Origin: Bacteroidetes/Chlorobi group bacterium MS-B_bin-24
GTDB taxonomy: Bacteria > Bacteroidota > Ignavibacteria > Kapaibacteriales > UBA2268
DNA length: 64,000 nucleotides
NCBI GenBank assembly: GCA_003731685.1
Contig: RCNO01000003.1
Location: 6,780-70,779 of the forward strand
Direction of reading: 5' to 3'
Shown here: positions 1 to 64,000 of the stretch, one piece after another
How positions within the stretch are numbered: position 1 is the stretch's first letter
Layout: every line of letters begins with the position of its first letter
Made by a program: the position numbers and the translations under genes
The notes under the pieces: model-generated
What the model saw: the letters and a program-made list of their open reading frames with translations, nothing else
Databases searched by the model: none
What the model was told of the DNA's origin: nothing

Positions 1-546
1 CCACGCAAAGCTGACCAATTGGTTCGAGGCACAGTAACGTTACCACACGGGACTGGACGCAAGGTTCGCGTTCTTGTTCTTTGCAAAAGTCCAAGAGATA
101 AAGAGGCACTGGAAGCGGGAGCCGATTACGCTGGCTTCGAAGAGTACATCGAAAAAATCAAAGGGGGATGGACTGATGTTGATGTAATAATTGCTACCCC
201 CGATGTTATGGGCGAAGTTGGTAAATTGGGAAAAATTCTTGGGCCTCGTGGGTTGATGCCAAACCCCAAAAGTGGTACCGTTACGATGGATGTTGCCAAG
301 GCTGTGAGGGAGGTGAAGGCTGGAAAAATTGAATATCGCGTCGATAAGACTGGAAATATTCACGCTTCGATTGGGAAATGTTCGTTTACTGTTGAGCAAC
401 TTGCCGAAAATGTCCAAGCTTTGTACCAGAGCATTATTAAAGCGAAACCTTCGACAGCAAAGGGACGATACGTGAAGAGCATTCATTTTTCGTCAACTAT
501 GGGTCCAAGCGTCGAAGTTGTTGAATCTTCGTTCCAAACAAATTAA
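1..546 (+). CDS. rplA: 50S ribosomal protein L1, 5' end cut by window edge
   Basis: The frame is open from nt 1 ([19 protein letters not shown]...), so the tracked start at 19 (TTG) is internal. The sequence is L1-like and sits directly upstream of rplJ-rplL-rpoBC. Confidence 0.93.
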
Positions 547-646
547 TGGTTAAGAAGCTATTACGCACTCATAAATGGTAACAAGCGGCTTGCTTCTCGT
601 TCCTTTTGGAATGTAGTCGCTTAAAAGGAAAAGGAAGGGTAAAAAA

Positions 647-1171
647 ATGATAACGAAAGAGAAAAAAGTTGAACAGGTTCGGCGACTGGTTGAATTGTTC
701 AATAAAGCGAATGCCTACTATTTTATCGATTTTACAGGGATGACCGTTGAAAATACCCTTCAATTCCGAAGGGAACTGAAAAAGAACCAGATGGAATTGA
801 AGGTATCGAAGAACACATTGCTTGAACGAGCAATTTCGGAGTCGGGGAAACTGGGCAATTTTACTGGTGGCTTTCGTGGACCAACGGGAGTTGTCTTTGG
901 TTTTGGCGACCCGATTCAGCCAGCCAAATTGTTGAAGGAAAGAATCGATAAATTCCAGCAGCCGAAATTCAAAGGTGCTTTTGTCGAAGGAGTTGTCTAC
1001 GGGGCTGACCAATTGGACAAACTTGCATCGTTGCCATCGAAGGCAGATATAATTGCAAGTATTCTTGGGAGCTTGAACGCCCCAATCTCTGGAATTGTTG
1101 GTTCAATAAACTCGCTTATGCGAGACCTTGCATCTGTTATCGAAGAAGTTGCAAAGAAAAAATCATCATAA
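647..1171 (+). CDS. rplJ: 50S ribosomal protein L10
   Basis: 174-aa ORF with an L10-like N-terminus (KEKKVEQVRRLVELFNKANAYYFIDFTGMTV). It lies between rplA and rplL as in the conserved L10 operon. Confidence 0.92.
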   Translation: MITKEKKVEQVRRLVELFNKANAYYFIDFTGMTVENTLQFRRELKKNQMELKVSKNTLLERAISESGKLGNFTGGFRGPTGVVFGFGDPIQPAKLLKERIDKFQQPKFKGAFVEGVVYGADQLDKLASLPSKADIIASILGSLNAPISGIVGSINSLMRDLASVIEEVAKKKSS

Positions 1172-1205
1172 TTAATAATGTTTGTTAAAAATAAGGAGTT
1201 CTGAA

Positions 1206-1592
1206 ATGTCTGCAATAGTAGAAGAATTGGTCGAGAAGATATCGAATTTAACGCTTGTCGAAGCTGCTGAATTGAAGAAGGCACTCGAGGAGAAGTTCGG
1301 GGTAACAGCAGCCGCACCAGTTATGGTAGCCGGTGGAGCGGTACCCGGAGCGCCTGCAGAAGCACCAAAAGAAGAAGAAAAGACTGAATTCGATGTTGAA
1401 TTGACCGAAATGGGACCGAATAAACTTAATGTTATCAAGGTTATTCGCGAGATTACCGGGCTTGGCTTGAAGGAAGCTAAGGAATTAGTCGAAGGTGCAC
1501 CGAAGATGGTCAAAGAAGGCGTTAGCAAAGAAGAAGCCGAAGATATTAAGAAGAAACTCGAAGCCCAAGGTGCTAAAGTTACTTTGAAATAA
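1206..1592 (+). CDS. rplL: 50S ribosomal protein L7/L12
   Basis: Ala/Pro-rich hinge and the hallmark C-terminal domain ([28 protein letters not shown]...[14 protein letters not shown]). I moved the start to ATG 1206, 8 nt after AAGGAG (1192-1197). The tracked TTG at 1182 looks less likely. Confidence 0.92.
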
Positions 1593-1603
1593 AGTAATTG
1601 TTT

Positions 1604-1640
1604 GGGACTGGGGCATTGAGCCCCGGTCCAATTTTGTTTA
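1604..1640 (+). terminator. Rho-independent terminator/attenuator between rplL and rpoB
   Basis: GGACTGGGGC (1605-1614), 5-nt loop, GCCCCGGTCC (1620-1629) with one G-U pair, followed by AATTTTGTTT. This is the classical position of the rplL-rpoB attenuator. Confidence 0.6.
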
Positions 1641-1778
1641 ACAAGGAATTTTGAATGGAATAAGACAATTGATAAAACAAGTTTTAGCTCCCGGCTTGTT
1701 AAAGGGTGAAGCCATGTTTATGGTTTTGCCATATATTTTTTTGAAAATAATGAAATAAAATAAATTCGGAGGAAACAA

Positions 1779-4700
1779 GTGAAAAAAGAATTATTCGAAA
1801 AAATAGCAAAAGAAAAAGGACTGAGTATCCTTCGGGGTGTTGAAAGCGATGGAACTGTGCGCCGGACCGAAAGGCTAAATTTTGGCAAAAACCGTCGTTT
1901 TGCCGATTTTCCAGATTTGCTCAGTGTGCAGTTGGAATCCTACGAAGAGTTCCTTCAAGAGGATGTTCCGCCCGAAGAAAGGCGGAATGTCGGCTTGCAA
2001 TATGCTTTCAATTCCAATTTTCCAGTCGAAGATACTTCAGGAGTCTATCAGCTTGAATTTATAAGTTATTCTATTGAAAAGCCAAAATACACCGAAGAAG
2101 AGTGCCGAGAGCGCGAGCTTACCTACTCGAAAGCTTTGAAAGCGAAACTCCGTCTTTCGAGCAAAGCTGCACCCGATTCCGAAGATTATATCGAGGCAGT
2201 AGAACAGGAAGTGTATTTGGGCAATATCCCGGCGATGACCTCTCGCGGAACATTTATCTTCAACGGCTCCGAGCGAGTTGTTGTTTCGCAGTTACACCGC
2301 TCCCCGGGAGTGTTCTTTGATGATACACTGCATCCAAATGGAACAAGGATTTATTCTGCACGGATTATTCCATTCAAAGGTTCTTGGTTGGAATTTACAA
2401 CCGATATCCACGAGGTCCTGACTACTTACGTCGACCGCAAGAAAAAGTTTTTGACGACAACTTTTCTGCGGGCTCTTGGCTATTCATCGGATATGGAAAT
2501 TATTCAATTGTTCCAATTAGACGAAATAGTTACAAATGAACAATTGAACGAGAGTTATGCAGGGAGAAAGCTTTCGAGCGATGTAGTCGATTTAACAACG
2601 GGCGAGATTATTGCAACCCGCGATATGATTTTGACCACCGATTTAATCGAAAAGATAAAAAGCACACAAGTTCTGGACATTCGCCTTTATAAACCCTACG
2701 ACCCAAGCGAAGAACCTGTGATTGCAAGGACACTTTCGAAAGACCCGACACGAAACCGCGAAGAAGCTTTGTATCATATATTTAGGCAGTTACGAACAAC
2801 CGACCCGCCCGATTTAGCTGCGGCGGAAGGACTTTTGGAAAAATTGTTCTTCAATCCAAAACGCTACGATTTGGGTATTGTTGGTCGGTTTAAGATAAAT
2901 AAGAAACTTGGGTTAAATATCGACCCCGAAATCACTGTTTTGACAATCGAAGATATTATTGCTTCGATTAAGCATCTTCTTTATCTGCACGACAATAAGC
3001 TGAGCGGAGACGATATAGACCATCTTGGAAATAGAAGGGTTCGAACAGTTGGCGAGCAACTAACTGCCCAAGTGAATCTTGGTCTTGCACGAATGACAAG
3101 AACCATCCGCGAGCGGTTAAGTGTTCGCGAAGCCGAAAGCCTTACTCCGCAGGATTTGGTTAACGCTCGAACGATGAACTCGGTGATTAACCAGTTCTTT
3201 GGAACGAACCAGCTTTCCCAATTTATGGACCAAACGAATCCACTTGCGGAGTTAACACATAAGCGCAGAACTTCTGCTCTTGGTCCCGGCGGGTTGAATC
3301 GCGAACGAGCTGGATTCGAGGTTCGCGACGTCCATTACACCCACTATGGTCGGCTTTGCCCGATTGAAACGCCCGAAGGTCCAAACATTGGTTTGATTTC
3401 TTCGCTTGCATTGTTTGCTCGAATAAATGAAAATGGTTTTATTGAAACACCTTACAGAAAAGTTGTTAATGGCGTTGTTACCGACGAAATTGAATACTTA
3501 ACTGCCGAAGATGAGGATGGGAAAATTATTGCAACAGCTCAAACTCCATTGGACGAAAACGGTAGAATTCTTGGGGATAAGGTTAATGCACGAGTTTCGG
3601 GCGACTTCGTGATTGTTTCACCCGAAGAAGTGAACTATCTCGAAGTTGCGACCGAACAGATTGCAAGCGCTGCTGCTTCGTTGATTCCATTCCTTGAACA
3701 CGACGACGCAAATCGTGCCCTGATGGGTTCGAATATGCAACGGCAGGCGGTTCCTTTGCTTCGACCCGAGGCCCCATTGATTGGTGCCGGTATGGAAGCA
3801 AAAGTGGCAAAAGATTCAAGAACTCTGCTTTTAGCCGAAGGACCCGGTGTTGTGACTTATGTGGATTCCCAAAGAATTAGGATTAAATACGATGATATTC
3901 GCTCCGAAGAGGAAAAGCTAACCGATTTCTCGTTCCAACCTGAGAAGGAATACCAACTTTTGAAATTTTTCCGAACCAACCAAGATACTTGTGTTAATCA
4001 AAAGCCTATTGTTAGAGTTGGCGACAGAGTATTCAAGGGAATGCCTATTGCCGATGGAGCGGGAACGGATAACGGGGAACTTGCGCTGGGCAGAAATGTT
4101 TTGGCTGCTTTTATGCCATGGCGCGGCTATAACTTCGAGGACGCAATTGTGGTTTCGGAAAGACTTGTTGCCCAAGATATTTTCACATCGGTGCATATAG
4201 AAGAGTTTACTTTGCAGGTGCGCGATACGAAAAGAGGAGAAGAAGAGTTTACTCGCGACATTCCCAATGTTTCGGAAGAAGCCACGAAAGACTTGGACGA
4301 AGATGGCATTATCCGTGTTGGAGCTAAGGTTCGGGAAGGAGATATTTTGATAGGTAAGATAACTCCCAAAGGCGAAACGGACCCAACACCCGAAGAGAAA
4401 TTGCTCCGCGCAATCTTTGGCGATAAAGCTGGCGATGTTAAAGATACATCCTTGAAGGCTCCGCCGGGGTTGAAAGGTGTGGTTATCAATACAAAACTCT
4501 TTTCGCGAAGACATATCAGGAGTTTCGAAACCGAAGCCGAAGAGAATCGCAAACTTGAACAAATTAACCGTGCAGAACAAGAGAAACTTCGTGAGTTGAG
4601 CCACGAAGCAATTGTGAAATTGGCTAATATCTTAGATGGTCATAAGGTTTATGGATTGAAACTTAAAAATGGTGAAGTGATTTTCCCCAGCGGACACAAA

Positions 4701-5642
4701 GTTTCTGCCGAAGAGGTTATGCAATTCTTTTCGACACAATCTGTTACTTTCGAAGCGATTGATTTTCCAGCAGATAAGCCAGTTGTTGCAAACAAGGAGC
4801 GCGAAGACCTCCTCCGGAAAATGATTAGAAATTATAATGACCAAAAATATAAGATACAACAAACATTTAGAGCTCAACGAGCCAAAATAACCACTGGCGA
4901 CGAGCTTCAGCCCGGAATTGTAAAGATGGCAAAGGTTTACATTGCTAAAAAGAGAAAGCTTATGGTTGGCGATAAAATGGCTGGTCGCCATGGGAACAAG
5001 GGCATCGTTTCGATTATTGTTCCTGTCGAAGATATGCCATTCTTGCCCGATGGAACACCTGTCGATATCGTTTTGAATCCTCTTGGTGTGCCTTCGCGTA
5101 TGAATCTGGGACAATTGTTCGAGACTTCTTTGGGCTGGGCAGCTCAAAAATTAGGATTGAGATTTGCTTCGCCAATTTTTGATGGTGCCACTTGGGAACA
5201 AGTTTCGGAGTTTTTGCAAATGGCAGGGTTGCCAGCCGATGGGAAAACAATTCTTTACGATGGTCGAACAGGCGAGCCATTCCACGAAAAAGTAACTGTT
5301 GGAGTGATTTATATGATGAAACTTGTTCATATGGTCGAAGATAAAATCCACGCTCGTTCGATTGGTCCTTATTCGTTGATTACGCAACAACCTTTGGGCG
5401 GAAAGGCTCAGTTCGGTGGACAGAGGCTTGGGGAAATGGAGGTTTGGGCTTTGGAAGCTTACGGCGCTGCACATACTTTGCAAGAAATGCTCACAATTAA
5501 ATCCGATGATGTTGTAGGCAGAGCTAAAGCTTACGAAGCAATTGTCAAAGGCGATAATTTGGCCGACCCCAATGTTCCAGAATCGTTCAATGTCTTGGTT
5601 CGTGAATTACAAGGATTGTGTCTTGATGTTATTATTGAATAA
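1779..5642 (+). CDS. rpoB: DNA-directed RNA polymerase subunit beta
   Basis: 1287-aa ORF with a GTG start after GGAGGAAACAA. Conserved beta-subunit blocks are present (NMQRQAVPL, GDKMAGRHGNKGIVS, GGQRLGEMEVWALEAYGAA). Confidence 0.98.
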   Translation: MKKELFEKIAKEKGLSILRGVESDGTVRRTERLNFGKNRRFADFPDLLSVQLESYEEFLQEDVPPEERRNVGLQYAFNSNFPVEDTSGVYQLEFISYSIEKPKYTEEECRERELTYSKALKAKLRLSSKAAPDSEDYIEAVEQEVYLGNIPAMTSRGTFIFNGSERVVVSQLHRSPGVFFDDTLHPNGTRIYSARIIPFKGSWLEFTTDIHEVLTTYVDRKKKFLTTTFLRALGYSSDMEIIQLFQLDEIVTNEQLNESYAGRKLSSDVVDLTTGEIIATRDMILTTDLIEKIKSTQVLDIRLYKPYDPSEEPVIARTLSKDPTRNREEALYHIFRQLRTTDPPDLAAAEGLLEKLFFNPKRYDLGIVGRFKINKKLGLNIDPEITVLTIEDIIASIKHLLYLHDNKLSGDDIDHLGNRRVRTVGEQLTAQVNLGLARMTRTIRERLSVREAESLTPQDLVNARTMNSVINQFFGTNQLSQFMDQTNPLAELTHKRRTSALGPGGLNRERAGFEVRDVHYTHYGRLCPIETPEGPNIGLISSLALFARINENGFIETPYRKVVNGVVTDEIEYLTAEDEDGKIIATAQTPLDENGRILGDKVNARVSGDFVIVSPEEVNYLEVATEQIASAAASLIPFLEHDDANRALMGSNMQRQAVPLLRPEAPLIGAGMEAKVAKDSRTLLLAEGPGVVTYVDSQRIRIKYDDIRSEEEKLTDFSFQPEKEYQLLKFFRTNQDTCVNQKPIVRVGDRVFKGMPIADGAGTDNGELALGRNVLAAFMPWRGYNFEDAIVVSERLVAQDIFTSVHIEEFTLQVRDTKRGEEEFTRDIPNVSEEATKDLDEDGIIRVGAKVREGDILIGKITPKGETDPTPEEKLLRAIFGDKAGDVKDTSLKAPPGLKGVVINTKLFSRRHIRSFETEAEENRKLEQINRAEQEKLRELSHEAIVKLANILDGHKVYGLKLKNGEVIFPSGHKVSAEEVMQFFSTQSVTFEAIDFPADKPVVANKEREDLLRKMIRNYNDQKYKIQQTFRAQRAKITTGDELQPGIVKMAKVYIAKKRKLMVGDKMAGRHGNKGIVSIIVPVEDMPFLPDGTPVDIVLNPLGVPSRMNLGQLFETSLGWAAQKLGLRFASPIFDGATWEQVSEFLQMAGLPADGKTILYDGRTGEPFHEKVTVGVIYMMKLVHMVEDKIHARSIGPYSLITQQPLGGKAQFGGQRLGEMEVWALEAYGAAHTLQEMLTIKSDDVVGRAKAYEAIVKGDNLADPNVPESFNVLVRELQGLCLDVIIE

Positions 5643-5669
5643 AAATATTAAAAATAAATTGGTGTAAAA

Positions 5670-8600
5670 ATGCAAGCAAAGCCAATTCCAAAAAAAGGTT
5701 TTCGGAAAGTTATGATTAAGCTGGCTTCCCCGGATTCTATACTTGAACGCTCTCGCGGGGAAGTTACCAGACCAGAAACTATTAACTATCGTTCTTATCG
5801 ACCAGAAAAAGATGGTTTATTTTGTGAGAGAATTTTTGGTCCCGTAAAAGACTGGGAATGTGCCTGCGGGAAATATAAACGAATTCGATACAAGGGAATA
5901 ATTTGCGACCGTTGCGGTGTCGAGGTTACTCAAAAGACCGTTCGCCGAGAGCGGATGGGTCGTATTATGCTTGCAACTCCTGTTGTGCACATTTGGTTTT
6001 TGAGAAGTTTGCCCAGCAAAATTGGTGCGGTTCTTGGTTTATCGACCAAAGATTTGGAAAAAATAACATATTACGAAACTTATGTAGTTGTTAATCCCGG
6101 CCGGTTCCCATTCAAAAAATACGACCTTCTTTCGGATGTAGAATACCAGAACATTATGAGCCAAATTCCCGAAGAGGAGAAGTATCTCGATGATGACGAC
6201 CCGAACAAATTCGTTGCTTTAATGGGCGGACAGGCTATTAAAGAGCTATTGAAGCGGGTCGACGTCGAAGATGAATATTACCGATTACGTCAGGAGATGC
6301 GAGATGAGACCAACCTACAGAAGAAACAGGAATTGTTGAAGCGACTTAAGGTTTTGGAGGCATTTCTACCGGACGAAAAGACTGACGAACCAATCAACAA
6401 GCCCGAGTGGATGGTGCTCGATGTTATCCCGGTTATACCGCCAGACCTTCGACCTTTGATACCACTCGAAGGCGGTAGGTTTGCTGCTTCGGATTTGAAC
6501 GATTTGTATCGCCGGGTTATTATTCGCAACAATAGATTAAAGCGATTAATTGATATAAAAGCTCCGGGCGTAATTATCCGAAACGAACAGAGGATGTTGC
6601 AAGAAAGCGTTGATGCTTTGTTCGATAGTTCACGGAAAGCCACGAAGACCGAAGCTACTCGACCATTAAAATCCCTTGCCGACGCATTGAAAGGCAAACA
6701 AGGACGGTTCCGTCAGAATTTGCTTGGTAAGCGTGTGGATTATTCTGGCCGTTCGGTTATCGTTGTTGGTCCAGAATTGAAGATGCACGAGTGTGGCTTG
6801 CCGAAAGATATGGCTGTCGAATTGTTTAAGCCATTTATTATTAGGAAGTTAATCGAGCGGGGCTATGTCAAAACCGTTAAAAGTGCCAAGAAAATGGTCG
6901 AGCAAAAACGGACCGAGGTTTGGGATATCCTTGAGAAGGTAATCGAGAACCATCCCGTATTACTCAACCGCGCTCCGACACTTCACAGAGTTGGTATTCA
7001 GGCATTCCAACCAAGACTAATCGAAGGAAAAGCAATTCAACTACATCCGTTGGTTTGTACAGCGTTCAACGCAGACTTCGACGGCGACCAAATGGCTGTG
7101 CACGTTCCGCTAAGTTGGGAGGCACAGCTCGAGGCTTTGCTTTTGATGCTGGCTCCGCATAACATTATGCATACTCAAAATGGCGACCCAATTGCTGTTC
7201 CTTCGCAAGATATGGTCTTGGGAATCTATTACATTACAAAAGCCAAATCGGGCGTAAAAGGCGAAGGCAAGTTGTTTAATTCTCCCGAGGAAGTGATTAT
7301 TGCATACAATAACGGCGCAGTTGACTTGCATGCTAAAATCAAAGTGAGAATGGACGGCAAATATGTCGAAACTACAACTGGCAGAATTTTGTTTAACCAG
7401 ATTGTGCCGAAAGAACTTGGATTTATCAATGAATTGTTGACAAAGAAGAGATTGCGCCAAATAATTGGTTATTGCTTCCGAATTGCAGGGCTGGCTACAA
7501 CAGTTGAATTTTTGGACAACTTGAAGCAAATGGGATTTGAATTTGCAACGCGTGGCGGTTTGTCGGTGGGTATTCCCGATGTAATTGTGCCAAAGGAGAA
7601 GTACGAAATTATCGAGCAAGCCCAAAAGCGCGTCGATGAAATCGAAAATGCTTACCAAAATGGTGTCATTAGCTTTGGCGAAAGATATAATAAGATTATC
7701 GATACTTGGTCGACAGCAACAAATCGTGTTGCGGATAAGTTGTATAATGAAATTGCCAAAGTATATCAAGGGTTCAATACATTCTGGATGATGCTTGATT
7801 CGCAGGCTCGTGGTTCCAAAGAGCAGATACGACAGCTTGCTGGGATGCGAGGTTTGATGGCAAAGCCTCGTAAATCGTTGACTGGTTCAACTGGTGAATT
7901 AATTGAGAACCCGATTCTTTCTAATTTCAAAGAAGGATTGTCGGTGCTTGAATATTTCATTTCCACACACGGTGCAAGAAAGGGACTTGCCGACACCGCT
8001 TTGAAGACCGCCGATGCTGGTTATCTAACTCGACGCTTGCACGATGTTGCCCAAGATATTATCATTACCGAAGTAGACTGTGGCACAATTCGTGGTGTTA
8101 ACACTACTGCTTTGAAGGAAGGCGAAGAGGTTAAAGAAACTTTGTACGAAAGAATTCTTGGTAGGGTTGCACTTTGGGATGTTGTTAATCCGTTGACCGG
8201 CGAGGTCCTTGTCAAGGCTGGAGAATTGATTGATGAGGAGATTGCACAAAAGATAGAAGAATCACCAGTCGAAGAAGTTACAATCCGAAGCGTTTTGACT
8301 TGCGAATCACGTCACGGAGTTTGTGCAAAATGTTACGGACGGAATCTTGCAACAGGTAAACTTGTGGATGTTGGCGAAGCAGTTGGGACAATTGCGTCGC
8401 AGTCAATTGGCGAGCCGGGTACTCAGCTGACCTTGAGAACATTCCACACTGGTGGAACTGCATTACTGATAACGAGCCAGTCCTCTGTAACAGCAAAATT
8501 CGATGGTGTAGTGCAATTCGAAAATGTCCGAATTGTAACCTACGAGGAAGATGAAGAGGAAGTTCAAGTTGTTGTGTCCCGAAGTGGTGTTATAAATATC

Positions 8601-9950
8601 GTTGAACCTGAAAGCAACCGAGTTTTGACCAAATACGATGCTATGTATGGTGCAGTTTTGAAGGTTCGCGACGGCGAGCAAGTCAAAAAAGGTCAACTTT
8701 TGTACGAATGGGACCCATACAATGCTACGATTATTACGGAAGTTAGTGGTAGGGTTCGTTTCAAGGATATGATTCACAATGTTACTTATCGTGAGGTTAA
8801 TGATGAACAAACCGGACATATTACGAAGGTTGTAATTGAATCACGAGATAAAAATAAGCAACCTACGATTGAGATTCTTGACGACGAAGGCAATGTGCTT
8901 CGTTCCTATTCTATCCCCGTTAAGGCCCAATTAAGAGTAGATGAGGATGAATATGTTGGTGTTGGAACTGCACTGGTGAAAATCCCACGAGATTTGGGTC
9001 GTATGCGTGATATCACTGGTGGTTTGCCTCGTGTAACGGAATTATTCGAAGCAAGGGCACCGCAGAATCCTGCTATCGTTTCCGAAATCGATGGTATTGT
9101 TACCTTCGACAAAGTCAAGCGTGGACAAAGAACGATTTTGGTTACTTCGCTCGATGGGAAAACAGTGCGGGATTACAACATTCCGTTTGGGAAATACATC
9201 CTTGTTCAAGATGGGGATTTCGTTCGCGCTGGCGACCGCCTGACCGATGGAGATATAAACCCGCACGATATACTTAGAATCAAAGGACCGCACGCTGTCC
9301 AAGAATACTTGGTTAATGAGATCCAAGAAGTTTATCGAATGCAAGGTGTTAAGATAAACGACAAGCATATTGAGATTATCGTTCGTCAGATGTTGCAAAA
9401 ATATAAAATTTCCGACCCGGGCGATTCCCGCTTCCTTGAAAATGATTATGTCGACAGAATCCGTATTCTCGACGAGAACGAGAAGTTGAAGAAGCAAGTT
9501 GTTATTACGGATAAGGGTGATTCGAAGTTTAAAGTCGGGCAGATAGTAAGCAAGGACAAGTTCCGCGAGGTTAACCAAGATTTGCGAAAGAAAGGCAAGA
9601 AAGTAGCCCAAGCCCGACCTGCTGAACCGGCGATAGCCGAGCCTGTCCTGTTGGGCATCACCCAAGCTTCGTTGGAGACCGACAGCTGGCTTTCGGCTGC
9701 GTCGTTCCAAGAAACCACGCGTGTTCTTTCCGAAGCCGCCGTCGAAGCCAAGGTGGATTATCTTTATGGCTTGAAGGAAAACATTATTCTTGGTCAACTC
9801 ATTCCCGCTGGCACAGGCTTGAAACATTATCAAGATATGATAGTTAAAAGTAAAGTAGGGAATATATTTGCCGAAGAGATTGAATTGCCACCGACCGTTA
9901 TTCAAAGGGCTACCCCAATTGAACCATCGCGGGAAATCGAATCGTTGTGA
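5670..9950 (+). CDS. rpoC: DNA-directed RNA polymerase subunit beta'
   Basis: 1426-aa ORF with the N-terminal zinc-binding Cys cluster ([23 protein letters not shown]) and the catalytic NADFDGDQM motif. It directly follows rpoB. Confidence 0.98.
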
Positions 9951-9992
9951 GAAATATAATTTTTTCGGAGGTTAATTATTTGAATTATATGG

Positions 9993-10040
9993 GCGTAGCA
10001 ATGAAAATGAAAATTGCTACGCTCATTTTAATGTTTTTAC
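9993..10040 (+). terminator. Rho-independent terminator after rpoC
   Basis: Perfect 10-bp stem GCGTAGCAAT (9993-10002) / ATTGCTACGC (10013-10022) with a 10-nt loop, then TCATTTTAATGTTTTT. Confidence 0.6.
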
Positions 10041-10155
10041 AATAATTGATAATGTTTCCGAAACAGAATTTTTAGAAATTTGCTTAAAATTAACATAGAT
10101 TAAAAATATTTGTTGTTTGAAACCTTGAAATTTTTGTGAACAATTTGTTTTGTTT

Positions 10156-12249
10156 ATGGACCATATTTATAATTTAAGTTTAATAAGGAATATAGGGATT
10201 ACCGCTCATATTGATTCTGGTAAGACCACACTGAGCGAAAGGATATTGTATTACACTGGGAAAATACACCAAATTGTTGAGGTGCGCGATAAAAGCGGAG
10301 CCGGACCCACTCTCGATGCGATGGATTTGGAAAGAGAAAAAGGAATTACAATTCAATCTGCTTCGACTTATTTTAAGTGGAAAGATTATCATACAAACTT
10401 AATTGATACACCCGGGCACATAGACTTTACAGTAGAGGTTGAACGGGCTTTGCGAGTTCTCGATGGTGCGATACTTGTGTTGTGTGCTGTTGCTGGTGTG
10501 CAAAGCCAAACTATTACTGTGGACCGGCAGACTCGTCGCTACAATGTGGCACGGATTGCGTTCATCAACAAAGTAGATAGGTCGGGTGCCAATCCCGATA
10601 AAGTCTTACAGCAGATGAAGGAGAAATTGAACCTTAGGCCTGTGTTGGTTACAATGCCTATTGGGCTCGAAGATAGCTTTGCAGGGGTGGTCGACCTTTT
10701 GAAAATGAAAGCGGTATATTTCGAAGGAAATAATGGCGAAATTGTTGTCGAAAAAGATATTCCCGATGAGCTTATAGAAGAAGCAACCTTCCGACGGCTA
10801 CAACTTGTTGAAACACTGGCTGATTTTGATGATGAAATTGCTGAACTATATCTTGCCGACGAGGAAGTGCCAACGGAGGTGATTATTCCTGTGCTACGCC
10901 GCTTGACAATTTCGCATCTTGTTACCCCCGTATATGTTGGCTCGGCAAAGAAGAACAAGGGTGTTCAACCTTTGCTCGATGGAGTGGGTATGTTCCTGCC
11001 AAGCCCCGATGAGCGAGAAAACGAAGCCTTCGATTTAGATAATAGCGAAGCGAAGGTGAAATTGTCCTGCGATATTGATAAGCCTTTTGTTGGCTTGGCA
11101 TTTAAACTCGAAGATGGTCGCTTTGGGCAGTTGACTTATATGAGGATTTACCAGGGCAAGGTTAGGAAAGGCGATGTAATTTATAATACGAAGAGCAAGA
11201 AGAAGATTAAAGTGCCAAGAATTGTAAGGATGCATGCACAAGAGATGCACGATATCGAAGAGGCTTATGCTGGAGATATTGTAGCAATGTTTGGTGTTGA
11301 ATGTTATTCAGGTGATACTTTTACCGATGGTACGGTGAATTATTCCCTGCAATCTATGTTTGTGCCTACACCAGTGATTGAGCTTTCTGTTGCACCGAAA
11401 GAGAAGACCACGCTTTCGAACTTCTCGAAAGCATTGAATAGATTCCAAAAAGAGGACCCAACATTTCAGGTTATGCGCGACGAGGAAACTGGCGAAACGA
11501 TAATAAAAGGTATGGGAGAACTCCATCTGGAGATTTATATCGAAAGAATCAAAAGAGAATACAATTGTGAAGTAGTGGTTGGGAAAACCAAGGTTGCGTA
11601 TCGCGAGACAATCACTCGTAGAGCGGACTTTAATTATACCCACAAGAAGCAAACGGGGGGAGCAGGACAGTTTGCACGCGTTGGTGGTTATGTCGAACCG
11701 ATACCAGCGACCGAAGGTAAAGAACATGAATTTGTCGACCAAGTTGTTGGTGGAGTAATAGCCCGAGAATTTATCCCGGCTTGCGATAAAGGATTTCAAG
11801 AGCAATTGAAGGAAGGCATTTTGATTGGGCAACCAGTTGTTAATGTGCGAGTTGTTTTGAATGATGGACAAACACACCCTGTCGATTCATCGGAACTTGC
11901 TTTTAAGCTTGCATCGAAATATGCATTGAAAGAAGCACTTGCAAAGGCGGGACCTGTGATTTTAGAACCAATTATGAAGTTGGAAGTAACAGCACCCGAA
12001 GAGTTCCAAGGAGTGATTATTGGACAAATTAACCAAAGGCGTGGAATAATTATGAACACGCGAATTGATAATGGCTTTGTAGTTATCGAAGCCGAGGTAC
12101 CATTGAAGGAAATGTTTGGGTATTCTTCGGATTTGCGTGGGGTAACTCAAGGCAAAGGGGAGTTTACGATGGAGTTCCTTAAGTATTCTTCCGTGCCCAA
12201 AAGCGTGCAGGATGAATTAATCGAAGAATATCGAAAGAGTAAGAAATAA
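10156..12249 (+). CDS. Elongation factor G paralogue (mitochondrial EF-G1 / spd-EFG1-like), intact domain IV loops
   Basis: G motifs [14 protein letters not shown] and NKVD are present. Strings such as [28 protein letters not shown] and [14 protein letters not shown] recall mtEF-G1. The domain IV loops [11 protein letters not shown] and [14 protein letters not shown] are intact. The start could be ATG 10156 or the tracked TTG 10150. Confidence 0.9.
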
Positions 12250-12290
12250 AAATTTTTAAAAATTTTTTAAAAACTTTTTAAAAAGATTTT
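12248..12290. repeat. Four phased A5/T5 tracts (period 10-11 bp)
   Basis: AAAAATTTTT / AAAAATTTTTT / AAAAACTTTTT / AAAAAGATTTT read directly after the EF-G paralogue stop codon. The helical-repeat phasing suggests curved DNA or an UP-like element upstream of rpsL. Confidence 0.6.
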
Positions 12291-12318
12291 GATATTAATT
12301 TTTTTTTCTCTAATTTTG
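12288..12318 (+). promoter_or_regulatory. Candidate Bacteroidetes-type promoter of the str operon (-33 TTTG / -7 TAnnTTTG)
   Basis: TTTG at 12288-12291 and TAATTTTG at 12311-12318 are separated by 19 bp. That matches the published Bacteroides sigma-AB consensus geometry. AGGAG (12359-12363) precedes the GTG start at 12371. Confidence 0.35.
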
Positions 12319-12370
12319 TAGTCTCTTTTTTTTGAAAATGTGGAATTTTATTATTTTTAGGAGAATTTGA

Positions 12371-12757
12371 GTGCCAACGATAAGTCAGTTGATTAGGAAG
12401 CCGAGAAAGAAACTGCAGAAGAAAAGCAAATCGCCGGCATTGAAGGGATGCCCGCAGAGGCGTGGAGTTTGTACTCGTGTATACACGACTACGCCGAAAA
12501 AGCCTAATTCAGCGTTGCGAAAAGTTGCCAAGGTGCGATTGAGTTCAGGTTATGAAGTTATTGCGTATATACCCGGCGAAGGACACAATCTTCAGGAGCA
12601 CTCAATAGTTTATGTTCGAGGGGGCCGCGTTAAAGATTTGCCCGGTGTTCGTTATCACATTGTTCGTGGAGTTGCCGATACGCAAGGAGTCGAGGGACGA
12701 AAGCAAGGTCGGTCGAAATATGGAACTAAACGGCCCAAACAAGCAGCTTCTAAGTAA
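12371..12757 (+). CDS. rpsL: 30S ribosomal protein S12
   Basis: GTG start. Hallmark S12 sequence ([11 protein letters not shown]..., [36 protein letters not shown]). Confidence 0.97.
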
Positions 12758-12783
12758 TATTATATGAATAGGGATACTATACA

Positions 12784-13251
12784 ATGAGGAAGAAGAGAGC
12801 AGAGAAGAGACCAGTTGAACCCGATCCGAAGTATCAGGACATCCTTGTTGCAAGGATGATAAACACGGTATTGCGGAAAGGGAAGAAAAGTTTAGCAAGG
12901 AAGATTGTATACGAAGCATTGGACATTGTTGGTCAAAAGACCAAACAGAACCCGCTGGATGTATTCCGGAAGGCGGTGTCGAATGTTGCTCCTTTGATTG
13001 AGGTACGCTCTCGCCGAATTGGAGGAGCAACCTATCAAGTGCCTGTAGAGGTTCGAGAAGACCGAAGGATTTCGCTTGCTTTGCGATGGATTAGAGTGTT
13101 CGCAAGTCAAAGGAAGGACAAATCTATGAGCGCGCGTTTAGCATCGGAAATTATCGCAGCAGCCAACAACGAAGGTGCCTCTGTCAAAAAGCGCGAAGAC
13201 ACGCACCGAATGGCAGAAGCTAACAAGGCTTTTGCTCATTTCAAATGGTAA
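12784..13251 (+). CDS. rpsG: 30S ribosomal protein S7
   Basis: 155 aa and S7-like ([32 protein letters not shown]..., ...[15 protein letters not shown]). It follows rpsL. Confidence 0.96.
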
Positions 13252-13295
13252 CGACTATGATGGTTCTTTGTCAATAGAAATGCTGTTAGTGTGTT

Positions 13296-15353
13296 ATGCC
13301 CCGTAAGGTTGGAATAGAAAAGGTTCGCAATATTGGGATTATGGCTCATATTGACGCGGGGAAAACAACCACTACAGAAAGATTTTTGTTCTACACCGGA
13401 TTTTTGCATCGTCCCGGAGAAGTCGACGAAGGCACCGCCTTTATGGACTATATGGAACAGGAAAAGGAACGAGGGATTACAATTACGTCGGCGGCGACGA
13501 CTTTTTTTTGGCGAGACCATCAAATTAATTTGATTGATACACCGGGGCACGTCGATTTCACTGCCGAAGTCCAGCGTTCGCTCCGAGTACTCGATGGGGC
13601 CATTGCTATTTTCTGTGGCGTTGGCGGGGTTGAACCACAATCGGAGACTGTTTGGCACCAAGCCGATATGTATAACGTCCCTCGTATTGCTTATGTTAAC
13701 AAGATGGACCGAATGGGCGCGGATTTTTACCGTGTTATACAAATGATGAAAGATAAACTCAACGCAAAGCCAGCTGTTATTGAATTGCCTATTGGTGCCG
13801 AGGATTCTTTTGTTGGTGTGGTCGACTTGATTAGAGAAAAGGCGATTTATTTCGACGAAGAAACCAAAGGCTTTAAGTATTACTATGATGAAGTGCCTTC
13901 GGATATGGTTGATTTGGTGAAGGAATGGCGCGATAAACTTGTTGATGCAGTTGCTGAATGCGACGATGACCTGCTAAGCTATTATCTCGAAAATGGGACA
14001 CTTACCGAAGAACAGGTTGAATTGGGATTGCGAAAGGCAACTTTGTCGAATAGTCTTGTTCCTGTACTTTGTGGTTCATCGAAAAAATATATTGGTGTTC
14101 AGCCTCTGCTCGATGCTGTGATTAAATATTTGCCTTCACCGACCGATATAGGCGTCTTTTGGGGCTACGATTATAATAATCACGAAAAGAAAATTTCTCG
14201 AAAAGCGAATGATGATGAGCCATTTTCTTGTCTTGCTTTTAAAATCCTTTCGGACCCGTATTTGAAAAAACTAACATTTGTTAGAATTTATTCCGGGACG
14301 ATAAAGGTTGGGCAAGTTGCTTTTAATACGAATTCGGGAAAGCGGGAAAGGATACAGAAGATTTTGCGTTTGTATGCGAATAGGAAAGAAGAGTTGAACG
14401 AAGTTTATAGCGGAGAGATTGTTGCCTTTCCCGATTTAAGGTCGACTAAAACTGGCGATACTTTGTGCGACGAAAAGCACAAGATACTTTACGAAAGAAT
14501 TACTTTTGCTGAACCTGTTATAAATCAAAGGATTGAAGCGAAGACTCAGCAGGACCGCGACCGATTGCTCGAAACTCTTGCAAAATTTGCCGAAGAGGAC
14601 CCAACCTTCCGATTTACAAACGAAGAGGAAAGCGGCGAAATTATCATCAGCGGTGTCGGGGAGTTGCAATTGGAAATAATTGCCGATAGGCTGAAACGCG
14701 AGCATAATCTCGATGTTAGAATTGGTAAGCCCCAAGTTGCTTATCGCGAAACGATTAGCTTGCCAGTGGAGGAAGAATATAGCTTTGAACGGCAAATTTC
14801 GGGGAAAAACAACTTTGGTTATGTTCGGGTGTTGCTTAAGCCTAACGAAAGAGGCAAAGGGAACGAAATTCGATTTCAAATATCCGAAGAAATTATTCCC
14901 AAACAATTTTGGAGTGCTATTGAAGAGGGAATTAAGGAAGGTTTGCAGATAGGCTTTTTAGGTTATCCGCTCACCGATGTTATTGTGGAAGTTACTGGCG
15001 GTAAATACGAACAGGAGTTTTGTACCGAGCTTGGCTATAAAATTGCTTCTTCAATGGCAGTCCGCGAAGCTTTGAGAAAGTGTAAATCGATTTTGCTCGA
15101 GCCAATATTTAAAGTGGAAATTGTTTCGCCCGAAGAATATGTTGGCGATATCATTTCGGATTTCAATTCTCGGAAGGGAAGAATCGAAGAACTGGATTTG
15201 CGAGGGAATTTCCAGATAATTCGAGGCTTTGCGCCACTATCGGAAATGTTCGGTTATGTTACTCATCTGCGTTCGTTAAGCCAAGGCAGAGCTTCGTATA
15301 CGATGGAATTTTCTCATTATGAACCGGTTGTAGAACAAAAATCTTTCGTCTAA
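13296..15353 (+). CDS. fusA: Elongation factor G family protein in the canonical fusA position, divergent domain IV
   Basis: G motifs [19 protein letters not shown] and NKMD are intact, and the gene sits between rpsG and tuf. The domain IV loops read [14 protein letters not shown] and [17 protein letters not shown] instead of the SGGxGQ and HxVDSSE patterns. Confidence 0.88.
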
Positions 15354-15417
15354 TGGCATTGAACTTTTTTAAGAATTTTATTATTAATAAATGTTGGTTT
15401 AATTAAGGAGTTTAAAA

Positions 15418-16629
15418 ATGGCTAAAGAAAAATTCGTTCGTTCGAAGCCTCACGTTAACATCGGAACCATTGGTCACATCGACCATGGCAAAACGACTTT
15501 AACAGCAGCAATCACAATGGCTCTTGCAAAGAAGGGCACAAACACCCAAGTTCGAACATTCGATTCGATTGACAATGCACCCGAAGAACGAGCACGAGGT
15601 ATCACAATCAACACTGCTCACGTGGAATACGAAACCGAGAAAAGGCATTATGCACACGTCGACTGTCCCGGGCACGCCGACTACATTAAGAATATGATTA
15701 CCGGTGCTGCCCAGATGGATGGTGCAATTCTTGTTGTTGCTGCCGACGATGGTCCTATGCCTCAAACCCGTGAGCACGTGCTTCTTGCTCGCCAGGTAAA
15801 CGTTCCGTACATTGTTGTGTTTTTGAACAAAATAGACATTGCCGACCCAGAGTTGGTTGATTTGATTGAGATGGAAGTTCGCGAATTGTTGAATAAATAC
15901 GAGTTTCCTGGCGATGATGTTCCTATTATTCGTGGTTCTGCTCTTTTAGCTATGCAAGCAGGGCTTGACCCAAATGCAAATGTTGACGACCCCCGTTTTA
16001 AACCAATTTACGATTTAATGGATGCTGTTGACGAATTCATCCCCACTCCACAAAGAGATATCGACAAGCCTTTCTTGATGCCAGTCGAAGATGTTTTCTC
16101 GATTACAGGCCGCGGAACTGTTGGAACTGGTCGAATCGAGCGTGGAATTATTCGTCTCAACGAAGAAGTCGAAATCGTTGGCTTTGGTTTGCACAAGAAG
16201 ACAACGGTTACTGGTATCGAAATGTTCCGTAAGATTCTCGACGAAGGCGTTGCAGGCGACAACGTTGGCTTGTTGCTTCGTGGTATCGATAAAGATGAGC
16301 TCGAACGAGGAATGGTTATTGCAAAGCCCGGCACAATTACACCACACACCAAGTTTAATGCACAAGTTTACGTTTTGAAGAAGGAAGAGGGCGGACGACA
16401 TACTCCATTCTTCTCGGGTTATCGACCCCAGTTCTATTTCCGAACAACAGATGTTACTGGTGTGATTCAATTGCCACAAGGCGTCGATATGGTTATGCCC
16501 GGAGATAATTTGGATAACATTACAATAGAGTTGATTACACCTGTTGCAATGGAGGAAGGACTTCGTTTTGCAATCCGCGAAGGTGGTCGAACAGTTGGCG
16601 CTGGTGTTGTAACAAAAATTATCGAGTAA
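15418..16629 (+). CDS. tuf: Elongation factor Tu
   Basis: 403 aa with [10 protein letters not shown] and DCPGHADY, and the C-terminal beta-barrel domains are conserved. It lies between fusA and rpsJ. Confidence 0.98.
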
Positions 16630-16679
16630 TGCATTTTAATTGCTCTTTTGAGCAAGTAAGATAAATAGGAGAAAAAAAA

Positions 16680-16991
16680 GTGGCTGCGACACAAAAAATT
16701 AGAATCAAATTAAAATCTTTCGATCATTATTTGATTGATAAGTCAGCCGAACGCATAGTTCGAACGGTGAAACAAACTGGTGCTATGGTGTCGGGTCCTA
16801 TTCCGTTGCCAACCAAGCGTTCTATTATTACTGTTAATAGATCTCCACATGTCGATAAGAAGTCGCGCGAGCAGTTTGAGATGCGAGTGCATAAAAGATT
16901 GATAGACATATACAGCTCGTCGCAACGAACTATTGATGCTTTGATGAAATTGGAACTACCTGCTGGTGTTGATGTAGAAGTTAAAGTGTAG
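16680..16991 (+). CDS. rpsJ: 30S ribosomal protein S10
   Basis: GTG start. [23 protein letters not shown]... is typical S10. It is the first gene of the S10 operon order. Confidence 0.96.
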
Positions 16992-17000
16992 GTGTGAATT

Positions 17001-17627
17001 ATGGGCTCAGCAATTTTAGGTCGAAAGATAGGTATGACGAGCTACTTTACCGAAAAGGGCGAGCAGATACCTGTAACGGTTATCGAGGCTGGTCCGTGTC
17101 CGGTCGTCAAAGTCAATACCATTGAAAGAGACGGCTATCAGTCGGTTCAAATTGGTTTTGGAACTCGCTCGGAAAAACGAGTGAATAAGCCCGAGTTAGG
17201 ACATTTCCGTAAAGCAGGCATTCAGCCGACTCGTTTCCTGAAAGAATTTCGAGAACTCGATATAAATTTAAAGCCCGGCGATGTTCTTTACGTTGGCGAT
17301 TTGTTCAAAAAAGGCGATAAGGTTAAGATTTCGGGCACAAGCAAAGGACGCGGCTTCCAAGGCGTTGTTAAAAGGCATCACTTTGGTGGTGTGGGTATGA
17401 CTACCCACGGCCAATCCGATAGAGTAAGGGCGCCGGGGTCGATTGGTGCTTCGTCTTTCCCGTCGCGTGTATTCAAGGGAATGAGGATGGCTGGTCGTAT
17501 GGGTGGAAAACGAGCAACTATTCGGAACCTTGAAATTGTTGATATTTTACCCGAGCAAAATCTTATGCTTGTTAAGGGTGGAGTTCCAGGACCTATTAAT
17601 GGTTTGTTGGAAATAGTAAAGTTGTAG
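17001..17627 (+). CDS. rplC: 50S ribosomal protein L3
   Basis: 208 aa, L3-like (ILGRKIGMTSYF...GFQGVVKRHHFGG). Conserved operon position. Confidence 0.96.
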   Translation: MGSAILGRKIGMTSYFTEKGEQIPVTVIEAGPCPVVKVNTIERDGYQSVQIGFGTRSEKRVNKPELGHFRKAGIQPTRFLKEFRELDINLKPGDVLYVGDLFKKGDKVKISGTSKGRGFQGVVKRHHFGGVGMTTHGQSDRVRAPGSIGASSFPSRVFKGMRMAGRMGGKRATIRNLEIVDILPEQNLMLVKGGVPGPINGLLEIVKL

Positions 17628-17634
17628 GGAAGAA

Positions 17635-18261
17635 ATGACAGTTGATGTATATTCGAAGGAAGGTAAAGTTGTTGGGCAAATCGAATTGCTCGATGAAATT
17701 TTTGGTGTCGAGCCTCACGAGCACGCAATGCATATGGCTGTTGTAGCCTATCTGGCTAATCAACGACAGGGGACGCACAAGACGAAAGTCCGTTCGGAAG
17801 TCAGTGGTGGCGGAAAGAAACCCTGGCGGCAGAAAGGTCGAGGAACTGCGCGTGCTGGTTCGATTCGCTCGCCTTTGTGGGTCCACGGCGGTACAATCCA
17901 CGGACCGAAACCCCGAGATTACACGATGAAGTTGAATAAGAAATTGAAAGCGTTGGCTCGTAAAAGTGCTCTTTCGCTCCGGCTAAGCGAAGGGAATTTG
18001 ATTGTGGTCGAAGATTTTGCTATGGAACAACCTAAAACCAAGGAGTTTTACACTGTTTTGAAGAATTTGAATTTAGCTGGAGAGAAAACATTGGTTCTTC
18101 TTCCCGAAAAGTCCGATGTTCATTATCTTTCGGCAAGGAATATCGAAAATGTTTCGGTTTTCTATGCCGATAAGATTTCGACTTATCATATTCTTGCACA
18201 TAAAAAATTGTTGATTTTCAAAAGTGCGGTGGAACAATTGCAGGCTTCTTTTCAAAATTAG
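17635..18261 (+). CDS. rplD: 50S ribosomal protein L4
   Basis: 208 aa, L4-like (RQGTHKTKVRSEVSGGGKKPWRQKGRGTARAGSIRSPLW). Conserved position. Confidence 0.95.
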   Translation: MTVDVYSKEGKVVGQIELLDEIFGVEPHEHAMHMAVVAYLANQRQGTHKTKVRSEVSGGGKKPWRQKGRGTARAGSIRSPLWVHGGTIHGPKPRDYTMKLNKKLKALARKSALSLRLSEGNLIVVEDFAMEQPKTKEFYTVLKNLNLAGEKTLVLLPEKSDVHYLSARNIENVSVFYADKISTYHILAHKKLLIFKSAVEQLQASFQN

Positions 18262-18276
18262 TATTGGAGAATACTT

Positions 18277-18573
18277 ATGATAGAAATAATTAAACGACCG
18301 ATTATCACAGAGAAGGCGATGAAGTTAGGAGAACAACGGCAGTACGTTTTCGAAGTCGACCCGAAAGCGAATAAGATAGAAATAAAGAAGGCTGTCGAGG
18401 AAATGTTCGAAGTCAAAGTGGAATCGGTTCGGACTTTGCGAGTAAAAGGGAAGCAACGCACTCGTTACACTCGACGTGGTGCGATGCGAGGCAGGACACC
18501 GCTTCGGAAGAAAGCCTATGTTACTTTAAAAGAAGGTTATTCTATCGATTTGGTTGCAGGAGCGGAGACTTAA
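18277..18573 (+). CDS. rplW: 50S ribosomal protein L23
   Basis: 98 aa, L23-like (IIKRPIITEKA...YVFEVDPKANKIEIKKAVEEMFEVKV). Conserved position. Confidence 0.94.
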   Translation: MIEIIKRPIITEKAMKLGEQRQYVFEVDPKANKIEIKKAVEEMFEVKVESVRTLRVKGKQRTRYTRRGAMRGRTPLRKKAYVTLKEGYSIDLVAGAET

Positions 18574-18586
18574 TTAAGGAGAAAAA

Positions 18587-19423
18587 ATGGGAATAAGAGT
18601 ATTAAAACCAATAACGCCGGGAACAAGATTTTATTCGGTATCGACTTTCGAGGAGATAACCACCGACCGTCCCTATGAACCCTTGGTGGTTCCCTTGAAG
18701 AGAACTGGCGGCAGAAATAACACGGGCAGGATTACCTCGCGCCATCGTGGTGGTCGGCACAAACGTCAATATCGAATAATAGATTTTAAGAGAGATAAGC
18801 GTGGAATACCAGCCACGGTCGAAACCATCGAATACGACCCAAATCGGAGTGCACGAATTGCATTGGTTCGCTACGAAGATGGCGAATACCGATATATTCT
18901 TGCTCCCGATAATCTTAAAGTTGGCGATACGATAATGGCTGGACCCAATGCAGAATTTAAAGATGGCAATGCTTTGCCTTTAAAGAACATCCCTGTTGGA
19001 TTGTTCATTCACAATATTGAATTGAAACCGGGAAAAGGTGGCCAACTTGCTCGTTCAGCAGGTGTTTTTGCGCAACTTGTTGGTTTAGATGAACGTTACG
19101 CCCAAGTGAAACTACCTTCGGGCGAAATACGGAATATTTTGAACACCTGCTATGCAACGATTGGACGAGTAAGTAATCCTGACCACGAAAATATTATGTT
19201 GGGTAAAGCGGGAAGGTCGCGTTGGTTTGGTATTCGACCGCAGACACGTGGTATGGCAATGAACCCAATCGACCACCCGAATGGTGGCGGCGAAGGGCGT
19301 TCGAAATCTGGCGGTGGTCGTCAGCATCCTCGCTCTCCGTGGGGACAACTTGCCAAAGGATTGAAAACTCGTAAAAAGAATAAACCATCGGATAAATATA
19401 TTATTCGTCGTCGAAAAGGATAA
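18587..19423 (+). CDS. rplB: 50S ribosomal protein L2
   Basis: 278 aa, L2-like ([19 protein letters not shown]-type block, [14 protein letters not shown]). Conserved position. Confidence 0.97.
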
Positions 19424-19436
19424 TTTGGGATAGATT

Positions 19437-19727
19437 ATGTCAAGGTCATTAAAAAAAGGTGTTTACGTATATTGGAAGCTTTTGAAGAAGGTCGAGGCAT
19501 TGAATCAAAGCCGAAAGAAACAGGTGATAAAGACCTGGTCCCGAGCTTCGACCATCGTACCTGAATTTGTAGGGCATACTTTTGCAGTTCACAACGGGAA
19601 TAAGTTTATTCCAGTGTACATAACAGAAAATATGGTTGGTCATAAACTCGGGGAGTTTGCTCCAACGCGAACGTATCGTGGTCATGCTGGTCATAGGAAA
19701 GAACAAAAAGCAGCAGCTAAAAAGTAA
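19437..19727 (+). CDS. rpsS: 30S ribosomal protein S19
   Basis: 96 aa, S19-like (SRSLKKG...[38 protein letters not shown]). Confidence 0.96.
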
Positions 19728-19739
19728 AATGGAGGCTAG

Positions 19740-20141
19740 ATGGAAGCTTATGCAATAAAAAGGTATTTGAGGATGTCGCCACGAAAGGTCAGATTGGTGG
19801 TCGATTTGATTCGTGGCAAGAAGGCAAGCGAAGCGCTTGCTATTTTGAAGTTTTGCCCAAAGGCTGGCTCGATAGAGGTCGAAAGAGTTTTGCGTTCGGC
19901 TCTCTCGAATTTGCAAAATTTGAAGGAACGTGGCACAGTAGACCCCGAAAATGTTATTGTTAAAAGGGCTTTCGTAGACCAAAGCGTAACGTTGAAGAGA
20001 ATACTTCCGGCGCCAATGGGTCGAGCTTATCGTTTGCGTAAACGCTCTTGCCACATTTCGATATCTGTCGAGGAAATTCAACCAAAGAATATAGTTAAAC
20101 CGAAAGTTAAGAAGGAGGAGAAAGTTGGGACAGAAAACTAA
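19740..20141 (+). CDS. rplV: 50S ribosomal protein L22
   Basis: 133 aa, L22-like ([28 protein letters not shown]) with a short basic C-terminal tail. Its 3' end overlaps the rpsC start by 17 nt. Confidence 0.94.
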
Positions 20142-20766
20142 TCCAATCGGTTTACGGCTTGGAATTATTCGTGGATGGGACGCAAATTGGTTCGATGAGC
20201 AGAACTTTGCCGAGAAACTCCACGAAGATATTAAGGTGCGTAATTACATTAAGAACCGATTGCGTCGGGCGGGTGTTTCGCGAATAATTATTGAAAGAAC
20301 AACCAAGTTGCTGAGAATTACCATTCACTCTTCGCGACCCGGATTAATCATTGGGCGTTCGGGTCAAGAAATTACTAAGTTGGAAGAGGAAGTTCGACGG
20401 TTAACGAACAAAGAGGTAAAGATATTAATATCCGAAGTTAAGAAGCCTGAACTCGAGGCTGTGCTTGTTGCCGAAAACATTGCAGCCCAAATCGAAGGCA
20501 GAGTTTCTTTCCGCCGTGCAATGAAGATGGCTGTTAGCAATGCTATGAAGATGGGTGCTGTTGGGATAAAAGTTCAATGTTCGGGCCGTCTTGGTGGAGC
20601 CGAAATGGCTCGTTCCGAACAGTATAAGGATGGAAGAATTCCATTGCATACGTTACGAGCCGATATTGACTATGGCTTTGCAGTTGCCCAGACAATTTAT
20701 GGAAGTATTGGAGTTAAAGTTTGGATTTGCCGAGGGGAAATACTTGGCAAACCGCAATTGGCATAA
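20125..20766 (+). CDS. rpsC: 30S ribosomal protein S3
   Basis: TTG start after GAAGGAGGAG (20111-20120). The N-terminus [14 protein letters not shown] is the canonical S3 start and a KH domain follows. Confidence 0.95.
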
Positions 20767-20783
20767 ATAATTAGAGGTGTGAT

Positions 20784-21203
20784 ATGTTATTGCCAAAGAG
20801 AGTAAAATATAGAAAGACACAACGCGGACGAGTTCGTGGTGTTGCAAATCGGGGGACGACCGTGATGTTTGGTTCCTATGGTTTGAAAGCACTCGAAGGT
20901 GCTTGGATAACCAATAGGCAAATCGAAGCTGCTCGTATTGCAATCAACCGATACCTAAAACGAGAAGGAAAACTATGGATTCGTATTTTCCCCGATAAAC
21001 CTGTAACCAAGAAGCCACTTGAAACGAGAATGGGGAGTGGAAAAGGTTCGCCCGAGTTTTGGGTTGCTGTAGTTAAGCGTGGTAAAGTGATGTTCGAAAT
21101 TGGCGGCGTTTCGAAAGAAAGGGCACAGGAAGCGTTGAGACTTGCTGCCCAAAAATTGCCTATTAAGACAAAATTTGTTCAACGAGTGGATATAGAAGAA
21201 TGA
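20784..21203 (+). CDS. rplP: 50S ribosomal protein L16
   Basis: 139 aa, L16-like ([16 protein letters not shown]...). Conserved position. Confidence 0.96.
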
Positions 21204-21406
21204 AACCACGAAAGGCAAAGGATTTAAGGGAACTGACCGACCAGGAATTGCAGCAAACATTGAAGGAGGCAGTCGAAACTCTTGCTCGGTTGCGTGTTCA
21301 ACATTCTTTGAGTCAATTGCAAGATACATCCTCGTTGAAAATTTTACGCAAAGATATTGCAAGAATAAAGACAATTCTTTCTGAACGGCAAAGAGTAAAG
21401 GGATAA
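21200..21406 (+). CDS. rpmC: 50S ribosomal protein L29
   Basis: 68 aa, L29-like ([30 protein letters not shown]). ATGA overlap with the rplP stop. Confidence 0.92.
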
Positions 21407-21407
21407 T

Positions 21408-21830
21408 ATGGAAGAAAACATTATTACAAACGAAGGAACCAACTTGGTGAATACAAACGAAAGCAATAATCTTGGTAGCGGGACCGAAACTACCGAAACC
21501 CAAGTCTCGGAAACTGCAGTCGCCGAAGCGAAATCTGAAGTTCCCGTAGCAGAAACAAAAGCCGAGAAAGCCGAGCCGAAAGTTGGTAGGCGAAGAATAC
21601 TCGAAGGTCGGGTGGTTTCGAACAAGCCAAATAAAACGATTATTGTTTTGGTTGAACGATATGTTCAGCATCCATTGTATAAGAAATATTATAAAAGGTC
21701 GAAAAAATTTATGGCACACGACGAGAAGAATGAATGCCAAGTTGGCGATTTAGTTCGAATTATGGAATGGCGACCTTTGAGCCGAAGGAAACGTTGGATG
21801 TTAAAAGAAATAGTTGAACGGGCTAAATAA
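21408..21830 (+). CDS. rpsQ: 30S ribosomal protein S17 with about 60-aa low-complexity N-terminal extension
   Basis: The C-terminal 80 aa is a typical S17 core ([62 protein letters not shown]). The N-terminal part is rich in E/T/A/N. Confidence 0.88.
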
Positions 21831-21841
21831 GGAGGTGGAAG

Positions 21842-22210
21842 ATGATACAGGAAGAAACAAATCTGGTGGTTGCTGATAATTCTGGTGCCAAGCGTGTTCG
21901 ATGTATTCGAGTGCTTGGCGGACACGAAAAAAGGTATGCAACTGTTGGTGATATTATCGTTGTTTCTGTGAAGTCGGCATTGCCACAGTCGGCGGTGAAA
22001 AAGGGTGAAGTTTGCCGTGCTGTGGTTGTGCGAACCAAGAAAGAAATAAAGCGGAAGGACGGCTCTTTTATCCGTTTCGATGATAATGCTGCGGTGATTC
22101 TAAATAATCAGGGTGAACCCCGAGGAACCCGGGTGTTTGGTCCCGTTGCTCGTGAATTACGTGAGAAAAATTTTATGAAAATTATTTCGTTAGCACCAGA
22201 GGTTTTATAG
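21842..22210 (+). CDS. rplN: 50S ribosomal protein L14
   Basis: 122 aa with the canonical [17 protein letters not shown] start. Conserved position. Confidence 0.97.
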
Positions 22211-22220
22211 AGGTGAAGAA

Positions 22221-22541
22221 ATGAAACTTAAGTTGAAAAAAGGGGATTTGGTACAAGTTATAGCAGGCAACGATAAAGGGGCTGTGGGACGGATTTTGGA
22301 AATTTATCCCGAGAAGATGCGGGTGCTGGTCGAAGGGGTTAATGTTCGTAAAAAACACACGAAACCGACTGCCCAGAACCCGAAAGGTGGAATAGTTAGC
22401 AAGGAAATGCCTATACATTATTCAAATGTTATGATATTGGATTCGGATAAAAATCCCACACGGATTGGTATTCGCTTCGAAGAACGAGATGGAAAAATAG
22501 TTAAAATTCGATATTCGAAAAAGAATGGTAAGGATTTGTAA
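22221..22541 (+). CDS. rplX: 50S ribosomal protein L24
   Basis: 106 aa with a KOW motif ([20 protein letters not shown]). Conserved position. Confidence 0.95.
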
Positions 22542-22562
22542 ATCATAAGGATAAGATAAAAG

Positions 22563-23222
22563 ATGGCAAAGGCAACAACAAAGAAAAAAGTTCAACCGCA
22601 GGCAGTAGCCTCGAAAAAAGTTGAGTTTAAACCCGAGGGGAAACGATTAGAAGATGTAAAGGATAAGGAAATTCCGGTACCTCGGTTGTATGAGTATTAC
22701 AAGAATACTATTATACCAAATTTGATGAAGAAGTTCGGTTATAAATCGCCGATGCAAGTGCCGCGATTGGAGAAAATCGTGCTTAATATGGGCGTGGGAA
22801 GTGCAACACAAGACCAGCGGCATCTTTTGAATGCAATTAATGAACTCGAATTAATTGCTGGGCAAAGGCCTGCGATTTCGAAGGCGAAGAAATCTATTTC
22901 GAACTTTAAATTGCGTGCTGGCGTTCCAATCGGTTGTTTTGTAACCTTGCGTCGGCAAAGGATGTATGAATTTTTAGACCGATTCATCAATATTGCTGCA
23001 CCGCGAATTCGAGACTTTCGCGGATTTTCGGATAAGAGTTTTGATGGTCACGGGAACTATTCTGTTGGTATCAAAGAGCAGATTATTTTCCCTGAAATTG
23101 ATGTTGATAAAGTTTCGAGGATTTCGGGTTTGGATATAACTTTTGTTATTCGCTCGAAATCCGATGAGGAATCGTATGCACTTTTGCAAGAGTTTGGTTT
23201 TCCATTCCAAAGAAAGGAATAA
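22563..23222 (+). CDS. rplE: 50S ribosomal protein L5 (possible about 40-aa basic N-terminal extension)
   Basis: The L5 core starts around [42 protein letters not shown] 22563 follows AAGGA. An alternative TTG at 22686 would give a standard-length protein. Confidence 0.9.
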
Positions 23223-23225
23223 GAT

Positions 23226-23495
23226 ATGGCAACAAAGGCAGTAATTGCAAGGAACTTGAAGAGGATTAAACTGGTCGAAAAATACCGAGAAAAACGACAG
23301 GCTTTGAAAGAAGCTGGCGATTATGTTGGGTTACAGAAATTGCCCAAAAATAGTTGCCCTGTTCGTGTGCGAAATCGATGTAGGGTAACTGGACGCGGTC
23401 GTGGTGTTTATCGAAAATTTATGCTTTGCCGAAACGTGCTTCGGCAAATGGCACTTGAAGGGAAAATTCCCGGGATGAGAAAAGCAAGTTGGTAA
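23226..23495 (+). CDS. rpsN: 30S ribosomal protein S14 (89-aa long form)
   Basis: S14-like ([31 protein letters not shown]...IPGMRKASW). It lies between rplE and rpsH. Confidence 0.94.
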
Positions 23496-23515
23496 TTAAT
23501 TAATTTAAGGATAGA

Positions 23516-23917
23516 TTGAGTATGCCAGTAACAGATGTAATAGCGGATTTTTTAACAAGGATAAGGAATGCTGGTCGTGCCCGGCACAACGAAGTCTTGG
23601 TTCCTTTTTCAAAGATGAAATGGGCAATTTGCCAGATATTAAAGGACCAAGGTTATATCGAAGATTTCGAGAAATTGGACGATAATGTGCAGGGTACAAT
23701 AAGGATTAAATTGAAGTATTACAATCGGCAGCCTGTGATTCGAGAAATTAAGAGGGTAAGTAAGCCGGGGCGAAGAATTTATGTTGGAGCAAAAGAAATT
23801 CCACGAGTGAAAAATGGACTTGGGATTGCTGTTGTATCGACCTCGAGAGGAATAATGACCGATAAGATGGCGCGAAAGTTGAATATTGGTGGTGAATTGC
23901 TTTTTACAATTTGGTAA
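23516..23917 (+). CDS. rpsH: 30S ribosomal protein S8
   Basis: MSMPVTDVIADFLTRIRNA resembles the E. coli S8 N-terminus. The start is TTG 23516 (AAGGA 5 nt upstream) or ATG 23522. Confidence 0.94.
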   Translation: MSMPVTDVIADFLTRIRNAGRARHNEVLVPFSKMKWAICQILKDQGYIEDFEKLDDNVQGTIRIKLKYYNRQPVIREIKRVSKPGRRIYVGAKEIPRVKNGLGIAVVSTSRGIMTDKMARKLNIGGELLFTIW

Positions 23918-23935
23918 TATAAGGGGAGACGAGCC

Positions 23936-24475
23936 GTGTCTAGAATAGGGAAAAAACCAATAGAAATACCAAAAGATGTGCAGGTGGAATTTAAGGACCG
24001 CACGTTAATTGTTCGTGGTCCCAAAGGTGAACTTTCTTTTACTATTCCCAACGGAATTGAATATAGCTATCAAAACCAAACGCTAACATTTTCGCGGACC
24101 GATGATGACAAAAAGGTTCGAGCTGCGCATGGTCTAACTCGAGCGATAGTAAACAATATGGTGCAAGGTGTTCGCGAAGGATTCGCAAAGACATTGCAAA
24201 TCGAGGGTATCGGTTATAAAGCTGAAATGAAGGGAAAGAGCTTGATGTTGACGCTTGGTTATTCGCATCCAATTTTGTTTATTCCGCCCGATGGGATAAC
24301 GATTGAATCACCGAATCCCACTACGATTGTTGTCAAAGGAATCGACAAGCAAGTCGTTGGAGAAGTAGCCGCAAAGATTCGAATGCTTCGACCACCGGAA
24401 CCTTACAAGGGTAAAGGGATTCGATATCTTGGTGAGTATGTCCGTCGTAAGCCAGGTAAATCGGCTTCAAAATAA
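23936..24475 (+). CDS. rplF: 50S ribosomal protein L6
   Basis: GTG start. SRIGKKPIEIPKDVQVEF... is typical L6. Conserved position. Confidence 0.95.
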   Translation: MSRIGKKPIEIPKDVQVEFKDRTLIVRGPKGELSFTIPNGIEYSYQNQTLTFSRTDDDKKVRAAHGLTRAIVNNMVQGVREGFAKTLQIEGIGYKAEMKGKSLMLTLGYSHPILFIPPDGITIESPNPTTIVVKGIDKQVVGEVAAKIRMLRPPEPYKGKGIRYLGEYVRRKPGKSASK

Positions 24476-24504
24476 AATGTTTAAATTAAGGAAGTAGGTT
24501 TTCA

Positions 24505-24876
24505 ATGAACAGACTTGAATTAAAGAAGGTAAGAAGGGAAAGGCGAAAACTTCGAGTAAGGAAAAAAATAATTGGAACAGCCGAAAGGCCCAGATTGAGT
24601 GTGTATCGCAGTCTGAAACACATATATGCACAGATTATTAATGATGAGCTTGGTCATACTTTGGTTGCCTGTTCAACGCTGGACAAGGAAGTGCGAAGCC
24701 AAATCACCGAAGGAATGAGCAAGGTCGAACAGGCGAAAATTGTTGGCAAAGTATTGGGCGAGCGTGCTTTGAAGGCTGGGATTCAAGCTATTGCATTCGA
24801 CCGAAATGGATTTCTTTATCACGGGCGTGTCCGAGCACTTGCCGAGGGCGCCCGAGAAGCTGGATTAAAATTTTAG
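24505..24876 (+). CDS. rplR: 50S ribosomal protein L18
   Basis: 123 aa, L18-like ([21 protein letters not shown]...[26 protein letters not shown]). Confidence 0.95.
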
Positions 24877-24897
24877 TAAAACAAGGTTTTTTAAGAT

Positions 24898-25401
24898 ATG
24901 GGAAAAATTAAGGCATCGGAATTAGAATTAAAAGAAAAACTTGTTTATGTTGGAAGAACGGCGAAAGTTGTCAAAGGTGGACGCCGATTTGGATTTACCG
25001 CTATCGTTGTCGTTGGCGATTACAATGGTCACGTTGGTGTTGGAATGGGTAAAGCAGCCGAGGTAATTGATGCGGTCAACAAAGCCACCGAGGCGGCAAA
25101 GAAAAGCGTGGTTAAGGTAAGCTTGAACAACAACACTGTTCCCCACGAAGTTATCAGCAAGTATGGAGCAGCGAAGGTTTTGATTCGACCTGCGTCCCCC
25201 GGAACTGGTGTTATTGCCGCTGGTGGAATTCGTGCTGTTTTGGAACTTGCCGGCGTCAAGGATGTGTTGACTAAAAGCCTCGGTTCTTCGAATCCCCATA
25301 ATACCACAAAGGCAACTTTGAAGGCGCTGATGATGATGGAAGATATAGGACAAGTAGCAGCTCGGCGAGGTATTTCACCACCAAAAGTTCTTTTCGGTTA
25401 A
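24898..25401 (+). CDS. rpsE: 30S ribosomal protein S5
   Basis: 167 aa, S5-like ([38 protein letters not shown]). Confidence 0.96.
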
Positions 25402-25413
25402 TGTGGAGTTGTT

Positions 25414-25605
25414 ATGAAAAAACTAAAGGTTACACAGATAAGAAGCATAATTAAGACAAATAAGAAGCAAAAAAGGACTATCGAGGCTCTTGGGCTTGGC
25501 AGGCCAAATTACTGGAATATCCTGCCCGATAATCCTCAAACTTGGGGTATGATAAAGGTTGTTCAACATTTGGTCAAAGTCGAAGAAATTGAAGTTAATG
25601 AATAA
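25414..25605 (+). CDS. rpmD: 50S ribosomal protein L30
   Basis: 63 aa, L30-like (KLKVTQIRSIIKTNKKQKRTIEALGLGR). It lies between rpsE and rplO. Confidence 0.9.
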   Translation: MKKLKVTQIRSIIKTNKKQKRTIEALGLGRPNYWNILPDNPQTWGMIKVVQHLVKVEEIEVNE

Positions 25606-25613
25606 GGTGTGAA

Positions 25614-26075
25614 ATGAAACATATTGGAAATTTACAACCAGCAGCCGGTTCGAAACATAAAGATAAGAGAATAGGCCGAGGACCCGGCTCTGGTCACGGT
25701 GGAAGTGCTACTCGCGGAACCAAAGGGCATCAATCCCGAAGTGGATACCACCGCAAATTGGCTTTCGAAGGCGGGCAGATGCCATTGATTCGACGAATCC
25801 CAAAATTTGGCTTTAACAATCGAAATCGTGTTGAATATCAAGTTGTGAACCTTGCGACGATACAAGATTTTATCGACCGTGGTAAAATTACATCCGATGA
25901 AATCGATGTCGATTTGATGTTCCAAGTGGGTTTGATTGGGAAGAAGAATCAGCCAGTCAAAATTTTGGGCGATGGGAATATTGCGAAACCAATAACAATT
26001 AAAGCCCATAAATTTTCTAAATCTGCTGTAGAAAAAATTGAATCAGTTGGAGGTAAGATAGCACAATATGAGTAA
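25614..26075 (+). CDS. rplO: 50S ribosomal protein L15
   Basis: 153 aa with a Gly/Arg-rich N-terminus (GRGPGSGHGGSATRGTKGHQSRSG) typical of L15. It precedes secY. Confidence 0.94.
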   Translation: MKHIGNLQPAAGSKHKDKRIGRGPGSGHGGSATRGTKGHQSRSGYHRKLAFEGGQMPLIRRIPKFGFNNRNRVEYQVVNLATIQDFIDRGKITSDEIDVDLMFQVGLIGKKNQPVKILGDGNIAKPITIKAHKFSKSAVEKIESVGGKIAQYE

Positions 26076-27417
26076 GTTTGTTCAAACATTTCAAAATATT
26101 TGGAAAATTGAAGAGCTCCGGCAAAGGCTTCTGTTCACTCTTTTTGCAATAATAGTAGCTCGAATTGGAGCTCACATTACTTTGCCCGGAGTCGATTTTC
26201 AAGTCCTATCTGCTTTCAACAAAGGTGCGGCACAGGATTTATTTGGGTTGTTCGACTTTTTCGTTGGTGGGGCATTTTCGAATGCTGCAATTTTTGCATT
26301 AGGTGTGATGCCCTACATTACTGCCTCGATTATTATGCAGTTGGCTGGAATTGTGATTCCCGAAATACAGAAAATGCAGAAAGAAGGCGAAGAAGGTCGA
26401 AGGAAAATCAATCAATACACTAGAATTCTGACGGTTCCAATCTGTGCTTTACAATCTTGGGGAATGGGTGTCCGACTTGTAAATATGGAGGCAAATGGAA
26501 TCCCGGTTGTTCCCCACTCGGGATTTTTCTTTTTCCTCTCGACAATTGTGCTTCTAACCGCTGGAACAATGTTTTTGATGTGGCTTGGCGAGCAAATAAC
26601 CGAAAAAGGGATTGGGAACGGAATTTCTTTATTGATTTTCATCGGTATAGTTGCTCGGTTCCCCGACGCTCTTTATCAGGAATTTTCGCAGGTCTTCACT
26701 CTTGGCGAACGCCCCTGGCCTGTTGAAATTATTATTTTGACATTCTGGGTGGCTATCGTTGCTTCGATTATTTTTATTTCGCAAGGAGCCCGTCGGATTC
26801 CTGTGCAATATGCAAAGCGACAGGTTGGTCGAAAAATATATGGTGGAACGACTCAATATATTCCACTTCGTGTTATCACTGCCGGGGTGATGCCAATCAT
26901 TTTTGCCCAATCGATTATTTTTATTCCCCAAACAATTTTCAACTTTTTCCCGACAAGTCAGTGGCTGCATACTATTGTGGTTGCTTTTAGCGAGCGGTCT
27001 TTTGTTTATGCAATTTTGTATGCCGGTTTAGTTATTTTATTCACTTATTTCTATACCGCTGTTATTTTCAACCCTCGTGATATTGCAGATAATATGAAGA
27101 AGCAGGGCGGGTTCATCCCCGGAATTCGACCCGGACAGCAAACCGCTGAATACATAGATTCTGTTCTTACGAAAATTACTTTGCCCGGTTCGATATTTCT
27201 GGCTTTAATCGCTGTAATTCCAACTTTTGCAATTCATGTTCTTGGTGTGACCACTTCGTTTGCTTCGTTCTTCGGTGGAACTTCGATTTTAATCGTTGTG
27301 GGAGTAATTCTGGATACTCTACAACAGATTGAATCGTTCTTGCTAATGCGCCATTACGATGGCTTTATGAAGAGCGGTAAGATTCGTGGTCGTGCTGGTG
27401 CTATTGGAGGTATTTAA
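26068..27417 (+). CDS. secY: Preprotein translocase subunit SecY
   Basis: 449-aa multi-pass membrane protein with SecY blocks (FALGVMPYITASIIMQL, GISLLIFIGIV). It overlaps the rplO end by 8 nt. Confidence 0.96.
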   Translation: MSKFVQTFQNIWKIEELRQRLLFTLFAIIVARIGAHITLPGVDFQVLSAFNKGAAQDLFGLFDFFVGGAFSNAAIFALGVMPYITASIIMQLAGIVIPEIQKMQKEGEEGRRKINQYTRILTVPICALQSWGMGVRLVNMEANGIPVVPHSGFFFFLSTIVLLTAGTMFLMWLGEQITEKGIGNGISLLIFIGIVARFPDALYQEFSQVFTLGERPWPVEIIILTFWVAIVASIIFISQGARRIPVQYAKRQVGRKIYGGTTQYIPLRVITAGVMPIIFAQSIIFIPQTIFNFFPTSQWLHTIVVAFSERSFVYAILYAGLVILFTYFYTAVIFNPRDIADNMKKQGGFIPGIRPGQQTAEYIDSVLTKITLPGSIFLALIAVIPTFAIHVLGVTTSFASFFGGTSILIVVGVILDTLQQIESFLLMRHYDGFMKSGKIRGRAGAIGGI

Positions 27418-28235
27418 TGAGGAAATCCGACAAAAAGGTTCAACCGAGTAATGTTAATTTCTCTTTGGTCAAGACGGCTGAAGAGATTAAACTTATTGAG
27501 AGAGCCTGTCGGATTGTTGCCGAGACTTTAGGTCTTTTGGAAAAGTATGTAAAACCGGGTGTCGAAACCATTGAATTGGACAAGATTGCCGAGGATTATA
27601 TACTTTCGCACGATGCTTTACCAGCTTTCAAAGGCTACCGTGTCGAAAATAAAGAGTATCCATTTACTTTGTGTATATCAATCGATGATGAGGTGGTCCA
27701 CGGTTTGCCGGGCAATCGAAAATTGAAAGAGGGCGAAATTGTTTCGTTGGATTGCGGGGTCCGTAAGGAAGGATATTACGGCGATAGTGCTGTTACGTAT
27801 CCTGTCGGTCAAATAAACGAAGAGAAAGAGCGTCTATTAAAAGTTACCCAGCGTGCATTGGAACTCGGAATCGAAGCTGCGATTGATGGGAACAAGGTTT
27901 ACGATATTTCTCGTGCAATTCAAACTTTTGTCGAGGCAAACGGATTTTCGGTGAACAGGGAATTGGTGGGACATGGCATTGGGAAGCGGCTCCACGAGGA
28001 ACCGGCGATACCAAATTTCGTTCCACCTTTGCTGGCAAGGAGGCAATATCCGAACCTGAAATTGCTCGAAAATATGACACTGGCAATTGAACCGATGGTA
28101 AACGCTGGAGAATACAAGGTAAAAACCAAAGAAGATGGTTGGACTGTTGTTACAGCCGATGGGAAACCTTCGGCACATTTTGAACATACAATTGTTGTTA
28201 CAAAAGATAAGCCAATAGTATTAACATATAGATAG
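27417..28235 (+). CDS. map: Type I methionine aminopeptidase
   Basis: 272 aa with MetAP blocks carrying the metal ligands (VVHGLPG, LDCG, GDSAVTY, VGHGIG, LAIEPM, HFEHTIV). TAATG overlap with the secY stop. There is no adk between secY and map. Confidence 0.94.
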   Translation: MRKSDKKVQPSNVNFSLVKTAEEIKLIERACRIVAETLGLLEKYVKPGVETIELDKIAEDYILSHDALPAFKGYRVENKEYPFTLCISIDDEVVHGLPGNRKLKEGEIVSLDCGVRKEGYYGDSAVTYPVGQINEEKERLLKVTQRALELGIEAAIDGNKVYDISRAIQTFVEANGFSVNRELVGHGIGKRLHEEPAIPNFVPPLLARRQYPNLKLLENMTLAIEPMVNAGEYKVKTKEDGWTVVTADGKPSAHFEHTIVVTKDKPIVLTYR

Positions 28236-28244
28236 AAAGAGAAT

Positions 28245-28463
28245 ATGGCAAAGCAAGGAATGATACAAATGGACGGTATAATTGAGGAAGCCCTTCCGAA
28301 TACTCAATTTATCGTTCGTTTCGAGAATGGGCACAAAGTCCTTGCTCATATTGCCGGCAAAATGCGAATGAATTACATTAAAATTTTGCAGGGGGATAAG
28401 GTTCGAGTTGAAATATCTCCCTACGATTTGACCAAGGGCAGAATAATTTATAGGTACAAATAA
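28245..28463 (+). CDS. infA: Translation initiation factor IF-1
   Basis: 72 aa, S1-like IF-1 ([62 protein letters not shown]). Confidence 0.96.
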
Positions 28464-28475
28464 TAGAGGTGGATT

Positions 28476-28592
28476 ATGAAGGTTAGGGCTTCTGTTAAGA
28501 AACGCTCTCCGGAGGATAAAATAGTCCGGAGGAAAGGGAGAATTTATATTATCAATAAAAAGAATCCAAGATATAAGCAACGACAAGGATAA
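28476..28592 (+). CDS. rpmJ: 50S ribosomal protein L36 (Cys-free form), not in supplied ORF track
   Basis: My manual translation of ATG 28476 to TAA 28590-28592 gives [38 protein letters not shown] (38 aa). It sits in the expected slot between infA and rpsM, and GAGG lies 6 nt upstream. Confidence 0.9.
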
Positions 28593-28605
28593 AAGGGAGG
28601 AGTAG

Positions 28606-28986
28606 ATGGCAAGAATAGCAGGTGTAGATTTACCAAAGAATAAGCGTGGATTTGTTGGGCTAACTTATATCTATGGAGTTGGAAGAACAACTGCAAAAGA
28701 AATTCTATCGAAGGCTGGTGTCGATGAGTTTAAAAAAGTTGGAGAATGGACCGATGAAGAAATAGCCCGTATCCGACAGGTTATTCAGGATTACAAAGTC
28801 GAAGGGCAGCTTCGTAGCGAAGTGCAGATGAATATCAAAAGATTGATGGACATCGGTTGCTATCGCGGATTCCGACATCGCCGAGGATTGCCCGTGCGCG
28901 GTCAAAGAACTCGAACAAATGCCCGCACTCGAAAAGGACGAAGAAAAACCATTGCTGGAAAGAAGAAAGCGGTTGGAAAGAAATAG
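28606..28986 (+). CDS. rpsM: 30S ribosomal protein S13
   Basis: [14 protein letters not shown]... is the canonical S13 N-terminus. 126 aa. Confidence 0.96.
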
Positions 28987-29014
28987 TTTTTGTAATATTA
29001 ATTAGTGGAAGAAA

Positions 29015-29401
29015 ATGGCAACTCAAAAACGAAAGACAAAGAAAAAGCAAGTTACCGAGATACACGGTAAAGCCTATATCCTTGCTACTTTTAACAATAC
29101 TATTGTAACTATAACCGATATGTATGGCAATACATTATGCTGGTCATCGGCAGGGAAGAGTGGATTTCGTGGCTCCAAAAAAAGTACGCCCTATGCTGCT
29201 CAGATAGCCGCCGAGAAAGCAGCAAAAGAAGCATACGATATGGGCTTGCGGAAGGTTGATGTTATTGTAAAAGGTCCCGGTAGTGGACGCGAAGCAGCCA
29301 TTCGAGCTCTTGCAACTGCTGGTTTGGAAATTCACAGCATTTTGGATAAAACTCCTATTCCCCATAATGGTTGCCGTCCACCAAAACGGCGGCGTGTTTA
29401 A
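29015..29401 (+). CDS. rpsK: 30S ribosomal protein S11
   Basis: 128 aa, S11-like ([42 protein letters not shown]...[16 protein letters not shown]). Confidence 0.96.
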
Positions 29402-29437
29402 TTGCTAATTAGTTAAGTTGAATAAATTTGGTTTAAA

Positions 29438-30475
29438 ATGTTAGATATCGATTTGTTTTTGCTTCTTCAAATGCCCGATATGGTCATTATCGAGGAGACA
29501 AGCGACCCTAATAATACTCGCTTTATTTTGCAACCACTCGAAAAAGGTTACGGCGTTACGATTGGTAATTCTTTCCGTCGCGTCTTGATTTCTACTGTCC
29601 CCGGCTATGCTATTATTGGGGTGAAATTTACTGATGTGCTCCACGAATTCCAAAATATTCCCGGGGTGCTCGAAGATGTTACCGATATTATTATGAATTT
29701 GAAGCAGGTTCGAATTCGAGCAACCGAAGGTAAACCGTTCAAGGTAAATCTCCATTTGAAAGGACCTTATACTTGGACGGCAAAGGACATACAGCGGAGC
29801 TCTGCACTGCTGGAAGTCACTAATCCTGACCTCCATATTGCAAGTCTTGCCGAAGATGCTGAGTTCGATGTTGAACTCCGAATTGGATTCGGCAAAGGCT
29901 ATATCCCAGCCGAGGAGCATCCTTTGGTAGATTATCCAATTGGGATGCTTCCAATTGATGCTATTTATACCCCAATAAAAAATGTTATTTACACAGTTGA
30001 ACCGCATCGGGTTGGTCAAAAAACTGACTACGAAAGACTGATTTTAGATGTATTGACCGATGGTACTATTACCCCAGCCGAGGCGGTTCAATTTGCTGCC
30101 AAAGTTTTATCGGAGCATATACAGTATTTCTTAACCTTCAAAGGTATTGAAAAACCAACCATAGTCGAAACAACTCCTGCTGATGAGACTCTTGAAAGCG
30201 AACAAGTCCGATTGCGAAGGATTTTATCGATACCCGTCGAAGATTTAGAAATAAGTGTTCGTGCATATAATTGCTTAAAGTCTAATAACATAAAGACATT
30301 GGGCGATATAGTTTCGAAAACCGAAGCGGATTTATTGAAACTGAAAAATTTTGGTCGAAAGTCGCTTAAGGAATTGGAAACGATTGTCCATCAATTTGGA
30401 CTTGAATTTGGTTTAAATTTAAGTCGCTATTTAAAATCCGAAAAATCGAACCGCTCTTTCGATTATGATTACTAA
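29438..30475 (+). CDS. rpoA: DNA-directed RNA polymerase subunit alpha
   Basis: 345 aa with an N-terminal dimerisation domain (LQPLEKGYGVTIGNSFRRVLISTVPG) and a C-terminal domain (LEISVRAYNCLKSNNIKTLGDIV). It directly follows rpsK with no rpsD in between. Confidence 0.95.
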   Translation: MLDIDLFLLLQMPDMVIIEETSDPNNTRFILQPLEKGYGVTIGNSFRRVLISTVPGYAIIGVKFTDVLHEFQNIPGVLEDVTDIIMNLKQVRIRATEGKPFKVNLHLKGPYTWTAKDIQRSSALLEVTNPDLHIASLAEDAEFDVELRIGFGKGYIPAEEHPLVDYPIGMLPIDAIYTPIKNVIYTVEPHRVGQKTDYERLILDVLTDGTITPAEAVQFAAKVLSEHIQYFLTFKGIEKPTIVETTPADETLESEQVRLRRILSIPVEDLEISVRAYNCLKSNNIKTLGDIVSKTEADLLKLKNFGRKSLKELETIVHQFGLEFGLNLSRYLKSEKSNRSFDYDY

Positions 30476-30493
30476 TTAAGATAAGGTGAGGCA

Positions 30494-31234
30494 ATGAGAC
30501 ATTTGAAAAAAGGATGGAAATTAAAAAGAACAGCTAGTCATCGTAAGGCTTTGCTAAGAAATTTAGCTATGTCTCTTTTTGAACATAAAAAGATTGTTAC
30601 AACAGTAGCCAAAGCAAAAGCATTGCGACCTTTTGTGGAAAAAATAATTACTCGAGCGAAACGAGCCGTAATTCGTGAAAAGAATGGACAACTACCCGAA
30701 GGAATGAAATATGACATTCATTCGCGTCGATTAGTTGCAAGCCTGATTCCCAACAAAGCAATTGTCCAAGAGCTTTTCGATACAATTGCACCAACTGTTT
30801 TGGACAGACCCGGAGGCTATACCCGAATTGTTAAATTGGGCTTCCGTCGTGGTGATGCAGCCGAACTCGCTGCCATTGAACTTGTTGATTGGGGAGCTCC
30901 ACAAGATGGTAATGTTTCGTTGAAGCAGAGCAAGAAGAAAGCGGCGAAAAAGACTTCGAAAGCCAAAGCCCCTGCAGAATCGAAGAAGAAGGCTGCGAAA
31001 GCTACCGAACCAGTCGCCGAGCAGACTCCCGAACCAGTTGCAGAGAAAACCGAAGCGGTAATGCCTTCGACCGAAGTTAAGGAAGAAAAACCGCAAGCCG
31101 AAGTCAGCTCGTCCTCCGAAGAATCTGCCCTTGCAGAAGAAGCCCAAACAGCAGAGGATGTTACTTCTGCTTCGGCTGAATCCGATGCTATTTCCGAAAA
31201 GCCTTCGCAAGATGAAATAAAAAGCGAAAACTAA
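30494..31234 (+). CDS. rplQ: 50S ribosomal protein L17 with about 110-aa K/A/E/P/S-rich C-terminal extension
   Basis: The N-terminal 135 aa or so is typical L17 (MRHLKKGWKLKRTASHRKALLRNLAMSLFEHKKIVTT...). The tail is low complexity (KKAAKKTSKAKAPAESKKKAAKATEPVAEQTPEPVAEK...). Confidence 0.92.
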   Translation: MRHLKKGWKLKRTASHRKALLRNLAMSLFEHKKIVTTVAKAKALRPFVEKIITRAKRAVIREKNGQLPEGMKYDIHSRRLVASLIPNKAIVQELFDTIAPTVLDRPGGYTRIVKLGFRRGDAAELAAIELVDWGAPQDGNVSLKQSKKKAAKKTSKAKAPAESKKKAAKATEPVAEQTPEPVAEKTEAVMPSTEVKEEKPQAEVSSSSEESALAEEAQTAEDVTSASAESDAISEKPSQDEIKSEN

Positions 31235-31275
31235 GAGAAGTAGCTGACATTTTTTAAATAAATAAGAGGGTTGAT

Positions 31276-31733
31276 ATGAAGAAAGCATTTATTGTTACTT
31301 TTGTAACAGTGTTTCTCTTTTTTGGTTGTGGTGGAGATAAGAGCCGAGATTCAGGTCAGAAAACTTCGGAAGCAACAACATCGGGTCTGACGCGGTTTGA
31401 GTTGGAAAATGGGATTGGACCGATAAAAGAGAAATTACAACTTGGTCCGATTGATACAAATTGGCAGCAAAAGGGGAAGAGATTTGGAAACAAAAGTGTT
31501 CTGCTTGCCACAAATTGAATGAGCGTTACATAGGACCAGCACATAGTGAGGTTCTTAAAAGACGTACCCCTGAATTCGTAATGAATATTATGTTGAACCC
31601 AGAAGAGATGCAAAAGAAACACCCCGAGGTCAAAAAGTTGCTCGCTGAATATTTATCGGTTATGCCTAACCAAAATCTTACACTTGATGATGCTCGCGCA
31701 GTTTTAGAATTTTTGAGATTATCCACCAAATAA
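31276..31733 (+). pseudogene. Lipoprotein mono-haem cytochrome c (nos-associated), interrupted by a 1-nt frameshift near 31459-31462
   Basis: ORF 31276-31518 carries the signal peptide and lipobox (LFFGC) and then ends in a nonsense tail. ORF 31461-31733, one frame back, carries the haem site CSACH and a distal Met. Inserting a single T (AAT TTG GCA) would fuse them as ...LGPIDTN-LAAKGEEIWKQKCSACH. Confidence 0.6.
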
Positions 31734-31815
31734 ATTTTTTTTATTCTAAAATCAGATTTTTTTTCTTATTATATTTTATATGGAAAATTTTTTTTTAATT
31801 TGCAATTTGGTATTT

Positions 31816-31837
31816 TGTGTAGGCACAGTTCTACACA
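31816..31837. promoter_or_regulatory. 22-bp palindrome TGTGTAG-N8-CTACACA upstream of nosZ
   Basis: Perfect 7-bp inverted repeat read at 31816-31822 and 31831-31837, about 35 nt before the likely nosZ ATG (31871). The TGTG...CACA ends are reminiscent of Crp/Fnr-family half sites. Its function is not shown. Confidence 0.3.
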
Positions 31838-31870
31838 AAAATGTGTGTTAAACAATTTGAAGAGGTTCTT

Positions 31871-33835
31871 ATGTTCAACGCATTTACGAAAAAAGCAATC
31901 TTAATCGGATTGACTTTCGCTGCGTTAGTTGGTATCTACTTTGGATGTAAATCATCCAAAGAAGTTGTAAGTGGTGATGTTGCAAAAGCAGTTTATGTTC
32001 CCCCCGGAAGTTACGACGAGTTTTATCTATTTACCTCCGGGGGATTTAACGGGCAGGTAGGTGTGTATGGGCTTCCCTCGGGTAGGCACTTCAAAACCAT
32101 TTCTGTTTTCTCGCAAAATCCAGAAACTGGGTATGGCTATACCGAAGAGACCAAGCCAATGCTTATGACATCTTATGGGTTTATACCTTGGGACGATTCC
32201 CCCCATCCAGAACTATCGATGACCGATGGCGTACCCGATGGACGCTTTTTGTTTATTAATGCGAACAATACTCCTCGAGTTGCCAAGATTGATTTGCGTA
32301 CCTTCGAAACGACAGAAATCATCGAAATACCCAATGCAGCAGGAAATCACGCCTCGCCTTTTGTAACAGAAAATACTGAATATATTGTGGCTTCAACAAT
32401 GTTTAGCATTCCAATTCCACAGGCGGATGTTTCGATTTCTTCTTATAAGGAAAACTTTAAAGGGACAATTAGTTTTATTGCGTTAGACCCCAAGACAGAA
32501 AGAATGAATCTGGCTTTTCAGATTTTAGTTCCCGGATTTGATTACGACCTTGCTCACGCTGGCAAAGGTCCATCGCACGATTGGGCATTTTTCACTTGTT
32601 ATAATACTGAGCAAGCTAATACTCTGCTCGAAGTTAATGCATCGAAGAACGATAAAGATTTCATTGCCGCTGTCAATTGGAAATTGGCTGAAAAATATGT
32701 ACAGGAAGGCAAAGCAAAAAAAATGAATGTGGAATATTACCATAATGTTTATGATGAAAAGAAACATATGGCTACAAGCGAAGTAAAAACCGCAGTCTTA
32801 GTGCTCGAACCAAAGGATTGTCCGGGTATGATCTATTATCTACCAACTCCAAAATCTCCACACGGTGTAGATGTAGACCCAACAGGAGAATACATTGTCG
32901 GTGGGGGCAAGCTTGCTACAGTTATTCCTGTACATTCATTTTCTAAAATGTTAAAGGCTATCGAAAATAAGCAGTTCGACGGAGAAATCAACGGAATCCC
33001 AATTTTGAAATATGAAGCGGTGATGGCTGGTGAAGTTCAAAATCCCGGGCTCGGTCCACTGCATACTGAATTCGATGGCAAAGGTTATGCCTATACTTCG
33101 TGCTTCGTTTCATCCGAAATAGTAAAATGGAAACTTGGCACTTGGGAAGTTGTCGATAGAATCCCTGTATATTATTCGGTTGGACACCTTTGCATACCCG
33201 GAGGAGATAGCAAAAAGCCTTGGGGTAAATATGTTGTTGCATTGAATAAAATTACAAAGGACAGATATTTGCCCACAGGACCGGAACTTACTCAATCTGC
33301 ACAATTGATTGACATAACTGGTGAAAAAATGAAGATGTTGCTCGATTTCCCAACAGTTGGAGAGCCACATTATGCTCAGTCTATTCCAGCAGAAATACTA
33401 ATGAAAAATAGTGCCAAGATTTACAAACTCGAAGAGAATCAGCATCCTTATGCTGTTTTGAAAGAAGCCGATGCCCGAGTGGAACGTAAAGGGAACGAAG
33501 TTCACATTTATATGACCGCTATTCGTAGCCACTTTGCTCCCGATAATATCGAAGGTATTAAAGCTGGCGATGTTGTTTATTTCCATGTAACAAATCTTGA
33601 ACAAGATTGGGATATTCCTCATGGATTTACAATTAAAGGCTTAACAAATGCTGAAATGTTGATAATGCCTGGGCAAACAAAAACAATAGTATGGAAACCA
33701 ACTAAACCAGGGGTGTATCCATTTTATTGCACTGACTTTAGCTCCGCTCTGCACCAAGAGATGCAAGGATACGTCCGAGTTTCGCCTGCAAATGCCAATG
33801 TTCAGATAAGCTACAACACAACAGGGAAAAAATAA
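31871..33835 (+). CDS. nosZ: Nitrous-oxide reductase NosZ, clade II (Sec-type signal), with two non-canonical metal-ligand positions
   Basis: Propeller plus cupredoxin architecture, with motifs GNHASPF, KSPHGVDV, GLGPLHTEFDG, GEPHYAQ, DIPHGF and YCTDFSSALHQEM. The N-terminus MFNAFTKKAILIGLTFAALVGIYFGC has no twin-arginine. I chose the start at ATG 31871 (GAAGAGG upstream). The tracked ATG at 31841 is also possible. Confidence 0.9.
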   Translation: MFNAFTKKAILIGLTFAALVGIYFGCKSSKEVVSGDVAKAVYVPPGSYDEFYLFTSGGFNGQVGVYGLPSGRHFKTISVFSQNPETGYGYTEETKPMLMTSYGFIPWDDSPHPELSMTDGVPDGRFLFINANNTPRVAKIDLRTFETTEIIEIPNAAGNHASPFVTENTEYIVASTMFSIPIPQADVSISSYKENFKGTISFIALDPKTERMNLAFQILVPGFDYDLAHAGKGPSHDWAFFTCYNTEQANTLLEVNASKNDKDFIAAVNWKLAEKYVQEGKAKKMNVEYYHNVYDEKKHMATSEVKTAVLVLEPKDCPGMIYYLPTPKSPHGVDVDPTGEYIVGGGKLATVIPVHSFSKMLKAIENKQFDGEINGIPILKYEAVMAGEVQNPGLGPLHTEFDGKGYAYTSCFVSSEIVKWKLGTWEVVDRIPVYYSVGHLCIPGGDSKKPWGKYVVALNKITKDRYLPTGPELTQSAQLIDITGEKMKMLLDFPTVGEPHYAQSIPAEILMKNSAKIYKLEENQHPYAVLKEADARVERKGNEVHIYMTAIRSHFAPDNIEGIKAGDVVYFHVTNLEQDWDIPHGFTIKGLTNAEMLIMPGQTKTIVWKPTKPGVYPFYCTDFSSALHQEMQGYVRVSPANANVQISYNTTGKK

Positions 33836-33952
33836 TTTGCATATGTTGCTTATAGTAAAGAACGAATGAGTTGGATTTAAAGTAGTTTTTATGGATTAAT
33901 CCAAAATGTTTTTAAATATTGTTTCCATCTATAATGTTAGTTTGAATCTGTC

Positions 33953-33981
33953 GGGGGAGGTTTTCTCCCCCTTTATATTTT
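33953..33981 (+). terminator. Rho-independent terminator after nosZ
   Basis: GGGGGAG (33953-33959), 5-nt loop, CTCCCCC (33965-33971), then TTTATATTTT. Confidence 0.65.
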
Positions 33982-34025
33982 AAGTGGTCAAATTGTTAAT
34001 TGTTAAATTATTTATAGGCTAAAAA

Positions 34026-34601
34026 ATGAAAAAAAGTTCAAAGATATTATTGTTGGTTAGTTCATTAATTCTTATTGGAATTTTTTTCTTTCCGCTTTGG
34101 ACAATCGACTTGCAAGCTCCGCAATACCCCGAAGGACTTACAATGGGTAGCTGGATTAACAAAATATCGGGAGATCTGAAAATAATAAACGATTTGAACC
34201 ATTATGTAGGAATGAAGGAAATCGTACCCGATGCTATTCCAGAGCTCAAGTATATGCCCTTCATTGTTGGTTTTCTAATTGTTTTTGGTCTTGTCAATTT
34301 CTTTTTAGGGAATAAAAAATTAGTTTGGGTTTGGATTATTCTTTTCGTTCTTTTAGGGGCCATTGGTCTTTATGACTTTTATATGTGGGAATATGATTAT
34401 GGCCACAATTTAAATCCAAATGCTGCAATTAAAATTCCTGGAATGGCTTACCAGCCCCCTTTGATTGGTTCGAAGCAAATGCTCAATTTCCATGTTGACT
34501 CTTATCCATCAATAGGGTTTGTTATAATAGCAGTTTCTATTCTTTTAGCCATTTTAGCTATATATTTGAGTAGAAATGTTGAACATAAACAGGAGGGGTA
34601 A
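34026..34601 (+). CDS. Integral membrane protein, NosB-like (gene immediately downstream of clade II nosZ)
   Basis: 191 aa with 4 predicted hydrophobic helices. Its position after nosZ matches the membrane protein described as nosB in clade II clusters. I recognised no diagnostic motif. Confidence 0.5.
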   Translation: MKKSSKILLLVSSLILIGIFFFPLWTIDLQAPQYPEGLTMGSWINKISGDLKIINDLNHYVGMKEIVPDAIPELKYMPFIVGFLIVFGLVNFFLGNKKLVWVWIILFVLLGAIGLYDFYMWEYDYGHNLNPNAAIKIPGMAYQPPLIGSKQMLNFHVDSYPSIGFVIIAVSILLAILAIYLSRNVEHKQEG

Positions 34602-34605
34602 TATA

Positions 34606-35073
34606 ATGAATTTTCTTTTGTTGATTTCTGTAATTGGATTGTTATTCTTTGGATGTTCACGAGGTCCCGAACCAATTGATTATGGTAAGGATGCGTGTGC
34701 TGCTTGCAAGATGACAATAATGGATAATAAATATGCAGCGGAAATAGTAACGAAAAAAGGGAAAGTTTATAAATTCGATGCAATAGAGTGCTTGTTTAAT
34801 TTCAAGGCAAAAAATTTAAAGGAAGAGGATATATTTTCCGAGTGGGTATGCGATTTTTCGGACCCCGGTAAATTGATTAATTTAAGGAAGGCATATTTCC
34901 TTCATACCGAAGCTTTCCAAAGCCCGATGGGACTGGATGTTCTTGCTGTAGCCACCAAAGATAAAGTTAAAGAGATTCAGACTAAGTATGGCGGACATAT
35001 TATGAATTACAATGAGGTTCGGGACTTTGCAATTCAAAGAAAAATGATGAATGAGATGGAAATGAAACATTAA
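34606..35073 (+). CDS. nosL: Copper chaperone lipoprotein NosL
   Basis: Lipobox LLFFGC and a NosL-like core (IDYGKDACAACKMTIMDNKYAAEIVTKKGKVYKFDAIEC). I moved the start to ATG 34606 after AGGAGG. The tracked start at 34576 overlaps the upstream gene. Confidence 0.85.
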   Translation: MNFLLLISVIGLLFFGCSRGPEPIDYGKDACAACKMTIMDNKYAAEIVTKKGKVYKFDAIECLFNFKAKNLKEEDIFSEWVCDFSDPGKLINLRKAYFLHTEAFQSPMGLDVLAVATKDKVKEIQTKYGGHIMNYNEVRDFAIQRKMMNEMEMKH

Positions 35074-35081
35074 AAAGAAGT

Positions 35082-36341
35082 ATGGAAAAAATGAGAATGT
35101 TTTTTAGACTTTGGAGTCTAGTTTTTATACTTTTGCTATATCCTTTGCTGAGTTATTCTGCTCGGACTTATTTGATTTCAAATGAAAAGGAACTAATAAA
35201 CACATTGCGAATAGTCGCCGATGGAGATTCCATTGTTGTTAAGCCGGGGAGGTACTTAGTTGATAGTTTGGTGATTCGCAGGTCAATTAGTTTGATAGGG
35301 ATAAACTTTCCGGAGATAATTGGAAACAAAAGGGATGAAGTGATAACTATCCGTGCCAATGGGGTACTGGTTAAAGGGTTAAAAGTCAAAAATGCGGGTA
35401 TTAGTTTTCTTCGCGAAAATGTCGCAATAAGATTCGAAGAAGTTAATGGGGGCGTTGCAGAAGGCAATATTTTGGACAGCAATTTTTTTGGCATTTATAT
35501 TTCAAAATCTCAAAACTGTGTTGTAAAGAACAATGTGATAGTTGCTTATAACAGAACCGAAACATTTTCTGGGAACGGCATTCATCTTTGGTATTCAAAA
35601 AATATTACTATTATAGGGAATAAGATTCAAGGACATAGAGATGGAATTTACTTTGAGTTTGTTAAACATGCGCTTGTAAAAGGGAATTATAGCAAAGATA
35701 ATCTTCGCTATGGTCTTCACTTTATGTTTTCCGATAGTTGTGGTTACATCGAAAACACTTTCGAAAGCAACGGTGCTGGGATTGCGGTTATGTATACCAA
35801 AAATGTTACAATTAAATCGAATCGTTTTATCAATAATTGGGGTTCCGCTTCTTTTGGTTTGTTGCTTAAAGAGTTGACCAACTGTTTGATAGAGAACAAT
35901 CATTTCGAGAAAAATACTAATGGACTTTATTTGGAAGGTTCAAATCGTATTACAGTGAAACGGAACAATTTTATTCGGAATGGTTGGGCTATCAAATTGA
36001 TGGAAAATTCAATGGAAAATTACTTTACCGATAATAACTTTGTTGGAAATTCATTTGATGTGCTTTCGAACAACAGAACTACTTACAATACTTTTTTTAG
36101 AAACTATTGGAGTCGATATACAGGATTCGACTTGAATCGTGATGGTTATGGAGATGTTCCCTATCGCCCTGTCTCCTTTTTCTCAATTATAGTCGAAAGA
36201 CAACCTAATGCTTTGGTTTTGTTGCATAGCCTTTTTGTGGGTTTACTTAACTTTGCCGAAAGTATTATTCCATCGCTAACGCCAATGAATTTATTTGACC
36301 CAGAACCAAGAATTAAGAGTTTTCCAATAAGTTTATCTTAA
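35082..36341 (+). CDS. nosD: Periplasmic parallel beta-helix protein NosD
   Basis: 419 aa with a signal peptide and repeated beta-helix turns carrying NosD-like blocks (GNGIHLWYS, RDGIYFEF, RYGLHFMFS, GAGIAVMYT, DLNRDGYGDVPYRP). Confidence 0.88.
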   Translation: MEKMRMFFRLWSLVFILLLYPLLSYSARTYLISNEKELINTLRIVADGDSIVVKPGRYLVDSLVIRRSISLIGINFPEIIGNKRDEVITIRANGVLVKGLKVKNAGISFLRENVAIRFEEVNGGVAEGNILDSNFFGIYISKSQNCVVKNNVIVAYNRTETFSGNGIHLWYSKNITIIGNKIQGHRDGIYFEFVKHALVKGNYSKDNLRYGLHFMFSDSCGYIENTFESNGAGIAVMYTKNVTIKSNRFINNWGSASFGLLLKELTNCLIENNHFEKNTNGLYLEGSNRITVKRNNFIRNGWAIKLMENSMENYFTDNNFVGNSFDVLSNNRTTYNTFFRNYWSRYTGFDLNRDGYGDVPYRPVSFFSIIVERQPNALVLLHSLFVGLLNFAESIIPSLTPMNLFDPEPRIKSFPISLS

Positions 36342-36352
36342 TTAATTGAACA

Positions 36353-37072
36353 ATGGTTGAAATTCAAAATTTATCGAAAAGATTTGGGAGATTTGAAGTT
36401 TTAAAAGAGATTAACGCAAATTTTAAAAGCGGGAAAATTACGGCAATTGCTGGTCCTAACGGTTCGGGTAAGACTACGCTTATCAAAATAATTTTAGGTT
36501 TGGTGAAAGCCGATAGTGGGAAAGTGTATGTCTTCGGTGAACCTATTAACGGCGTTTGTAGTTATCGCCAAAAAATAGGATATATGCCCCAAATTGCCAA
36601 TTACCCCGAAAATTTGACCATTTCTGATATCATTAAACTCATTAAGGAACTAAGAAATGTTCGTGGGAATATCGAGGAAAAATTCATTAGAGAATTCAAT
36701 TTAGAGAACGATTTGAACAAGCCAATAAGGACACTTTCGGGTGGTACGCGACAAAAAGTTGGGGCAGTTCTCTCCTTGATGTTTGACCCAAGTGTTTTAA
36801 TCTTCGATGAACCAACTGTTGGGATGGACCCTGTTGTGAGCAGCCGATTCAAAGAAATTATGCTCGAAGAAAAACAAAAGGGCAAAGTCATAATTATTAC
36901 CTCCCACGTTATGAGCGAAATCGAGGAGCTTGCCGACGAAATTCTCTTTCTTTTGAATGGGAAGGTATATTTCAGTGGCTTAATCAGCGAATTGTTGAAT
37001 GCTCAAAACGAGACTAAATTGGAGCGTGCCGTTGCCAAGATTTTAGAAAATCAAACAATTTTGGATGTTTAA
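36353..37072 (+). CDS. nosF: ABC transporter ATP-binding protein NosF
   Basis: Walker A GPNGSGKTT, signature LSGGTRQKV and Walker B LIFDEPT. It directly follows nosD. Confidence 0.88.
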   Translation: MVEIQNLSKRFGRFEVLKEINANFKSGKITAIAGPNGSGKTTLIKIILGLVKADSGKVYVFGEPINGVCSYRQKIGYMPQIANYPENLTISDIIKLIKELRNVRGNIEEKFIREFNLENDLNKPIRTLSGGTRQKVGAVLSLMFDPSVLIFDEPTVGMDPVVSSRFKEIMLEEKQKGKVIIITSHVMSEIEELADEILFLLNGKVYFSGLISELLNAQNETKLERAVAKILENQTILDV

Positions 37073-37087
37073 CAATTCAGGTGTTCT

Positions 37088-37513
37088 ATGATACACATTA
37101 AATTTTTCGATTGGTTTGAAAATCATATTAATATTGCCTATTCGCTTATAAGAATTTTTCTCGGCTTTGCGTTGTGTATACGAGGTCTTTTGTTTATGTT
37201 TGACCCACAGACATTGACCAATCTTGCTGGCGAACCCCAAAATTTTTGGATTTTTGCTTATACCTCTGTGGGGCATCTTATTGGTGGTTTTCTTCTAGGA
37301 ATTGGCTGGTTCGTTCGGCTTGGTGCTTTAATCCAAATACCAATATTACTTGGAGCAGTTTTTACTATCCACTTACGTGTAGGACTGCTAACCTCTGGAC
37401 AATCGCTTGAACTTTCGGTGCTTGTTCTTTTTCTCCTGGTTGTTTTCTTTTTGTTTGGTGATGGTGGCATAACAATCAAAAGCATTTTCAAGAAAAGCTC
37501 TGTTACCAATTAA
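37088..37513 (+). CDS. Small four-helix membrane protein, DoxX-like
   Basis: 141 aa with four hydrophobic segments and a pattern (LIRIFLGFALCIRG...HLIGGFLLGIG...) that resembles the DoxX/DoxD family. The assignment is by eye only. Confidence 0.5.
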   Translation: MIHIKFFDWFENHINIAYSLIRIFLGFALCIRGLLFMFDPQTLTNLAGEPQNFWIFAYTSVGHLIGGFLLGIGWFVRLGALIQIPILLGAVFTIHLRVGLLTSGQSLELSVLVLFLLVVFFLFGDGGITIKSIFKKSSVTN

Positions 37514-37518
37514 ATTCA

Positions 37519-37911
37519 ATGCGGATTGCCTTTATTACATATGTGTTAGGGGTTCTATCATATTTTATAACTATAAATGCGAATCTTGTCGCATACTTTG
37601 AATATTTGGTCAATTATGATTTCATAGTGCAAAACCTTTGTGTGCAAAAAGATGAACCTATCAACACTTGTCACGGACATTGCCATTTGCGAAAAAATTT
37701 GGAGAAAGTAGAGGAAAATAATGGAACGAAAGAAAGAAAAAATGTAGAGTTGAAAACTAATGTCAAGATAGAAAATCATCGTTTAACATCAACAGTTTGC
37801 AATTTAATACCGAACATTACTTCCCTGATTTTTTACAATTTTAATGTCAATTACTTGATTAAACCTTTTGTTGAAAAAAACGATCCCCCTCCAAGGCAGT
37901 TTTCATTTTGA
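37519..37911 (+). CDS. Hypothetical N-terminally anchored protein with Cys/His cluster
   Basis: 130 aa with one N-terminal hydrophobic helix, then NLCVQKDEPINTCHGHCHLRKNL and a C-terminal DPPP. It starts 5 nt after the DoxX-like gene and lies upstream of the receptor gene. Confidence 0.55.
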   Translation: MRIAFITYVLGVLSYFITINANLVAYFEYLVNYDFIVQNLCVQKDEPINTCHGHCHLRKNLEKVEENNGTKERKNVELKTNVKIENHRLTSTVCNLIPNITSLIFYNFNVNYLIKPFVEKNDPPPRQFSF

Positions 37912-38017
37912 GTTAAAATTCTAACTCACATATTTAGCGTTTTTCTGTTGGGATAACATTTGAATTATTTTTAAAAACTTATGTAAATTTTTTGATAAAC
38001 AATAAAAGGGGGATGTT

Positions 38018-39856
38018 ATGAAAAAATTATTAATTTTTCTTTTCCTTCTTCCATTTGTGTCTTTTGGTGAGGCAAAAGATACTTTAAAGACATATAAAAC
38101 AAGCGAAGTGGAAATTATATCTCGTCGTGAAATCCAGTTTGTAAAACTTCAAGATTATGGTCCGGGTTATAGCAGCGAACTATTAAATCGGAATGGTTAC
38201 CAACTGATTCGCCGCGGATTGAGCTTTACGCAAGACATTTATTCCGATGGGTTTAAGAAAGGTGATATTCGAGTTGTTATTGATGGGGAATATTATCATA
38301 ATGCTTGTCCAAATCGTATGGATGCCCCTGCAACAAGAGTGAATCCGGTCGACTTGTCGGAGGTTGAGATAACCAAAAGTACGAGTTTATTAAGCACTGG
38401 CTTATACGGAAAAGTTGAGTACCATAGAACAAAACTGGAGAAGCCGCTTAGGTTCAAATCCTTTGTCAGCGGTCAAGTCGGTGCAAATTCAGAATACGAT
38501 GTAAGTTTTTCTGCCCAATCACATTGGACAAGTATAAGTGCCCGATTTTCTCAAGGGATTCCTTATAAGAATGCAAAAGGTAATAGTTTTAGGGACCTTT
38601 ATAGGTATAAAGATAATTATAAATTTTCATTTGGAAACATTGGGATTAGAAAACTTTTACCGGAATTAAATTTAGAAGCAGGCTTTAATTTTTCCTACGC
38701 AAAAGATATTTCCTTCCCCTATTTGATGATGGATGAAAGAAGCAGCAAAGTATTTAGTGGTTATTTACAATATAAAGGATATAAGGCATATTTGAATTAT
38801 ACTGACCATTTAATGAATGATGGATTGCGAGAGAATGCAATGGGTATGGAAACACGGGCTAAAAACATTACCACTGGAATTAAAGGCGATTTCTTTGAAT
38901 TTGTCTATCGGAATTGGAATGCGGATAATGTTATAATGCAAATTTCAAACAAAATGCTACCAAATGTCGACCAGTTTGCATTAAATCTTGCTTCCGATTA
39001 TTCACTTGGCTTTGTGAAGTTATTTTTTAAAGGGGGAGTGAATTATCTTCGCTATAAAGACGAATCGCGAAAGGCATTTTTCGAGTCGCTTTATCCCGAT
39101 GCAAAGACAGGACGAATTTTCATTTCTGGAGGTCTTAGCGCAATAATTGGGCATCAATTCTCCGAAAAACTTCTGTGGTCAGTTCTTCCAGAAATTGCAA
39201 CAGATGCGCCAGAGCCTGAAATGCTTTTTCTTGCACTCGTTCGGCCTATGAACAAACCCGATTGGAGCGGTAATCCAACTCTGAAACAACCGATAAGAGC
39301 TACTTTGCGAACATCGTTGCAAACAGATTTCTTAACCCTTGAGCTTTTTGGAAATTATGTTTTGAATTACGTTGATATTGTAGTTAAAAAGAAAGAAATG
39401 AAAAATGCAATGACCTACAACAACGTAAATGCAATCATAGCTGGGGCAAATTTGAAATTTAACTATAAGTGGCTGACCACAGAACTTTCCTACCTTTGGG
39501 GAGAAAATGAGGACAATAAGAAACCGCTTGCCGAAATTGTGCCACTTTCAATTTCTTCCAAAGTGGAAATTCCGATTGTCGAAAATCTTTCCGTCTTGCT
39601 AACCCACAGGTGGGAAAACGCACAAAAGAGAGTTAATCCCGATTTGAAGGAATTTTCCACTCCGGCTTGGAACACACTGGGTTTGGGGCTTGTTTACTCG
39701 TTTAGTTGGATACATTTCGATTTACAAATACAAAATCTTCTCAATCATAATTATTACAGATTTCTTTCGTTTTCGAGGAACCCATTTTCCGCTGGTTTGC
39801 CAGTTTATGAGCCGGGTCGTGTATTTATGCTAACAGTTTATTTCAATAAGAATTAG
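38018..39856 (+). CDS. TonB-dependent receptor-like outer-membrane protein (OprC/NosA-like candidate copper channel)
   Basis: 612 aa with a signal peptide and a plug-like N-terminal region (...LIRRGLSFTQDIYSDGFKKGDIRVVIDGEYY...). The remainder is rich in alternating aromatic beta-strand patterns. It contains C97-PNR-M101 and H264-L-M266. Confidence 0.65.
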   Translation: MKKLLIFLFLLPFVSFGEAKDTLKTYKTSEVEIISRREIQFVKLQDYGPGYSSELLNRNGYQLIRRGLSFTQDIYSDGFKKGDIRVVIDGEYYHNACPNRMDAPATRVNPVDLSEVEITKSTSLLSTGLYGKVEYHRTKLEKPLRFKSFVSGQVGANSEYDVSFSAQSHWTSISARFSQGIPYKNAKGNSFRDLYRYKDNYKFSFGNIGIRKLLPELNLEAGFNFSYAKDISFPYLMMDERSSKVFSGYLQYKGYKAYLNYTDHLMNDGLRENAMGMETRAKNITTGIKGDFFEFVYRNWNADNVIMQISNKMLPNVDQFALNLASDYSLGFVKLFFKGGVNYLRYKDESRKAFFESLYPDAKTGRIFISGGLSAIIGHQFSEKLLWSVLPEIATDAPEPEMLFLALVRPMNKPDWSGNPTLKQPIRATLRTSLQTDFLTLELFGNYVLNYVDIVVKKKEMKNAMTYNNVNAIIAGANLKFNYKWLTTELSYLWGENEDNKKPLAEIVPLSISSKVEIPIVENLSVLLTHRWENAQKRVNPDLKEFSTPAWNTLGLGLVYSFSWIHFDLQIQNLLNHNYYRFLSFSRNPFSAGLPVYEPGRVFMLTVYFNKN

Positions 39857-39945
39857 TTTTTTTTACTTCGGGAACGGAAATTCAAACAGCGAAGAAGGGG
39901 ACAATCCCGTTTATTTCAATAAGAATTAGTTTTTTTTACTTCGGG
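39836..39945 (+). repeat. Perfect 37-bp direct repeat (two copies, 73-bp period) duplicating the receptor gene 3' end
   Basis: GTTTATTTCAATAAGAATTAGTTTTTTTTACTTCGGG is read at 39836-39872 and again at 39909-39945. Copy 1 contains the last 6 codons plus the stop codon of the 38018-39856 gene. Confidence 0.9.
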
Positions 39946-39975
39946 GCTTGCCAATTCTTGGCGAGCCCCATTTTG
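39943..39975 (+). terminator. Rho-independent terminator
   Basis: 12-bp stem GGGGCTTGCCAA (39943-39954) / TTGGCGAGCCCC (39958-39969) with one G-U pair and a 3-nt loop, then ATTTTG. Confidence 0.7.
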
Positions 39976-40014
39976 CGATTTATACCTTAAATTTGTTGTT
40001 TTATCGAGGCAAAA

Positions 40015-40803
40015 ATGAATTTTGTTTTTAAGATTTTGAAGATAGAATTAAATAATGTAATCAAAAGCCGTTGGTTTTTCTTCTTTTTTGGCTTTTTCTT
40101 TCTTGTCTCCTATGCATTGTTATCGTTTGAGGACAATATTCAGAAAAGTTTATTAAGTCTTTTAAACTTGGTGATTTACCTTGCACCATTAATAACGCTG
40201 ATTTTTGGGACTATGTATTTTTACAATTCCCAGCCTTACATCGAGATGATGCTTAGCCAACCCATTCCCCGAGCCTCATTGTTTGTTGGCTTATATCTTG
40301 GAACTTCAATCCCGTTAATGTTGAGTTTTATTTTGGGGCTATTCCTTCCTTTTTTATTGTTTTCGGATATTTTAGCTTACTTAAATCTTTTCTTAATCCT
40401 ATTATTAATTTTAATTCTTCTTACGCTTTCTTTTGTATCAATTGCTTTTTGGATATCAACGGAAATCGGTGATAAAGTAAAAGGTTTGAGTCTTTCGATT
40501 TTGATTTGGCTGGTTTTTGGCATAGCATTCGATGGTTTAATTCTTTTTATTACTTTTCTTTTCTCGGATTATCCTTTGGAGAAAATCTTAATTGGCTTAA
40601 CTGTTTTAAATCCAATTAACCTTTCTCGCACTATTTTTGTTCTTAATTTTGAAATCTCCGCGCTAATGGGTATCACTGGTGCAGTATTTAAAAAGTTTTT
40701 TGGCAGTTCATTGGGAACTTTTGTCTCTTTGGGCTCAATGTTGTTTTGGATTGTAATCCCGTTTCTTTTTGGGTTAATTGGCTTTAAACGAAAAGATTTT
40801 TAA
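40015..40803 (+). CDS. nosY: ABC-2 type permease NosY
   Basis: 262 aa with about 6 hydrophobic helices and a NosY-like N-terminus (ILKIELNNVIKSRWFFFF). It lies in the nos cluster but is separated from nosF by 2.9 kb. Confidence 0.75.
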   Translation: MNFVFKILKIELNNVIKSRWFFFFFGFFFLVSYALLSFEDNIQKSLLSLLNLVIYLAPLITLIFGTMYFYNSQPYIEMMLSQPIPRASLFVGLYLGTSIPLMLSFILGLFLPFLLFSDILAYLNLFLILLLILILLTLSFVSIAFWISTEIGDKVKGLSLSILIWLVFGIAFDGLILFITFLFSDYPLEKILIGLTVLNPINLSRTIFVLNFEISALMGITGAVFKKFFGSSLGTFVSLGSMLFWIVIPFLFGLIGFKRKDF

Positions 40804-40875
40804 CTATATTTTTTAAAAATATTTTCCCTCCTGCTACGAAATTCTTTTTTCCTTTGGATTTTTTATTTTTGAATT

Positions 40876-41994
40876 ATGCTTTGCGTTAAGGATTTGTCTT
40901 TGCAGGAAATTGAAGCATTTGTGAAGGATTTGGGCTTTGAACCATTCCGAGCCAAGCAGATTTTTTATGGTATATATGCTAATCGTGTCGAAAATTTCGA
41001 AAGTATCACCACTTTGCCCCGTGAATTAAAAAATATCCTTTCGGAGAAATTCTACATAAGCAGTATTAACTCGGCAAAATACGAAAAGGCAACAGATGGT
41101 ACAATAAAGTTTTTGTTTTCCTTAAGGAATGGTTCCGCTGTCGAAAGCGTGTTTATCCCTTGGGATTATGGCTTAAAGGAGCGAAGGACTTTGTGCGTTT
41201 CTTCGCAAGTTGGATGTGCATTGGGATGTGCATTTTGTGCTACGGGGAAACTTGGGCTCGAGCGAAATCTTTCGGCTGGGGAAATCATCGACCAAATCTT
41301 TGAATGCGAAAAGATAACAGGCGAACGGCTGACCAATATCGTATTTATGGGTATGGGCGAGCCATTACAGAATTTTCAAAATCTCGTTAAGGCTTTGGAA
41401 ATTCTAACGAATGATTTTGTGAAGTTATTCAGTAGAAGGAATATTACCGTTTCGACTGCTGGAATTGTCCCCAAAATATACGATTTGGCGAAAATCGAGA
41501 AGCCAGTGAAACTTGCGGTCTCTTTGCACTCGGTTTTCGACGATGTTCGACAGAAGTTGATGCCAGTTGCTCGGAAATGGAGTTTGAAGGAGGTTCGCGA
41601 AGCCGTGGTCGAATATTATCGAATTACGCGAATCCCAATAACTTACGAATACATTTTGTTCGAAGGGCTAAACGACGGCGAAGAAGATGCTCGCCGTTTA
41701 GCAAAATTTGCGAAGGCTGTACCCTCGAAAGTGAATCTTATACCTTTCCACCGAATAGATTTTATGCCGTTGGATGATTTCGCAAGGAGCCTAAAGCCCG
41801 CAAGCAAAGAACAAATACTGAAATTTAAATCTTTGCTCAACTCATTGGGCGTCCGAGCGTTTATTCGCTCATCAAGTGGATATGAAATAAACGGGGCTTG
41901 CGGACAACTTGCCTTTGCAAATTTGGGAAACAAAAACGAGTGGCTGAAAAATTTTGTTAAATTGCAAGGTAATTCGTTTCAGAAAATTGAATAG
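40876..41994 (+). CDS. rlmN: Radical SAM 23S rRNA/tRNA adenine-C2 methyltransferase RlmN
   Basis: 372 aa with the radical SAM cluster motif CALGCAFCATG. RlmN-like blocks are present (FRAKQIFYGIY, NIVFMGMGEPLQN, GACGQL). Confidence 0.9.
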   Translation: MLCVKDLSLQEIEAFVKDLGFEPFRAKQIFYGIYANRVENFESITTLPRELKNILSEKFYISSINSAKYEKATDGTIKFLFSLRNGSAVESVFIPWDYGLKERRTLCVSSQVGCALGCAFCATGKLGLERNLSAGEIIDQIFECEKITGERLTNIVFMGMGEPLQNFQNLVKALEILTNDFVKLFSRRNITVSTAGIVPKIYDLAKIEKPVKLAVSLHSVFDDVRQKLMPVARKWSLKEVREAVVEYYRITRIPITYEYILFEGLNDGEEDARRLAKFAKAVPSKVNLIPFHRIDFMPLDDFARSLKPASKEQILKFKSLLNSLGVRAFIRSSSGYEINGACGQLAFANLGNKNEWLKNFVKLQGNSFQKIE

Positions 41995-42006
41995 TATGAG
42001 GAAGAT

Positions 42007-43257
42007 ATGGTGATAAAAAAACTTAAAATATCGAACTTTAAAAGTTTCGATGAGTTAGAAATCGAATTGAGTAGGTTCAATGTATTAATTGGTGCCAATG
42101 CATCAGGGAAGTCAAATTTTACACAAATTTTTAGGTTCATAAGAGATATAATATCTCAGGGCTTGAACAATGCTATTTCTTTGCAAGGTGGCATAGAGTA
42201 TTTTAGGAATATTAACATAGGTTCGGCAAAAAATTTTTCATTAGAAATTGTTTCGGATGAGAAATATGGAATTGGAATAAGAGGAGAAGACAAAAAGGGT
42301 TATTTTCTAAAAACATTTGAAACCGCTTATAAATTGGCGTTAGAGTTCAAAAAGAAGGGGGAAAAATTTGGAATTGCTGATGATGTGTTGAATCAAAAGT
42401 TCGAAATTTTTGAAGTGGAGTTTAATGAAGAAAACTTCAAAGAAAAAGGGAAAGTTGGGGCTGGTGAATTATTTATCTCGAATGTGGGAGGGAATCTGAA
42501 AGTTGATTTCAACCTTCCCAATGGAATAATAATTGATGAAAATTTCATACTACCACCATTTATAAAAGAACGGGGTTTAAAATCCTTTCAAATTCTTCTT
42601 GAAATAACCCCTTTTCTTATGGTTCCACCCTTTTTCAAAGACATATTGATTTGCGATTTTGACCCCAAATTCCCCAAAAAGGCAGCACCAATAAGTGGAA
42701 AAGCAGAGATTGAAGAGGATGGAAGCAATCTTGCTATTGTTCTAAAAAATATACTTGAGAATAAAGACAAGAAAAGAAAACTATTCAATTTATTAAAAGA
42801 CTTGCTACCTTTTATTGATGATATTGATGTAGAAAAATTTGCCGACAAAACTTTGCTGTTTAAACTAAGGGAAGTTTATTCAACAAAAAACCGCTATATA
42901 CCAGCATCTTTGATTTCTGATGGCACTATACATTTAACAGCTTTAATTTTAGCTTTATATTTTGAAAAAAATAGTTTAACAATAATTGAAGAGCCAGAAA
43001 GAAATATACATCCGTATCTTATCTCCAAGGTTGTTGATATGATGATGGACGCTTCGCGAAAAAAGCAAATCATTGTTACAACCCACAACCCTGAAATAGT
43101 TAAATATGCAGGTTTGGAGAATATTTTGCTAATTTCTCGGAATAATGAAGGCTTTTCTGTTATCTTTAAACCCATCGAAAAAGAACAGGTTAAGATATTT
43201 TTACAAAATGAATTAGGGATAGATGATTTATATGTACAAAATCTTTTGGAGTTGTAA
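42007..43257 (+). CDS. ABC/SMC-fold ATPase (AAA_21/AAA_15-like), candidate defence ATPase
   Basis: 416 aa with N-terminal KISNFKSFDE...VLIGANASGKSN (Walker A), SDGT signature-like, LTIIEEPERNIHP (Walker B/D-loop) and VTTHNP (H-loop). There are long K/E-rich insertions between the lobes. Confidence 0.75.
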   Translation: MVIKKLKISNFKSFDELEIELSRFNVLIGANASGKSNFTQIFRFIRDIISQGLNNAISLQGGIEYFRNINIGSAKNFSLEIVSDEKYGIGIRGEDKKGYFLKTFETAYKLALEFKKKGEKFGIADDVLNQKFEIFEVEFNEENFKEKGKVGAGELFISNVGGNLKVDFNLPNGIIIDENFILPPFIKERGLKSFQILLEITPFLMVPPFFKDILICDFDPKFPKKAAPISGKAEIEEDGSNLAIVLKNILENKDKKRKLFNLLKDLLPFIDDIDVEKFADKTLLFKLREVYSTKNRYIPASLISDGTIHLTALILALYFEKNSLTIIEEPERNIHPYLISKVVDMMMDASRKKQIIVTTHNPEIVKYAGLENILLISRNNEGFSVIFKPIEKEQVKIFLQNELGIDDLYVQNLLEL

Positions 43258-43259
43258 TA

Positions 43260-43799
43260 ATGAGCCCCAAACAGCTGTTTATTTTTGTCGAAGGAGCCAA
43301 CGATGAAAGATTTTTTGAAAGAGTTGTAAAACCGAAATTACAGCAAAGATACAATGTAATAATCATTCATACTTATGCAGAAAGAAAGGATAAATACAAA
43401 AGGATTAATGCTTTCCTTCAAAGTATTGCGTCTTTAAAGGCTGAATATATTTTTGTTACAGACATAGACAATTCTCCGTGTATTACTGCCAAAAAAGAAG
43501 AGATTAGAAACAGAATTCGCGATATTGACGCAAATCGAATTTTGGTTGTTGTTAAGGAAATAGAAAGTTGGTATTTTGCAGGTTTAGATAATATTAGAAG
43601 TAAGAAGTTAAAAATTCGTCGCAACTTTGAAAATACTAATAATCTAACAAAAGAACAATTTAAAGCCTTAATTCCAAAAAGTTTTGATTCTGAAATAGAT
43701 TTTATGATAGAAATTCTAAATCTTTTTTCAATTGAAATTGCGAAGAACAAGAATGATTCTTTTAAGTATTTTCTCGAAAAATTTAATATTCAAGCTTAA
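43260..43799 (+). CDS. Small Toprim-like protein (DUF4276/RloB/AriB-like pattern)
   Basis: 179 aa. It has LFIFVEGANDERFFERV (Toprim Glu at codon 11, nt 43290-43292), FVTDIDN (DxD, nt 43461-43469) and VVVKEIESWYFAG. The ATG lies 2 nt after the ATPase stop (TAATAATG). Confidence 0.6.
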   Translation: MSPKQLFIFVEGANDERFFERVVKPKLQQRYNVIIIHTYAERKDKYKRINAFLQSIASLKAEYIFVTDIDNSPCITAKKEEIRNRIRDIDANRILVVVKEIESWYFAGLDNIRSKKLKIRRNFENTNNLTKEQFKALIPKSFDSEIDFMIEILNLFSIEIAKNKNDSFKYFLEKFNIQA

Positions 43800-43897
43800 A
43801 GAGAGTTGCTCCTTTTCCGATGTGAATTTCGCGATAAAATCTCTGGAAACTTTTAAAGTTAACTTTTCGTTTATTTCTAATTGTTAGTGGTTGTTTT

Positions 43898-44803
43898 ATG
43901 AGCATTAAACCATTGTTTCTGCTTTTGTTTATTTTGGTTGCTTTTGTTCAGGCGGTTGCTGGGACGAAGCCGAAAGAACTTCAACTCGGCGAATGTTATG
44001 TGATTCGTTTGACTAATGGCGATGAGCTGGAAGGCAAGGTCGATTCTTTTATTTCCGACCCTGAAGAAGGCGATGGAATAAAGTTCGACTCCGAAATTGG
44101 GATTGCCAAAATCTATTTCTCTCAAATTTCGGAAATCGTTCAATGTAGCAAGTATTATCGCAATGGTCATAAGTATTTTTTGCTTCCGACAGCAATTGGA
44201 ATTGGGAACAATCATTTCATTGGGATGCTGGAGATGTTCTTTTTATATGGCGGCATCGGAATTACGGATTATTTTTCTGTCATAGCGGGCAGGTCTTTTC
44301 TGCCCGGTGCTTATTCAAACCAGCAATTATCTTTGATTAACATAAAGGGCAGTTTGCCCTCAATTGATTTTGAGGACATTCCCCGAAACCTTTATCTTGC
44401 CTTTGGTGGGAATCTTGGCTTTGCTAACAACAATAACAAGTTCATTCATTTCTACGGCGTTGCGACTGCTTTGTTTTACAAAACCAGCCTTTCGCTTTCT
44501 GTTTTTTATAAAGCTGGGAGCGAGGATTATTATTTGGTGCGATATGGTATAAATTCTGTCGATGTTAATTATCCCGATGGCTCTTTTGGTGTTGCGTTTG
44601 GAGTTGATACGAAAATACCGCACCATAAAGGATTGCATTTTATTGCAGAGTTGTGGAATATCGATGTCCAAAGACCTACACACTCGGGATTGTTTATGGG
44701 AATTCGTTTGGCGAACACATCAGTTTGTTTCGATTTTGGGTTAGGCTGGTTCACTCAGCCTTTTGTTGTTCCTATTGCCAACTTTTCGTGGAGTCCGTTC
44801 TGA
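43898..44803 (+). CDS. Hypothetical secreted / outer-membrane protein
   Basis: 301 aa with a signal peptide (LFLLLFILVAFVQAVAG), an aromatic-rich alternating pattern and a C-terminal ...NFSWSPF ending in Phe, as in many beta-barrel OMPs. Confidence 0.5.
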   Translation: MSIKPLFLLLFILVAFVQAVAGTKPKELQLGECYVIRLTNGDELEGKVDSFISDPEEGDGIKFDSEIGIAKIYFSQISEIVQCSKYYRNGHKYFLLPTAIGIGNNHFIGMLEMFFLYGGIGITDYFSVIAGRSFLPGAYSNQQLSLINIKGSLPSIDFEDIPRNLYLAFGGNLGFANNNNKFIHFYGVATALFYKTSLSLSVFYKAGSEDYYLVRYGINSVDVNYPDGSFGVAFGVDTKIPHHKGLHFIAELWNIDVQRPTHSGLFMGIRLANTSVCFDFGLGWFTQPFVVPIANFSWSPF

Positions 44804-45570
44804 TGGGAAAAGATATTTCTGCTGTGGGATTTATACCAGCACGTTTGCAGTCGACAAGGCTCGAACGCAAGCTTTTGATTGACCTTTGCGGGAAGCCTGT
44901 ACTTCAAAGAACTTGGGAAGGAGCAAAAGAATCGAAGTTATTGCAGAGGCTAATGATCGCCACTGATTCTGAAGAAATAGTCAAGTTGTGCAAAAAAATC
45001 GGTGCCGATTTCGTTTTGACTCCCATGGATTTTGCATCGGGCACCGATAGAATCATCTGGGCATATAAGTATCTCGGTTTGGATGCCGATTTTATTCTCA
45101 ATATTCAAGGCGATGAGCCATTTGTTGAAGGTGAGTTAATCGACCGCTTAATTCTTGGGTTAAAAGGGAGCGAGGCTGGCGTTTCTACTTTGGTTTCCAA
45201 AATCGAAGAGAATGGCGAAATCTTTGACTCCTCTGTTGTTAAAGTGGTTTGTTCGGCTGATGGAAATGCCTTATATTTTTCCCGTAGCCCGATTCCGTTT
45301 ATTCGAGATTCGGAAAAGGAGTTATGGCATATAAAATTTTCGTTCTATAAGCACATAGGAATTTATTGCTTTCGCCGAGAGGCGTTAGAAACTTTCTCGA
45401 AATTGCCACAGGGGGAACTTGAAATTGCCGAAAAGTTGGAACAATTGCGTTTGCTGGAAAATGGAATAAGGATACATTGTATTGAAATCGACCGAAAAAT
45501 GGTTGGAATAGACACGGCTGGTGATTTGGAAAAGGCTAAGAAGCTGATTCAGTCATCTTACGGGAAATAA
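44803..45570 (+). CDS. kdsB: 3-deoxy-manno-octulosonate cytidylyltransferase (CMP-KDO synthetase)
   Basis: KdsB-like (GFIPARLQSTRLERKLL..., NIQGDEPFV, HIGIYCFRREAL). I moved the start to ATG 44803, which overlaps the upstream TGA. The tracked start at 44653 lies inside the previous gene. Confidence 0.88.
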   Translation: MGKDISAVGFIPARLQSTRLERKLLIDLCGKPVLQRTWEGAKESKLLQRLMIATDSEEIVKLCKKIGADFVLTPMDFASGTDRIIWAYKYLGLDADFILNIQGDEPFVEGELIDRLILGLKGSEAGVSTLVSKIEENGEIFDSSVVKVVCSADGNALYFSRSPIPFIRDSEKELWHIKFSFYKHIGIYCFRREALETFSKLPQGELEIAEKLEQLRLLENGIRIHCIEIDRKMVGIDTAGDLEKAKKLIQSSYGK

Positions 45571-46564
45571 GCAAGCTCAATTCTTTATAGACTAACTGAG
45601 GTGGAACGAGCGACATATCGTCGAATTTTTCGGGTTCTGTGGTTTGGGGTGAAATAGTTGTCGAAAATGGTCCGATTGGTCCCCAACGTTTAGCGGAAAG
45701 ATGTGGTGTATTTGGGAAAATTCCAACTGTTGGAATACCGAGCACCGAAGCAATATGAAGTATGCCGGTAGAGTTGGACACAAAACCTCGTGCAAGCGAT
45801 AAAAGTGCTATCGTCTGATATAAATCCAGCCTTCCAATCAGATTTATTGCCTCCGGTGCTTTGTGTAAAATCGTTTGCCCAAGCTGGCTTTCGAATTTGC
45901 TACCAGTTAGGATAACATCAAAGCCGTGTTTTAGAAGAATTTCGGCAAGCTCTCCAAAAAGTTCAACAGGCCAGACTTTCGTCGAGCCACCACTTCCGGG
46001 ATGAAGCACGATGAAGTTGTTTAAATCAATATTCAGTGTATCGAGCAAGCCAATAACTTTTACCTTTGCGGTTGGATTTACTTTGATTGGAACATATCGA
46101 AGTTCGAGCTTTTTGTTGAAAAATGTTTCGACCATATGAAGATTGTATTCGGCTTCGTTGTAAAGCGAAATCTTTCGATGTTCCTTGATTTTATGTGTAA
46201 AAAGAATAGAATACAAGCGATAAGATGTTCCAATTCGAATTGGAACATCTGCTTTGAATGCACCGAAAACTTCGTTAAATTTCGGTCGCGGGAAAAAAAC
46301 TACTTGGGGCTGAACAGATGAAAATATTTCGATGAAGTCGTTTTTAAAGTCCTCGATAAAAACTGCGGAGTCAATTGCTTCGCATTCAAAAAGCAAAGGT
46401 TTGACATAGCTTCGGGCAATTAAGATGACTTGTGCCGAAGGCAGGGCTTCCTTGATAGCCGCACACATTGGTAGCGTTAGTACCATATCGCCAAGGCGGT
46501 CTGTTCGAACAACAGCAATCCGCGAAATATCCTCTGCAATACCCTCCGTTTTCATAATTTGCAT
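45536..46564 (-). CDS. Glycosyltransferase family 9 (LPS heptosyltransferase-like)
   Basis: 342 aa with GT9 blocks (VVRTDRLGDMVLTLP, LHPGSGGSTKVWP, NSTGILHIASVLGIPTVGIF). Its 3' end overlaps the kdsB 3' end by 35 nt. Confidence 0.82.
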   Translation of the reverse strand: MQIMKTEGIAEDISRIAVVRTDRLGDMVLTLPMCAAIKEALPSAQVILIARSYVKPLLFECEAIDSAVFIEDFKNDFIEIFSSVQPQVVFFPRPKFNEVFGAFKADVPIRIGTSYRLYSILFTHKIKEHRKISLYNEAEYNLHMVETFFNKKLELRYVPIKVNPTAKVKVIGLLDTLNIDLNNFIVLHPGSGGSTKVWPVELFGELAEILLKHGFDVILTGSKFESQLGQTILHKAPEAINLIGRLDLYQTIALLSLARGFVSNSTGILHIASVLGIPTVGIFPNTPHLSAKRWGPIGPFSTTISPQTTEPEKFDDMSLVPPQLVYKELSLLISRKMTESAS

Positions 46565-46591
46565 TTTTTAAAAATACAGAAAGCAAATTAA

Positions 46592-47491
46592 TTGTTTAAA
46601 AAAAGATTAAAAAATTCTTTGAATTTTTGCTGTCCCTTGCTTTTTTCTGTTTTGATTTCTATTCGTATTCTGCAAGGGAATTCCGATGTGTTTGCTCTTC
46701 ATACTAAAATCACATTTTCGCAGGATAACGACCGCATAGTTTTTCTGTTTTTACCGTTTAAGGATACATTTTACTATTTGGGGAATCAATATATTGAAAT
46801 AAATCTTGGAAAGCAAATTGCAATGCTTTTTTCGAGGGATGGCACCATAGATACAGTTAAAATTTCGAGTGGAAATAAGTTTTTGTCGAAGGGAATTGAA
46901 ACGCCAACTGGTCTTTATGCTGTTCAAAACAAAGCACCAATACAAATTTCCCGTCAGTTCGAAAATGCAGAAATGCTGAACTGGATTGGCTTCAACGGGA
47001 ACATAGGATTTCACGGACTGAAGAAGACGGGATATTATGCAAGTTTGGGAAGGCGACCATCTTCGCATGGTTGCGTTCGTATGGCAAACGAAGATGGAGC
47101 AAGATGGTATCAAATTGTTAAAATTGGAATTCCTGTTTTGGTTTATAGGAATGAGCCAATTGTTACAATAAAATTTGCTTCCTATTCCGAAGTTGATTAC
47201 AATAAGGATTTGGTTATCCAAAAAGGGAACCCATCCATAAATCGAATTCTAAATGCTCGAATTAAGGATATTTCAAAGGGGAAGTATTACAGGAACCATT
47301 TATATAAGGTTATTCTCGAAGAAAAACTTGCACTTTCGAACCCAAATCTTGCTGTTGAGAAAGATTCTATAAAAATTCCATTCCAATTGCCTCCACTGGT
47401 TTTAAGAGCAGATCCAAAGGCAGAAAGAATTTCAACCCACAATGTGCTCGATTTGATGAATATGAAGGACACCTGTCGTGTGAAGTTTTGA
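46592..47491 (+). CDS. L,D-transpeptidase (YkuD domain)
   Basis: Catalytic motif ...GFHGLKKTGYYASLGRRPSSHGCVRMANEDG... and an N-terminal hydrophobic anchor. The TTG start is uncertain because only 27 bp separate it from the divergent GT9 gene. Confidence 0.8.
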   Translation: MFKKRLKNSLNFCCPLLFSVLISIRILQGNSDVFALHTKITFSQDNDRIVFLFLPFKDTFYYLGNQYIEINLGKQIAMLFSRDGTIDTVKISSGNKFLSKGIETPTGLYAVQNKAPIQISRQFENAEMLNWIGFNGNIGFHGLKKTGYYASLGRRPSSHGCVRMANEDGARWYQIVKIGIPVLVYRNEPIVTIKFASYSEVDYNKDLVIQKGNPSINRILNARIKDISKGKYYRNHLYKVILEEKLALSNPNLAVEKDSIKIPFQLPPLVLRADPKAERISTHNVLDLMNMKDTCRVKF

Positions 47492-47603
47492 AAGAGTTCC
47501 CTCCGAAAATTTTTTGAAAGAAATAGGGCAAAATATTAAAACGACCTGCTCTTGATAACTCAAGGATGCGATTGATTTGAATGGACTGATTTTCCCTCAC
47601 TTA

Positions 47604-49244
47604 TTAATGAATTTTGACAATTGGAAATGGTTTGGAATCAAACGAAACAACGAAATACATTCCGCTTGGAAGTTCTTTTAAACTAACTTTAAAATACTTC
47701 TTGGTGTCCAAACTCTCCTTCGGTATTCTGATAACTTCCTTGCCAAGAATATTAATAATCGAAATGTCGGAAAGTTGATAATTTTGTTCAGGCAGAATGA
47801 TTATTAACTCATCAGGATATGAAAAAATGAGTTTGTAATGAGTTTCTGGCTCTTGAACAAAAGTAATTCCATTCAAATCCCGAACTTTCATATCGATATC
47901 AGTAACATTTGCATCGGAGGTGGTAACAATAAGTTCACCCAATCGAGTGCGGAAGTCTAATGGCAAGACATTAATTTTACGGACAATGTCGAAAGGCTGG
48001 ATATTTTGGAAGGATTTTGTGATTTTTACCCTGCCATCGGGCAAATTGAATTGGTCAGAAACTTTAAGCAGTAGAATATCCGAATTCCCGTTGCTAAACG
48101 AATATGAATATCCCGCCACAAGCAAAGTTGTATCGTCGAAAACTTCGGGGACGTAACCGCTTTCGTTTTCACTACCGCCAAAAAGTCTTCCCGAAAAGGT
48201 GAAATCGGGAACTTTTATAGAGCCAATAAGCACATCTGTATTCTTTGAGTTGTCGTTGAATGCGGAGCCCGTAAGGTAAATTTTGTCTTTGTAAAGCATA
48301 GAATGAGAAATATAGCCCGAAAAGTCGTAAGTTACAGCCGAAACAAGTTCCAGTGAATCATTGACAACGATTACAAATGGGGATTTGTCCGAGTTGAAAT
48401 AAGATAATGATACACCAGTAATTAAATAATTATCGCCAAATTGGAAAATGTCGGTTGGGAAAACGTAACCGGTAATCGAGGTTGCGACATCGGATTTTAT
48501 AAAGAAAATGTTTGAGTCGTAAAATTTGCCTTGTTTTAGAAGATTTCCAGAAGAATCAATCAGAGCAATCCACATAACAGTGCCATAACTTGTGTCGTTA
48601 GTTGTTCCCGTTATAATCATATTGCCATTTTTTGCACGGGTAAAGCAGCGAATGTCCTCGCTGGCTGTGGAGCCGTAGCATTTTTGCCAAAGGAGATTTC
48701 CCATATTGTCGATTTTAAAGACAAGCCCATCGTGGGAACCATTGCCGAAAGAATAAGTCCACCCAGCAACAATAAAGCCACCGTCTTCGGTTTCGATAAC
48801 TTGGGAAACCGATTCATCGTCGTATCCTCCGTAAGTTTTTTGCCAGAGAATTTTGCCGCTTCGGTCGATTTTGATGAGCCAAATGTCGCTGCTTCCCTGA
48901 CCGAAAGATTGAGCAGTACCAGCCACAAGGATATTGCCCTCGGATATACTAATTGCCGATAGACCAACTTCGAGGAAGGGTCCGCCAAGAGATTTCTGCC
49001 AAATGATGTTTCCGTCTTTATTGCAGTAAATCAGTATCAAATTTTCGGTTTCTTGGGGAATATTATTTGTCCATCCAACGAGAAGGAAATCTTTGTTTGG
49101 GAATAGCAAAATTGAATGGATTACCTCGCTCGAAGGGCTTTCGATAAGTTTAGCCCAATATGTTGTTTGGCATATCGCAAAAAATGGGAAAAGTAGAATC
49201 AGCAGGCAAAGCTTACAAGCAGAGAGTAAATGAATTTTCAACAT
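47604..49244 (-). CDS. Secreted beta-propeller-repeat protein with T9SS C-terminal sorting domain
   Basis: 546 aa with a signal peptide. It has repeated units of about 50 aa ending in ...G(N/K)ILWQK(S/T/C)(L/Y)GG... and a C-terminal tail ...LPSGMYFVVSFDSKPFPIVKIH typical of T9SS CTDs. Confidence 0.75.
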   Translation of the reverse strand: MLKIHLLSACKLCLLILLFPFFAICQTTYWAKLIESPSSEVIHSILLFPNKDFLLVGWTNNIPQETENLILIYCNKDGNIIWQKSLGGPFLEVGLSAISISEGNILVAGTAQSFGQGSSDIWLIKIDRSGKILWQKTYGGYDDESVSQVIETEDGGFIVAGWTYSFGNGSHDGLVFKIDNMGNLLWQKCYGSTASEDIRCFTRAKNGNMIITGTTNDTSYGTVMWIALIDSSGNLLKQGKFYDSNIFFIKSDVATSITGYVFPTDIFQFGDNYLITGVSLSYFNSDKSPFVIVVNDSLELVSAVTYDFSGYISHSMLYKDKIYLTGSAFNDNSKNTDVLIGSIKVPDFTFSGRLFGGSENESGYVPEVFDDTTLLVAGYSYSFSNGNSDILLLKVSDQFNLPDGRVKITKSFQNIQPFDIVRKINVLPLDFRTRLGELIVTTSDANVTDIDMKVRDLNGITFVQEPETHYKLIFSYPDELIIILPEQNYQLSDISIINILGKEVIRIPKESLDTKKYFKVSLKELPSGMYFVVSFDSKPFPIVKIH

Positions 49245-49350
49245 TTTAAAACCTCTAACTTTTTACATTCAAAAATAGCAAAAAATTTTCAAAAAAGTTT
49301 TTGTTATTTAAATAAAATTTATTAATTTAGCAATCCTGAAAGATTGAAAA

Positions 49351-49434
49351 GCGGAAGTGGCGGAATTGGCAGACGCACCATCTTGAGGGGGTGGCGCCCG
49401 GTAGGGCGTGCGGGTTCAAGTCCCGCCTTCCGCA
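49351..49434 (+). tRNA. tRNA-Leu (anticodon GAG), CCA not encoded
   Basis: My manual fold gives acceptor GCGGAAG/CTTCCGC, anticodon stem CCATC/GGTGG with loop TTGAGGG (GAG), a long variable arm (CGCCCGGTAGGGCG) and T arm GCGGG-TTCAAGT-CCCGC. The discriminator is A and is followed by CAG. Confidence 0.88.
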
Positions 49435-49572
49435 CAGGTGTTCGGTGCTACCGTAACTTTTGGATAATACGATTGGAACTGCTCGATTGTTCATCCTAAG
49501 CCCGATGATTTGAATTTGATAAAAAAACGAGGAGTTTTCCTCGGTGTATGTTTAATAAATTCGGGGGTTGTT

Positions 49573-50262
49573 ATGGATGAACAAATCCAATCGACTGGCG
49601 AAAGCCAGGTTTATCCTGTTTCTTTCATCGACCTCAGCGTAGGCTCAATTATTTCTAATGGCTTCTCGAAGGGTTTTAAATATCTTTTTCTCTATGTGGG
49701 GTCTCTTATCCTCTGGTTTATCACCTTGTGGATTCCTTATCTAAACATTGGCACAACAATAGGACTTTATGGTCTTATTGTTAAAATGAGCAAAGACGAA
49801 AAGTTCAGCCTTGGCGAAATCTTTCGAAAGGATTATCGAAGCCTAATGCCCGATTTCTTCCTTCTTCTCGCTCTGATGACGATTGCTCTTCCATTTGCTT
49901 ATGCTTTTGTTATAATTCCCGGCATCGTGCTTGGAATAACTTGGCTTTTGAGCTATTATTTCTTAATCGACAAGAAATTATCGGCATTTCAAGCTCTTTC
50001 TGCCTCGGCGAAGGCAACTTATGGATTTAAGTGGGACATCTTCGGCGGATTGTTCATTCTCTTCCTTATTCATCTTGTTTTGATGATAATTGTTTGGTTG
50101 ATATTCAAGGAGCCTGTCGATGAATTTTCCGCTTTACCGATTGGTATTTCAACACTTTCGGTGATTGGATGGATTATTTTTATCGTGATAGGTTTGATAT
50201 TCTACTCAATTTACGCTGGTGCCATTTCGCACATTTACAAGGAACTTTCGAAAAGGGCTTAA
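49573..50262 (+). CDS. Hypothetical multi-pass membrane protein
   Basis: About 5-6 hydrophobic helices. I chose ATG 49573 (GGGGG upstream) over the tracked TTG 49510. I recognised no family. Confidence 0.55.
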   Translation: MDEQIQSTGESQVYPVSFIDLSVGSIISNGFSKGFKYLFLYVGSLILWFITLWIPYLNIGTTIGLYGLIVKMSKDEKFSLGEIFRKDYRSLMPDFFLLLALMTIALPFAYAFVIIPGIVLGITWLLSYYFLIDKKLSAFQALSASAKATYGFKWDIFGGLFILFLIHLVLMIIVWLIFKEPVDEFSALPIGISTLSVIGWIIFIVIGLIFYSIYAGAISHIYKELSKRA

Positions 50263-50338
50263 TTTTATTACTTTGGGGAAAAGAGCAGAAAGCAATGGCA
50301 CGGAAATTGCTCTTTTCCCTTCTTTTTTCGAGGTAATT

Positions 50339-50671
50339 ATGGATGAGTTTTTTCAATATGAGGATATGTTTAAATCCCAAGATGAAATTGCATTGGAAAA
50401 CGCGGTCAACAATGCGATTGTGCACTTTCAGAATCAAGATTTTGCTGCCTCTTTGCCCTTTATTGTCGAAGCAATAGAAATTTGCGAAAAGTTCGGTATT
50501 GGAATCCCAAATCTGTTTTTGATGAAAGCATTTGCAGAGATGCAAACGGGTAAGTTAGCCGATGCTTTGAACTCAATAAATATGGAGATAGCCTACTTTC
50601 CAACCAATACACGGGCATACGAACTTAAAAGTGAAATTGAAGCACTGAACAGCGGGCAAGGAATTTTTTAA
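50339..50671 (+). CDS. Hypothetical small helical (TPR-like) protein
   Basis: 110 aa from ATG 50339. The upstream part of the tracked ORF overlaps the previous gene. The helical repeat-like sequence is the only support. Confidence 0.4.
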   Translation: MDEFFQYEDMFKSQDEIALENAVNNAIVHFQNQDFAASLPFIVEAIEICEKFGIGIPNLFLMKAFAEMQTGKLADALNSINMEIAYFPTNTRAYELKSEIEALNSGQGIF

Positions 50672-50686
50672 ATGATTTAGCCCAAG

Positions 50687-50735
50687 TTTTCGTTTAACTC
50701 ATTTCCAAACGAAAAGGCTCTTTTTTTTGTTTTTT
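50687..50735 (+). terminator. Candidate terminator hairpin
   Basis: 9-bp A/T-rich stem TTTTCGTTT (50687-50695) / AAACGAAAA (50707-50715) with an 11-nt loop, then GGCTCTTTTTTTTGTTTTTT. Confidence 0.45.
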
Positions 50736-50794
50736 GAATGAGTAATTAAATACACACAGGTGTAAAGAAATTTAAACTGATTTTACCGAGGGGA

Positions 50795-51580
50795 ATGTTC
50801 AGAAGCAAGAAAAGGGAACGGCAAGATAAAGCAGAAATGTCCTTCTTGGAGCATATTGATGAGCTTCGGAAGAGAATTATAATTTCAATTGTTGGAATTA
50901 TTGTTGGATGCATACTTGTTGGAATCAAGATAGATTTTATCATAGAAAACATACTTCTGCGACCTGCAATTCAAGCAGGTTTGAAATTACAGAATCTTCA
51001 GCCTTTTGGACAGCCTTTCTTGTACTTCAAAGTCATTACCATTGGTGGTGTGATTATTGCCTTGCCTTTTGTCCTTTATCAGATATGGAAGTTCGTGGCT
51101 CCGGGGCTTTATCCAAACGAGAAGAAGTGGGTACGCTTGATTACATTTTTTACGGCGATATGTTTCTTTTGTGGCGTTGCATTTGCTTATTTTGTGATGA
51201 TACCAATAATGTTAAATTTTTCGGCATATTTTGGAACGAAGGCAATCGAGAACAAATTCGATGTTAATCATTATTTTGGTTTCATTTCGATGATGGTGCT
51301 TGTTACCGGTTTGGTTTTCGAAATGCCTATGGTGAGTTTTATCCTTTCTCGTTTTGGGATATTAACATCTAAATTTTTAAGGAAGTATCGAAGGCATTCG
51401 ATTGTAGTCATATTAATAATTGCTGCGGTATTGACACCGACACCCGACCCGATAAATCAATTGATTTTTGCCCTTCCGCTGTTTGTTCTGTTTGAACTTA
51501 GCATCTGGATTTCGGCTTTGGCAGAAAGGAAGAGGAATAGTGAAATTAGCGGTGAGAGCAGTGAGGTTAATCAAGGGTAG
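50795..51580 (+). CDS. tatC: Twin-arginine translocase subunit TatC
   Basis: Six-helix membrane protein with TatC blocks (MSFLEHIDELRKRIIISI, ...LPFVLYQIWKFVAPGLYPNEKK...). ATG 50795 has GAGGGG upstream. ATG 50837 is an alternative start. Confidence 0.88.
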   Translation: MFRSKKRERQDKAEMSFLEHIDELRKRIIISIVGIIVGCILVGIKIDFIIENILLRPAIQAGLKLQNLQPFGQPFLYFKVITIGGVIIALPFVLYQIWKFVAPGLYPNEKKWVRLITFFTAICFFCGVAFAYFVMIPIMLNFSAYFGTKAIENKFDVNHYFGFISMMVLVTGLVFEMPMVSFILSRFGILTSKFLRKYRRHSIVVILIIAAVLTPTPDPINQLIFALPLFVLFELSIWISALAERKRNSEISGESSEVNQG

Positions 51581-51888
51581 CTATAATCTATTGGAATATA
51601 AAAAAATTAAAAATTCATTTTGGAAAATTGATTTTTTAAATTAAATTGCATTTTCTTTTTTGTGGTTTTTGAATAATTGCGACGGACGAGTTAAGGATTG
51701 TGAAAGAAGATTGACACTGTTGTAGATATTAAACAAGATTTGGAAGAAAAAAGAGCAAAAAAGAAGAAAAAAGGGAGAAATTTGGAACTTCTGTTAGTTT
51801 TTTTAGTTTGTTATTTGTAATTTAGCATTTGCGGTTTTGTCCACAGACCGCAAAAGTATCTTTGGAAAATGAAAAAGGGAATTAGGAA

Positions 51889-52602
51889 GTGAAGGCGACA
51901 GTAGAAAAGAAACAAGTTGAGCAGGTGACTGAGAAAGAGCCCAGTGCCTTACAGCAGTTCATCGAAAGGAACCAGAAGGCAATTAATATTGGGGCTGGGG
52001 CTGTAATTCTTCTAGTGGCTTTGATTTTCGTTATTAGATATTTTGTTTTGAAGTCCGAAGAAGAGAAGGAAATAAAAGCTTCGGTTGCAATTTCGAGAAT
52101 TTTGCCTTATATCGAAAATGCTCAATATGAATTAGCATTACGCGGCGATAAGACCAAGAAGGTTCGTGGCGAAGAGGTGATTGGTTTGGTAGACATTGTT
52201 AGGAAATATAAAGGTGTGGCTCCATCGTATGTTGCAGCATTATATGCTGGCAATTGTTATTTGCAATTGGAAAAATATAGCGATGCAGTAGAATATTTCA
52301 AGATAGCATTGGATTCGAAATCGAATATAGTTTTGGAAGGTGCAACGGCTGGTTTGGGTGTTGCATACGAAAGTATGGGCAATTTCCAAGAAGCAATAAA
52401 ATTTTACGAAATGGCTTCGCGGTATGCTTTGCCAATTGGTGTTAAAGATAGATATTTGTTTTTCCAGGCTTTGTGTTTCGAGAAGATTGGGGAAAAGAAG
52501 AAAGCAGAGAAGCTTTACAGAACAATTATCGGGGATAATCAATCGGAATTTGTTAACGAAGCAAAGGCTGGACTTGTCCGACTTGGCACAATTATTGAGT
52601 GA
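51889..52602 (+). CDS. Membrane-anchored tetratricopeptide-repeat protein (YfgM-like architecture)
   Basis: GTG start. 237 aa with one N-terminal helix (INIGAGAVILLVALIFVI) followed by TPR-like repeats (AALYAGNCYLQLEKYSDAVEYFKIAL..., GLGVAYESMGNFQEAIKFYE). Confidence 0.7.
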   Translation: MKATVEKKQVEQVTEKEPSALQQFIERNQKAINIGAGAVILLVALIFVIRYFVLKSEEEKEIKASVAISRILPYIENAQYELALRGDKTKKVRGEEVIGLVDIVRKYKGVAPSYVAALYAGNCYLQLEKYSDAVEYFKIALDSKSNIVLEGATAGLGVAYESMGNFQEAIKFYEMASRYALPIGVKDRYLFFQALCFEKIGEKKKAEKLYRTIIGDNQSEFVNEAKAGLVRLGTIIE

Positions 52603-52701
52603 GAAATATATGGTTGTGTTAAATAAAGAAAAAGTGTTGAAAATTTTTAACAAAGAAATAGATAGTTTTAAATTAATTAGTAGCAATTATTAGGAGGAGT
52701 T

Positions 52702-55700
52702 ATGCAACGATTACTTCGTCTAAGTCTCTTTTTGGTTTTGTTAGGTATTATAACATTTAATACCTATGCACAACCACAGGTCTATGTGTCCGGGCGAGTG
52801 GCTCCGGGCGACATTCGCGTTTTCTTCAAAGATACGGTCTATATCATTAATCGCGACTTTGTGATAGGTGGAACACTTATCATTGAACCAGGAACAACTG
52901 TTCGGTTCTATCCGAACGGAAGATTAATCGACTCGGTTGGCGGTCGAATCATTGCCGACGGATTTGCTTCTGCAACTTACACTGCAAATCCCGGCGGTTT
53001 GAACCCAACTGCAATTCCCGGCTCGCAAAACAACCCTAATGGGTGGGATGGCTACTCGGATGTTAACTACTTCCTTTTTAACGGGGTAGTTAATGTTGGT
53101 ACGACACGCGACCAAACTATTCACCCGAACAAGTACGATTATATGTTTGGTGTTGTGTTTAACAAAAACCTTCGTTCTTTCAGTAATTATCCTGAAATTC
53201 CAGTGACATTAACTCCCAATCAGGTGCTTTTGCCATTTGAATATGCGATTATGTTCTATGCTGCCCGATTGAATAATGACCCAACGAACGACCTCAACCT
53301 GTGGATGCTTCCTTGGACTCGTTATGGTGGACGTTCTGTTAATGTGGTTCCTGCCAAGATTCGGTTTATTGGGCAACCCGAGAATAACTTTTCGAGAGAA
53401 TGGGGGCACATTGTAGTTCTTCCCGGGGCGAGGGCTGCATTCTTCCGAAACTGCTCTTTCGAAGGGTTCCGAAAAGATATTACTGTTGGAAATAAACCAT
53501 TCTATGGAACTAATTTAGGGGCAACTTGGACTCAATTGAACGAAACTTTGGCAAAACTGACAAATGGAACTGGCGGTGCTATTACTTCTTTGTCTTCGAG
53601 ACTCTGGCTTTTGAACTGCGAATTTAGAAATAATATGGCTCGACATCGAGGTGGTGCATTGGCATTGCTACAAGCCCCCGATGGCTATCCTGTTGACCCA
53701 ATAGTTAATACTTTACCGAATTATCCAGCCGATAAGAACCCGAACTATGTTGAAAAAGATGGTTCAATTTCCAAAATTTTAAGTAATTATCCTATTAAAG
53801 CATACGATTTGATTGATGAGGAAAGCGATGAGCCATTGACTGGTTATCTACGACAAGCACTCGAAGATGCTCGATTGGCTTTGCTCTTGGGTCGTATCCG
53901 CAATGTTAAATTCGAAAACAATTATGTGCAGCTTGCAAATGTTCGAACCCGATTAATTGGTAACCCACCAATTCCAGTTGTAACCGATGCAACCGATGAG
54001 CCTGCTGCCTACCCGCAACAATATGGCAATGTGGCATTTGGTGGTGCTATCTACATTGCAGGTCGAGATGACCAATATGGGCAAGATACTCGAATTGAGG
54101 TTGGACTTGGTGTAAACAATTCAATTAAAACAAATTCAAGAGGGTTGGTAACCTTCTCCGATGATACATTCGAAGCTATTGGCAATGTTGCAAGCAACTA
54201 TCAAAATAATGGTAATACATTTGGTGCACGTGGTGGTGCTATCTATGTTGGTGCCAACACTTCATTGATTGTTGCTGGGAAATTCATTTCTAACGAAACC
54301 TATGTTAAATATTTACAGGATTCTATAACTGGAACCAATAGCGGGTATTTCTCTCGTGGTGGTGCTATTTACTGCGAAAATACTTTTGGTAGGCTCCAAG
54401 TGAAAGGTGGTCCGAAACGACAGAATGTGAACGAAACTGAATTTACCAATAACCGTTCTGGTTCTGGTGGTGCAATCTTTGTCGATGGGAACACTTATCC
54501 CGAGATGTCGCCTGTAATAGGTGGTTCCGATGCAACCCCAATTACTCGTGACTATGGCTTCAATATTAGATTTACTGGAAACACTGCTACTGCGTTTGGT
54601 GGTGCCATCTACACATCGCGCAATATGAGCGTTGTTGGTGCGGGTGGTGTCGTAGGAACTTCAATTATTGGTTATGGTGGATTTTACCCTGTTGTTTTTG
54701 AAAACAACAAGGCTGGGTTTGGTGGCGGTGCCATCGAGATACACATTCCACAAGGTTCCTTGTTGATACCACCGCAACAGAAAGCAGTTGAATTACGAAG
54801 AGTTCAATTTATCAACAACACGGTTGGCGAAGGTGTTGCAGAAATCAACAAGCCATATATTCGTGGCGGTGGTGCAATGTACACCATTAACGCCGACTTG
54901 AATGTTGTTAAGGGCGTGCAATTCATTGGCAACAAGGTTTACAATGGTAATGGTGGCGCCCTTGCAATGGTTAACCCCGAAACAAATACCAAGAGATACT
55001 TTGTAACCGATGTTGACCAAGTAACAGTTGACCCAGTTACCTTGTTGGCAGTTGACTTTACTTCGACCAACGATGTGTTTACATATAAGTCGAGTGCTTA
55101 TCCACCCGATACAAGAATGTTGACGCAATTCCTCGACAACGAAGTTCTTGTTGAGGATAATATCCTTGCTTCTCAAAGTGGAAGCGGTACAACTCAAATC
55201 GAGGCTGGAACCGAACAAACTGTTGCTGACCTTTATGATGTAGCATTTTATGATGCAACATCTGGATTTGCTGTTGGTCAGAACGGAACGATAATAAAGA
55301 TTACCCAAGGCGGAGATAAATGGCAATATACAAATTATTCTCAGCCATATCGATTGATGTCCATTGTATTCAAAGGAAACAATGGCTTTATTGCCGGCGA
55401 TAGAGGTGTGATTTTGAAGACTGAGGACAATGGTTCAACCTGGCGAGAAGTTCATCCAGCAATTTATTCCTATGTTCTAAATGACATCTTCTTCCCAACA
55501 GCAACTGTTGGATATGCAGTTGGTTCTAATGGAATGATGCTTAAAACTACAGATGCCGGCGAAACTTGGACACAAATTGGTGATGGAGTAACTAACCATA
55601 CTTTGTGGAGTGTTTACTTCGTTTCGGCAACTCGTGGTTATGTTGTTGGCGAAAGAGGAACAATCCTTGTTACTACCGATGGTGGTGCAACTTGGGATGT

Positions 55701-58700
55701 TCGCTTTGCAAATACATACGCTACTTTGAAAGATGTGTACTTTACAGACATTAACACAGGATATGTTGTTGGACACTGGGGTGTGATTTTAAAGACAACC
55801 GACGCTGGCGCTACCTGGGCTAAGATATATGAGAATCCTCAATACAGCTTCAACAAAGTAGTGTTTACTTCGTTGACCACAGGATATGTTTTTGGTGAAT
55901 ATGGAGTTGCTTGGAAGACCGAGGATGCCGGAGCAAACTGGACACCTCTTGACATTGGAAGTCCTTACAGTGTCTATGGTGCTATATTCCCAACAAATCA
56001 ATGGGGATTCATTAGTGGTGACTATGGCTTGCTGAAGCGAACACTCGATGGCGGTGCTACTTGGAGCGATATTAAACCAGCAGATGCTCGCTATGTTGAC
56101 GTCCGCCGTAAGAATTGGGACACCGACCTTCCCGAAAACGGAGTTGGTCTTGGTGGTGCAATTTACATTCTTGATGTTGTTGATGATAATCGTGCTAATC
56201 GAGTTGATACGATATTCTTCAACAGAGTTCGGATTCAGAACAATAAAGCTTACACTGGTGCAGCAGTTTATTCCGATAATTATAATCTGCGATTGGTCTT
56301 CAATCGTTCTTTGATTACTGGTAACGAAGCTTATTCAAGGATTGGATATGAGCAAAATGTTATTTCCGGTCCGGTGAGAAGAGATAACAACCGCAACATT
56401 GTTGGAAATGCTGCATCGAGCGACCTTGCCGGAGCGATTTTGTATGGCGAAGTTGTTGGACCATTGCCATCTACATTGGCTCCCGAGGCTGCAAACTCAA
56501 TTTACAATAATAAAGCAAGATTTTTGATTAGGCTACCTGATGCACCGAATACAAAGGGTGTTCTTGCTGGCTCGAAAGTTGGGTTTGGCGGTACCGATAC
56601 ATTACGTGGTAATTACTGGGGTAGAACAGAAGCAAATGTGGTTCTTTCGGTTGTTTACCAAAAGAAGATTATCGCAATTAATGGAAACGATACGATTTAC
56701 GCCGAACCAGCTCAAATGGAAACATTTTTTGTGGACTCCGACTTTAATCCGAAGAACGAAACATACCTGAAGTTTATGTTCCCAGCAACTGCTGACCCAC
56801 GCGAGCAAGGACCATTTGAATCGACTCATAAATTTACATATCGACCAATTCCACTTGATAATGGTACGGACGAGAATACACCCGGACAATATAGTCTACC
56901 TGAGAAGCTTTTGATGTCTGGTCTTGTTTATGACCTATATGATAAAGGAACTGATATTAAAGTTGCCGACTATTCGAATCGACGAATGGTTCCAATCGAA
57001 GACTTTGCCGTTGGAATTCCGCCTGTATTGCGATTGTTCAATGACCCGTCGATGCCCTCTTACGGTAAATATGTGAAGCGATGGACAAGAGACCCATTTG
57101 TAGCCGAGGCTAAGGATGAAAACGGTAATTTGAAGTATCCTTTCATCGCTGCAATGCAAGATGAGTTCAGACCAGATGAAAATGGTGAATATTATCATCC
57201 GATAGGATATCCATTATTCCTTGAAGCCCAAGTTAATTATGAAGGCTTAGCGGAAAGGTCGAACCACGACCCGAGATTGCTCAACGAAACAGTATTCTTT
57301 GTAATAAACGAAACCACAGGTGATTATATTCGAGTTCCATTGCAACAAGTTGGCGAGAATGCACCATACCGCGAAGTATTCCGTGCTCGCGTTGAATTAG
57401 TGCCCGATTCAACAAATAGGAATCCGAATACAACAATACGAAGGACCGAGGAAGGCTTGTATAACTTAGGTGCCGGTGACTATCTGTTGCGGCAACTGCG
57501 ATGGAACCCAGAGAAAGAAGACCGTGGTGCACTTCCCGGCAGAAGGTATCACGCTGGAACCACAGCATTTGGAAAGGTTCCGAACCTCTTCTCGAATCGA
57601 CCATCGATGCCACCATCGAATCAAGGGAACCAAACCTTCTACGCTGGTGAGCGATATCGTGCATTGCCGGTTGATACGGGTGATGTTGTAAGAATTGTTT
57701 CCCGAACAGTACTCTGGAAAGAAGGTGTTGATCTTGCTTATTACCACGGAATTAGCTTCAAGATTGTTGGTTCAACTGAACCACCAGTCTTTACTGGTAA
57801 CATAGTACATTTGCAAAATGATACTATAGTTAAGATTGTGCCTTCTGAATTCCCGAGCCGTCAAGGTAAAACCGATACTTTGAAACTTGTTGAGTTCTTG
57901 AATACTATTTTCTTGACCGAAGACAGGGAATATCCTCAATATCCCGGAACATATTCTGGATTGCGACCCGAAGAAGGACAAGGACGCGATAGTATTCTTG
58001 CTGTAACAGCTATGGACACAAATAAATACTTCGACCCGCGTTCATTCTTGTTCCCGAATTCTTATGCACGACTCACATATCACTGGTCGGTTGAGCCAAC
58101 AAGTGGTTTGTCGCGATGGTTACTTGTCGATACAATTCCCGCAGGTGACCAGACTGTGATTAATCCGAAGGACAATGCACTTGGTTATCTTGTATTCCGT
58201 GGTAAACCGATTAACCCATATGTTGTGCCCGGTGGTGAATGGGTATATGTCCGCGCCGAAAACTATCCGCCAGCATTCCGTGTTATCGATTCTCTGAAAG
58301 CTGCTGGCGTTAGCCAAGATACAATTGACAAATTCATTTATACTTTTGCACCTTATCTGAGTGCTTATAAATATGATGTTCAGAACGCAAGATACTTACA
58401 GCAAGATACGATTCTTAATGGTGGACAGTATTATACAGATTATGCCTTTAGAATCTTCGTTATCGATAGTGTGCCAAGATTTATGGATTGGGTCGAAACT
58501 CCCGAAGAAGCCGACAATCGTGCTGAGACCATTTACAAGAGGATTGACCGAGCTGGAACAAATGTCGTACCTTATGTGGTTTATAAGCCATCGGTTTATA
58601 CCTGCGGTATGACAGAAGATAATAAATTGAAGGCTAATTTGACTAATAAACTTCGATTCCAAGTTGACTTCAACACTGATGACGAGTTAGAAGATTTGGC

Positions 58701-60744
58701 TGCTGAAACTCTCGACCCACGAGGTTGGGACTTCCGCTATGGTAAGACCGCTTATGGATTTATGAATATAGCTATTCGAAATCGTGATTGGTGGAACAAT
58801 CCTGGCGATACTGCTGTGATTGACACCACGATTTACGACCAAAATATGGATGGAATAAAGAACGAAGCGGTTATTGTTCAAACCCGACCTGTGTGGATGG
58901 GCAACCAATATTTGATGAAGTATGGTAGCGACACTGATACAGACCCATTTGGTGTCGACCTTACAACCCATGGTCAAATTAATATCCGAATCGACTCTGC
59001 AACAGCTTGGAACTTGCTGAAACCATCACAAGCTGTTCAATACCATAATGCATTGAATACTGATACCGTATTCACCATTGTGGTAAATGATGGTCACGGC
59101 GGTGTTAATTTTATGACGATGCCTGTGTTTATCAATGTGGCACCAATTATTACAACTGAAACTTTACCACCTGCCAAGGAAGATATTGACTATAATCCAG
59201 AGCTTATTGACTCTTCGAAGGCTATAAAGGTGTATGACCCGAACTTTGGTCAAGCCCACGAATTCGAACTTATTTATCCTGACTATCCGCAAGACCAGAT
59301 ACCACGAGACCCATGCTTCCCAGAAGCTGGTGTTTGGGACCTTACGAATCTGAAGACCACCCCACGATGGCTCAAGATTAATACAACCAGTGGTTTGCTG
59401 TATGGTAAGCCGGGATTGAACGATGCACCAAAGACCGAACAGGTTGTAGTTGCAGTTTGGGACATCGTGAATGGGCAACGACAACTTTCGGCAATCAAAG
59501 TATTGTCGCTCTTTGTCGATTCGACCAATCACAAGCCAAGAATTACGAATGCACCAAAGGTTGTTTGCGTTGACGATGGCAAACCATATAGCGATACACT
59601 ACTTGTTTGGGATTACGACTTGAAGCGTGTACCAGCAACCGAAGAACTTACGCTACGAGTTATTCGACCTGCTGGATTCACTATTGAGCCATCAGTTATT
59701 AGAGGTACACTTGCCAAAGATACTGTTAAGGTTTTGATTAAGTCTAATGCATTCCCAGGCGGTCAAAGAGATGCTGATGGCAAGGTGACAATATTTGTTG
59801 AAGTTACTGATGCAAGTGGTGCAAAAGATACATTGATTTATCGTGTTGAAGTGTCTGATGCAACTGATTTCATCTGCACATTGAAGATTGAAAATACCTT
59901 CCCGGGCAACATACCTGGCGATGGTAAAAGCGCTTGGCAGGAATTGAAGTTTGGTACAGCTCCAAGAAATGCAACGACAGGCGAAGGTCTTGACGGAGAG
60001 CCTATTGGTACACTCGACGCTAACTTCTGCGAATACGAATTACCATCAATTCCGCCAATCGATGTGTTTGATGCTCGATGGACAATTTCGCTTACGAATG
60101 GAACATTGCGTAACATATTCCCACGAGCCCAGAACAAACCCGATGTACGCGTTTACAAGGGTCGATTCCAAGCTGGTGGCGTTGTTGGAAACACCTCGCT
60201 CTTCTATCCTGTTGTGATTCGATGGGCTAAGGATGAAATTCCCGATAAGAACGATGCACAAAGGAATCCAACTGGCGGTCAGTGGTTCATCCGCGATGAT
60301 AAATCTAATGGTAATGTCTTCAATTACAATATGAAGACTGGCGAAGGGTATCCACAGGAAGGCGATATTAAGTTGATTGACGAAGGTCAGTACTGGAAAC
60401 TCCAAATTGGCCGCGATAATGTTACAGGATTCCTCATCGTCCACGACTGGGTAAGCAAGGTTGAGCCAACAGAAGCTCCTGTGTTCGGAATCTCCGCTGT
60501 AAGTCCAAATCCAGTATCGAGCAGCGCAACAATTACATTCGGATTGTCTGAGGAAGGACAAATTAAGATTGAATTGGTCGATGCTCTTGGTAATGTTGTT
60601 GGTACAATCGTAAATGGATACTATGGAGCTGGACAATACAGGGAAGTCTGGAATGTTTCGAATGAAATCGCTAGCGGAGTTTACTTCTTGAGATTGACGA
60701 GCGGAACGAAGACATACAATTATCCAGTAAACATTATTAGGTAA
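52702..60744 (+). CDS. Giant (2680-aa) secreted multidomain surface protein with T9SS C-terminal sorting domain
   Basis: Domains read along the protein: signal peptide (LLGIITFNTYAQ); about 10 Pmp-like GGA(I/L) beta-helix repeats (nt about 53570-54975); seven Asp-box/BNR units (T-x-D-x-G-x-(T/N)-W, nt about 55300-56075); a putative Ig/cadherin-like segment (nt about 59150-59520); and a CTD ...ASGVYFLRLTSGTKTYNYPVNIIR. Confidence 0.9.
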   Translation: MQRLLRLSLFLVLLGIITFNTYAQPQVYVSGRVAPGDIRVFFKDTVYIINRDFVIGGTLIIEPGTTVRFYPNGRLIDSVGGRIIADGFASATYTANPGGLNPTAIPGSQNNPNGWDGYSDVNYFLFNGVVNVGTTRDQTIHPNKYDYMFGVVFNKNLRSFSNYPEIPVTLTPNQVLLPFEYAIMFYAARLNNDPTNDLNLWMLPWTRYGGRSVNVVPAKIRFIGQPENNFSREWGHIVVLPGARAAFFRNCSFEGFRKDITVGNKPFYGTNLGATWTQLNETLAKLTNGTGGAITSLSSRLWLLNCEFRNNMARHRGGALALLQAPDGYPVDPIVNTLPNYPADKNPNYVEKDGSISKILSNYPIKAYDLIDEESDEPLTGYLRQALEDARLALLLGRIRNVKFENNYVQLANVRTRLIGNPPIPVVTDATDEPAAYPQQYGNVAFGGAIYIAGRDDQYGQDTRIEVGLGVNNSIKTNSRGLVTFSDDTFEAIGNVASNYQNNGNTFGARGGAIYVGANTSLIVAGKFISNETYVKYLQDSITGTNSGYFSRGGAIYCENTFGRLQVKGGPKRQNVNETEFTNNRSGSGGAIFVDGNTYPEMSPVIGGSDATPITRDYGFNIRFTGNTATAFGGAIYTSRNMSVVGAGGVVGTSIIGYGGFYPVVFENNKAGFGGGAIEIHIPQGSLLIPPQQKAVELRRVQFINNTVGEGVAEINKPYIRGGGAMYTINADLNVVKGVQFIGNKVYNGNGGALAMVNPETNTKRYFVTDVDQVTVDPVTLLAVDFTSTNDVFTYKSSAYPPDTRMLTQFLDNEVLVEDNILASQSGSGTTQIEAGTEQTVADLYDVAFYDATSGFAVGQNGTIIKITQGGDKWQYTNYSQPYRLMSIVFKGNNGFIAGDRGVILKTEDNGSTWREVHPAIYSYVLNDIFFPTATVGYAVGSNGMMLKTTDAGETWTQIGDGVTNHTLWSVYFVSATRGYVVGERGTILVTTDGGATWDVRFANTYATLKDVYFTDINTGYVVGHWGVILKTTDAGATWAKIYENPQYSFNKVVFTSLTTGYVFGEYGVAWKTEDAGANWTPLDIGSPYSVYGAIFPTNQWGFISGDYGLLKRTLDGGATWSDIKPADARYVDVRRKNWDTDLPENGVGLGGAIYILDVVDDNRANRVDTIFFNRVRIQNNKAYTGAAVYSDNYNLRLVFNRSLITGNEAYSRIGYEQNVISGPVRRDNNRNIVGNAASSDLAGAILYGEVVGPLPSTLAPEAANSIYNNKARFLIRLPDAPNTKGVLAGSKVGFGGTDTLRGNYWGRTEANVVLSVVYQKKIIAINGNDTIYAEPAQMETFFVDSDFNPKNETYLKFMFPATADPREQGPFESTHKFTYRPIPLDNGTDENTPGQYSLPEKLLMSGLVYDLYDKGTDIKVADYSNRRMVPIEDFAVGIPPVLRLFNDPSMPSYGKYVKRWTRDPFVAEAKDENGNLKYPFIAAMQDEFRPDENGEYYHPIGYPLFLEAQVNYEGLAERSNHDPRLLNETVFFVINETTGDYIRVPLQQVGENAPYREVFRARVELVPDSTNRNPNTTIRRTEEGLYNLGAGDYLLRQLRWNPEKEDRGALPGRRYHAGTTAFGKVPNLFSNRPSMPPSNQGNQTFYAGERYRALPVDTGDVVRIVSRTVLWKEGVDLAYYHGISFKIVGSTEPPVFTGNIVHLQNDTIVKIVPSEFPSRQGKTDTLKLVEFLNTIFLTEDREYPQYPGTYSGLRPEEGQGRDSILAVTAMDTNKYFDPRSFLFPNSYARLTYHWSVEPTSGLSRWLLVDTIPAGDQTVINPKDNALGYLVFRGKPINPYVVPGGEWVYVRAENYPPAFRVIDSLKAAGVSQDTIDKFIYTFAPYLSAYKYDVQNARYLQQDTILNGGQYYTDYAFRIFVIDSVPRFMDWVETPEEADNRAETIYKRIDRAGTNVVPYVVYKPSVYTCGMTEDNKLKANLTNKLRFQVDFNTDDELEDLAAETLDPRGWDFRYGKTAYGFMNIAIRNRDWWNNPGDTAVIDTTIYDQNMDGIKNEAVIVQTRPVWMGNQYLMKYGSDTDTDPFGVDLTTHGQINIRIDSATAWNLLKPSQAVQYHNALNTDTVFTIVVNDGHGGVNFMTMPVFINVAPIITTETLPPAKEDIDYNPELIDSSKAIKVYDPNFGQAHEFELIYPDYPQDQIPRDPCFPEAGVWDLTNLKTTPRWLKINTTSGLLYGKPGLNDAPKTEQVVVAVWDIVNGQRQLSAIKVLSLFVDSTNHKPRITNAPKVVCVDDGKPYSDTLLVWDYDLKRVPATEELTLRVIRPAGFTIEPSVIRGTLAKDTVKVLIKSNAFPGGQRDADGKVTIFVEVTDASGAKDTLIYRVEVSDATDFICTLKIENTFPGNIPGDGKSAWQELKFGTAPRNATTGEGLDGEPIGTLDANFCEYELPSIPPIDVFDARWTISLTNGTLRNIFPRAQNKPDVRVYKGRFQAGGVVGNTSLFYPVVIRWAKDEIPDKNDAQRNPTGGQWFIRDDKSNGNVFNYNMKTGEGYPQEGDIKLIDEGQYWKLQIGRDNVTGFLIVHDWVSKVEPTEAPVFGISAVSPNPVSSSATITFGLSEEGQIKIELVDALGNVVGTIVNGYYGAGQYREVWNVSNEIASGVYFLRLTSGTKTYNYPVNIIR

Positions 60745-60753
60745 AACAGAATA

Positions 60754-60779
60754 GGCTTGCCCCTTAATTGGGGCAAGCC
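60754..60779 (+). terminator. Strong hairpin after the giant gene (no clear U-tract)
   Basis: Perfect 10-bp stem GGCTTGCCCC (60754-60763) / GGGGCAAGCC (60770-60779) with a 6-nt loop. It is followed by GGAGTTTAAT. Confidence 0.5.
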
Positions 60780-60833
60780 GGAGTTTAATATGGAAGGAAA
60801 TTATGTATTTAGAAATAAAAAAGGAGATGTGAA

Positions 60834-62690
60834 ATGAAAAAAATCTTCGGACTAACTGTAGGGATAGCAACAGCAATAGTATTAATGTTATCCTTGCAGA
60901 TAACAGCAAAAGCGCAAGTTTACGGGGATTTCGATACCGTTCGTCAAATTCGAAATGTCCCGTATGAGCCTTTGGAAGATGGAATTGAAATTCCAGCTGG
61001 AGCATTTGGCCTGCCACCAACGTGGTCACAAGACCTCGACGATGGATACTCGTTCCCAAATGGAATACCAATTGGTTTTCCATTTGAGTTCGGTGGGGAA
61101 GTTTACACACGCCTTTGGGTATGTATCAATGGGTTTGTAACATTCTCCCAACCCCCTTATACTCCTGCAAAGGACCCAACAGCTTTGTTCTACGATAATA
61201 CTTCTTATCCCAAGAATGTGTTGGCGCCTTTTTGGGGAGACCATTACTATCATTTAGATCAAGAAAGATCTAATGGCTACAAACCGACGAAAATCTACTA
61301 CAAATCTGACCCTGACCGGGGAGTATTTATCGTAGAGTGGCGATATTTGAATATTAACGATGTTAATGTTCGATCCAGTATTGCCACATTTCAGCTTCGC
61401 CTTTATAAGTCCCAAGACCCGTATTCTGCTCAGGGCGATATCGAATTTGCTTATGGGCAGGTTGGTGGGAATGAGTATACCAACGATACTCGTGTTATTA
61501 CTCGAAATGCTTCGGTAGGAATCAAGGGGGAATTTTCTCCTGCCGACTTTTTGAATGGTCTCGAATTTGAGAAAGACCCCTACATTGCCCGTACAAGTAT
61601 GAAATTGACTAACGAATGGGCACCCTCGGGCGGAACAGACCATAGAATCCGATTCCGTTCAATGGCTCGATTCAATGTCGAAGAATTCTGGGGCGATGGT
61701 GATGTTGACCTTTCGAAAGGATATAATCGCAAGCACTATAATATGCCTCAAAGCCGATATGTTACAGTCAATGATGCTCGCATTATAATGAAGAGTATGG
61801 CAACGGGCATTCCGTTAGATAGCGTACGCAGACGAGCTGCTTACCACGGTGATGTAAATCATAATGGTAGGTACTATTATAATCAGTCAGGTCAGAAAGT
61901 TGAAATTAAGTGGCGGAATAAAAACTACGCCGACAGTTTGCCCGCAGATGTTGGCTCCATCAAGCAAATATTCTATCAGGTTAATGAATACGATGCTGCA
62001 TTGATTTTGCATTACATTGCAGCTCGACTCCCTGAATTGCCTTGGCTGTACGATACAATTCCACTTTATGGCAAAATTTCGGCGACTGAACTTGCTAATA
62101 ATGTCTATTTTGGTTCATCTGAAGAATACAATGGGAAGATTCGTATGCCTGTTTATTTGAATGGTGAGTTGAAAGGACCTCTTTCGCTCTTTGTTCAAAT
62201 GGACGAACCATTCAAAATCGAAGCAAACAATCCAGATTTACTTGTTGAAAATGGAGACAATCGAGCTGTGTTAGTTGGCTCTGGCGTCTTCTCTCCCGAC
62301 GCACCTATTGCTTACCTTGTATTCGAAAATAAGCCCGTAGTTATTAAAAAACTTAATGTTCGATTTAATGAGCAAGAAGTTAACCCAAGATTCTTGATGA
62401 AAGTAAATCCATCAGAAGAATCCAATGGGCTTAGCATTTTGGAAAATGGTACATCGAATCCACAAATTTGGCTGAATTTAGAGAATGCTGGTACATATAA
62501 AGTTAGCATTGTTGACCTTGCTGGCAACATTGTTAAGGCATTTGATTTCACAGTTACAACTCCAAGTCGGTTTGCTGTTGATTGGAACTTATCCGATGTG
62601 AATGGCAATGCTTTGAACACAGGAGTTTATTTCGTTCGACTTTCTGGTAATGGCACGAATATCATCGAAAAGCTGGTACTTGTTAGGTAA
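60834..62690 (+). CDS. Secreted protein with dockerin-like Ca-loop repeats and T9SS C-terminal sorting domain
   Basis: 618 aa with a signal peptide (LSLQITAKAQ), then GDGDVDLS...VTVNDARIIMKSM and GDVNHNGR...VNEYDAALILHYIA. The CTD reads ...NTGVYFVRLSGNGTNIIEKLVLVR. Confidence 0.75.
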   Translation: MKKIFGLTVGIATAIVLMLSLQITAKAQVYGDFDTVRQIRNVPYEPLEDGIEIPAGAFGLPPTWSQDLDDGYSFPNGIPIGFPFEFGGEVYTRLWVCINGFVTFSQPPYTPAKDPTALFYDNTSYPKNVLAPFWGDHYYHLDQERSNGYKPTKIYYKSDPDRGVFIVEWRYLNINDVNVRSSIATFQLRLYKSQDPYSAQGDIEFAYGQVGGNEYTNDTRVITRNASVGIKGEFSPADFLNGLEFEKDPYIARTSMKLTNEWAPSGGTDHRIRFRSMARFNVEEFWGDGDVDLSKGYNRKHYNMPQSRYVTVNDARIIMKSMATGIPLDSVRRRAAYHGDVNHNGRYYYNQSGQKVEIKWRNKNYADSLPADVGSIKQIFYQVNEYDAALILHYIAARLPELPWLYDTIPLYGKISATELANNVYFGSSEEYNGKIRMPVYLNGELKGPLSLFVQMDEPFKIEANNPDLLVENGDNRAVLVGSGVFSPDAPIAYLVFENKPVVIKKLNVRFNEQEVNPRFLMKVNPSEESNGLSILENGTSNPQIWLNLENAGTYKVSIVDLAGNIVKAFDFTVTTPSRFAVDWNLSDVNGNALNTGVYFVRLSGNGTNIIEKLVLVR

Positions 62691-62697
62691 CTTTGTG

Positions 62698-63795
62698 ATG
62701 CTTGTCTGGCTGGCAGTTTTTGCCAGCCAGACAGGACTTTCACAAAGGAGAGCGAATTGCGAATTAAGTGTTTATGGCTCTTTGAAAATTGATGTGTGCG
62801 GGAATGAAAAGAGTAAACAATTCATTCTCTTAATGAGTATTGGAGAAGTTAAAAGGGCTGATTCTCTTTATGGCTTCAATTACGAAATCCAGTTCAATAA
62901 CAAGAAAGTAAAGTTTACTGATGCTTTATATTTAAATACACTAAGCGAATTTATGGATGCTAAAACAGCAAATATTAATAATACGCAGGGCAAAATTTCT
63001 GGATATGCAGTTACTTTTGGGTTAGAACCAATCTATGCAAATAAACCATTGATAGCTTTTAATGGCTTATGGATTAGTGATTGCCCTGATACCGCACAAT
63101 TTGTAATCAATTATATTGAATTTACCGATGAATTTAAAGTAAGCATCGATACATTGAAACCAGCGTTTTTGATAGGAGTGGTTGATTCCACCAAAGATAG
63201 AATTTTTAAATTTACTGTTAGTCCTGATTCAGTTTGGATAGGAGAGAACACATTTGAGTTTGACGCTTCTGTTCAAGTTCCTTTGAACTCAAGATTAAGT
63301 TATTTTGACATTGATACGAAATATGACCCAAACTTGATTATGCTTGATTCTGTTGCAGTAATTGATTCGAACATTGAATATTTGATTTCTGATTATAACG
63401 AAAATGGAACGACATTTAAATTTAGTGTAAAATCTGATGACGGCAAAGTTTGTAATCTTAAGTTTTTTGGGAAAAGCAAAAACAACCTTGATTTTTCAAC
63501 TGAGATATTATTTAATCCTGTTTTTGAAAGAGAATGTAAATGCGTGGTCAGTTCAACGAGTGATTCATTGATTGTTTCGAGAAAAATGGCAAGTCATGTT
63601 AATGATAAAGAAAATAATATAAATGATATAGATTTTGGAACCAGTATTTTGATTTATGATGTGATGGGAAATTTAATTTACAAAGGCGAAAAAATACCAG
63701 ACAATTTGAGTTCTTTGTCAAATGGTGTTTATTTTGTTGTTGAATATAGTGGTATGAAAAAAATGTTAAAGAAATTGATAAATGTTAATTATTAA
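62698..63795 (+). CDS. Secreted protein with cohesin-like segment and T9SS C-terminal sorting domain
   Basis: I chose ATG 62698 (or GTG 62695) just after the upstream stop. The tracked start at 62650 overlaps the previous gene. The signal reads MLVWLAVFASQTGLSQ. The segment YGFNYEIQFNNKKVKFTDALYL...GKISGYAVTFG fits a cohesin-like pattern. The CTD reads ...SNGVYFVVEYSGMKKMLKKLINVNY. Confidence 0.65.
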   Translation: MLVWLAVFASQTGLSQRRANCELSVYGSLKIDVCGNEKSKQFILLMSIGEVKRADSLYGFNYEIQFNNKKVKFTDALYLNTLSEFMDAKTANINNTQGKISGYAVTFGLEPIYANKPLIAFNGLWISDCPDTAQFVINYIEFTDEFKVSIDTLKPAFLIGVVDSTKDRIFKFTVSPDSVWIGENTFEFDASVQVPLNSRLSYFDIDTKYDPNLIMLDSVAVIDSNIEYLISDYNENGTTFKFSVKSDDGKVCNLKFFGKSKNNLDFSTEILFNPVFERECKCVVSSTSDSLIVSRKMASHVNDKENNINDIDFGTSILIYDVMGNLIYKGEKIPDNLSSLSNGVYFVVEYSGMKKMLKKLINVNY

Positions 63796-63817
63796 TTATT
63801 CACAAATTGGAGGTTCT

Positions 63818-64000
63818 ATGAATAACCAATCGATTTACAAAGGGATTTCGAAGCTTTTGTTAGGGTTACTATTAACCCTAAGCGTTACTGTTCTTATTCC
63901 TTTAAACAAAGTGCAAGCGCAAGAAGAGAATCGGCCTATGATTCCCCGCTTATCATTAATGGGCGCCGATAATGACTGGGATGCTACGTGGTATCCTGAT
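63818..64000 (+). CDS. Hypothetical secreted protein, 3' end beyond window
   Basis: ATG 63818 lies 5 nt after GGAGG. My translation is MNNQSIYKGISKLLLGLLLTLSVTVLIPLNKVQAQEENRPMIPRLSLMGADNDWDATWYPD, with a signal peptide and an open frame to the window end. It is not in the ORF track. Confidence 0.55.
   Translation, partial: MNNQSIYKGISKLLLGLLLTLSVTVLIPLNKVQAQEENRPMIPRLSLMGADNDWDATWYPD

What the first reader, a model, noticed from the sequence alone, without database searches (positions are those of the whole stretch)
10150..15353. Two EF-G paralogues bracket rpsL-rpsG, and the copy in the canonical fusA slot has degenerate domain IV tip loops
Seen in sequence:
- Two full-length EF-G-family ORFs are separated only by rpsL-rpsG.
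- Copy A (10156-12249) sits between the rpoC terminator and the rpsL promoter region. It keeps the domain IV tip loops ([11 protein letters not shown] and [17 protein letters not shown]). It also carries strings I recognise as typical of the mitochondrial EF-G1 / spd-EFG1 type: [18 protein letters not shown]...[28 protein letters not shown] and GKGEFTMEF.
- Copy B (13296-15353) occupies the textbook fusA position between rpsG and tuf and has intact G1-G4 motifs. Its equivalent loops read [14 protein letters not shown] and [17 protein letters not shown]. The SGGxGQ loop and the His-x-V-D-S-S-E loop (E. coli H583 region) are therefore not conserved.

Established knowledge: these loops reach into the decoding centre, and H583 substitutions strongly slow translocation. 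In mitochondria and some bacteria, EF-G duties are split between a translocase and a recycling-specialised paralogue.

Inference: the str-operon copy may be the specialised (for example recycling) factor and the extra upstream copy the real translocase. That is the opposite of what synteny-based annotation would assume.
Basis: partly seen in the sequence, partly recalled or inferred. Interest (0 to 1): 0.6.

Follow-up and report, generated by a model that had tools for sequence, protein, structure and literature searches.

The report
Split EF-G pair around rpsL-rpsG
This hot-spring Kapabacteria/Ignavibacteria-type bacterium has a mitochondrial-type EF-G with an intact translocation tip next to a native str-operon EF-G whose tip has decayed, so the gene annotated as fusA by position is probably a ribosome-recycling specialist rather than the translocase.

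Summary

- **Copy A (10156-12249):** an spdEFG1/mtEFG1-type EF-G. It has the switch-I insert and every domain IV tip motif.
- **Copy B (13296-15353, rpsL-rpsG-B-tuf):** a full five-domain GTPase under strong purifying selection. It has lost loop I and loop II.
- **Distribution:** the decay is clade-wide. 38 of 39 genomes with a decayed B also carry A (30) or another intact-tip EF-G, "x" (8). The exception is a fragmentary MAG.
- **Natural control:** a sister family without A keeps one str-operon EF-G with intact loops and helix.
- **Phylogeny:** with domain IV excluded, B is the lineage's own EF-G (100/98 with that intact sister). It does not group with spirochaete or planctomycete spdEFG2, which show the same decay, so the decay looks convergent. 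AU tests give p = 0.005 and p = 0.06.
- **Comparator:** the Borrelia paralogue with the same four losses appears to be the experimentally recycling-only EF-G2.

Best reading: A is the translocase and B is the RRF-dependent recycling factor. This is inferred and has not been assayed. Both genes pass NCBI's EF-G equivalog model, so annotation cannot separate them. I rate it a new variant of a known kind.

The parts
5670..9950 (+). rpoC, the upstream neighbour of copy A
   Evidence: 1426-aa ORF. tblastn finds rpoC orthologues directly abutting rpsL, with no A between them, in two x-type relatives, L027 and L033.
9993..10027 (+). Hairpin GCGTAGCAAT-N10-ATTGCTACGC followed by a T-rich run. It is a likely rpoC terminator.
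   Evidence: Read directly from the sequence. Function not tested.
10156..12249 (+). EF-G copy A, an spdEFG1/mtEFG1-type EF-G (697 aa) and the putative translocase
   Evidence: TIGR00484 926.7 bits. The best PDB match is mitochondrial EF-G1 at 801 bits. It sits in the 100/100 clade with mtEFG1 and spdEFG1. Public gene calls start at ATG 10156.
10291..10299 (+). Three-residue switch-I insertion in A (K46-S47-G48 within RDKSGAGPT). This indel is diagnostic of spdEFG1.
   Evidence: The alignment shows a 3-column gap in all non-spdEFG1 EF-Gs. The indel is defined in PMC3150367.
11641..11673 (+). A domain IV loop [12 protein letters not shown], intact
   Evidence: The column entropy is about 0 across A orthologues.
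11743..11778 (+). A third tip element, [12 protein letters not shown], intact
11866..11895 (+). A domain IV loop [12 protein letters not shown], intact
12193..12246 (+). A C-terminal helix and extension, [18 protein letters not shown]
   Evidence: The median tail is 22 aa in FCB A orthologues.
12250..12370 (+). A/T-rich spacer between A and rpsL. It holds TTTG (12288-12291) and TAATTTTG (12311-12318), which resemble a Bacteroidota-type promoter.
Evidence: Sequence read.
12371..12757 (+). rpsL (S12)
12784..13251 (+). rpsG (S7)
13296..15353 (+). EF-G copy B, the native str-operon EF-G (685 aa) with a decayed domain IV tip. Putative RRF-dependent recycling factor.
   Evidence: TIGR00484 900.9 bits. 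G1-G4 motifs are intact. It is sister to an intact-loop single-copy EF-G (L094) at 100/98. dN/dS is about 0.05. The AF2 model keeps the five-domain fold, with TM 0.86-0.88 to solved EF-Gs.
14784..14825 (+). B loop I region, [14 protein letters not shown] (aa 497-510). The canonical Q-[ST]-G-G-x-G-Q is lost.
14868..14915 (+). B third tip element, [16 protein letters not shown] (aa 525-540). The canonical F..IVGGxIPxEYIP is lost.
14997..15038 (+). B loop II region, [14 protein letters not shown] (aa 568-581). His and V-D-S are lost. The equivalents of E. coli S588 and E589 are kept as T577 and E578.
15321..15350 (+). B short non-conserved C-terminal tail, [10 protein letters not shown]. The terminal helix is missing.
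   Evidence: The model has pLDDT below 50 at residues 681-685.
15418..16629 (+). tuf (EF-Tu), which closes the str operon

Best explanation
**Proposal.** EF-G's two jobs are split between two genes in this genome.
- Copy A is the translocase. It is an spdEFG1/mtEFG1-type EF-G that an ancestor of this order acquired once by lateral transfer. Its nearest relatives are Bdellovibrionota/Myxococcota proteins.
- Copy B is the lineage's own fusA, still sitting in rpsL-rpsG-fusA-tuf.

**What happened to B.** It no longer inserts into the decoding centre. It lost loop I, the His-x-V-D-S part of loop II, the VGG tip element and the C-terminal helix. It keeps an intact GTPase, domains II, III and V, the domain IV scaffold, and the Ser/Thr-Glu end of loop II.

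**Proposed role of B.** It works with the single RRF of the genome to split post-termination ribosomes. In function it would resemble Borrelia EF-G2 and mitochondrial EF-G2, but it arose independently.

**Shown here:** the anatomy, the co-occurrence, the phylogeny and the purifying selection.

**Inferred:** which biochemical activity each protein has.
For: **1. A belongs to the subfamily of proven translocases.**
- 801 bits to mtEFG1 against 673 to Thermus EF-G.
- 100/100 clade with mtEFG1 and with Borrelia, Treponema, planctomycete and Myxococcota spdEFG1.
- It has the switch-I insert, and all its tip motifs are invariant.

**2. B's three tip elements vary where A and canonical EF-Gs do not.**
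- Column entropy is 2-3.4 bits in B against about 0 in A and in 50 canonical EF-Gs.
- Across the same 24 genomes, domain IV identity is 0.48 for B against 0.71 for A. The G domain is 0.69 against 0.70.

**3. Natural experiment.**
- In 41 genomes of the order, 35 have A.
- Family f4 (G027, G037) lacks A. It has one str-operon EF-G with intact [26 protein letters not shown] and C-terminal helix.
- Of 39 genomes with a decayed B, 30 have A and 8 have the intact-tip EF-G 'x' instead. One fragmentary MAG shows neither.
- The EFG-II/EF-G2 paralogue is absent from several of these genomes, and it is present in f4. It is therefore not the compensating factor.

**4. B is functional.**
- For the unsaturated pair L009/L050, dN/dS is 0.052 overall and about 0.1 in the tips.
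- It is full length in every genome examined.
- The AF2 model has mean pLDDT 84 and TM 0.88 to a solved EF-G.

**5. The same syndrome occurs in the known recycling-type paralogues.**
- Loops I, II and III are decayed in the Borrelia/Treponema 'b' paralogues and in planctomycete str-operon EF-Gs. The spirochaete ones also have a short C-terminus.
- The literature ties loop I glycine changes and a shorter C-terminal helix to recycling-only EF-G2mt and Borrelia EF-G2 (PMC8203779).
- Loop I is dispensable for recycling in E. coli (PMC4666400).

**6. B keeps the loop II position whose mutation kills recycling.**
- S588P abolishes recycling in E. coli. B keeps Ser/Thr there in 56 of 59 sequences.
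- The following Glu/Asp is kept in 54 of 59.

**7. One frr gene is present**.
Against: - No biochemical or expression data exist for either protein.
- In E. coli, deleting loop II residues 584-586 or 586-589 abolishes recycling (PMC4666400). A fully rewritten loop II is therefore not obviously compatible with recycling, although Borrelia-type EF-G2 has the same rewriting.
- B's tips still show constraint (omega about 0.1) and a conserved K at the loop I position. They may have a new function rather than none.
- One MAG (G061) shows a decayed B with no A or x. It is fragmentary; its str locus lies on a 4.7-kb contig.
- The assignment of the Borrelia 'b' paralogue as the published recycling-only EF-G2 rests on the loop I description in PMC8203779 and on my memory of Suematsu et al. 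2010, which I could not read.
Confidence: 0.65

Rival explanations
1. B has been re-purposed for a ribosome function other than canonical RRF-dependent recycling. Candidates are splitting of hibernating or stalled ribosomes, a stress-specific role, or ribosome protection. Under this reading A does both translocation and recycling.
For: - B's tip is not neutral. Omega is about 0.1, and there is a conserved Lys at the loop I position and a conserved T-E-L-G motif.
- Loop II deletions abolish recycling in E. coli.
- A retains every canonical EF-G feature, so nothing in its sequence excludes a dual function.
Against: - In the two systems where an spdEFG1-type protein has been tested (Borrelia and mitochondria), it does not recycle and the tip-altered partner does (PMC8203779; PMC3150367).
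- B stays in the constitutive str operon in all genomes examined.
- Its retention is universal, which fits an essential housekeeping job.
Confidence: 0.2
2. B is still a working translocase that uses a lineage-specific alternative tip. A would then be an auxiliary or condition-specific paralogue, like the gamma-proteobacterial extra EF-Gs or the EFG-II proteins.
For: - B holds the conserved fusA slot and has an intact GTPase.
- Some EF-G paralogues with odd features still translocate slowly. Bacteroides EF-G2 is one, as cited in the reference list seen.
Against: - There is no conserved replacement motif. The tip columns of B are among the most variable in the protein, whereas they are invariant in every known translocase sampled.
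- Single substitutions at H583 or in loop I cripple translocation in E. coli.
- The decay never appears without A or x. When A is missing, x with intact loops replaces it.
Confidence: 0.1
3. B is a true orthologue of spdEFG2. It would have arrived together with A as a pair and replaced the native fusA, so there was no independent convergence.
For: - With domain IV included, a tree forcing B together with planctomycete str-operon EF-Gs is not rejected. It even scores 15.7 lnL better than the quick free tree (p-AU 0.63).
- With spirochaete spdEFG2 added and domain IV excluded, the AU test is only borderline (p = 0.063).
- B and planctomycete spdEFG2 share T-E-x-G in loop II.
Against: - With domain IV excluded, careful ML places B with the intact-loop single-copy L094 at 100/98.
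- The same tree places B with same-class canonical EF-Gs at 92/93.
- spdEFG2 groups with x and spdEFG1 at 96/92.
- AU rejects B plus planctomycete spdEFG2 (p = 0.0047).
- The intact sister L094 means the decay post-dates that split, which is far younger than the origin of spdEFG2 and mtEFG2.
- This rival changes B's ancestry, not its inferred function.
Confidence: 0.12

Closest known systems
spdEFG1/spdEFG2 pair of Spirochaetes, Planctomycetes and delta-proteobacteria (Atkinson & Baldauf 2011; Margus et al. 2011, PMC3150367), including Borrelia burgdorferi EF-G1 and EF-G2 (Suematsu et al. 2010)
   Same: - The genome lacks an intact canonical EF-G and carries an spdEFG1-type protein plus a tip-altered partner.
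- A is a bona fide spdEFG1: it has the switch-I insert and sits in the 100/100 clade.
- In planctomycetes the tip-decayed partner also sits in rpsL-rpsG-X.
- The Borrelia/Treponema partners have lost loops I, II and III and the C-terminal helix, as B has.
   Different: - B does not group with spdEFG2 when domain IV is excluded. It derives from the lineage's own EFG-I, and its sister L094 still has intact loops.
- The host lineage (Kapabacteria/Ignavibacteria type, FCB group) is not among the phyla listed for these subfamilies in PMC3150367 or PMC4342817.
- A lies immediately upstream of rpsL rather than elsewhere in the genome.
Mitochondrial EF-G1mt / EF-G2mt (GFM1 / GFM2)
   Same: - A is 52% identical to human EF-G1mt, which is its best PDB match.
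- EF-G2mt is recycling-only. It has an altered loop I and a shorter C-terminal helix that allows co-binding with RRFmt (PMC8203779). B shows both kinds of change.
   Different: - B scores lower to EF-G2mt (479 bits) than to canonical EF-G (746) or to EF-G1mt (524).
- B's loop decay is far more extensive than the single Gly-to-Asp change described for EF-G2mt.
- I could not put EF-G2mt in the tree.
Canonical EF-G (EFG I; TIGR00484 equivalog), for example in E. coli and T. thermophilus
   Same: - B has the same operon position, the same five-domain fold and the same GTPase motifs.
- It scores above the equivalog cut-off.
- It descends from this family.
   Different: - B lacks loop I (QxGGxGQ), loop II (HxVDS), the VGGxIP element and the C-terminal helix. 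All four are invariant or near-invariant in 50 canonical sequences.
- Its TIGR00484 score is about 220 bits lower than that of its intact sister L094 (900.9 against 1124.2).
EFG II / Bacteroides EF-G2 (NF058620)
   Same: It is another extra EF-G paralogue in FCB genomes. This genome has one on another contig (L003 1489-3624) scoring 925.8 bits to NF058620. It has no RGITI motif and its tip loops are intact.
   Different: Neither A nor B belongs to it (458 and 405 bits against a cut-off of 1000). Its presence or absence does not track B's decay.
Pseudomonas aeruginosa EF-G1A / EF-G1B (PMC3832671)
   Same: Two EF-G genes, one in the str operon and one elsewhere, with divided activities.
   Different: Both Pseudomonas proteins are recent EFG-I duplicates with intact tips. 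Here one partner is a laterally acquired spdEFG1 and the other is tip-decayed.

Membership tests
spdEFG1 / mtEFG1 subfamily (copy A) | Clusters phylogenetically with mitochondrial EF-G1 and with the EF-G1 of spd bacteria | tested here: met
   The clade has 100/100 support. It includes human mtEFG1 (PDB 6vlz) and the Borreliella, Treponema, Leptospira, planctomycete and Myxococcus proteins. A scores 801 bits to mtEFG1 against 673 to Thermus EF-G.
spdEFG1 / mtEFG1 subfamily (copy A) | Three-residue insertion in switch I, the 'KDG' indel of Margus et al. 2011 | tested here: met
   A reads [13 protein letters not shown] where canonical EF-G reads EVHEGA---ATMD. All clade members share the insert. 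The indel is defined in PMC3150367.
spdEFG1 / mtEFG1 subfamily (copy A) | Occurs in genomes that lack an intact canonical EFG I and pairs with a specialised second EF-G | tested here: met
   Apart from A or x, the own genome and its relatives hold only the tip-decayed B and, in most genomes, an EFG-II-type paralogue that does not track B's decay.
spdEFG1 / mtEFG1 subfamily (copy A) | Catalyses translocation but not RRF-dependent recycling | not testable with these tools
   Requires purified proteins and ribosomes.
spdEFG2 / mtEFG2 subfamily (copy B) | Clusters phylogenetically with spirochaete and planctomycete spdEFG2 (and with mtEFG2) | tested here: not met
   Careful ML with domain IV excluded gives three results. 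B groups with intact L094 at 100/98. spdEFG2 (Treponema, Borrelia, planctomycetes) forms a clade at 98/86. That clade groups with x and spdEFG1 at 96/92. AU for B plus planctomycete spdEFG2 gives p = 0.0047. With spirochaetes added it gives p = 0.063. With domain IV included the grouping is not rejected. mtEFG2 was not in the tree.
spdEFG2 / mtEFG2 subfamily (copy B) | Altered domain IV loop I and a shortened C-terminal helix relative to translocases | tested here: met
   B reads QISGKNN where canonical EF-G reads QSGGRGQ. Its tail is 10 aa against 13-24 aa. These features are described for EF-G2mt and Borrelia EF-G2 in PMC8203779.
spdEFG2 / mtEFG2 subfamily (copy B) | Exclusive ribosome-recycling activity with RRF | not testable with these tools
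   I could only show that one frr gene exists in the genome.
Canonical EF-G (EFG I, TIGR00484) (copy B) | Scores above the curated equivalog cut-off and lies in rpsL-rpsG-fusA-tuf | tested here: met
   900.9 bits against a cut-off of 659.4. Gene order.
Canonical EF-G (EFG I, TIGR00484) (copy B) | Conserved domain IV tip: loop I Q-[ST]-G-G-x-G-Q and loop II H-x-V-D-S | tested here: not met
   Both loops are absent in B and in all 59 clade members. Both are present in all 50 canonical sequences sampled.
Canonical EF-G (EFG I, TIGR00484) (copy B) | Can be the sole EF-G of a genome | tested here: not met
   38 of 39 genomes with a decayed B also carry A or x. The exception is a fragmentary MAG. 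Intact-loop relatives such as G027, G037 and the same-class genomes do stand alone apart from an EFG-II-type paralogue.
EFG II / Bacteroides EF-G2 (third gene, outside the window) | Loss of the RGITI G2 motif and a match to NF058620 | tested here: inconclusive
   The G2 region reads ERKSSV. NF058620 gives 925.8 bits, below its cut-off of 1000.

The most novel reading that the evidence does not exclude
A recycling-only EF-G arose a second time, independently of spdEFG2 and mtEFG2.

- A Kapabacteria/Ignavibacteria ancestor captured a mitochondrial-type translocase (spdEFG1) beside rpsL.
- Its own str-operon fusA then shed the whole decoding-centre tip (three loops) and the C-terminal helix. This converges on the Borrelia EF-G2 design.
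- The translocase partner is itself interchangeable, because some genera replaced A with another intact-tip EF-G, 'x'.

If true, the pairing is a repeatable evolutionary outcome. The B clade would then be a natural series of minimal recycling-only EF-Gs that defines which parts of domain IV ribosome splitting really needs.
Probability: 0.5. Interest if true: 0.65.

Novelty: new variant of a known kind. Interest (0 to 1): 0.55.

Why it matters
**Annotation.** Both genes pass NCBI's EF-G equivalog model, and public records call B "elongation factor G". Synteny would therefore name the probable non-translocase as fusA across a whole order of FCB bacteria.

**Mechanism.** The clade offers dozens of natural EF-G variants in which loop I, the His end of loop II, the VGG element and the C-terminal helix are all scrambled, while the Ser/Thr-Glu end of loop II and the rest of the protein stay under strong selection. 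This bears directly on a disputed question: which parts of domain IV does ribosome splitting need? E. coli data say loop I is dispensable and loop II is required.

**Evolution.**
- The work extends the mitochondrial-type EF-G1 to a phylum not listed for it in the literature I could read.
- It suggests that subfunctionalisation of EF-G is a repeatable consequence of acquiring an spdEFG1.
- It includes an internal control (a sister family with intact fusA and no A) and a partner swap (A replaced by x).

Tried and rejected
- **Codon adaptation as an expression proxy.** CAI against ribosomal-protein genes was 0.68 for A, 0.70 for B and 0.73 for tuf, while unrelated genes scored 0.64-0.71. This genome has too little codon bias for the test to mean anything.
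- **Sigma-70 promoter and terminator scan of 9800-15600.** It was uninformative. Bacteroidota-type promoters are not covered, and the rpoC hairpin has a 10-nt loop that the scan excludes.
- **Atkinson & Baldauf 2011.** The paper that defined spdEFG1 and spdEFG2 is not held. I relied on Margus 2011 and Atkinson 2015 instead.
- **mtEFG2 in the tree.** Its sequence could not be pulled from the PDB search, because only the top alignments are printed. Spirochaete and planctomycete spdEFG2 stood in for it.
- **Full-length tree with only the loop columns dropped.**
  - The quick search put planctomycete spdEFG2 away from B.
  - The AU test showed the constrained grouping of B with planctomycete EF-Gs was not worse, and was slightly better.
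  - I therefore do not rely on that tree. I excluded all of domain IV instead.
- **dN/dS.** Most pairs were saturated (dS above 1.5). Only L009 against L050 (dS about 0.68) is usable.
- **B as a decaying pseudogene.** Rejected. It is full length in every genome and has omega about 0.05. The internal stops flagged lie at the 3' end. I read them as the alignment to the longer A running past B's earlier stop codon, but did not check each one.
- **EFG-II/EF-G2 as the compensating translocase.** Rejected on distribution.

Full report
**1. What is in the window**

The layout is rpoB (1779-5642), rpoC (5670-9950), EF-G copy A (10156-12249), rpsL (12371-12757), rpsG (12784-13251), EF-G copy B (13296-15353) and tuf (15418-16629), followed by the S10 operon.

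- A hairpin followed by a T-run lies after rpoC, at 9993-10027.
- An A/T-rich spacer with a TTTG...TAATTTTG element separates A from rpsL.
- Both EF-Gs exceed the NCBIfam EF-G equivalog cut-off of 659.4 bits: 926.7 for A and 900.9 for B.
- Both have all five Pfam domains, but the domain IV model scores 142 bits in A and 81 in B.
- A and B are 42% identical.
- Public gene calls start A at ATG 10156, and they name B "elongation factor G".

**2. The rest of the genome**

The assembly is 2.6 Mb in 109 contigs and 98.8% complete. It holds a third EF-G-family gene on another contig (L003 1489-3624). That gene lacks RGITI, keeps the tip loops, and scores 925.8 bits to the Bacteroides EF-G2 model NF058620, whose cut-off is 1000. 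There is one frr gene.

Relatives found through B and A are MAGs labelled Kapaibacterium, Ignavibacteria, Chlorobiota or Chloroherpeton. Earlier notes on this genome describe it as a hot-spring population.

**3. Copy A is an spdEFG1/mtEFG1-type EF-G**

- Its best solved relative is mitochondrial EF-G1 at 801 bits. Thermus EF-G scores 673.
- It is 52% identical to human EF-G1mt over the aligned length.
- Outside the FCB MAGs, its closest genomic relatives are Myxococcota, Bdellovibrionota and Oligoflexia proteins at 63-66% identity.
- It carries the three-residue switch-I insertion that Margus et al. use to define spdEFG1 (PMC3150367).
- In trees it sits in a 100/100 clade. That clade holds human mtEFG1 and the EF-G1-type proteins of Borreliella, Treponema, Leptospira, planctomycetes, Aminicenantes and Myxococcus.
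- The FCB copies form one subclade (100*). This fits a single lateral acquisition.
- All A orthologues keep HKKQ[ST]GGxGQ, VGGxIPxE[FY]IP, HxVDSS and a C-terminal tail of about 22 aa, VP+xVQEELI....

**4.

*Variable tip elements.* Across 59 B-clade sequences, three tip elements are highly variable, with column entropy of 2-3.4 bits. The same columns are invariant in 93 A-type and 50 canonical EF-Gs.
- Loop I: B aa 500-509.
- The F..IVGGxIPxEYIP element: aa 525-540.
- The G-S-x-H-x-V-D-S part of loop II: aa 568-576.

*Residue equivalents.* With the initiator Met counted, E. coli positions 584-590 (literature H583-E589) correspond to B residues E572-Q-E-F-C-T577-E578.
- The His, Val and Asp are gone throughout the clade.
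- The literature S588 equivalent is Ser/Thr in 56 of 59 sequences.
- The E589 equivalent is Glu/Asp in 54 of 59.

*C-terminal helix.* The median tail after the last conserved motif is 9 aa in the B clade. It is 22 in A, 15 in canonical EF-Gs and 23 in x.

*Fold.* An AlphaFold2 model of B (mean pLDDT 84, domain IV 84-91) keeps the domain IV beta-hairpin and helix. This confirms the alignment register. The model superposes on solved EF-Gs with TM up to 0.88.

**5. B is nevertheless a selected, working gene**

In the same 24 genomes, mean pairwise identity by domain is as follows:

| Domain | A | B |
|---|---|---|
| G | 0.70 | 0.69 |
| II | 0.70 | 0.61 |
| III | 0.80 | 0.70 |
| IV | 0.71 | 0.48 |
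| V | 0.78 | 0.69 |

The relaxation is concentrated in domain IV. For the one unsaturated pair (L009 against L050, dS about 0.68), omega values are as follows:

| Region | A | B |
|---|---|---|
| Whole gene | 0.037 | 0.052 |
| Domain IV | 0.016 | 0.086 |
| Three tip elements | not quoted | 0.105 |

**6. Natural experiment**

*Within the window's own order.* A search of 41 genomes found A-type genes (65-100% identity) in 35. The six exceptions are informative.
- G039 is only 60% complete.
- G017's contig starts inside rpsL, so A would lie off the contig.
- G027 and G037 (another family) lack A. They have a single str-operon EF-G, 56% identical to B, with intact [26 protein letters not shown] and the C-terminal helix. 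It scores 1124 bits to TIGR00484.
- G019 and G020 have a decayed B plus a different EF-G, "x". It is 46% identical to both A and B and has intact loops.

*Genomes reached through B-clade loci.* Of 40 genomes, 39 have a decayed B.
- 30 carry A.
- 8 carry x (loops checked).
- One fragmentary MAG shows neither.
- The fortieth genome (G074) has an intact-loop str-operon EF-G and no A.

*Wider sampling.*
- In a phylum-wide sample of 301 genomes, A occurs in 17 of 17 genomes of the order and in 0 of 284 others.
- Nineteen same-class genomes outside the order each have one canonical EF-G (1139-1174 bits; loops intact in the seven sequenced here). Each also has an EFG-II-like paralogue.
- Closed genomes confirm that A and B coexist, for example CP058732 and the single-contig G026 and G035.
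- The EFG-II paralogue is present in G027 and G037 and absent from several genomes with a decayed B. It does not explain the decay.
- In two x-type genomes, rpoC abuts rpsL directly.

**7. Is B an spdEFG2?**

I fetched bona fide spd genomes to compare.

*Planctomycetes.* Each has an spdEFG1-type gene elsewhere and a str-operon EF-G whose tip is decayed.
- Loop II reads QLPPITPETTEAG.
- Loop I reads GGKDQ.

*Borreliella, Borrelia and Treponema.* Each has an spdEFG1-type gene, 57-59% identical to A, plus a second paralogue.
- In that second paralogue loops I and II are scrambled.
- In the Borrelia/Borreliella proteins most of the VGG element is deleted.
- The C-terminus is short, for example ...FFYFKEKIS.

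*Match to the literature.* B. persica has F-A-G-K at loop I. This matches the Gly-to-Ala change that PMC8203779 describes for the recycling-only B. burgdorferi EF-G2. I take this paralogue to be that protein, partly from memory of Suematsu et al. 2010.

*Trees.*
- A full-length tree with only the loop columns dropped could not separate B from planctomycete spdEFG2. The AU test gave p = 0.63, and the constrained tree was 15.7 lnL better than the quick free tree.
- With domain IV removed entirely, I ran a careful PMSF search. The B clade (100/100) is sister to the intact L094 (100/98), and these group with same-class canonical EF-Gs (92/93).
- In the same tree, spirochaete plus planctomycete spdEFG2 form a clade (98/86). 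That clade joins x and spdEFG1 (96/92).
- AU rejects B plus planctomycete spdEFG2 (p = 0.0047). It is borderline when spirochaetes are added (p = 0.063, delta lnL 50.9).

*Reading.* The signal joining B to spdEFG2 lies in domain IV. The two share T-E-x-G in place of S-E-x-A. I read this as convergence. Because L094 still has intact loops, the decay in B post-dates that recent split in any case.

**8. Mechanistic reading**

*Established knowledge.*
- Loops I and II insert into the decoding centre during translocation.
- Single substitutions such as H583K or the loop I changes cripple translocation.
- Loop I deletion does not affect RRF-dependent ribosome disassembly in E. coli.
- Loop II deletions and S588P do abolish disassembly, while most loop II point mutants do not (PMC4666400).
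- EF-G2mt and Borrelia EF-G2 are recycling-only. They have altered loop I, and EF-G2mt's shorter C-terminal helix avoids a clash with RRF (PMC8203779).

*Applied to this genome.*
- B combines a rewritten tip, retention of the S588/E589 equivalents, loss of the C-terminal helix, an intact GTPase and universal retention in the str operon.
- B is never found without an intact-tip partner.
- This fits a recycling specialist, with A (or x) as the translocase.
- That is an inference, and I put it at about 0.65.

*Alternatives.*
- B has another ribosome-associated role while A does both jobs (about 0.2).
- B still translocates with an alternative tip (about 0.1).
- Whether B is an spdEFG2 orthologue (about 0.12) is a separate question about ancestry, not function.

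**9. Comparison with the literature**

- spdEFG1 and spdEFG2 are described for Spirochaetes, Planctomycetes and delta-proteobacteria. Isolated spdEFG1 cases are reported in Fibrobacter and two cyanobacteria (PMC3150367, PMC4342817).
- Neither paper mentions Ignavibacteria or Kapabacteria. Chlorobi appears only for its EFG-II motif.
- A full-text search for EF-G together with Ignavibacteria found nothing relevant.

The system is therefore a known kind, namely split EF-G functions with an spdEFG1 translocase. The variant is new in three respects.
- It occurs in a new lineage.
- The partner is derived from the native fusA rather than from spdEFG2.
- The data include an internal control and a partner replacement.

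**10. Limits**

- There is no biochemical or expression evidence.
- Organism names of the MAGs are unreliable.
- mtEFG2 is absent from the trees.
- One AU test is borderline.
- The identification of the Borrelia paralogues with the published EF-G1 and EF-G2 is indirect.

Noticed in passing
G000 contig C51 (locus L003 1489-3624), outside the window: This is a third EF-G-family gene (711 aa). It scores 925.8 bits to the Bacteroides EF-G2 model NF058620 (cut-off 1000). It lacks RGITI (ERKSSV) and keeps [11 protein letters not shown] and HPVDSNE. The contig carries many ambiguous bases, which appear as X in the translations.
   Followed up: partly
L090 1666-3864 (-), L092 164-2245 (-), L194-L199: In 8 genomes, some in the same family as the window, A is absent. 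It is replaced by a distinct EF-G 'x' that is 44-47% identical to both A and B. x has no switch-I insert, intact tip loops and a 23-aa C-terminal tail. It forms a long-branched clade (100/100) that is sister to spdEFG1. Its origin was not traced.
   Followed up: partly
L258 (str-operon EF-G) and L266 (spdEFG1-type), Aminicenantales MAG G387: This genome also pairs an spdEFG1-type EF-G with a str-operon EF-G whose tip is partly decayed (RQTGGKTQYGHC and GSFHEEYSTFLAYK). It may be an intermediate stage of the same process in another phylum.
   Followed up: no
Planctomycete loci L267, L269, L270, L272 against window 14997-15038: Planctomycete str-operon EF-Gs and the B clade share a T-E-x-G motif where canonical EF-G has S-E-x-A at the end of loop II. 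Domain IV columns pull the two groups together in trees (AU p = 0.63), while the rest of the protein separates them (AU p = 0.005). This suggests convergent selection on that motif.
   Followed up: partly
L182 (Bdellovibrionales), L188 and L189 (Archangium, Myxococcus): The second or third EF-Gs of these delta-proteobacteria keep the GG of loop I and the His of loop II, but they change V-D-S (HDTESS, HVRDST). They do not group with spirochaete or planctomycete spdEFG2 in my trees. This echoes the ambiguity Margus et al. flagged for delta-proteobacterial 'spdEFG2'.
   Followed up: no
window 9993-10027: A 10-bp perfect hairpin (GCGTAGCAAT / ATTGCTACGC, 10-nt loop) followed by a T-rich run lies 43 nt after the rpoC stop. 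The terminator scan missed it because of the loop length.
   Followed up: no
L027 and L033 (x-type relatives): In these genomes rpoC ends about 200-300 bp before rpsL with no EF-G between them. This is the 'empty' version of the site that A occupies in the window.
   Followed up: partly

Follow-up and report, generated by a model that had tools for sequence, protein, structure and literature searches.

A transcribed clade II nosZ with substituted ligands at both copper centres, probably a recent loss-of-function allele of one hot-spring strain lineage

The nosZ gene within the 64,000-nucleotide stretch of DNA analysed here (the window) encodes a nitrous-oxide reductase in which the first His of the CuZ His-His pair is replaced by Pro. 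The question raised by this locus is whether that Pro is an assembly or homopolymer error, an inactivating mutation, or a mark of a NosZ variant with an altered catalytic cluster, the three explanations offered when a sequence-only reading drew attention to it. Pro121 is a real, heritable substitution that removes one of the seven CuZ His, and the window NosZ is most likely an allele that lost its function recently and became fixed in a single hot-spring strain lineage, marking the initial stage of nos-cluster decay. The gene and the three codons at issue are as follows.

31841-33835, plus strand: nosZ open reading frame, 664 aa, clade II (Sec/lipoprotein-type) nitrous-oxide reductase
32201-32203, plus strand: codon 121, CCC (Pro), replacing the first His of the CuZ His-His pair, equivalent to H129 of P. 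stutzeri; ancestral codon CAC
32399-32401, plus strand: codon 187, ATG (Met), replacing an Arg invariant in clade II relatives; ancestral codon AGG
33740-33742, plus strand: codon 634, AGC (Ser), replacing the second bridging Cys of CuA, equivalent to C622 of P. stutzeri; ancestral codon TGT

The window NosZ scored 962.5 bits against the TIGR04246 HMM, above the curated cutoff of 625 and over residues 48-649, while the Tat-type model gave 366 bits; membership of the clade III lactonase-type L-NosZ is ruled out by a score of 172 bits against a cutoff of 700 (model NF052460). N2OR chains in the PDB matched it at E ~1e-87 (phmmer). The true start is likely Met11 at 31871 (MFNAFTKK...IYFGC lipobox), and one cluster member, P0122, is a 654-aa NosZ beginning at that residue. 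From Met11 the protein reads MFNAFTKKAILIGLTFAALVGIYFGC, with no RR and with the lipobox Cys present (read by eye from the sequence), so that the predicted signal peptide is of the Sec/lipoprotein type without a twin-arginine motif. This type of signal peptide is shared with the TIGR04246 NosZ of Ignavibacteria/Kapabacteria-type bacteria, as is the order of the nos cluster (cytochrome c, nosZ, membrane protein, nosL, nosD, nosF, nosY). Within the 64-kb window there is no second nosZ.

The window NosZ is 96% identical to the NosZ of a conspecific strain and 84-87% identical to NosZ from Ignavibacterium/Ignavibacteriaceae MAGs. RpoA from the same window is 98% identical to a conspecific protein, with next-best matches at 79-83%, and its closest named relatives (76-78%) are 'Bacteroidetes/Chlorobi group bacterium Naka2016' and Kapaibacteriota. 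Judged from these protein identities, the host is an uncultured member of the Ignavibacteria/Kapabacteria group, and the runs that contain its sequence are labelled as hot-spring and microbial-mat metagenomes. Identification of the host as 'Ca. Thermonerobacter thiotrophicus', in whose MAGs NosZ is listed as a predicted terminal reductase (PMC6338057), is unsupported, RpoA being only 76% identical to the Nakabusa MAG protein.

At the CuZ site, nucleotides 32189-32212 in the frame of the open reading frame are TGG GAC GAT TCC CCC CAT CCA GAA, which gives W-D-D-S-P-H-P-E as originally read; the Pro codon and its position within a run of six C (32199-32204) were also as described. Counting by chain numbering in the phmmer alignment to PDB chains places Pro121 and His122 at residues 129 and 130 of P. 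stutzeri N2OR, which confirms that the altered column is that of the H129-equivalent CuZ ligand; one of the aligned chains, 6y6y_A, carries Ala at position 129, where the wild type has His. Six of the seven CuZ His are present (H122, H170, H341, H408, H449 and H510), the last five corresponding to H178, H326, H382, H433 and H494 of P. stutzeri. The list of the other ligands given by the sequence-only reading needs two amendments: the His of DLAHAG (His239) is no ligand, aligning to a non-His stretch of P. stutzeri, and SVGH449 (equivalent to H433) had been overlooked.

The substitutions extend to the second copper centre. The CuA motif reads C630-T-D-F-S634-S-A-L-H638-Q-E-M641, leaving the ligand set (His, Cys-x3-Cys-x3-His-x2-Met) incomplete: H594, C630, H638 and M641 are present, and the second Cys is Ser634. 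The third substituted position, R187, is opposite E196 in the alignment to P. stutzeri, and the phmmer matches in the PDB included no structure from clade II. When the window NosZ was aligned (MAFFT) with the best 120 database homologues (73-96% identity), it departed from columns at least 97% conserved at exactly three positions, H121P, R187M and C634S, and all three columns are 100% invariant among those 120. The same His, Arg and Cys occupy these columns in 80 of 80 NosZ genes from GTDB species genomes (69-87% identity), for a total of 200 of 200 homologues.

A lineage-wide Pro variant is therefore ruled out, His being found in conspecific strains and in all 200 homologues. The search for P-H in any orthologue, which had been proposed as a check, likewise found none among the 200, and the substitution exceeds chance variation. 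A metagenome scan for W-D-D-A-P-H-P has no bearing on this, as none of the 80 loci examined among the matches listed encodes NosZ. Relative to its TIGR04246 relatives, then, the window NosZ has six CuZ His in place of seven, a single CuA Cys in place of two, and no longer the invariant Arg; apart from these three point changes its sequence is typical of clade II, and its deviations occur in no relative.

Since codon 121 sits in a six-C run and is one nucleotide away from CAC, a miscall of CAC as CCC during sequencing or assembly has to be weighed. The exact 664-aa NosZ is on record on 40 contigs (JGI, Logan, ENA) and the Met11-started form (P0122) on a further 19; the 24 JGI/ENA contigs with this NosZ that were read all encode exactly this protein (10 distinct places shown). 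At the DNA level, 97-100% of sampled words from positions 31200-34000 were found in 18 hot-spring or microbial-mat metagenome runs and two metatranscriptomes, which represent different samples released in 2017 and 2019. Over nosZ, the Logan contigs showed zero alternative bases in seven DNA runs (X1, X2, X3, X14, X17, X18, X20) and two RNA runs (X16, X19), at word depths of 5-82. The mutated allele was the only one assembled in the hot-spring and mat runs examined, a comparison made on contigs; contigs drop rare variants, and a minority intact allele in a given sample is possible. The change is moreover a substitution with no indel, and it travels with two more substitutions that lie at invariant sites outside homopolymers. 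The recurrence of identical nosZ in separate assemblies from these DNA and RNA libraries refutes the assembly or homopolymer error, which we regard as extremely improbable.

Polarity of the substitutions was read from close and distant relatives. The best database match, P0002 (96% identity), lies on JGI contig L001; 20 kb of this contig run collinear with the window, 98.3% identical in DNA, so that it represents a conspecific strain. At the three codons, conspecific contigs L001-L004 (97.5-98.5% DNA identity) have CAC, AGG and TGT, as does outgroup L009; outgroup L011 has CAC, AGA and TGT. Conspecifics and distant relatives thus agree on CAC, AGG/AGA and TGT, and therefore CCC, ATG and AGC are derived, through CAC to CCC (A-to-C), AGG to ATG, and TGT to AGC (two nucleotides). 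Not every strain of the species carries the allele: contigs from conspecifics in other samples retain all three ancestral residues, His, Arg and Cys.

The window lineage differs privately at only ten nosZ codons, with six non-synonymous changes and four synonymous ones; Y2C and one of the synonymous changes precede Met11, the probable start. The five private amino-acid changes within the protein are H121P, R187M, E318A, V575A and C634S; three of the five are on 100% invariant columns and two of those three are metal ligands, while no His or Cys was gained among them. The nosZ coding sequence is identical across contigs of the mutated lineage except for a homopolymer variant, and no intermediate haplotype occurs among the listed cluster members, so that the lineage looks like a young clone.

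The distribution of these few changes is consistent with a gene no longer under selection. Among the best 120 homologues, 35% of NosZ columns are invariant, and under uniform neutral mutation at least three of five changes would fall on invariant columns with P = 0.23, a pattern that fits a gene released from selection and misfits one still selected. As a control, RpoA was compared with 120 homologues, and none of its six private changes fell on a conserved column: conserved sites are still protected in this essential neighbour and are no longer protected in nosZ. The ratio of non-synonymous to synonymous changes was dropped as a sign of relaxed selection. On this branch it is 5:3 for nosZ, 6:2 for rpoA and 4:3 for rplQ, all rich in non-synonymous changes, and the high ratios of the neighbouring genes are as expected for a very short branch; nosZ is no higher than its neighbours, rpoA included, so that rates lend relaxed selection no support.

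What the lost ligands would do to the enzyme can be gauged from P. stutzeri N2OR, in which each of the seven CuZ His has been changed to Ala (Zhang, Bill, Kroneck, Einsle, Chem Sci 2021; PMC8179356). The H129A variant displayed only CuA spectra and was completely inactive with its fold unchanged, the CuZ site being empty in one monomer and occupied by Zn2+ in the other (PMC8179356); it is also among the variant chains matched in the PDB. It lost the same ligand position as the window NosZ, although there Ala was introduced by engineering, into a Tat-exported clade I enzyme whose CuA is intact, whereas the window carries a natural Pro in a clade II enzyme together with a Cys-to-Ser change at CuA. 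The CuA centre is binuclear, held by two bridging Cys thiolates, two His, a Met and a backbone carbonyl (PMC8179356, PMC13685413). In the window NosZ one of these bridges is lost because a thiolate is replaced by a serine hydroxyl. Replacement of a CuA bridging Cys generally abolishes the mixed-valence binuclear site, in N2OR and in subunit II of cytochrome oxidase alike.

These precedents suggest that, in the absence of the His129 equivalent, the [4Cu:2S] cluster would not be assembled and that, in the absence of the second Cys, the binuclear CuA could not form. NosZ would still be made and exported, as an apo-like or mis-metallated protein, yet there would be no N2O reduction. By analogy, we infer the loss of both copper sites and of N2O-reducing activity in this protein, and the enzyme is most likely dead, as its ligand residues predict. 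An inactivating mutation, the second of the original explanations, is strongly supported by the ancestral CAC, the invariant column, the inactivity of H129A and the co-occurring lesions (C634S in CuA, R187M and the frameshift in cytochrome c).

If NosZ were inactive, selection on the pathway would be gone, and a frameshift of the cytochrome c gene in part of the lineage, the window included, could have followed; the cluster, which is still transcribed, would then be early in pseudogenisation. The remaining features of the cluster bear on this sequence of events.

31276-31733, plus strand: nos-associated cytochrome c (lipoprotein) gene, interrupted by the loss of 1 nt after 31456
34026-40803, plus strand: rest of the nos cluster, comprising a 191-aa membrane protein, nosL, nosD, nosF, a DoxX-like gene, a 130-aa gene, a 612-aa gene and nosY

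The cytochrome c gene of the window lacks one C after 31456 (GATACCAAA to GATA-CAAA), which yields an 80-aa piece with the signal peptide (31276-31518) and a CxxCH haem-domain piece without it (31461-31733). An intact electron donor is thus wanting in the window, the deletion parting the signal peptide from the CxxCH domain, and in this the cytochrome c gene adjoining nosZ differs from that of TIGR04246 relatives. Both L001-L004 and outgroups L009-L011 have the gene as an intact open reading frame of 152 aa. Within the mutated NosZ lineage, the deletion is carried by the window, L005, L012, L014 (and nine similar places), L018, L019, L021 and run X16, whereas cytochrome c is intact despite the mutated NosZ in L007, L013, L015, L016, L017, L020 and runs X19 and X20. 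Because the deletion is polymorphic within this lineage, the NosZ substitutions precede the cytochrome c frameshift.

Further indels appear in some assemblies. In L005-L008 (four samples, JGI assemblies), an A8-to-A9 change at 32715 splits nosZ into 301 and 370 aa, and in L005 and L012 nosL has an A6-to-A7 change at 34808; these insertions may be real lesions or homopolymer errors. The maturation genes nosD, nosF, nosY and nosL are encoded near nosZ, with NosD scoring 408 bits against TIGR04247 and nosL, nosF and nosY identified by Pfam on the collinear conspecific locus. No coding indels relative to L001 were found in the nosL, nosD, nosF, nosY or three inserted genes of the window, and pN/pS of these genes is 0.02-0.31; the gene for the 191-aa membrane protein is likewise free of indels. 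That nosL, nosD, nosF and nosY are intact in the window weighs against a loss of function.

The disabled nosZ is still transcribed, seemingly from its own promoter. A 3,222-nt contig of metatranscriptome X16, identical to the window, extends from 31248, which lies 28 nt upstream of where cytochrome c starts, across nosZ and into the gene that follows; it has a word depth of 33, compared with 4-14 on the rpoA/rplQ contigs, though contig depth is a poor measure of expression. In X19 the intact-cytochrome haplotype is on an 11-kb contig. There was no sign of RNA editing as a correction, the RNA contigs having the same bases as the DNA. Ongoing transcription fits a recent loss, yet it also makes the strongest case for a retained function, and an intact nosZ open reading frame with a transcript contig deeper than those of rpoA/rplQ weighs against the loss of function.

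Retained function would mean an enzyme still active on N2O or on a related substrate, by means of a CuZ-like cluster with six His and a modified copper site for electron transfer with a single Cys. A full-length, well-transcribed reading frame with a signal peptide, intact maturation genes (nosL, nosD, nosF, nosY) and the persistence of the allele across samples released in 2017 and 2019 could all be read in this way, but the His, Arg and Cys kept by every one of 200 homologues, the failure of both cluster assembly and activity in P. stutzeri H129A, and the lack of any compensating His or Cys argue otherwise. The partner cytochrome c is, moreover, frameshifted in much of the lineage, the protein is not an L-NosZ (172 bits, cutoff 700), and the allele has zero diversity within which purifying selection on the new state might be revealed. 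We consider a functional variant very unlikely, and nothing was found in favour of an altered catalytic cluster, the third of the original explanations.

A different possibility is that the loss was itself selected, dismantling of both copper sites being advantageous or the protein being kept as a non-catalytic pseudoenzyme. Under uniform neutral mutation, at least two of five private changes would fall on the 13 metal-ligand residues with P ~0.004, a figure skewed by ascertainment, this feature being the reason why the window was singled out; biased as it is, the double ligand match could hint at selection over drift. C634S required two nucleotide changes in one codon, the transcript level is high, and this was the only allele assembled in every run examined. 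On the other hand, the later frameshifts, in cytochrome c and possibly in nosZ and nosL of some assemblies, resemble decay and not maintenance, the same changes occur in no independent lineage, and the prevalence of the allele can be explained by hitch-hiking since the lineage looks clonal. Selected loss or repurposing is on this evidence unlikely. Its more specific form, an expressed and exported pseudoenzyme with both copper centres dismantled under selection, for example for copper sparing or for a non-catalytic or mononuclear-copper role, is quite unlikely; if true, it would explain the double ligand match, the two-nucleotide Cys-to-Ser change, the strong transcription and the sole assembled allele. 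Possible advantages of a selected loss include the sparing of scarce copper in sulfidic mats and the avoidance of a harmful half-assembled enzyme.

As a recent loss-of-function allele, the window nosZ is an ordinary event and no new kind of system. Pseudogenes of denitrification are known, among them nirK and qnorB of Bacillus bataviensis (PMC3475470); like these, the window nosZ would be a gene for a respiratory N-oxide reductase that point mutation has put out of action in an organism retaining the rest of the gene set. The B. bataviensis lesions are nonsense or frameshift changes flagged by annotation, whereas those of the window are missense changes at metal ligands that HMM annotation does not see, and the loss of the window nosZ, unlike that of the B. 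bataviensis genes, is documented at the population level. What appears noteworthy from the sequence is a purely missense, HMM-invisible inactivation that would affect both copper centres of a transcribed enzyme, caught at the first steps of operon decay.

Counts of nosZ genes and transcripts are widely used proxies for the N2O consumption capacity of communities, and MAG reconstructions list NosZ as a terminal reductase on the strength of an HMM match. The window nosZ passes every automated test (score, length, transcription) despite missing ligands at both copper centres. It suggests a cryptic missense pseudogene at the population level, which is a caution for nosZ-based inference of N2O sinks and argues for checks of ligand columns ahead of any inference of function. 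For the lineage itself, the locus may offer a natural time series of the decay of a respiratory cluster, in which the catalytic subunit would have gone first and the electron donor next, with the maturation genes still intact.

A second metal site is altered in the same NosZ protein that carries Pro at the CuZ His position: the second bridging Cys of CuA is replaced by Ser, through two nucleotide changes from the ancestral TGT, in a column that is invariant among the 200 homologues. R187, also an invariant column across these 200 clade II sequences, is replaced by Met at a position aligned to E196 of P. stutzeri N2OR.

33740-33742, nosZ codon AGC, second bridging CuA Cys to Ser
32399-32401, nosZ codon AGG to ATG, R187M

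The His of the DLAHAG motif (His239, 32555-32557), proposed as a CuZ ligand in the sequence-only reading, lies opposite a non-His stretch of P. stutzeri N2OR and is not one of the ligands; the H433-equivalent CuZ ligand is His449 in the motif SVGH (33185-33187).

The adjacent nos-associated cytochrome c gene is also disrupted in the window, by a deletion that is polymorphic across contigs and runs with mutated NosZ. The deletion is not present in contigs L007, L013, L015, L016, L017 and L020, the metatranscriptome X19 or the DNA run X20, all of which carry the mutated NosZ.

31276-31733, lipoprotein cytochrome c gene, split by a 1-nt deletion at 31456

In some JGI assemblies with the mutated allele, nosZ has A9 for A8 at 32715, giving pieces of 301 and 370 aa, and nosL has A7 for A6 at 34808 (variants found among loci L005-L008 and L012). 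These length changes are either additional real frameshifts or homopolymer errors.

A contig from the metatranscriptome X16 begins at 31248, 28 nt before the cytochrome c start, and spans the cytochrome c gene, nosZ and the beginning of the next gene. Since this contig begins there and its word depth exceeds that of the adjacent rpoA/rplQ contigs, the data suggest that the nos transcript has its own, separate promoter. Both upstream genes carry changes of their own, none of the private rpoA changes falling at a conserved column.

29438-30475, rpoA, six non-synonymous and two synonymous private changes on the window-specific branch
30494-31234, rplQ, E247*, stop three codons earlier than in conspecific strains

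Farther along, between a 612-aa receptor-like gene and nosY, the window contains a 74-nt segment (39857-39930), bordered by the direct repeat AGAATTAGTTTTTTTTA, that is missing from the conspecific contig L001.

RpoA (29438-30475) shares only 76-78% identity with its nearest named relatives (Naka2016 bacterium, Kapaibacteriota), whereas NosZ (31841-33835) shares 84-87% identity with Ignavibacterium MAG proteins. Judged from these identities, the nos cluster may be of lateral origin, or the contrast may merely reflect unequal evolutionary rates.

Follow-up and report, generated by a model that had tools for sequence, protein, structure and literature searches.

Probable loss of function in a clade II nosZ allele fixed in the Mushroom Spring population of 'Ca. 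Thermonerobacter thiotrophicus'

In the CuA centre of nitrous-oxide reductase (NosZ), as in that of cytochrome oxidase subunit II, the ligands follow the pattern H...C-x3-C-x3-H-x2-M, and both cysteines bridge the two coppers. The catalytic CuZ cluster has seven histidine ligands, which in P. stutzeri numbering are H129, H130, H178, H326, H382, H433, and H494. Two bridging thiolates are required by CuA, and a Cys-to-Ser exchange in PmoD abolishes the CuA spectral features (PMC6189053). In P. stutzeri N2O reductase (N2OR), the laboratory variant H129A is a folded dimer with CuA in which the CuZ site is without copper, being either empty or occupied by zinc, and activity is fully lost; the H178A variant kept about 2% activity (PMC8179356). 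Metal ligands are also missing from divergent NosZ-like paralogue families of propeller–cupredoxin proteins, whose representatives lack either the CuA ligands (P0149 and P0254) or the CuZ histidines (P0193, P0212, P0229, P0242, and P0169).

The nosZ gene described here lies in a window of 64,000 nucleotides, by which we mean the whole stretch of DNA that was analysed, from MS-B_bin-24, the hot-spring bacterium "Ca. Thermonerobacter thiotrophicus" of Mushroom Spring, Yellowstone. The published metabolic reconstruction of this bacterium predicted N2O reduction from this nosZ, and the nos genes of the MAG were reported to be transcribed at night (PMC6338057). The cluster is situated directly downstream of the rpoA-rplQ operon, and this adjacency to ribosomal genes is lineage-specific. 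Its genes, and the positions within nosZ discussed below, are as follows.

31276..31518, + strand: N-terminal fragment of a c-type cytochrome gene, with a lipoprotein signal and an early end after a frameshift
31461..31733, + strand: out-of-frame remainder of the c-type cytochrome gene, with the haem-binding domain (CSACH; Pfam Cytochrom_C, E=6e-8)
31841..33835, + strand: nosZ, Sec-dependent (clade II) nitrous-oxide reductase, 664 codons; the NCBI-annotated start is Met11 (31871)
32201..32203, + strand: nosZ codon 121, CCC (Pro); His (CAC) in all relatives, the counterpart of H129, a CuZ ligand in P. stutzeri N2OR
32399..32401, + strand: nosZ codon 187, ATG (Met); Arg (AGG) in all close relatives
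32716..32723, + strand: A8 homopolymer inside nosZ; A9, which shifts the frame, in contigs from four other samples
33728..33763, + strand: CuA motif C630-x3-S634-x3-H638-x2-M641 (residues 630–641), placed by alignment to solved structures and homologues
33740..33742, + strand: nosZ codon 634, AGC (Ser) in place of the second bridging CuA Cys; the six wild-type-like alleles all have TGT
34026..34601, + strand: conserved 191-aa membrane protein after nosZ, present in 77 of 80 related loci, with a private I42S change
34576..35073, + strand: nosL (copper chaperone), intact ORF; Pfam NosL, E=1.5e-13
35082..36341, + strand: nosD, intact ORF; TIGR04247, 408 bits (cutoff 300), and also recognized by Pfam
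36353..37072, + strand: nosF-like ABC ATPase, intact ORF; Pfam ABC_tran, syntenic in two related loci (L001 and L093)
40015..40803, + strand: nosY-like ABC-2 permease, intact ORF; PF12679 found on the syntenic genes; private changes 3 synonymous and 0 nonsynonymous

The nosZ product scores 962.5 bits against the profile HMM of the Sec-dependent clade II enzymes (TIGR04246, cutoff 625) and stays below the cutoffs of both the TAT-type model TIGR04244 (366) and the clade III L-NosZ model NF052460 (172; cutoff 700). It contains the Pfam domains nos_propeller and Cupredoxin_1, matches NosZ structures in the PDB down to E=1e-88, and is identical to the database entries P0121/P0122, which correspond to ROL60535.1 of MS-B_bin-24 at NCBI. 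The N-terminus, MFNAFTKKAILIGLTFAALVGIYFGC, read directly from the sequence, is without an RR motif and has a lipobox-like Cys at its end, as in a Sec/lipoprotein-type signal. The protein thus resembles the Sec-dependent clade II NosZ of Ignavibacteria, Kapabacteria, and Bacteroidota in its full-length homology (87% identity to Ignavibacteriaceae NosZ), its seven-bladed propeller and C-terminal cupredoxin, its signal type, the subgroup-typical C-[TS]-D-F-C-S-A-L-H-Q-E-M context (Ser634 aside), and its neighbours: a cytochrome c gene lies upstream, and the accessory genes nosL, nosD, nosF, and nosY that mark clade II NosZ adjoin it. Given an amino-acid identity of at least 96% to canonical clade II alleles, it belongs neither to the ligand-less families nor to L-NosZ. 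No second nosZ copy is present within the 64-kb window; as the MAG is about 91% complete, another copy may lie elsewhere in the genome. Unlike the other clade II members, the window protein lacks the second CuA Cys, the first His of the DxHHP motif, and Arg187, and these changes are absent from all other members examined.

At the CuA site, positions 33728–33763 read TGC ACT GAC TTT AGC TCC GCT CTG CAC CAA GAG ATG, that is, C-T-D-F-S-S-A-L-H-Q-E-M. A HMMER alignment sets Ser634 opposite the second CuA Cys of the solved structures (YCNWF-C-HALHMEM in 1QNI/9F8X; C622 in P. stutzeri). The two-cysteine motif is thereby broken, with H594, C630, H638, and M641 kept and five of the six CuA ligands remaining. 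The first-pass annotation had called this loss from codon 33740–33742, had noted that the codon lies outside any homopolymer, and had proposed a comparison with orthologues; the first two statements hold, and the comparison finds Cys at this column in 206 of 206 relatives (120/120 nearest database homologues, 80/80 GTDB genome loci, and 6/6 wild-type-like alleles), making Ser634 a derived change private to the lineage. Cys is also found here in every canonical full-length NosZ among representatives clustered at 50% identity. The same annotation had placed AGC one nucleotide away from a Cys codon, which does not hold for the actual relatives: because the closest Cys alleles use TGT, Ser634 represents two nucleotide changes (33740 T>A and 33742 T>C). 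When further natural NosZ with a CuA Ser were sought by a degenerate scan that covered AGY codons only, it returned just two chance matches without NosZ homology. A literature search for NosZ C618/C622 mutants and for Cys-to-Ser variants of CuA azurin found nothing direct among the papers searched; P. stutzeri C618D/C622D variants were reportedly studied by Charnock et al. in 2000, and CuA azurin variants are said to have been studied by Hwang et al. in 2006, neither of which serves as evidence here.

At the CuZ site, the DxHHP motif reads DSPHP (H121P), in agreement with the His-to-Pro change that had been called earlier. Six of the seven CuZ histidines are present (H122, H170, H341, H408, H449, and H510), and the equivalent of H129 is Pro121. 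The column holds His in 120/120 homologues and in all canonical full-length NosZ representatives from the 50% clustering. The window protein is therefore comparable to the engineered CuZ His-to-Ala variants of P. stutzeri N2OR (PMC8179356; PDB 6Y6Y and 7AQ0–7AQA are among its matches) in having lost the H129-equivalent ligand, but differs from them in that the change is natural, is His to Pro instead of His to Ala, occurs in a clade II enzyme, and is joined to the Cys-to-Ser change at CuA. A further replacement that had escaped the first-pass annotation is R187M: the column is Arg in 119/119 outgroups, in the sister allele P0001, and in 6/6 wild-type-like alleles, and is Gln or Glu in more distant clades.

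The polarity of these changes was read against six wild-type-like alleles, which are 96.6–98.4% identical to the window nosZ at the nucleotide level, the closest at 98.4%; the 80 loci from the GTDB genome scan, in which the best match is 87% identical, were used as outgroups only. Relative to the six alleles, exactly 11 nucleotide changes in nosZ are private to the window lineage, and three of its five or six private amino-acid replacements fall in invariant columns (H121P, R187M, and C634S). The sister allele P0001 has no private replacement in an invariant column. Exact copies of the Ser634 protein are indexed on at least 40 contigs, spread over 51 blocks (JGI, ENA, Logan, and NCBI), and all three lesions are found together in at least 15 independent assemblies from different pipelines (JGI, ENA k141 MEGAHIT-style, Logan, and the NCBI MAG ROL60535.1). 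Ten contigs compared as DNA equal the window across nosZ, with no nucleotide difference among the 11 sequences from different samples. An exact 39-mer scan of the metagenome_contigs collection, open to either allele, had no match; these samples are evidently not part of that collection. The nosZ changes are thus real, derived, private to the lineage, recurrent in many independent assemblies, and present in all public samples of the population.

The remainder of the nos cluster presents a mixed picture. In the cytochrome c gene upstream of nosZ, one base pair is deleted (CC>C at 31456), which parts the signal peptide from the haem domain; the intact protein of the relatives has 152 aa and the CSACH haem motif, and the translation of 31461..31733 matches, residue for residue, the C-terminal part of the complete protein encoded by one related contig (L002). 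The frameshift itself had been recognized earlier as one of three independent lesions, a view that we refine: the deletion, which the window carries, is polymorphic, and of the ten contigs set against the window five have it and five do not. It largely follows a SNP haplotype, with one discordant contig (L010), and wherever a contig with a wild-type nosZ allele spans the gene, the gene is intact. Given that the frameshift is polymorphic while the nosZ lesions are fixed, it arose after them. The A8 tract of nosZ has an additional A in all of the contigs L094–L097, on both cytochrome c haplotypes, and this A9 variant reflects either recurrent slippage or a homopolymer artefact. In the membrane protein that follows nosZ, I42S (codon 34149–34151), which likewise goes beyond the first-pass annotation, alters an invariant column that is Ile in 77/77 outgroups. 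The earlier statement that nosL, nosD, nosF, and nosY are intact stands at the level of ORFs. Some contigs of the population show an A-run indel in nosL, possibly an error. The private A114V change of nosD lies in a column that is Ala or Ser in outgroups. Together nosD, nosF, and nosY have accumulated 15 synonymous and 3 nonsynonymous private changes, and since these are mostly synonymous, the three genes may still be constrained.

Rate-based measures are less informative. The pN/pS of nosZ against L001 is 0.25 and not about 1, which we count against decay, and on the private branch about 4 synonymous changes stand against 5 nonsynonymous ones in the mature region of nosZ, a count that does not prove neutrality. 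Calculated per gene and per private branch, dN/dS does not separate the nos genes from the housekeeping genes of this lineage, and by itself it gives no demonstration of relaxed selection. The housekeeping genes have private changes of their own (rpoA, 2 synonymous and 6 nonsynonymous; rplQ, a stop three codons early); the nonsynonymous load is mildly raised there too, and part of the decay signal is therefore general. All six private replacements of RpoA fall in variable columns, although this is a weak control, as only 16% of RpoA columns are invariant.

Taken together, we consider it probable that the window carries a genuine loss-of-function allele of clade II nosZ that is fixed in the Mushroom Spring population of 'Ca. 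Thermonerobacter thiotrophicus'. On the basis of mutagenesis of orthologous residues and of CuA chemistry, we infer that catalytic activity is lost and that the enzyme is most likely dead, although annotation pipelines call it functional. In the mechanism that we propose, H121P would remove one of the seven histidines of CuZ, C634S would leave the binuclear CuA centre, where electrons enter, with one bridging thiolate instead of two, and R187M would alter an Arg that is invariant in the subgroup. CuZ assembly would then fail and the mixed-valent Cu2(S-Cys)2 centre could not form, so that the protein should not reduce N2O. The missense hits in nosZ would have come first, followed by the segregating cytochrome c frameshift and possibly by nosZ A9. 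Because I42S, the cytochrome c frameshift, and the possible A8>A9 change repeat the pattern of the nosZ lesions, they suggest that selection on the cluster has relaxed and that its pseudogenisation is at an early stage.

A sequencing, assembly, or binning error, in which the real codon would be TGT or TGC and Ser634 a fault of the consensus, deserves thought given that the site is a single codon, that relatives at 98.4% nucleotide identity have Cys, and that some population contigs do contain possibly erroneous homopolymer indels (A8>A9 in nosZ and the A-run of nosL). An error of this kind is, however, effectively refuted and hardly credible, as it would have to recur with all three lesions across the independent assemblies and pipelines, to leave the 11 nosZ sequences without a difference, and to alter two non-adjacent bases of a codon outside any homopolymer. 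If the allele is real, the protein might still be a working N2O reductase that tolerates the Cys-to-Ser change and a six-histidine CuZ, perhaps with lower activity and with, for example, a mononuclear or Ser-ligated copper entry site. Most ligands do remain (five of six at CuA, six of seven histidines at CuZ), the accessory genes are intact, and the residual activity of H178A indicates that ligand loss is not always absolute. We nevertheless regard continued function as highly improbable: the residue aligned with Pro121 is H129, whose replacement leaves CuZ without copper and activity at zero, and Pro is more disruptive than Ala; CuA needs both of its thiolates; neither change is found in any of more than 200 natural NosZ sequences; and the dedicated cytochrome c is also missing in half of the population.

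The alternative that selection removed both copper sites, whether as an adaptive loss in sulfidic, copper-poor mats or because the propeller–cupredoxin scaffold has another role, with an intact and transcribed ORF maintained, is unlikely but draws on more of the data. Of the five amino-acid changes, two affect metal ligands, and if five substitutions are placed uniformly at random, the probability that at least two of them reach one of the 12 side-chain ligand residues is P=0.0035; codon 634 was hit twice; most contigs have an intact ORF, which is reported to be transcribed; there are few replacements in nosD, nosF, and nosY; and natural NosZ-like families without a whole Cu site exist (P0149, P0193, P0212, P0229, and P0242). 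Once the first hit is counted as the inactivating event, however, the probability of a second ligand hit is about 0.07 by our own estimate, which is not compelling, and the finding was chosen post hoc; these probabilities leave some room for a non-random, selected removal of the metal sites. The triple-mutant population is near clonal with no variation, so there is no sign of purifying selection after the changes, and the population contains further disruptive variants that still segregate (the cytochrome c frameshift and possibly nosZ A9) next to I42S in the partner membrane protein. Transcription would be expected anyway, because the cluster directly follows the rpoA-rplQ operon. The ligand-less families are old and distinct, only 30–39% identical, and have replaced nearly all ligands of a site, unlike the window NosZ, which has lost one ligand per site. 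We thus think it quite improbable that the loss of one ligand per copper centre, with its double hit in codon 634, was selected and not neutral, either because switching off an enzyme with a high copper demand was adaptive in a sulfidic mat where copper is limiting, or because the protein has begun to change into a metal-poor NosZ-like form that serves a new role; if the new-role version were true, the allele would be a living intermediate towards the ligand-less NosZ-like families.

Read as a probable loss-of-function allele, the window nosZ does not reveal a new mechanism. It resembles the missense-first pseudogenes of clonal bacterial populations in its derived replacements at invariant sites, the frameshifts segregating in its cluster, its intact frame, and its continued transcription, and it differs from them in having a dN/dS below 1 and no diversity within the mutant clade. 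The presence of nosZ is widely used as a proxy for N2O-sink capacity in genomes and metagenomes. Here, a full-length nosZ that is reported to be transcribed passes the HMM cutoff yet is without essential ligands of both copper centres; nosZ surveys can therefore overcount functional genes, and they should inspect the ligand columns. The nos cluster of this population would offer a natural, datable snapshot of the early decay of a respiratory module, in which missense changes precede frameshifts, and sister alleles that are still intact and about 98.4% identical can serve as controls.

The motif at 33728-33763 (TGC ACT GAC TTT AGC TCC GCT CTG CAC CAA GAG ATG) translates to C-T-D-F-S-S-A-L-H-Q-E-M and lies in the following gene:

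31841..33835, + strand: nosZ open reading frame, 664 codons; the motif C-T-D-F-S-S-A-L-H-Q-E-M forms residues 630-641

By its domains and profile matches, this frame is identified as encoding a nitrous-oxide reductase of the clade II Sec-dependent NosZ family: it contains the Pfam domains nos_propeller and Cupredoxin_1, scores 962.5 bits against NCBIfam TIGR04246 (Sec-dependent NosZ; cutoff 625), and matches solved NosZ structures with E-values of ~1e-88. The clade III L-NosZ model gives 172 bits, below its cutoff of 700, and membership of that clade was ruled out. When the protein is aligned by HMMER with 1QNI, 9F8X, and P. stutzeri N2OR, Ser634 pairs with the second of the two CuA-bridging cysteines, C622 of the P. 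stutzeri enzyme, and positions counted along the HMMER alignment set Pro121-His122 opposite P. stutzeri H129-H130. The protein misses two defining functional features of its family, the full set of seven CuZ histidine ligands and the pair of CuA cysteine ligands; the remaining ligands of CuZ (H122, H170, H341, H408, H449, and H510) and of CuA (H594, C630, H638, and M641) are kept. Given the subgroup consensus C-[TS]-D-F-C-S-A-L-H-Q-E-M, Asp632 and the serine immediately following residue 634 are normal.

The orthologue comparison proposed in the first-pass annotation returned cysteine at column 634 in every relative compared: in all 120 nearest database homologues (73-96 % identity), in 80 of 80 loci from GTDB species genomes (51 TGT and 29 TGC codons), and in all canonical full-length NosZ among the 50 %-identity cluster representatives of 1.8 billion proteins. 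Against these alignments, serine at position 634 is unusual, and a degenerate DNA scan for AGY serine codons in the CuA motif of other natural NosZ yielded none, only two chance matches without NosZ homology. Histidine at position 121 is equally invariant among the relatives compared.

We reject a sequencing or assembly error as the source of Ser634, given that the same allele recurs across samples and assemblies. By exact-sequence look-up, the window NosZ protein recurs in JGI, ENA, and Logan assemblies, on at least 40 contigs and in 51 index blocks, and NCBI ROL60535.1 (Bacteroidetes/Chlorobi group bacterium MS-B_bin-24) is the same protein with its start at Met11. Ten contigs from different samples are 99.93-100 % identical to the window over ~8 kb, with no differences in nosZ; one of them, L003 (IMG 3300031875, 196.6 kb), matches the window without differences. 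Both ligand changes reported in the first-pass annotation hold, the CuA cysteine-to-serine replacement and the CuZ histidine-to-proline replacement.

Wild-type-like alleles are also present in the 90 % cluster, and we compared six of them, from six other IMG samples (L001, L092, L093, L100, L101, and L102), with the window nosZ, from which they differ by 31-67 nt. Exactly 11 nucleotide changes in nosZ are private to the window lineage, and at each of these sites all six wild-type-like alleles agree:

E7, Y62, L63, P79: synonymous
Y2C: nonsynonymous, upstream of the NCBI start
H121P: nonsynonymous, CAC>CCC
R187M: nonsynonymous, AGG>ATG
E318A, V575A: nonsynonymous
C634S: nonsynonymous, TGT>AGC, two bases (33740 T>A and 33742 T>C)

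The first-pass description of the serine codon as one nucleotide from TGC is correct for the genetic code and fails for the actual ancestor, TGT, which is two bases away. The columns hit by H121P, R187M, and C634S do not vary across 119 of 119 outgroups and P0001, the sister NosZ allele on L001, and the other replacements fall in variable columns; arginine at 187 is limited to the Ignavibacteria/Bacteroidota-type subgroup, with Q or E in other clades. P0001 itself has no private replacements in invariant columns. Dense differences in its linker and cupredoxin region (L001 11450-11830, nosZ codons ~484-610), absent in L092 and L093, resemble a tract acquired by recombination with a more divergent allele.

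The H129A variant of P. stutzeri N2OR folds normally and keeps CuA, but its CuZ site holds no copper and activity is lost completely (PMC8179356). Proline is at least as disruptive as alanine. The CuA centre, a Cu2(S-Cys)2 diamond on the motif Hx34Cx3Cx3Hx2M, requires two bridging thiolates, and replacement of a bridging cysteine by serine in PmoD abolishes the CuA features (PMC6189053). On this basis, we infer that the window NosZ would be unable to assemble either the catalytic CuZ or a mixed-valent CuA, and would be catalytically dead. Our literature search found no direct mutagenesis of NosZ cysteines.

The cytochrome c encoded upstream of nosZ is, in relatives, a lipoprotein of 152 aa with a CSACH motif. 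The frameshift proposed for it in the first-pass annotation is present as a 1-bp deletion (CC>C at 31456) that splits the signal peptide from the haem domain, with the refinement that it is polymorphic within the mutant population: it occurs in the window, L003, L006, L008, L010, and L011 and is absent from L002, L004, L005, L007, and L009, so that about half of this population additionally lacks an intact dedicated cytochrome c. The gene is intact in all wild-type-allele contigs that cover it. The deletion looks like a real, later event, since it is largely linked to nearby SNPs, despite L010, where it sits on the other SNP background. Together with C634S and H121P it supports the earlier proposal that several independent lesions affect electron entry and catalysis in the pathway. 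In four further samples (L094-L097) that otherwise carry the same allele, the A8 tract of nosZ at 32716-32723 is A9, a frameshift found on both cytochrome c haplotypes that reflects either repeated slippage or an (assembly) artefact of the homopolymer; in L008 and L094, nosL is split by a comparable +A in an A-run (window 34808).

In the window, nosL, nosD, nosF, and nosY are all intact frames, as previously annotated, and the private changes of nosD, nosF, and nosY comprise 15 synonymous and 3 nonsynonymous. Outgroups have A or S at the position of the NosD change A114V. A 191-aa membrane protein 3' of nosZ, without a Pfam or NCBIfam match, is kept in 77 of 80 related nos loci and has a private I42S (34149-34151) where all 77 outgroups have isoleucine. 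The nosF-nosY interval (37088-39856) holds three genes encoding a DoxX-family protein, the one of the three looked for in the 80 related loci and found in just 1 of them, a 130-aa hypothetical protein, and a 612-aa protein weakly resembling TonB-dependent copper receptors (TIGR01778, 68.6 bits, far under cutoff), which may serve the cluster in copper uptake. Between the 612-aa gene and nosY, the spacer includes 74 bp with a T-rich start (39857-39930) missing from L001. In the window lineage the nos cluster (31276-40803) lies directly downstream of the ribosomal-protein/secY/rpoA/rplQ operon (21841-31234), a position that could explain ongoing transcription of a dead nosZ; map, rpsM, rpsK, rpoA, and rplQ were not found in nosZ flanks (up to 6 kb) of 80 other genomes. 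Elsewhere in the window, a very large frame (52702-60744, + strand) encodes 2680 aa.

Relative to L001, pN/pS is 0.25 for nosZ, 0.13 for nosD, 0.02 for nosY, and 0.36 for rpoA. The nonsynonymous load of the window lineage is mildly raised in housekeeping genes as well, so rate ratios do not single out the nos genes. The private changes in rpoA are 2 synonymous and 6 nonsynonymous, and rplQ (30494..31234) has a premature stop (E247*, GAA>TAA, 31232) that ends L17 three codons early, at 246 aa versus 249 aa in L001, L092, and L093; these features suggest that this clonal population carries an overall excess of slightly deleterious mutations. All six private RpoA replacements are in variable columns, a weak control because, at that depth, only 16 % of RpoA columns do not vary. 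It is the placement of changes, not their rate, that sets the nos genes apart. Invariant columns make up 36.7 % of mature NosZ, and at least 3 of 5 random changes would fall there with P=0.26; for at least 2 of 5 on the 12 side-chain ligand residues, P=0.0035, and for a second change at a ligand among those remaining, with the first taken as inactivating, we estimate P ~0.07. These ligand statistics keep alive a reading of targeted selection on ligand residues, and we do not count them as evidence for it because the finding was picked post hoc.

The window NosZ is unrelated to the divergent NosZ-like families (P0149, P0193, and others; 30-39 % identity), in which a whole copper site is missing. 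Full-length proteins of this kind include P0149, P0254, P0193, P0212, P0229, P0242, P0169, and P0195; some have 7 CuZ histidines without CuA ligands, others have CuA with most or all CuZ histidines gone, and one is without both. The window gene comes closest to the concept of an incipient pseudogene, hit first by missense changes and fixed in a nearly clonal population. MS-B_bin-24, a MAG from Mushroom Spring (Yellowstone), has been described as "Ca. Thermonerobacter thiotrophicus"; the paper lists this NosZ (gene 00000354) as evidence for N2O reduction and reports the nos genes among the night-expressed respiratory genes (PMC6338057), without mention of the ligand changes. We regard the window nosZ as a probable inactivating variant, so far unreported, of an enzyme already known, in an organism with a Candidatus name; its novelty is modest. 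The practical weight of the finding is for inferring N2O sinks from nosZ, as both profile HMMs and the published reconstruction call this nosZ functional.

Follow-up and report, generated by a model that had tools for sequence, protein, structure and literature searches.

A putative OprC/NosA-type copper-uptake cassette in a composite insert between nosF and nosY of an Ignavibacteria nos operon

We find that in a hot-spring Ignavibacteria population, whose clade II nos operon is contained in a 64,000-nt stretch of DNA (the window), 2.9 kb of sequence and a functioning terminator split the operon between nosF and nosY. The insert is probably composite: a two-gene OprC/NosA-type copper-uptake cassette, made up of a TonB-dependent outer-membrane receptor and a small cysteine-motif protein termed CH130, stands beside a DoxX gene of separate origin, and the cassette would be useful but not dedicated to nos. 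The position of an OprC/NosA-type importer between two nos genes points to a built-in copper supply for NosZ, a reading that is partly supported by the evidence below.

Each NosZ dimer requires 12 Cu, and the enzyme is inactive when copper is scarce. Ignavibacteria and other clade II organisms are important consumers of N2O, for which we know of no biological sink other than NosZ. The existence of an outer-membrane copper importer that feeds NosZ has reportedly been a matter of dispute ever since nosA was studied in 1989-91, and no characterised copper importer is known to us in this phylum. The preliminary description of this DNA did not recognise the gene combination as a described nos accessory set. 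An outer-membrane copper receptor has a precedent in NosA, but the placement of an OprC-type receptor inside the nos operon, in this phylum and with a CH130 partner, is not described in the searchable literature.

Layout and transcription of the insert

The window holds a Sec-type NosZ together with nosL, nosD, nosF and nosY on a single strand, as expected of a clade II nos cluster. The canonical FCB clade II (Sec-type) cluster runs cytochrome c, nosZ, membrane ORF, nosL, nosD, nosF, nosY; the cluster studied here has identical genes in the same order and differs by its interrupted nosF-nosY junction, a gap that is shorter than 250 nt in 70 of 75 metagenome nos loci (median 20 nt). The features of the region are as follows.

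31841-33835, + strand: nosZ, clade II, Sec-dependent (TIGR04246, 962 bits)
34026-34601, + strand: membrane ORF of 191 aa between nosZ and nosL
34576-35073, + strand: nosL (family assignment NosL)
35082-36341, + strand: nosD (TIGR04247, 408 bits)
36353-37072, + strand: nosF, ABC ATPase of NosDFY, immediately 3' of nosD and forming the upstream edge of the insert (PF00005, E 1.8e-27)
37088-37513, + strand: DoxX-family four-helix inner-membrane protein, 141 aa (PF07681, E 1.5e-7, 32.3 bits)
37519-37911, + strand: CH130, 130 aa, with an N-terminal membrane anchor or signal sequence (alignment of 34 homologues, AF2)
37912-38017, + strand: CH130-receptor spacer of 106 nt, with a Shine-Dalgarno sequence, AAGGGGG, ahead of the ATG
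38018-39856, + strand: predicted compact OprC/NosA-type TonB-dependent outer-membrane copper transporter, 612 aa (family profile, ligand alignment, AF2, Foldseek)
38306-38308, 38318-38320, 38807-38809 and 38813-38815, + strand: predicted copper ligands C97, M101, H264 and M266, respectively (alignment to OprC)
39836-39945, + strand: exact 37-nt direct repeat, copies at 39836-39872 and 39909-39945 (sequence, 37-mer depth)
39943-39975, + strand: terminator, a 12-bp GC-rich stem-loop (39943-39969) followed by AUUUUG (fold z-score -3.1)
40015-40803, + strand: nosY, ABC-2 permease of NosDFY, forming the downstream edge of the insert (PF12679); its homologues carry the source-given name 'Cu-processing system permease'

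Three ORFs on the + strand thus separate nosF from nosY, and the successive gaps from nosF through DoxX and CH130 to the receptor (15, 5 and 106 nt) reproduce those first reported. Individual RNA contigs cover 31822/31889-39865, running without a break from nosZ to the receptor stop, and the receptor is co-transcribed with nosZ-L-D-F. A sigma-70 promoter scan of 36800-40100 returned sites no more frequently than in shuffled sequence; the scan overlooked the terminator because its U-tract is short.

The terminator that had been proposed after the receptor works in vivo. Across the hairpin, RNA depth, a contig-level value that is flat per contig and comes from Logan contigs of four mat metatranscriptomes, falls more than 10-fold (61 to about 3 and 37 to about 3), whereas DNA depth is flat (37/35, 76/76 and 82/76); nosY itself has an RNA depth of 0-4, against 12-61 for the genes upstream. 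L161, L003 and L082 have an equivalent hairpin after the receptor, making four nos-linked loci with the window, and the DoxX-nosY spacers of cassette-free loci hold no such hairpin. The terminator is part of the receptor cassette, and through it nosY is insulated transcriptionally.

The 37-nt duplication fared differently as a mark of the module's end. It is exact, and it is real because 37-mer DNA depth is about twofold, but it arises from a 73-nt insertion after the receptor stop, which mat contigs of both DNA and RNA contain and which is missing from L161, a 98%-identical sibling contig. The repeat is therefore a strain polymorphism and not a module feature, and the same absence rules it out as a scar of cassette insertion.

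Distribution of the cassette and its linkage to nos

CH130 is the sole conserved neighbour of the receptor family, present at 38 of the 74 loci with enough upstream sequence. Its family is placed directly upstream of OprC-like receptors, and distant CH130-like genes in L116, L164 and L118 likewise precede receptors with CxxxM and HxM motifs. Annotation of the 20 commonest neighbour clusters across 80 loci revealed no further copper gene that recurs next to the pair; the clusters comprise sulfur transport, cytochromes, DnaB, sugar enzymes and regulators and reflect local synteny only. The two genes form a widespread, self-contained cassette that ends in a terminator of its own.

Such a distribution is what would be expected if the cassette were a chance neighbour of nos: a general copper-homeostasis unit, serving cytochrome oxidases for example, that landed here by accident, is carried neutrally and has no tie to NosZ. 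Of the 80 genome loci at which the receptor family occurs, just one is nos-adjacent, the neighbourhoods being otherwise unrelated, and the absence of the pair from L081, L084 and L086 implies about three losses inside the clade that carries the insertion. On this account the cassette may even harm NosZ maturation by ending transcription before nosY, whose RNA its terminator cuts more than 10-fold. NosA of P. stutzeri, an OprC orthologue, was required for Cu-containing NosZ in strain JM300, a requirement that could not be confirmed in a different P. stutzeri strain, and OprC occurs in many non-denitrifiers (PMC8610252).

The nos genes of the window strain add to this side of the argument. In its NosZ, the substitutions H121P, R187M and C634S fall at sites that do not vary among 27 of 27 relatives, and its cytochrome c gene is frameshifted, so the NosZ that the cassette would supply may be dead here; judged from these changes, the nos genes look recently inactivated. 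The three insert genes, by contrast, remain under purifying selection, with dN/dS against the sibling L161 of 0.05 for DoxX, 0.06 for CH130 and 0.12 for the receptor. In this strain the present role of the cassette is probably general copper supply.

We nevertheless consider a purely accidental association rather unlikely, as linkage to nos is both retained and recurrent. The nos-linked receptors are monophyletic (SH-aLRT 95) and keep their linkage down to 53-54% receptor amino-acid identity, the cassette shares its transcript with nosZ, and the low dN/dS values of the three insert genes count for the composite reading as well. Moreover, clade II nos clusters have acquired OprC-like receptors on at least three further independent occasions. 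The genes in question lie downstream of nosY: L116 and L132 carry a receptor followed directly by a second NosL copper chaperone, L118 carries a CH130-like gene, a tandem YtkA lipoprotein and a receptor with the CxxxM and HxM motifs, and L149 carries a CH130-like gene. The first and last genes of the L118 variant resemble those of the window, which lacks the YtkA lipoprotein and whose receptor belongs to a compact subfamily of 612-625 aa. Of the 34 nos loci with 3 kb or more of downstream sequence, 4 show a receptor or CH130-like juxtaposition of this kind, and L149 adds a further case; we roughly estimate the chance expectation at well under 1%.

A composite insert that is useful to nos without being dedicated to it accommodates both sets of observations. 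The dedicated copper route for nos envisaged in the preliminary description gains from the copper-type receptor, the co-transcription with nosZ and the repeated independent recruitment. It loses in part from the synteny comparison, which showed the receptor family to lie mostly away from nos genes: with a single nos-adjacent locus among 80, no recurring copper neighbour and about three losses, the pair is neither a dedicated nor a required nos component.

DoxX and the origin of the insert

The DoxX protein scores 32.3 bits against a gathering threshold of 23.6 and has four hydrophobic stretches, in keeping with its family. When an HMM of the window DoxX was run over more than 160 loci, matches were confined to the insertion clade, all eight loci of which carry the gene whether or not the pair is present. 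DoxX is invariably the final gene of a separate insert restricted to this small clade. As a true cassette member DoxX was rejected, being absent from all 79 other receptor-family loci and present in nos loci without the pair. DoxX is separate in origin from the copper cassette, and what had been presented as a three-gene module is a CH130-receptor pair joined to an unrelated neighbour.

DoxX resembles BufD1 of bufferin clusters, also a small four-helix DoxX-family protein in a periplasmic copper-handling context, and the quinone-linked oxidoreductase subunits DoxD/DoxX. The window differs in having no MNIO or bufferin genes, and its DoxX is a clade-specific lineage; BufD1 is in any case dispensable for bufferin function (PMC11626156). 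We infer that DoxX may give quinol-linked redox support.

In L003 and L082 the insert comprises seven genes in a single block (DUF1858-DUF2249, a COX1-like protein of 421 aa, DUF59, a COX1-like protein of 151 aa, DoxX, CH130 and the receptor), with DoxX invariably between the COX1-like set and the pair. This arrangement raises the question of whether the insert served another copper enzyme, the receptor pair feeding the two upstream COX1-like (haem-copper-oxidase-like) proteins and the window holding a remnant; there is precedent in the CrtA-type TonB-dependent transporters dedicated to haem-copper oxidases, as in Bordetella (PMC12914433). The two parts, however, occur independently of each other: the pair is lacking and the COX1-like set retained in L081, L084 and L086, whereas the opposite holds for the window, L161 and L162. 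In L089 the COX1-like set is located elsewhere, with no receptor, and the nos-adjacent receptors of L116, L118 and L132 have no COX1-like neighbours. We therefore think it very unlikely that the pair is the remnant of an oxidase-serving insert. The cassette arrived at the nosF-nosY junction in a single event, in the ancestor of the small clade.

The receptor and its small partner

The assignment of the receptor draws on profile, alignment and model. In a search of the PDB with the receptor family profile, the top matches were all OprC, with 6FOK at E 4.6e-19. In that alignment the receptor motif ACPNRMD places C97 and M101 on OprC C143 and M147, and DHLMD places H264 and M266 on H323 and M325. 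These four OprC residues are the published copper ligands, the CxxxM motif lying in the plug and HxM in the barrel wall (PMC8610252), and their counterparts are kept in 78-79 of 79 receptor relatives from several phyla. The sole NCBIfam match, TIGR01778 'TonB-copper', aligns over the C-terminal third at 68.6 bits, below the equivalog cut-off of 472.45 bits; judged by sequence, the receptor is a distant OprC relative and not a TIGR01778 equivalog. Pfam's barrel model fails to recognise it and the Pfam Plug match is weak (E 0.006).

The AF2 model (pLDDT 79.7, pTM 0.81) shows a barrel of about 22 strands starting at residue 131, in agreement with the 22-strand barrel of TonB-dependent transporters; the plug is weakly supported, modelled at low confidence with low pLDDT over residues 1-80. 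Its top Foldseek match is OprC (6fok_B, E 5.9e-23, TM 0.70), and the matches listed, out of more than 300 at E <= 0.001, are TonB-dependent transporters. A candidate TonB box, SEVEIISRR, was spotted by eye at residues ~28-36 (family consensus L-x-x-VEI). The receptor is thus predicted to be a copper-type transporter of a very divergent OprC/NosA kind; OprC/NosA transporters take up ionic copper, which they bind and which represses their expression. It resembles OprC of P. aeruginosa (PDB 6FOK) in its 22-strand barrel with plug and in a copper site that matches residue for residue. It differs in sequence (16-18% identity), in length (612 versus 723 aa, about 110 residues shorter), in host (Ignavibacteriota rather than the Proteobacteria of OprC and NosA), in its location within a nos operon, to which nosA and oprC are unlinked, and in its partner, which is CH130 rather than the PepSY_TM protein PA3789. 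That it instead imports haem, zinc or a metallophore, the OprC-like motifs being coincidental, is highly improbable: the haem receptors PhuR, ShuA and ChuA and also ZnuD match the fold almost as well and the sequence weakly, and several sources name homologues 'iron complex outermembrane receptor', but those names are generic automatic labels, the only NCBIfam match is to a copper receptor, and all four ligands align exactly and are near-invariant.

CH130 carries the motif C41-x9-C51-x-G-x-C55-H-L, followed by a spacer whose length is fixed but whose sequence is not conserved, and then by PPP (123-125) at five residues ahead of the stop. Residues I36, C41, N49, C51, G53, C55 and P124 are invariant across 34 homologues, and the family pattern is C-x8-9-C-x-G-x-C followed, 63-71 residues on (mode 67), by PPP[KRQE] at 2-6 residues from the stop. 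The AF2 model is confidently helical over residues 1-67 and disordered over 68-130. A profile search returned 7030 clusters (50% identity). Scanned against Pfam and NCBIfam at E <= 1, the 34 members gave scattered chance matches and no named small-protein family, DUF2946 (PF11162) matching none of the 34.

These features recall CruR, which heads the cruR-crtA(bfrG)-bp2921 operon of Bordetella pertussis, composed of a DUF2946 leader ORF, a copper TonB-dependent transporter and PepSY_TM. In regulators of the CruR type, copper relieves a ribosome stall that is coupled to Rho termination in the spacer. Both CruR and CH130 are small ORFs (~130-145 aa), exported or predicted to be so, ahead of a copper-type receptor gene, with an invariant cysteine motif, a near-terminal proline motif and a poorly conserved spacer of fixed length between them. 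They differ in detail: CX9CX3C(H) in CH130 stands against CXXC in CruR, PPP[KRQE] against RAPP and a spacer of about 67 residues against 45, and CrtA belongs to a different transporter family from the OprC-like receptor. CH130 may bind or sense copper through its three invariant cysteines, as a periplasmic acceptor or a CruR-like regulatory leader. More tentatively, it is possible that CH130 founds a large unannotated FCB-group family (~7000 clusters) of copper-sensing leaders analogous to proteobacterial CruR. In such a leader the three cysteines of the nascent or freshly inserted chain would sense copper, and the near-terminal polyproline, ~67 residues on, would stall the ribosome and so gate expression of the downstream OprC-like importer. 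The intergenic spacers themselves are short (median ~60 nt in homologous loci, mostly 33-100 nt and many just 33-50 nt), and the 35 examined contain no C-rich/G-poor tract, terminator, conserved hairpin or evident rut site, which makes a Rho-type attenuator less likely. If the leader reading is true, nascent-chain metal sensing was invented independently in a second bacterial superphylum, and a nascent-chain copper sensor sits directly within N2O-reductase operons.

In the mechanism we propose, the receptor would bind ionic copper at the cell surface and move it to the periplasm with TonB energy, CH130 acting as acceptor or leader, and the lipoprotein chaperone NosL with the NosDFY machine would load the imported copper into NosZ. 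Transcription from the nosZ promoter runs through the cassette, which cuts off nosY. The receptors concerned are currently annotated as 'hypothetical protein' or 'iron receptor'. The recurrent linkage of OprC-like receptors to clade II nos clusters, together with co-transcription with nosZ, provides independent comparative support for a NosA-type link and offers concrete genes for its study. It also exposes a very large uncharacterised family, that of CH130, which may regulate or assist copper uptake.

A divergent, probable copper receptor between nosF and nosY

By sequence, the genes around the insert are assigned to a clade II nos cluster: NosZ of the window scores 962 bits against the Sec-dependent model TIGR04246, and downstream of nosZ lie genes for NosL, NosD (TIGR04247), an ABC ATPase and an ABC-2 permease. 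The preliminary description placed three ORFs between nosF and nosY, and their positions, strand and spacing (gaps of 15, 5 and 106 nt) were reproduced exactly. Its premise that nosF and nosY usually adjoin also holds, the gap being <250 nt (median 20 nt) in 70 of the 75 metagenome loci compared.

Features from nosF to nosY (window coordinates)
36353-37072, + strand: nosF, upstream boundary of the insert
37088-37513, + strand: DoxX ORF, 141 aa
37519-37911, + strand: CH130 ORF, 130 aa, with a Cys motif
38018-39856, + strand: TonB-dependent-receptor-like ORF, 612 aa (the receptor)
39836-39872 and 39909-39945: exact 37-nt repeat
39943-39969: 12-bp GC-rich hairpin
40015-40803, + strand: nosY, downstream boundary of the insert

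Homologues of the receptor are plentiful in Ignavibacteria, Melioribacteraceae, Kapabacteria and neighbouring phyla, and those that are named carry only 'hypothetical protein' or generic iron-receptor labels. We read the receptor as a compact, very divergent member of the OprC/NosA type, the TonB-dependent copper transporters of Pseudomonas, predicted to work as OprC does but not an equivalog, because four lines of evidence converge on it. First, the best solved relative of a profile of 27 homologues is P. aeruginosa OprC (6FOK, E 4.6e-19). Second, this profile aligns the receptor's ACPNRMD on OprC C143/M147 and its DHLMD on H323/M325, the residues of the published CxxxM-HxM copper site (PMC8610252). 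All four are invariant in the 27-sequence alignment; in a wider set, C97 is present in 78 of 79 sequences and M101, H264 and M266 each in 79 of 79. Third, the AlphaFold2 model (pLDDT 79.7, pTM 0.81) is a barrel with about 22 strands whose top Foldseek match is OprC (E 5.9e-23, TM 0.70), with haem and zinc receptors close behind. Finally, the sole NCBIfam match is the TonB-dependent copper receptor model, at 68.6 bits, far under its 472-bit cut-off. The copper site and fold are thus shared with OprC/NosA, whereas phylum, size, partner and genomic location differ. Literature searches turned up no account of a TonB-dependent receptor within a nos cluster; the preliminary description had not recognised the combination as a described nos accessory set.

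History, expression and present state of the insert

A NosY profile, run as a reverse scan, yielded 80 further nos loci. Those in which anything separates nosF from nosY group as one clade (SH-aLRT 100), within which the inserts are of three kinds.

Genes between nosF and nosY in homologous loci (genome or metagenome contigs)
L081, L084, L086: DUF1858-DUF2249, COX1-like (421 aa), DUF59, COX1-like (151 aa), DoxX
L003, L082: the same five genes, then CH130 and receptor
Window, its 98%-identical sibling contig L161, and L162: DoxX, CH130 and receptor only

Matches to an HMM of the window DoxX were confined to insertion-clade loci among >160 loci scanned. The receptors of nos loci group as a single clade (SH-aLRT 95), which is sister to non-nos Ignavibacterium receptors and branches in the order of the NosDFY tree. 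The simplest history is one ancestral seven-gene insert, from which the CH130-receptor pair was lost about three times and the COX1-like set once, in the window lineage. What had been taken for a single three-gene module is therefore the remnant of a composite region, and DoxX is a separate unit, found without the pair in L081, L084 and L086.

The COX1-like set, four genes that encode the DUF1858-DUF2249 protein, the 421-aa and 151-aa COX1-like membrane proteins and DUF59, an Fe-S assembly protein, lies between nosF and DoxX in the nearest relatives of the window, namely L003 (6258-9102), L081, L082, L084 and L086. It lies upstream of the nos cluster instead in L089 (46-2909), and single COX1b-like genes occur near nosY in L109, L115, L126 and L133; the set is possibly an uncharacterised haem-copper-oxidase-like module linked to nos or NO. 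Separately, an ATPase and small-protein pair 3' of rlmN (window 42007-43799) is present in the window and L161 and absent from L162, where rlmN is directly followed by the next conserved gene (13851-14759), a pattern that fits a recent insertion.

Four microbial-mat metatranscriptomes contain the stretch with zero differences from the window. Two of them hold one contig covering 31822/31889-39865, from nosZ through the receptor stop; the other two hold a contig at 37014-39865 (DoxX, CH130 and receptor) that begins within the 3' end of nosF and is 2-3 times as deep as the nosD/nosF contigs. Such a difference hints at an internal promoter or at differential mRNA stability; a sigma-70 scan for such a promoter gave nothing over background. 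It is the 37-nt repeat that interrupts the contigs at 39865. Past the hairpin, RNA depth is 0-4 versus 12-61 upstream, while DNA depth is flat across it in four metagenomes (37/35, 76/76, 82/76 and 11/14.5). The terminator, noted from the outset together with the duplicated segment, is therefore functional, and transcription of nosY is lower by a factor of 10 or more than that of the genes before it. Comparable hairpins stand 3' of the receptor in L161, L003 and L082 and are missing where the pair is missing, so the terminator arrived with the CH130-receptor cassette.

The window NosZ carries three substitutions at sites that are invariant in 27 of 27 relatives and at which L161 retains H, R and C.

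NosZ substitutions (window coordinates)
32201-32203: H121P
32399-32401: R187M
33740-33742: C634S

H121 is the first His of the CuZ His-His pair and C634 a CuA Cys; the metatranscriptome contigs carry the mutant allele. Relative to L161, the window's cytochrome c gene upstream of nosZ lacks one base at about 31456, and L161 nosY lacks one base at the position matching window 40350, which splits it into 119 + 148 aa. These different one-base frameshifts suggest either recent relaxed selection on nos here or homopolymer sequencing errors. Between the window and L161, dN/dS remains low throughout (0.05-0.12 across the three insert genes, 0-0.18 across the nos genes); any decay is of recent date. 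The cassette of this strain probably now meets general copper needs.

Ties between the receptor family and nos

The proposal of a dedicated copper-acquisition route fares unevenly: the copper reading of the receptor is well supported, whereas the functional tie of the cassette to NosZ is plausible but non-exclusive. Among 80 receptor-family genome loci, only L003 is nos-adjacent, and the other commonest neighbours are unrelated to copper; the repeated loss of the pair also counts against a link. On the other side, the reverse scan found different OprC-like receptors or CH130-like genes just 3' of nosY in other nos clusters.

Receptor or CH130-like genes downstream of nosY in other nos loci
L116, 2098-7635: nosF, nosY, Y1-transposase-like, CH130-like, receptor (TIGR01778, 269 bits), NosL (PF05573), Fur
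L132, 11580-14465, downstream of nosY: DUF6448 protein, OprC-like receptor, NosL
L118, 6615-10902: nosY, Rrf2, fasciclin, CH130-like, tandem YtkA lipoprotein, CxxxM/HxM receptor
L149, 1239-2362: nosY, ScdA/hemerythrin (RIC-type) protein, CH130-like

The L116, L132 and L118 receptors are only ~24% identical to the window receptor and therefore represent separate recruitments to nos clusters. Of the 34 nos loci with 3 kb or more of downstream sequence, 4 show such a juxtaposition, and L149 adds a further one, against a chance expectation that we roughly estimate at well under 1%, the loci being phylogenetically non-independent. The L116 and L132 receptors have CPSRM and HxM motifs and a second NosL-family gene immediately 3', the two NosL proteins being 53% identical. 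L118 carries a three-gene variant, putatively for copper uptake, comprising the CH130-like gene, the tandem YtkA lipoprotein and the receptor.

The CH130 small-protein family

When all neighbours of the 80 receptor-family genome loci were clustered, a single conserved neighbour emerged: CH130, a ~127-aa protein encoded immediately 5' of the receptor in 38 of the 74 loci with enough upstream sequence. Its N-terminus bears a hydrophobic anchor. An invariant C-x9-C-x-G-x-C motif, in most cases with H-L after it, is joined by a linker of low conservation, disordered in the AF2 model, to PPP[KRQE] 2-6 residues ahead of the stop. The last Cys lies 63-71 residues from the prolines (mode 67) despite the freely varying linker sequence. 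Scans of 34 members against Pfam and NCBIfam assigned none of them to a model, and the CH130 profile reaches 7030 50%-identity clusters at E <= 0.001 (3160 at E <= 1e-10). Distant CH130-like genes in L116, L164 and L118 also lie 5' of receptors that bear CxxxM and HxM.

L162 has a decayed CH130 gene (9538-10000), from which the PPP tail is gone as well as the Cys motif, beside an intact DoxX, receptor (617 aa) and nosY. As roughly half of receptor-family loci also lack it, CH130 is an accessory rather than an obligate subunit. In L004 (about 5200-7120) and L069 (about 9886-11812) it is the receptor ORF that looks interrupted, the first long ORF beginning about 780 nt past the CH130 stop; pseudogenisation or a faulty assembly may account for this.

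The architecture of CH130 parallels that of CruR, the small ORF of the CruR-CrtA operon. CruR is a Bordetella DUF2946 leader ORF that controls a copper TonB-dependent transporter through its nascent chain and combines a CXXC motif with a C-terminal RAPP arrest motif at a fixed spacing of 45 residues (PMC9426467). A small ORF, a Cys motif, near-terminal prolines and fixed spacing are common to CH130 and CruR, but homology is not detectable, and no sequence relationship of CH130 to DUF2946 was found. The CH130-receptor spacers, many of them 33-50 nt, yielded no rut-like or terminator element. CH130 may be a CruR-like leader, a reading that we consider less likely than not; a role as a periplasmic copper acceptor is about equally probable.
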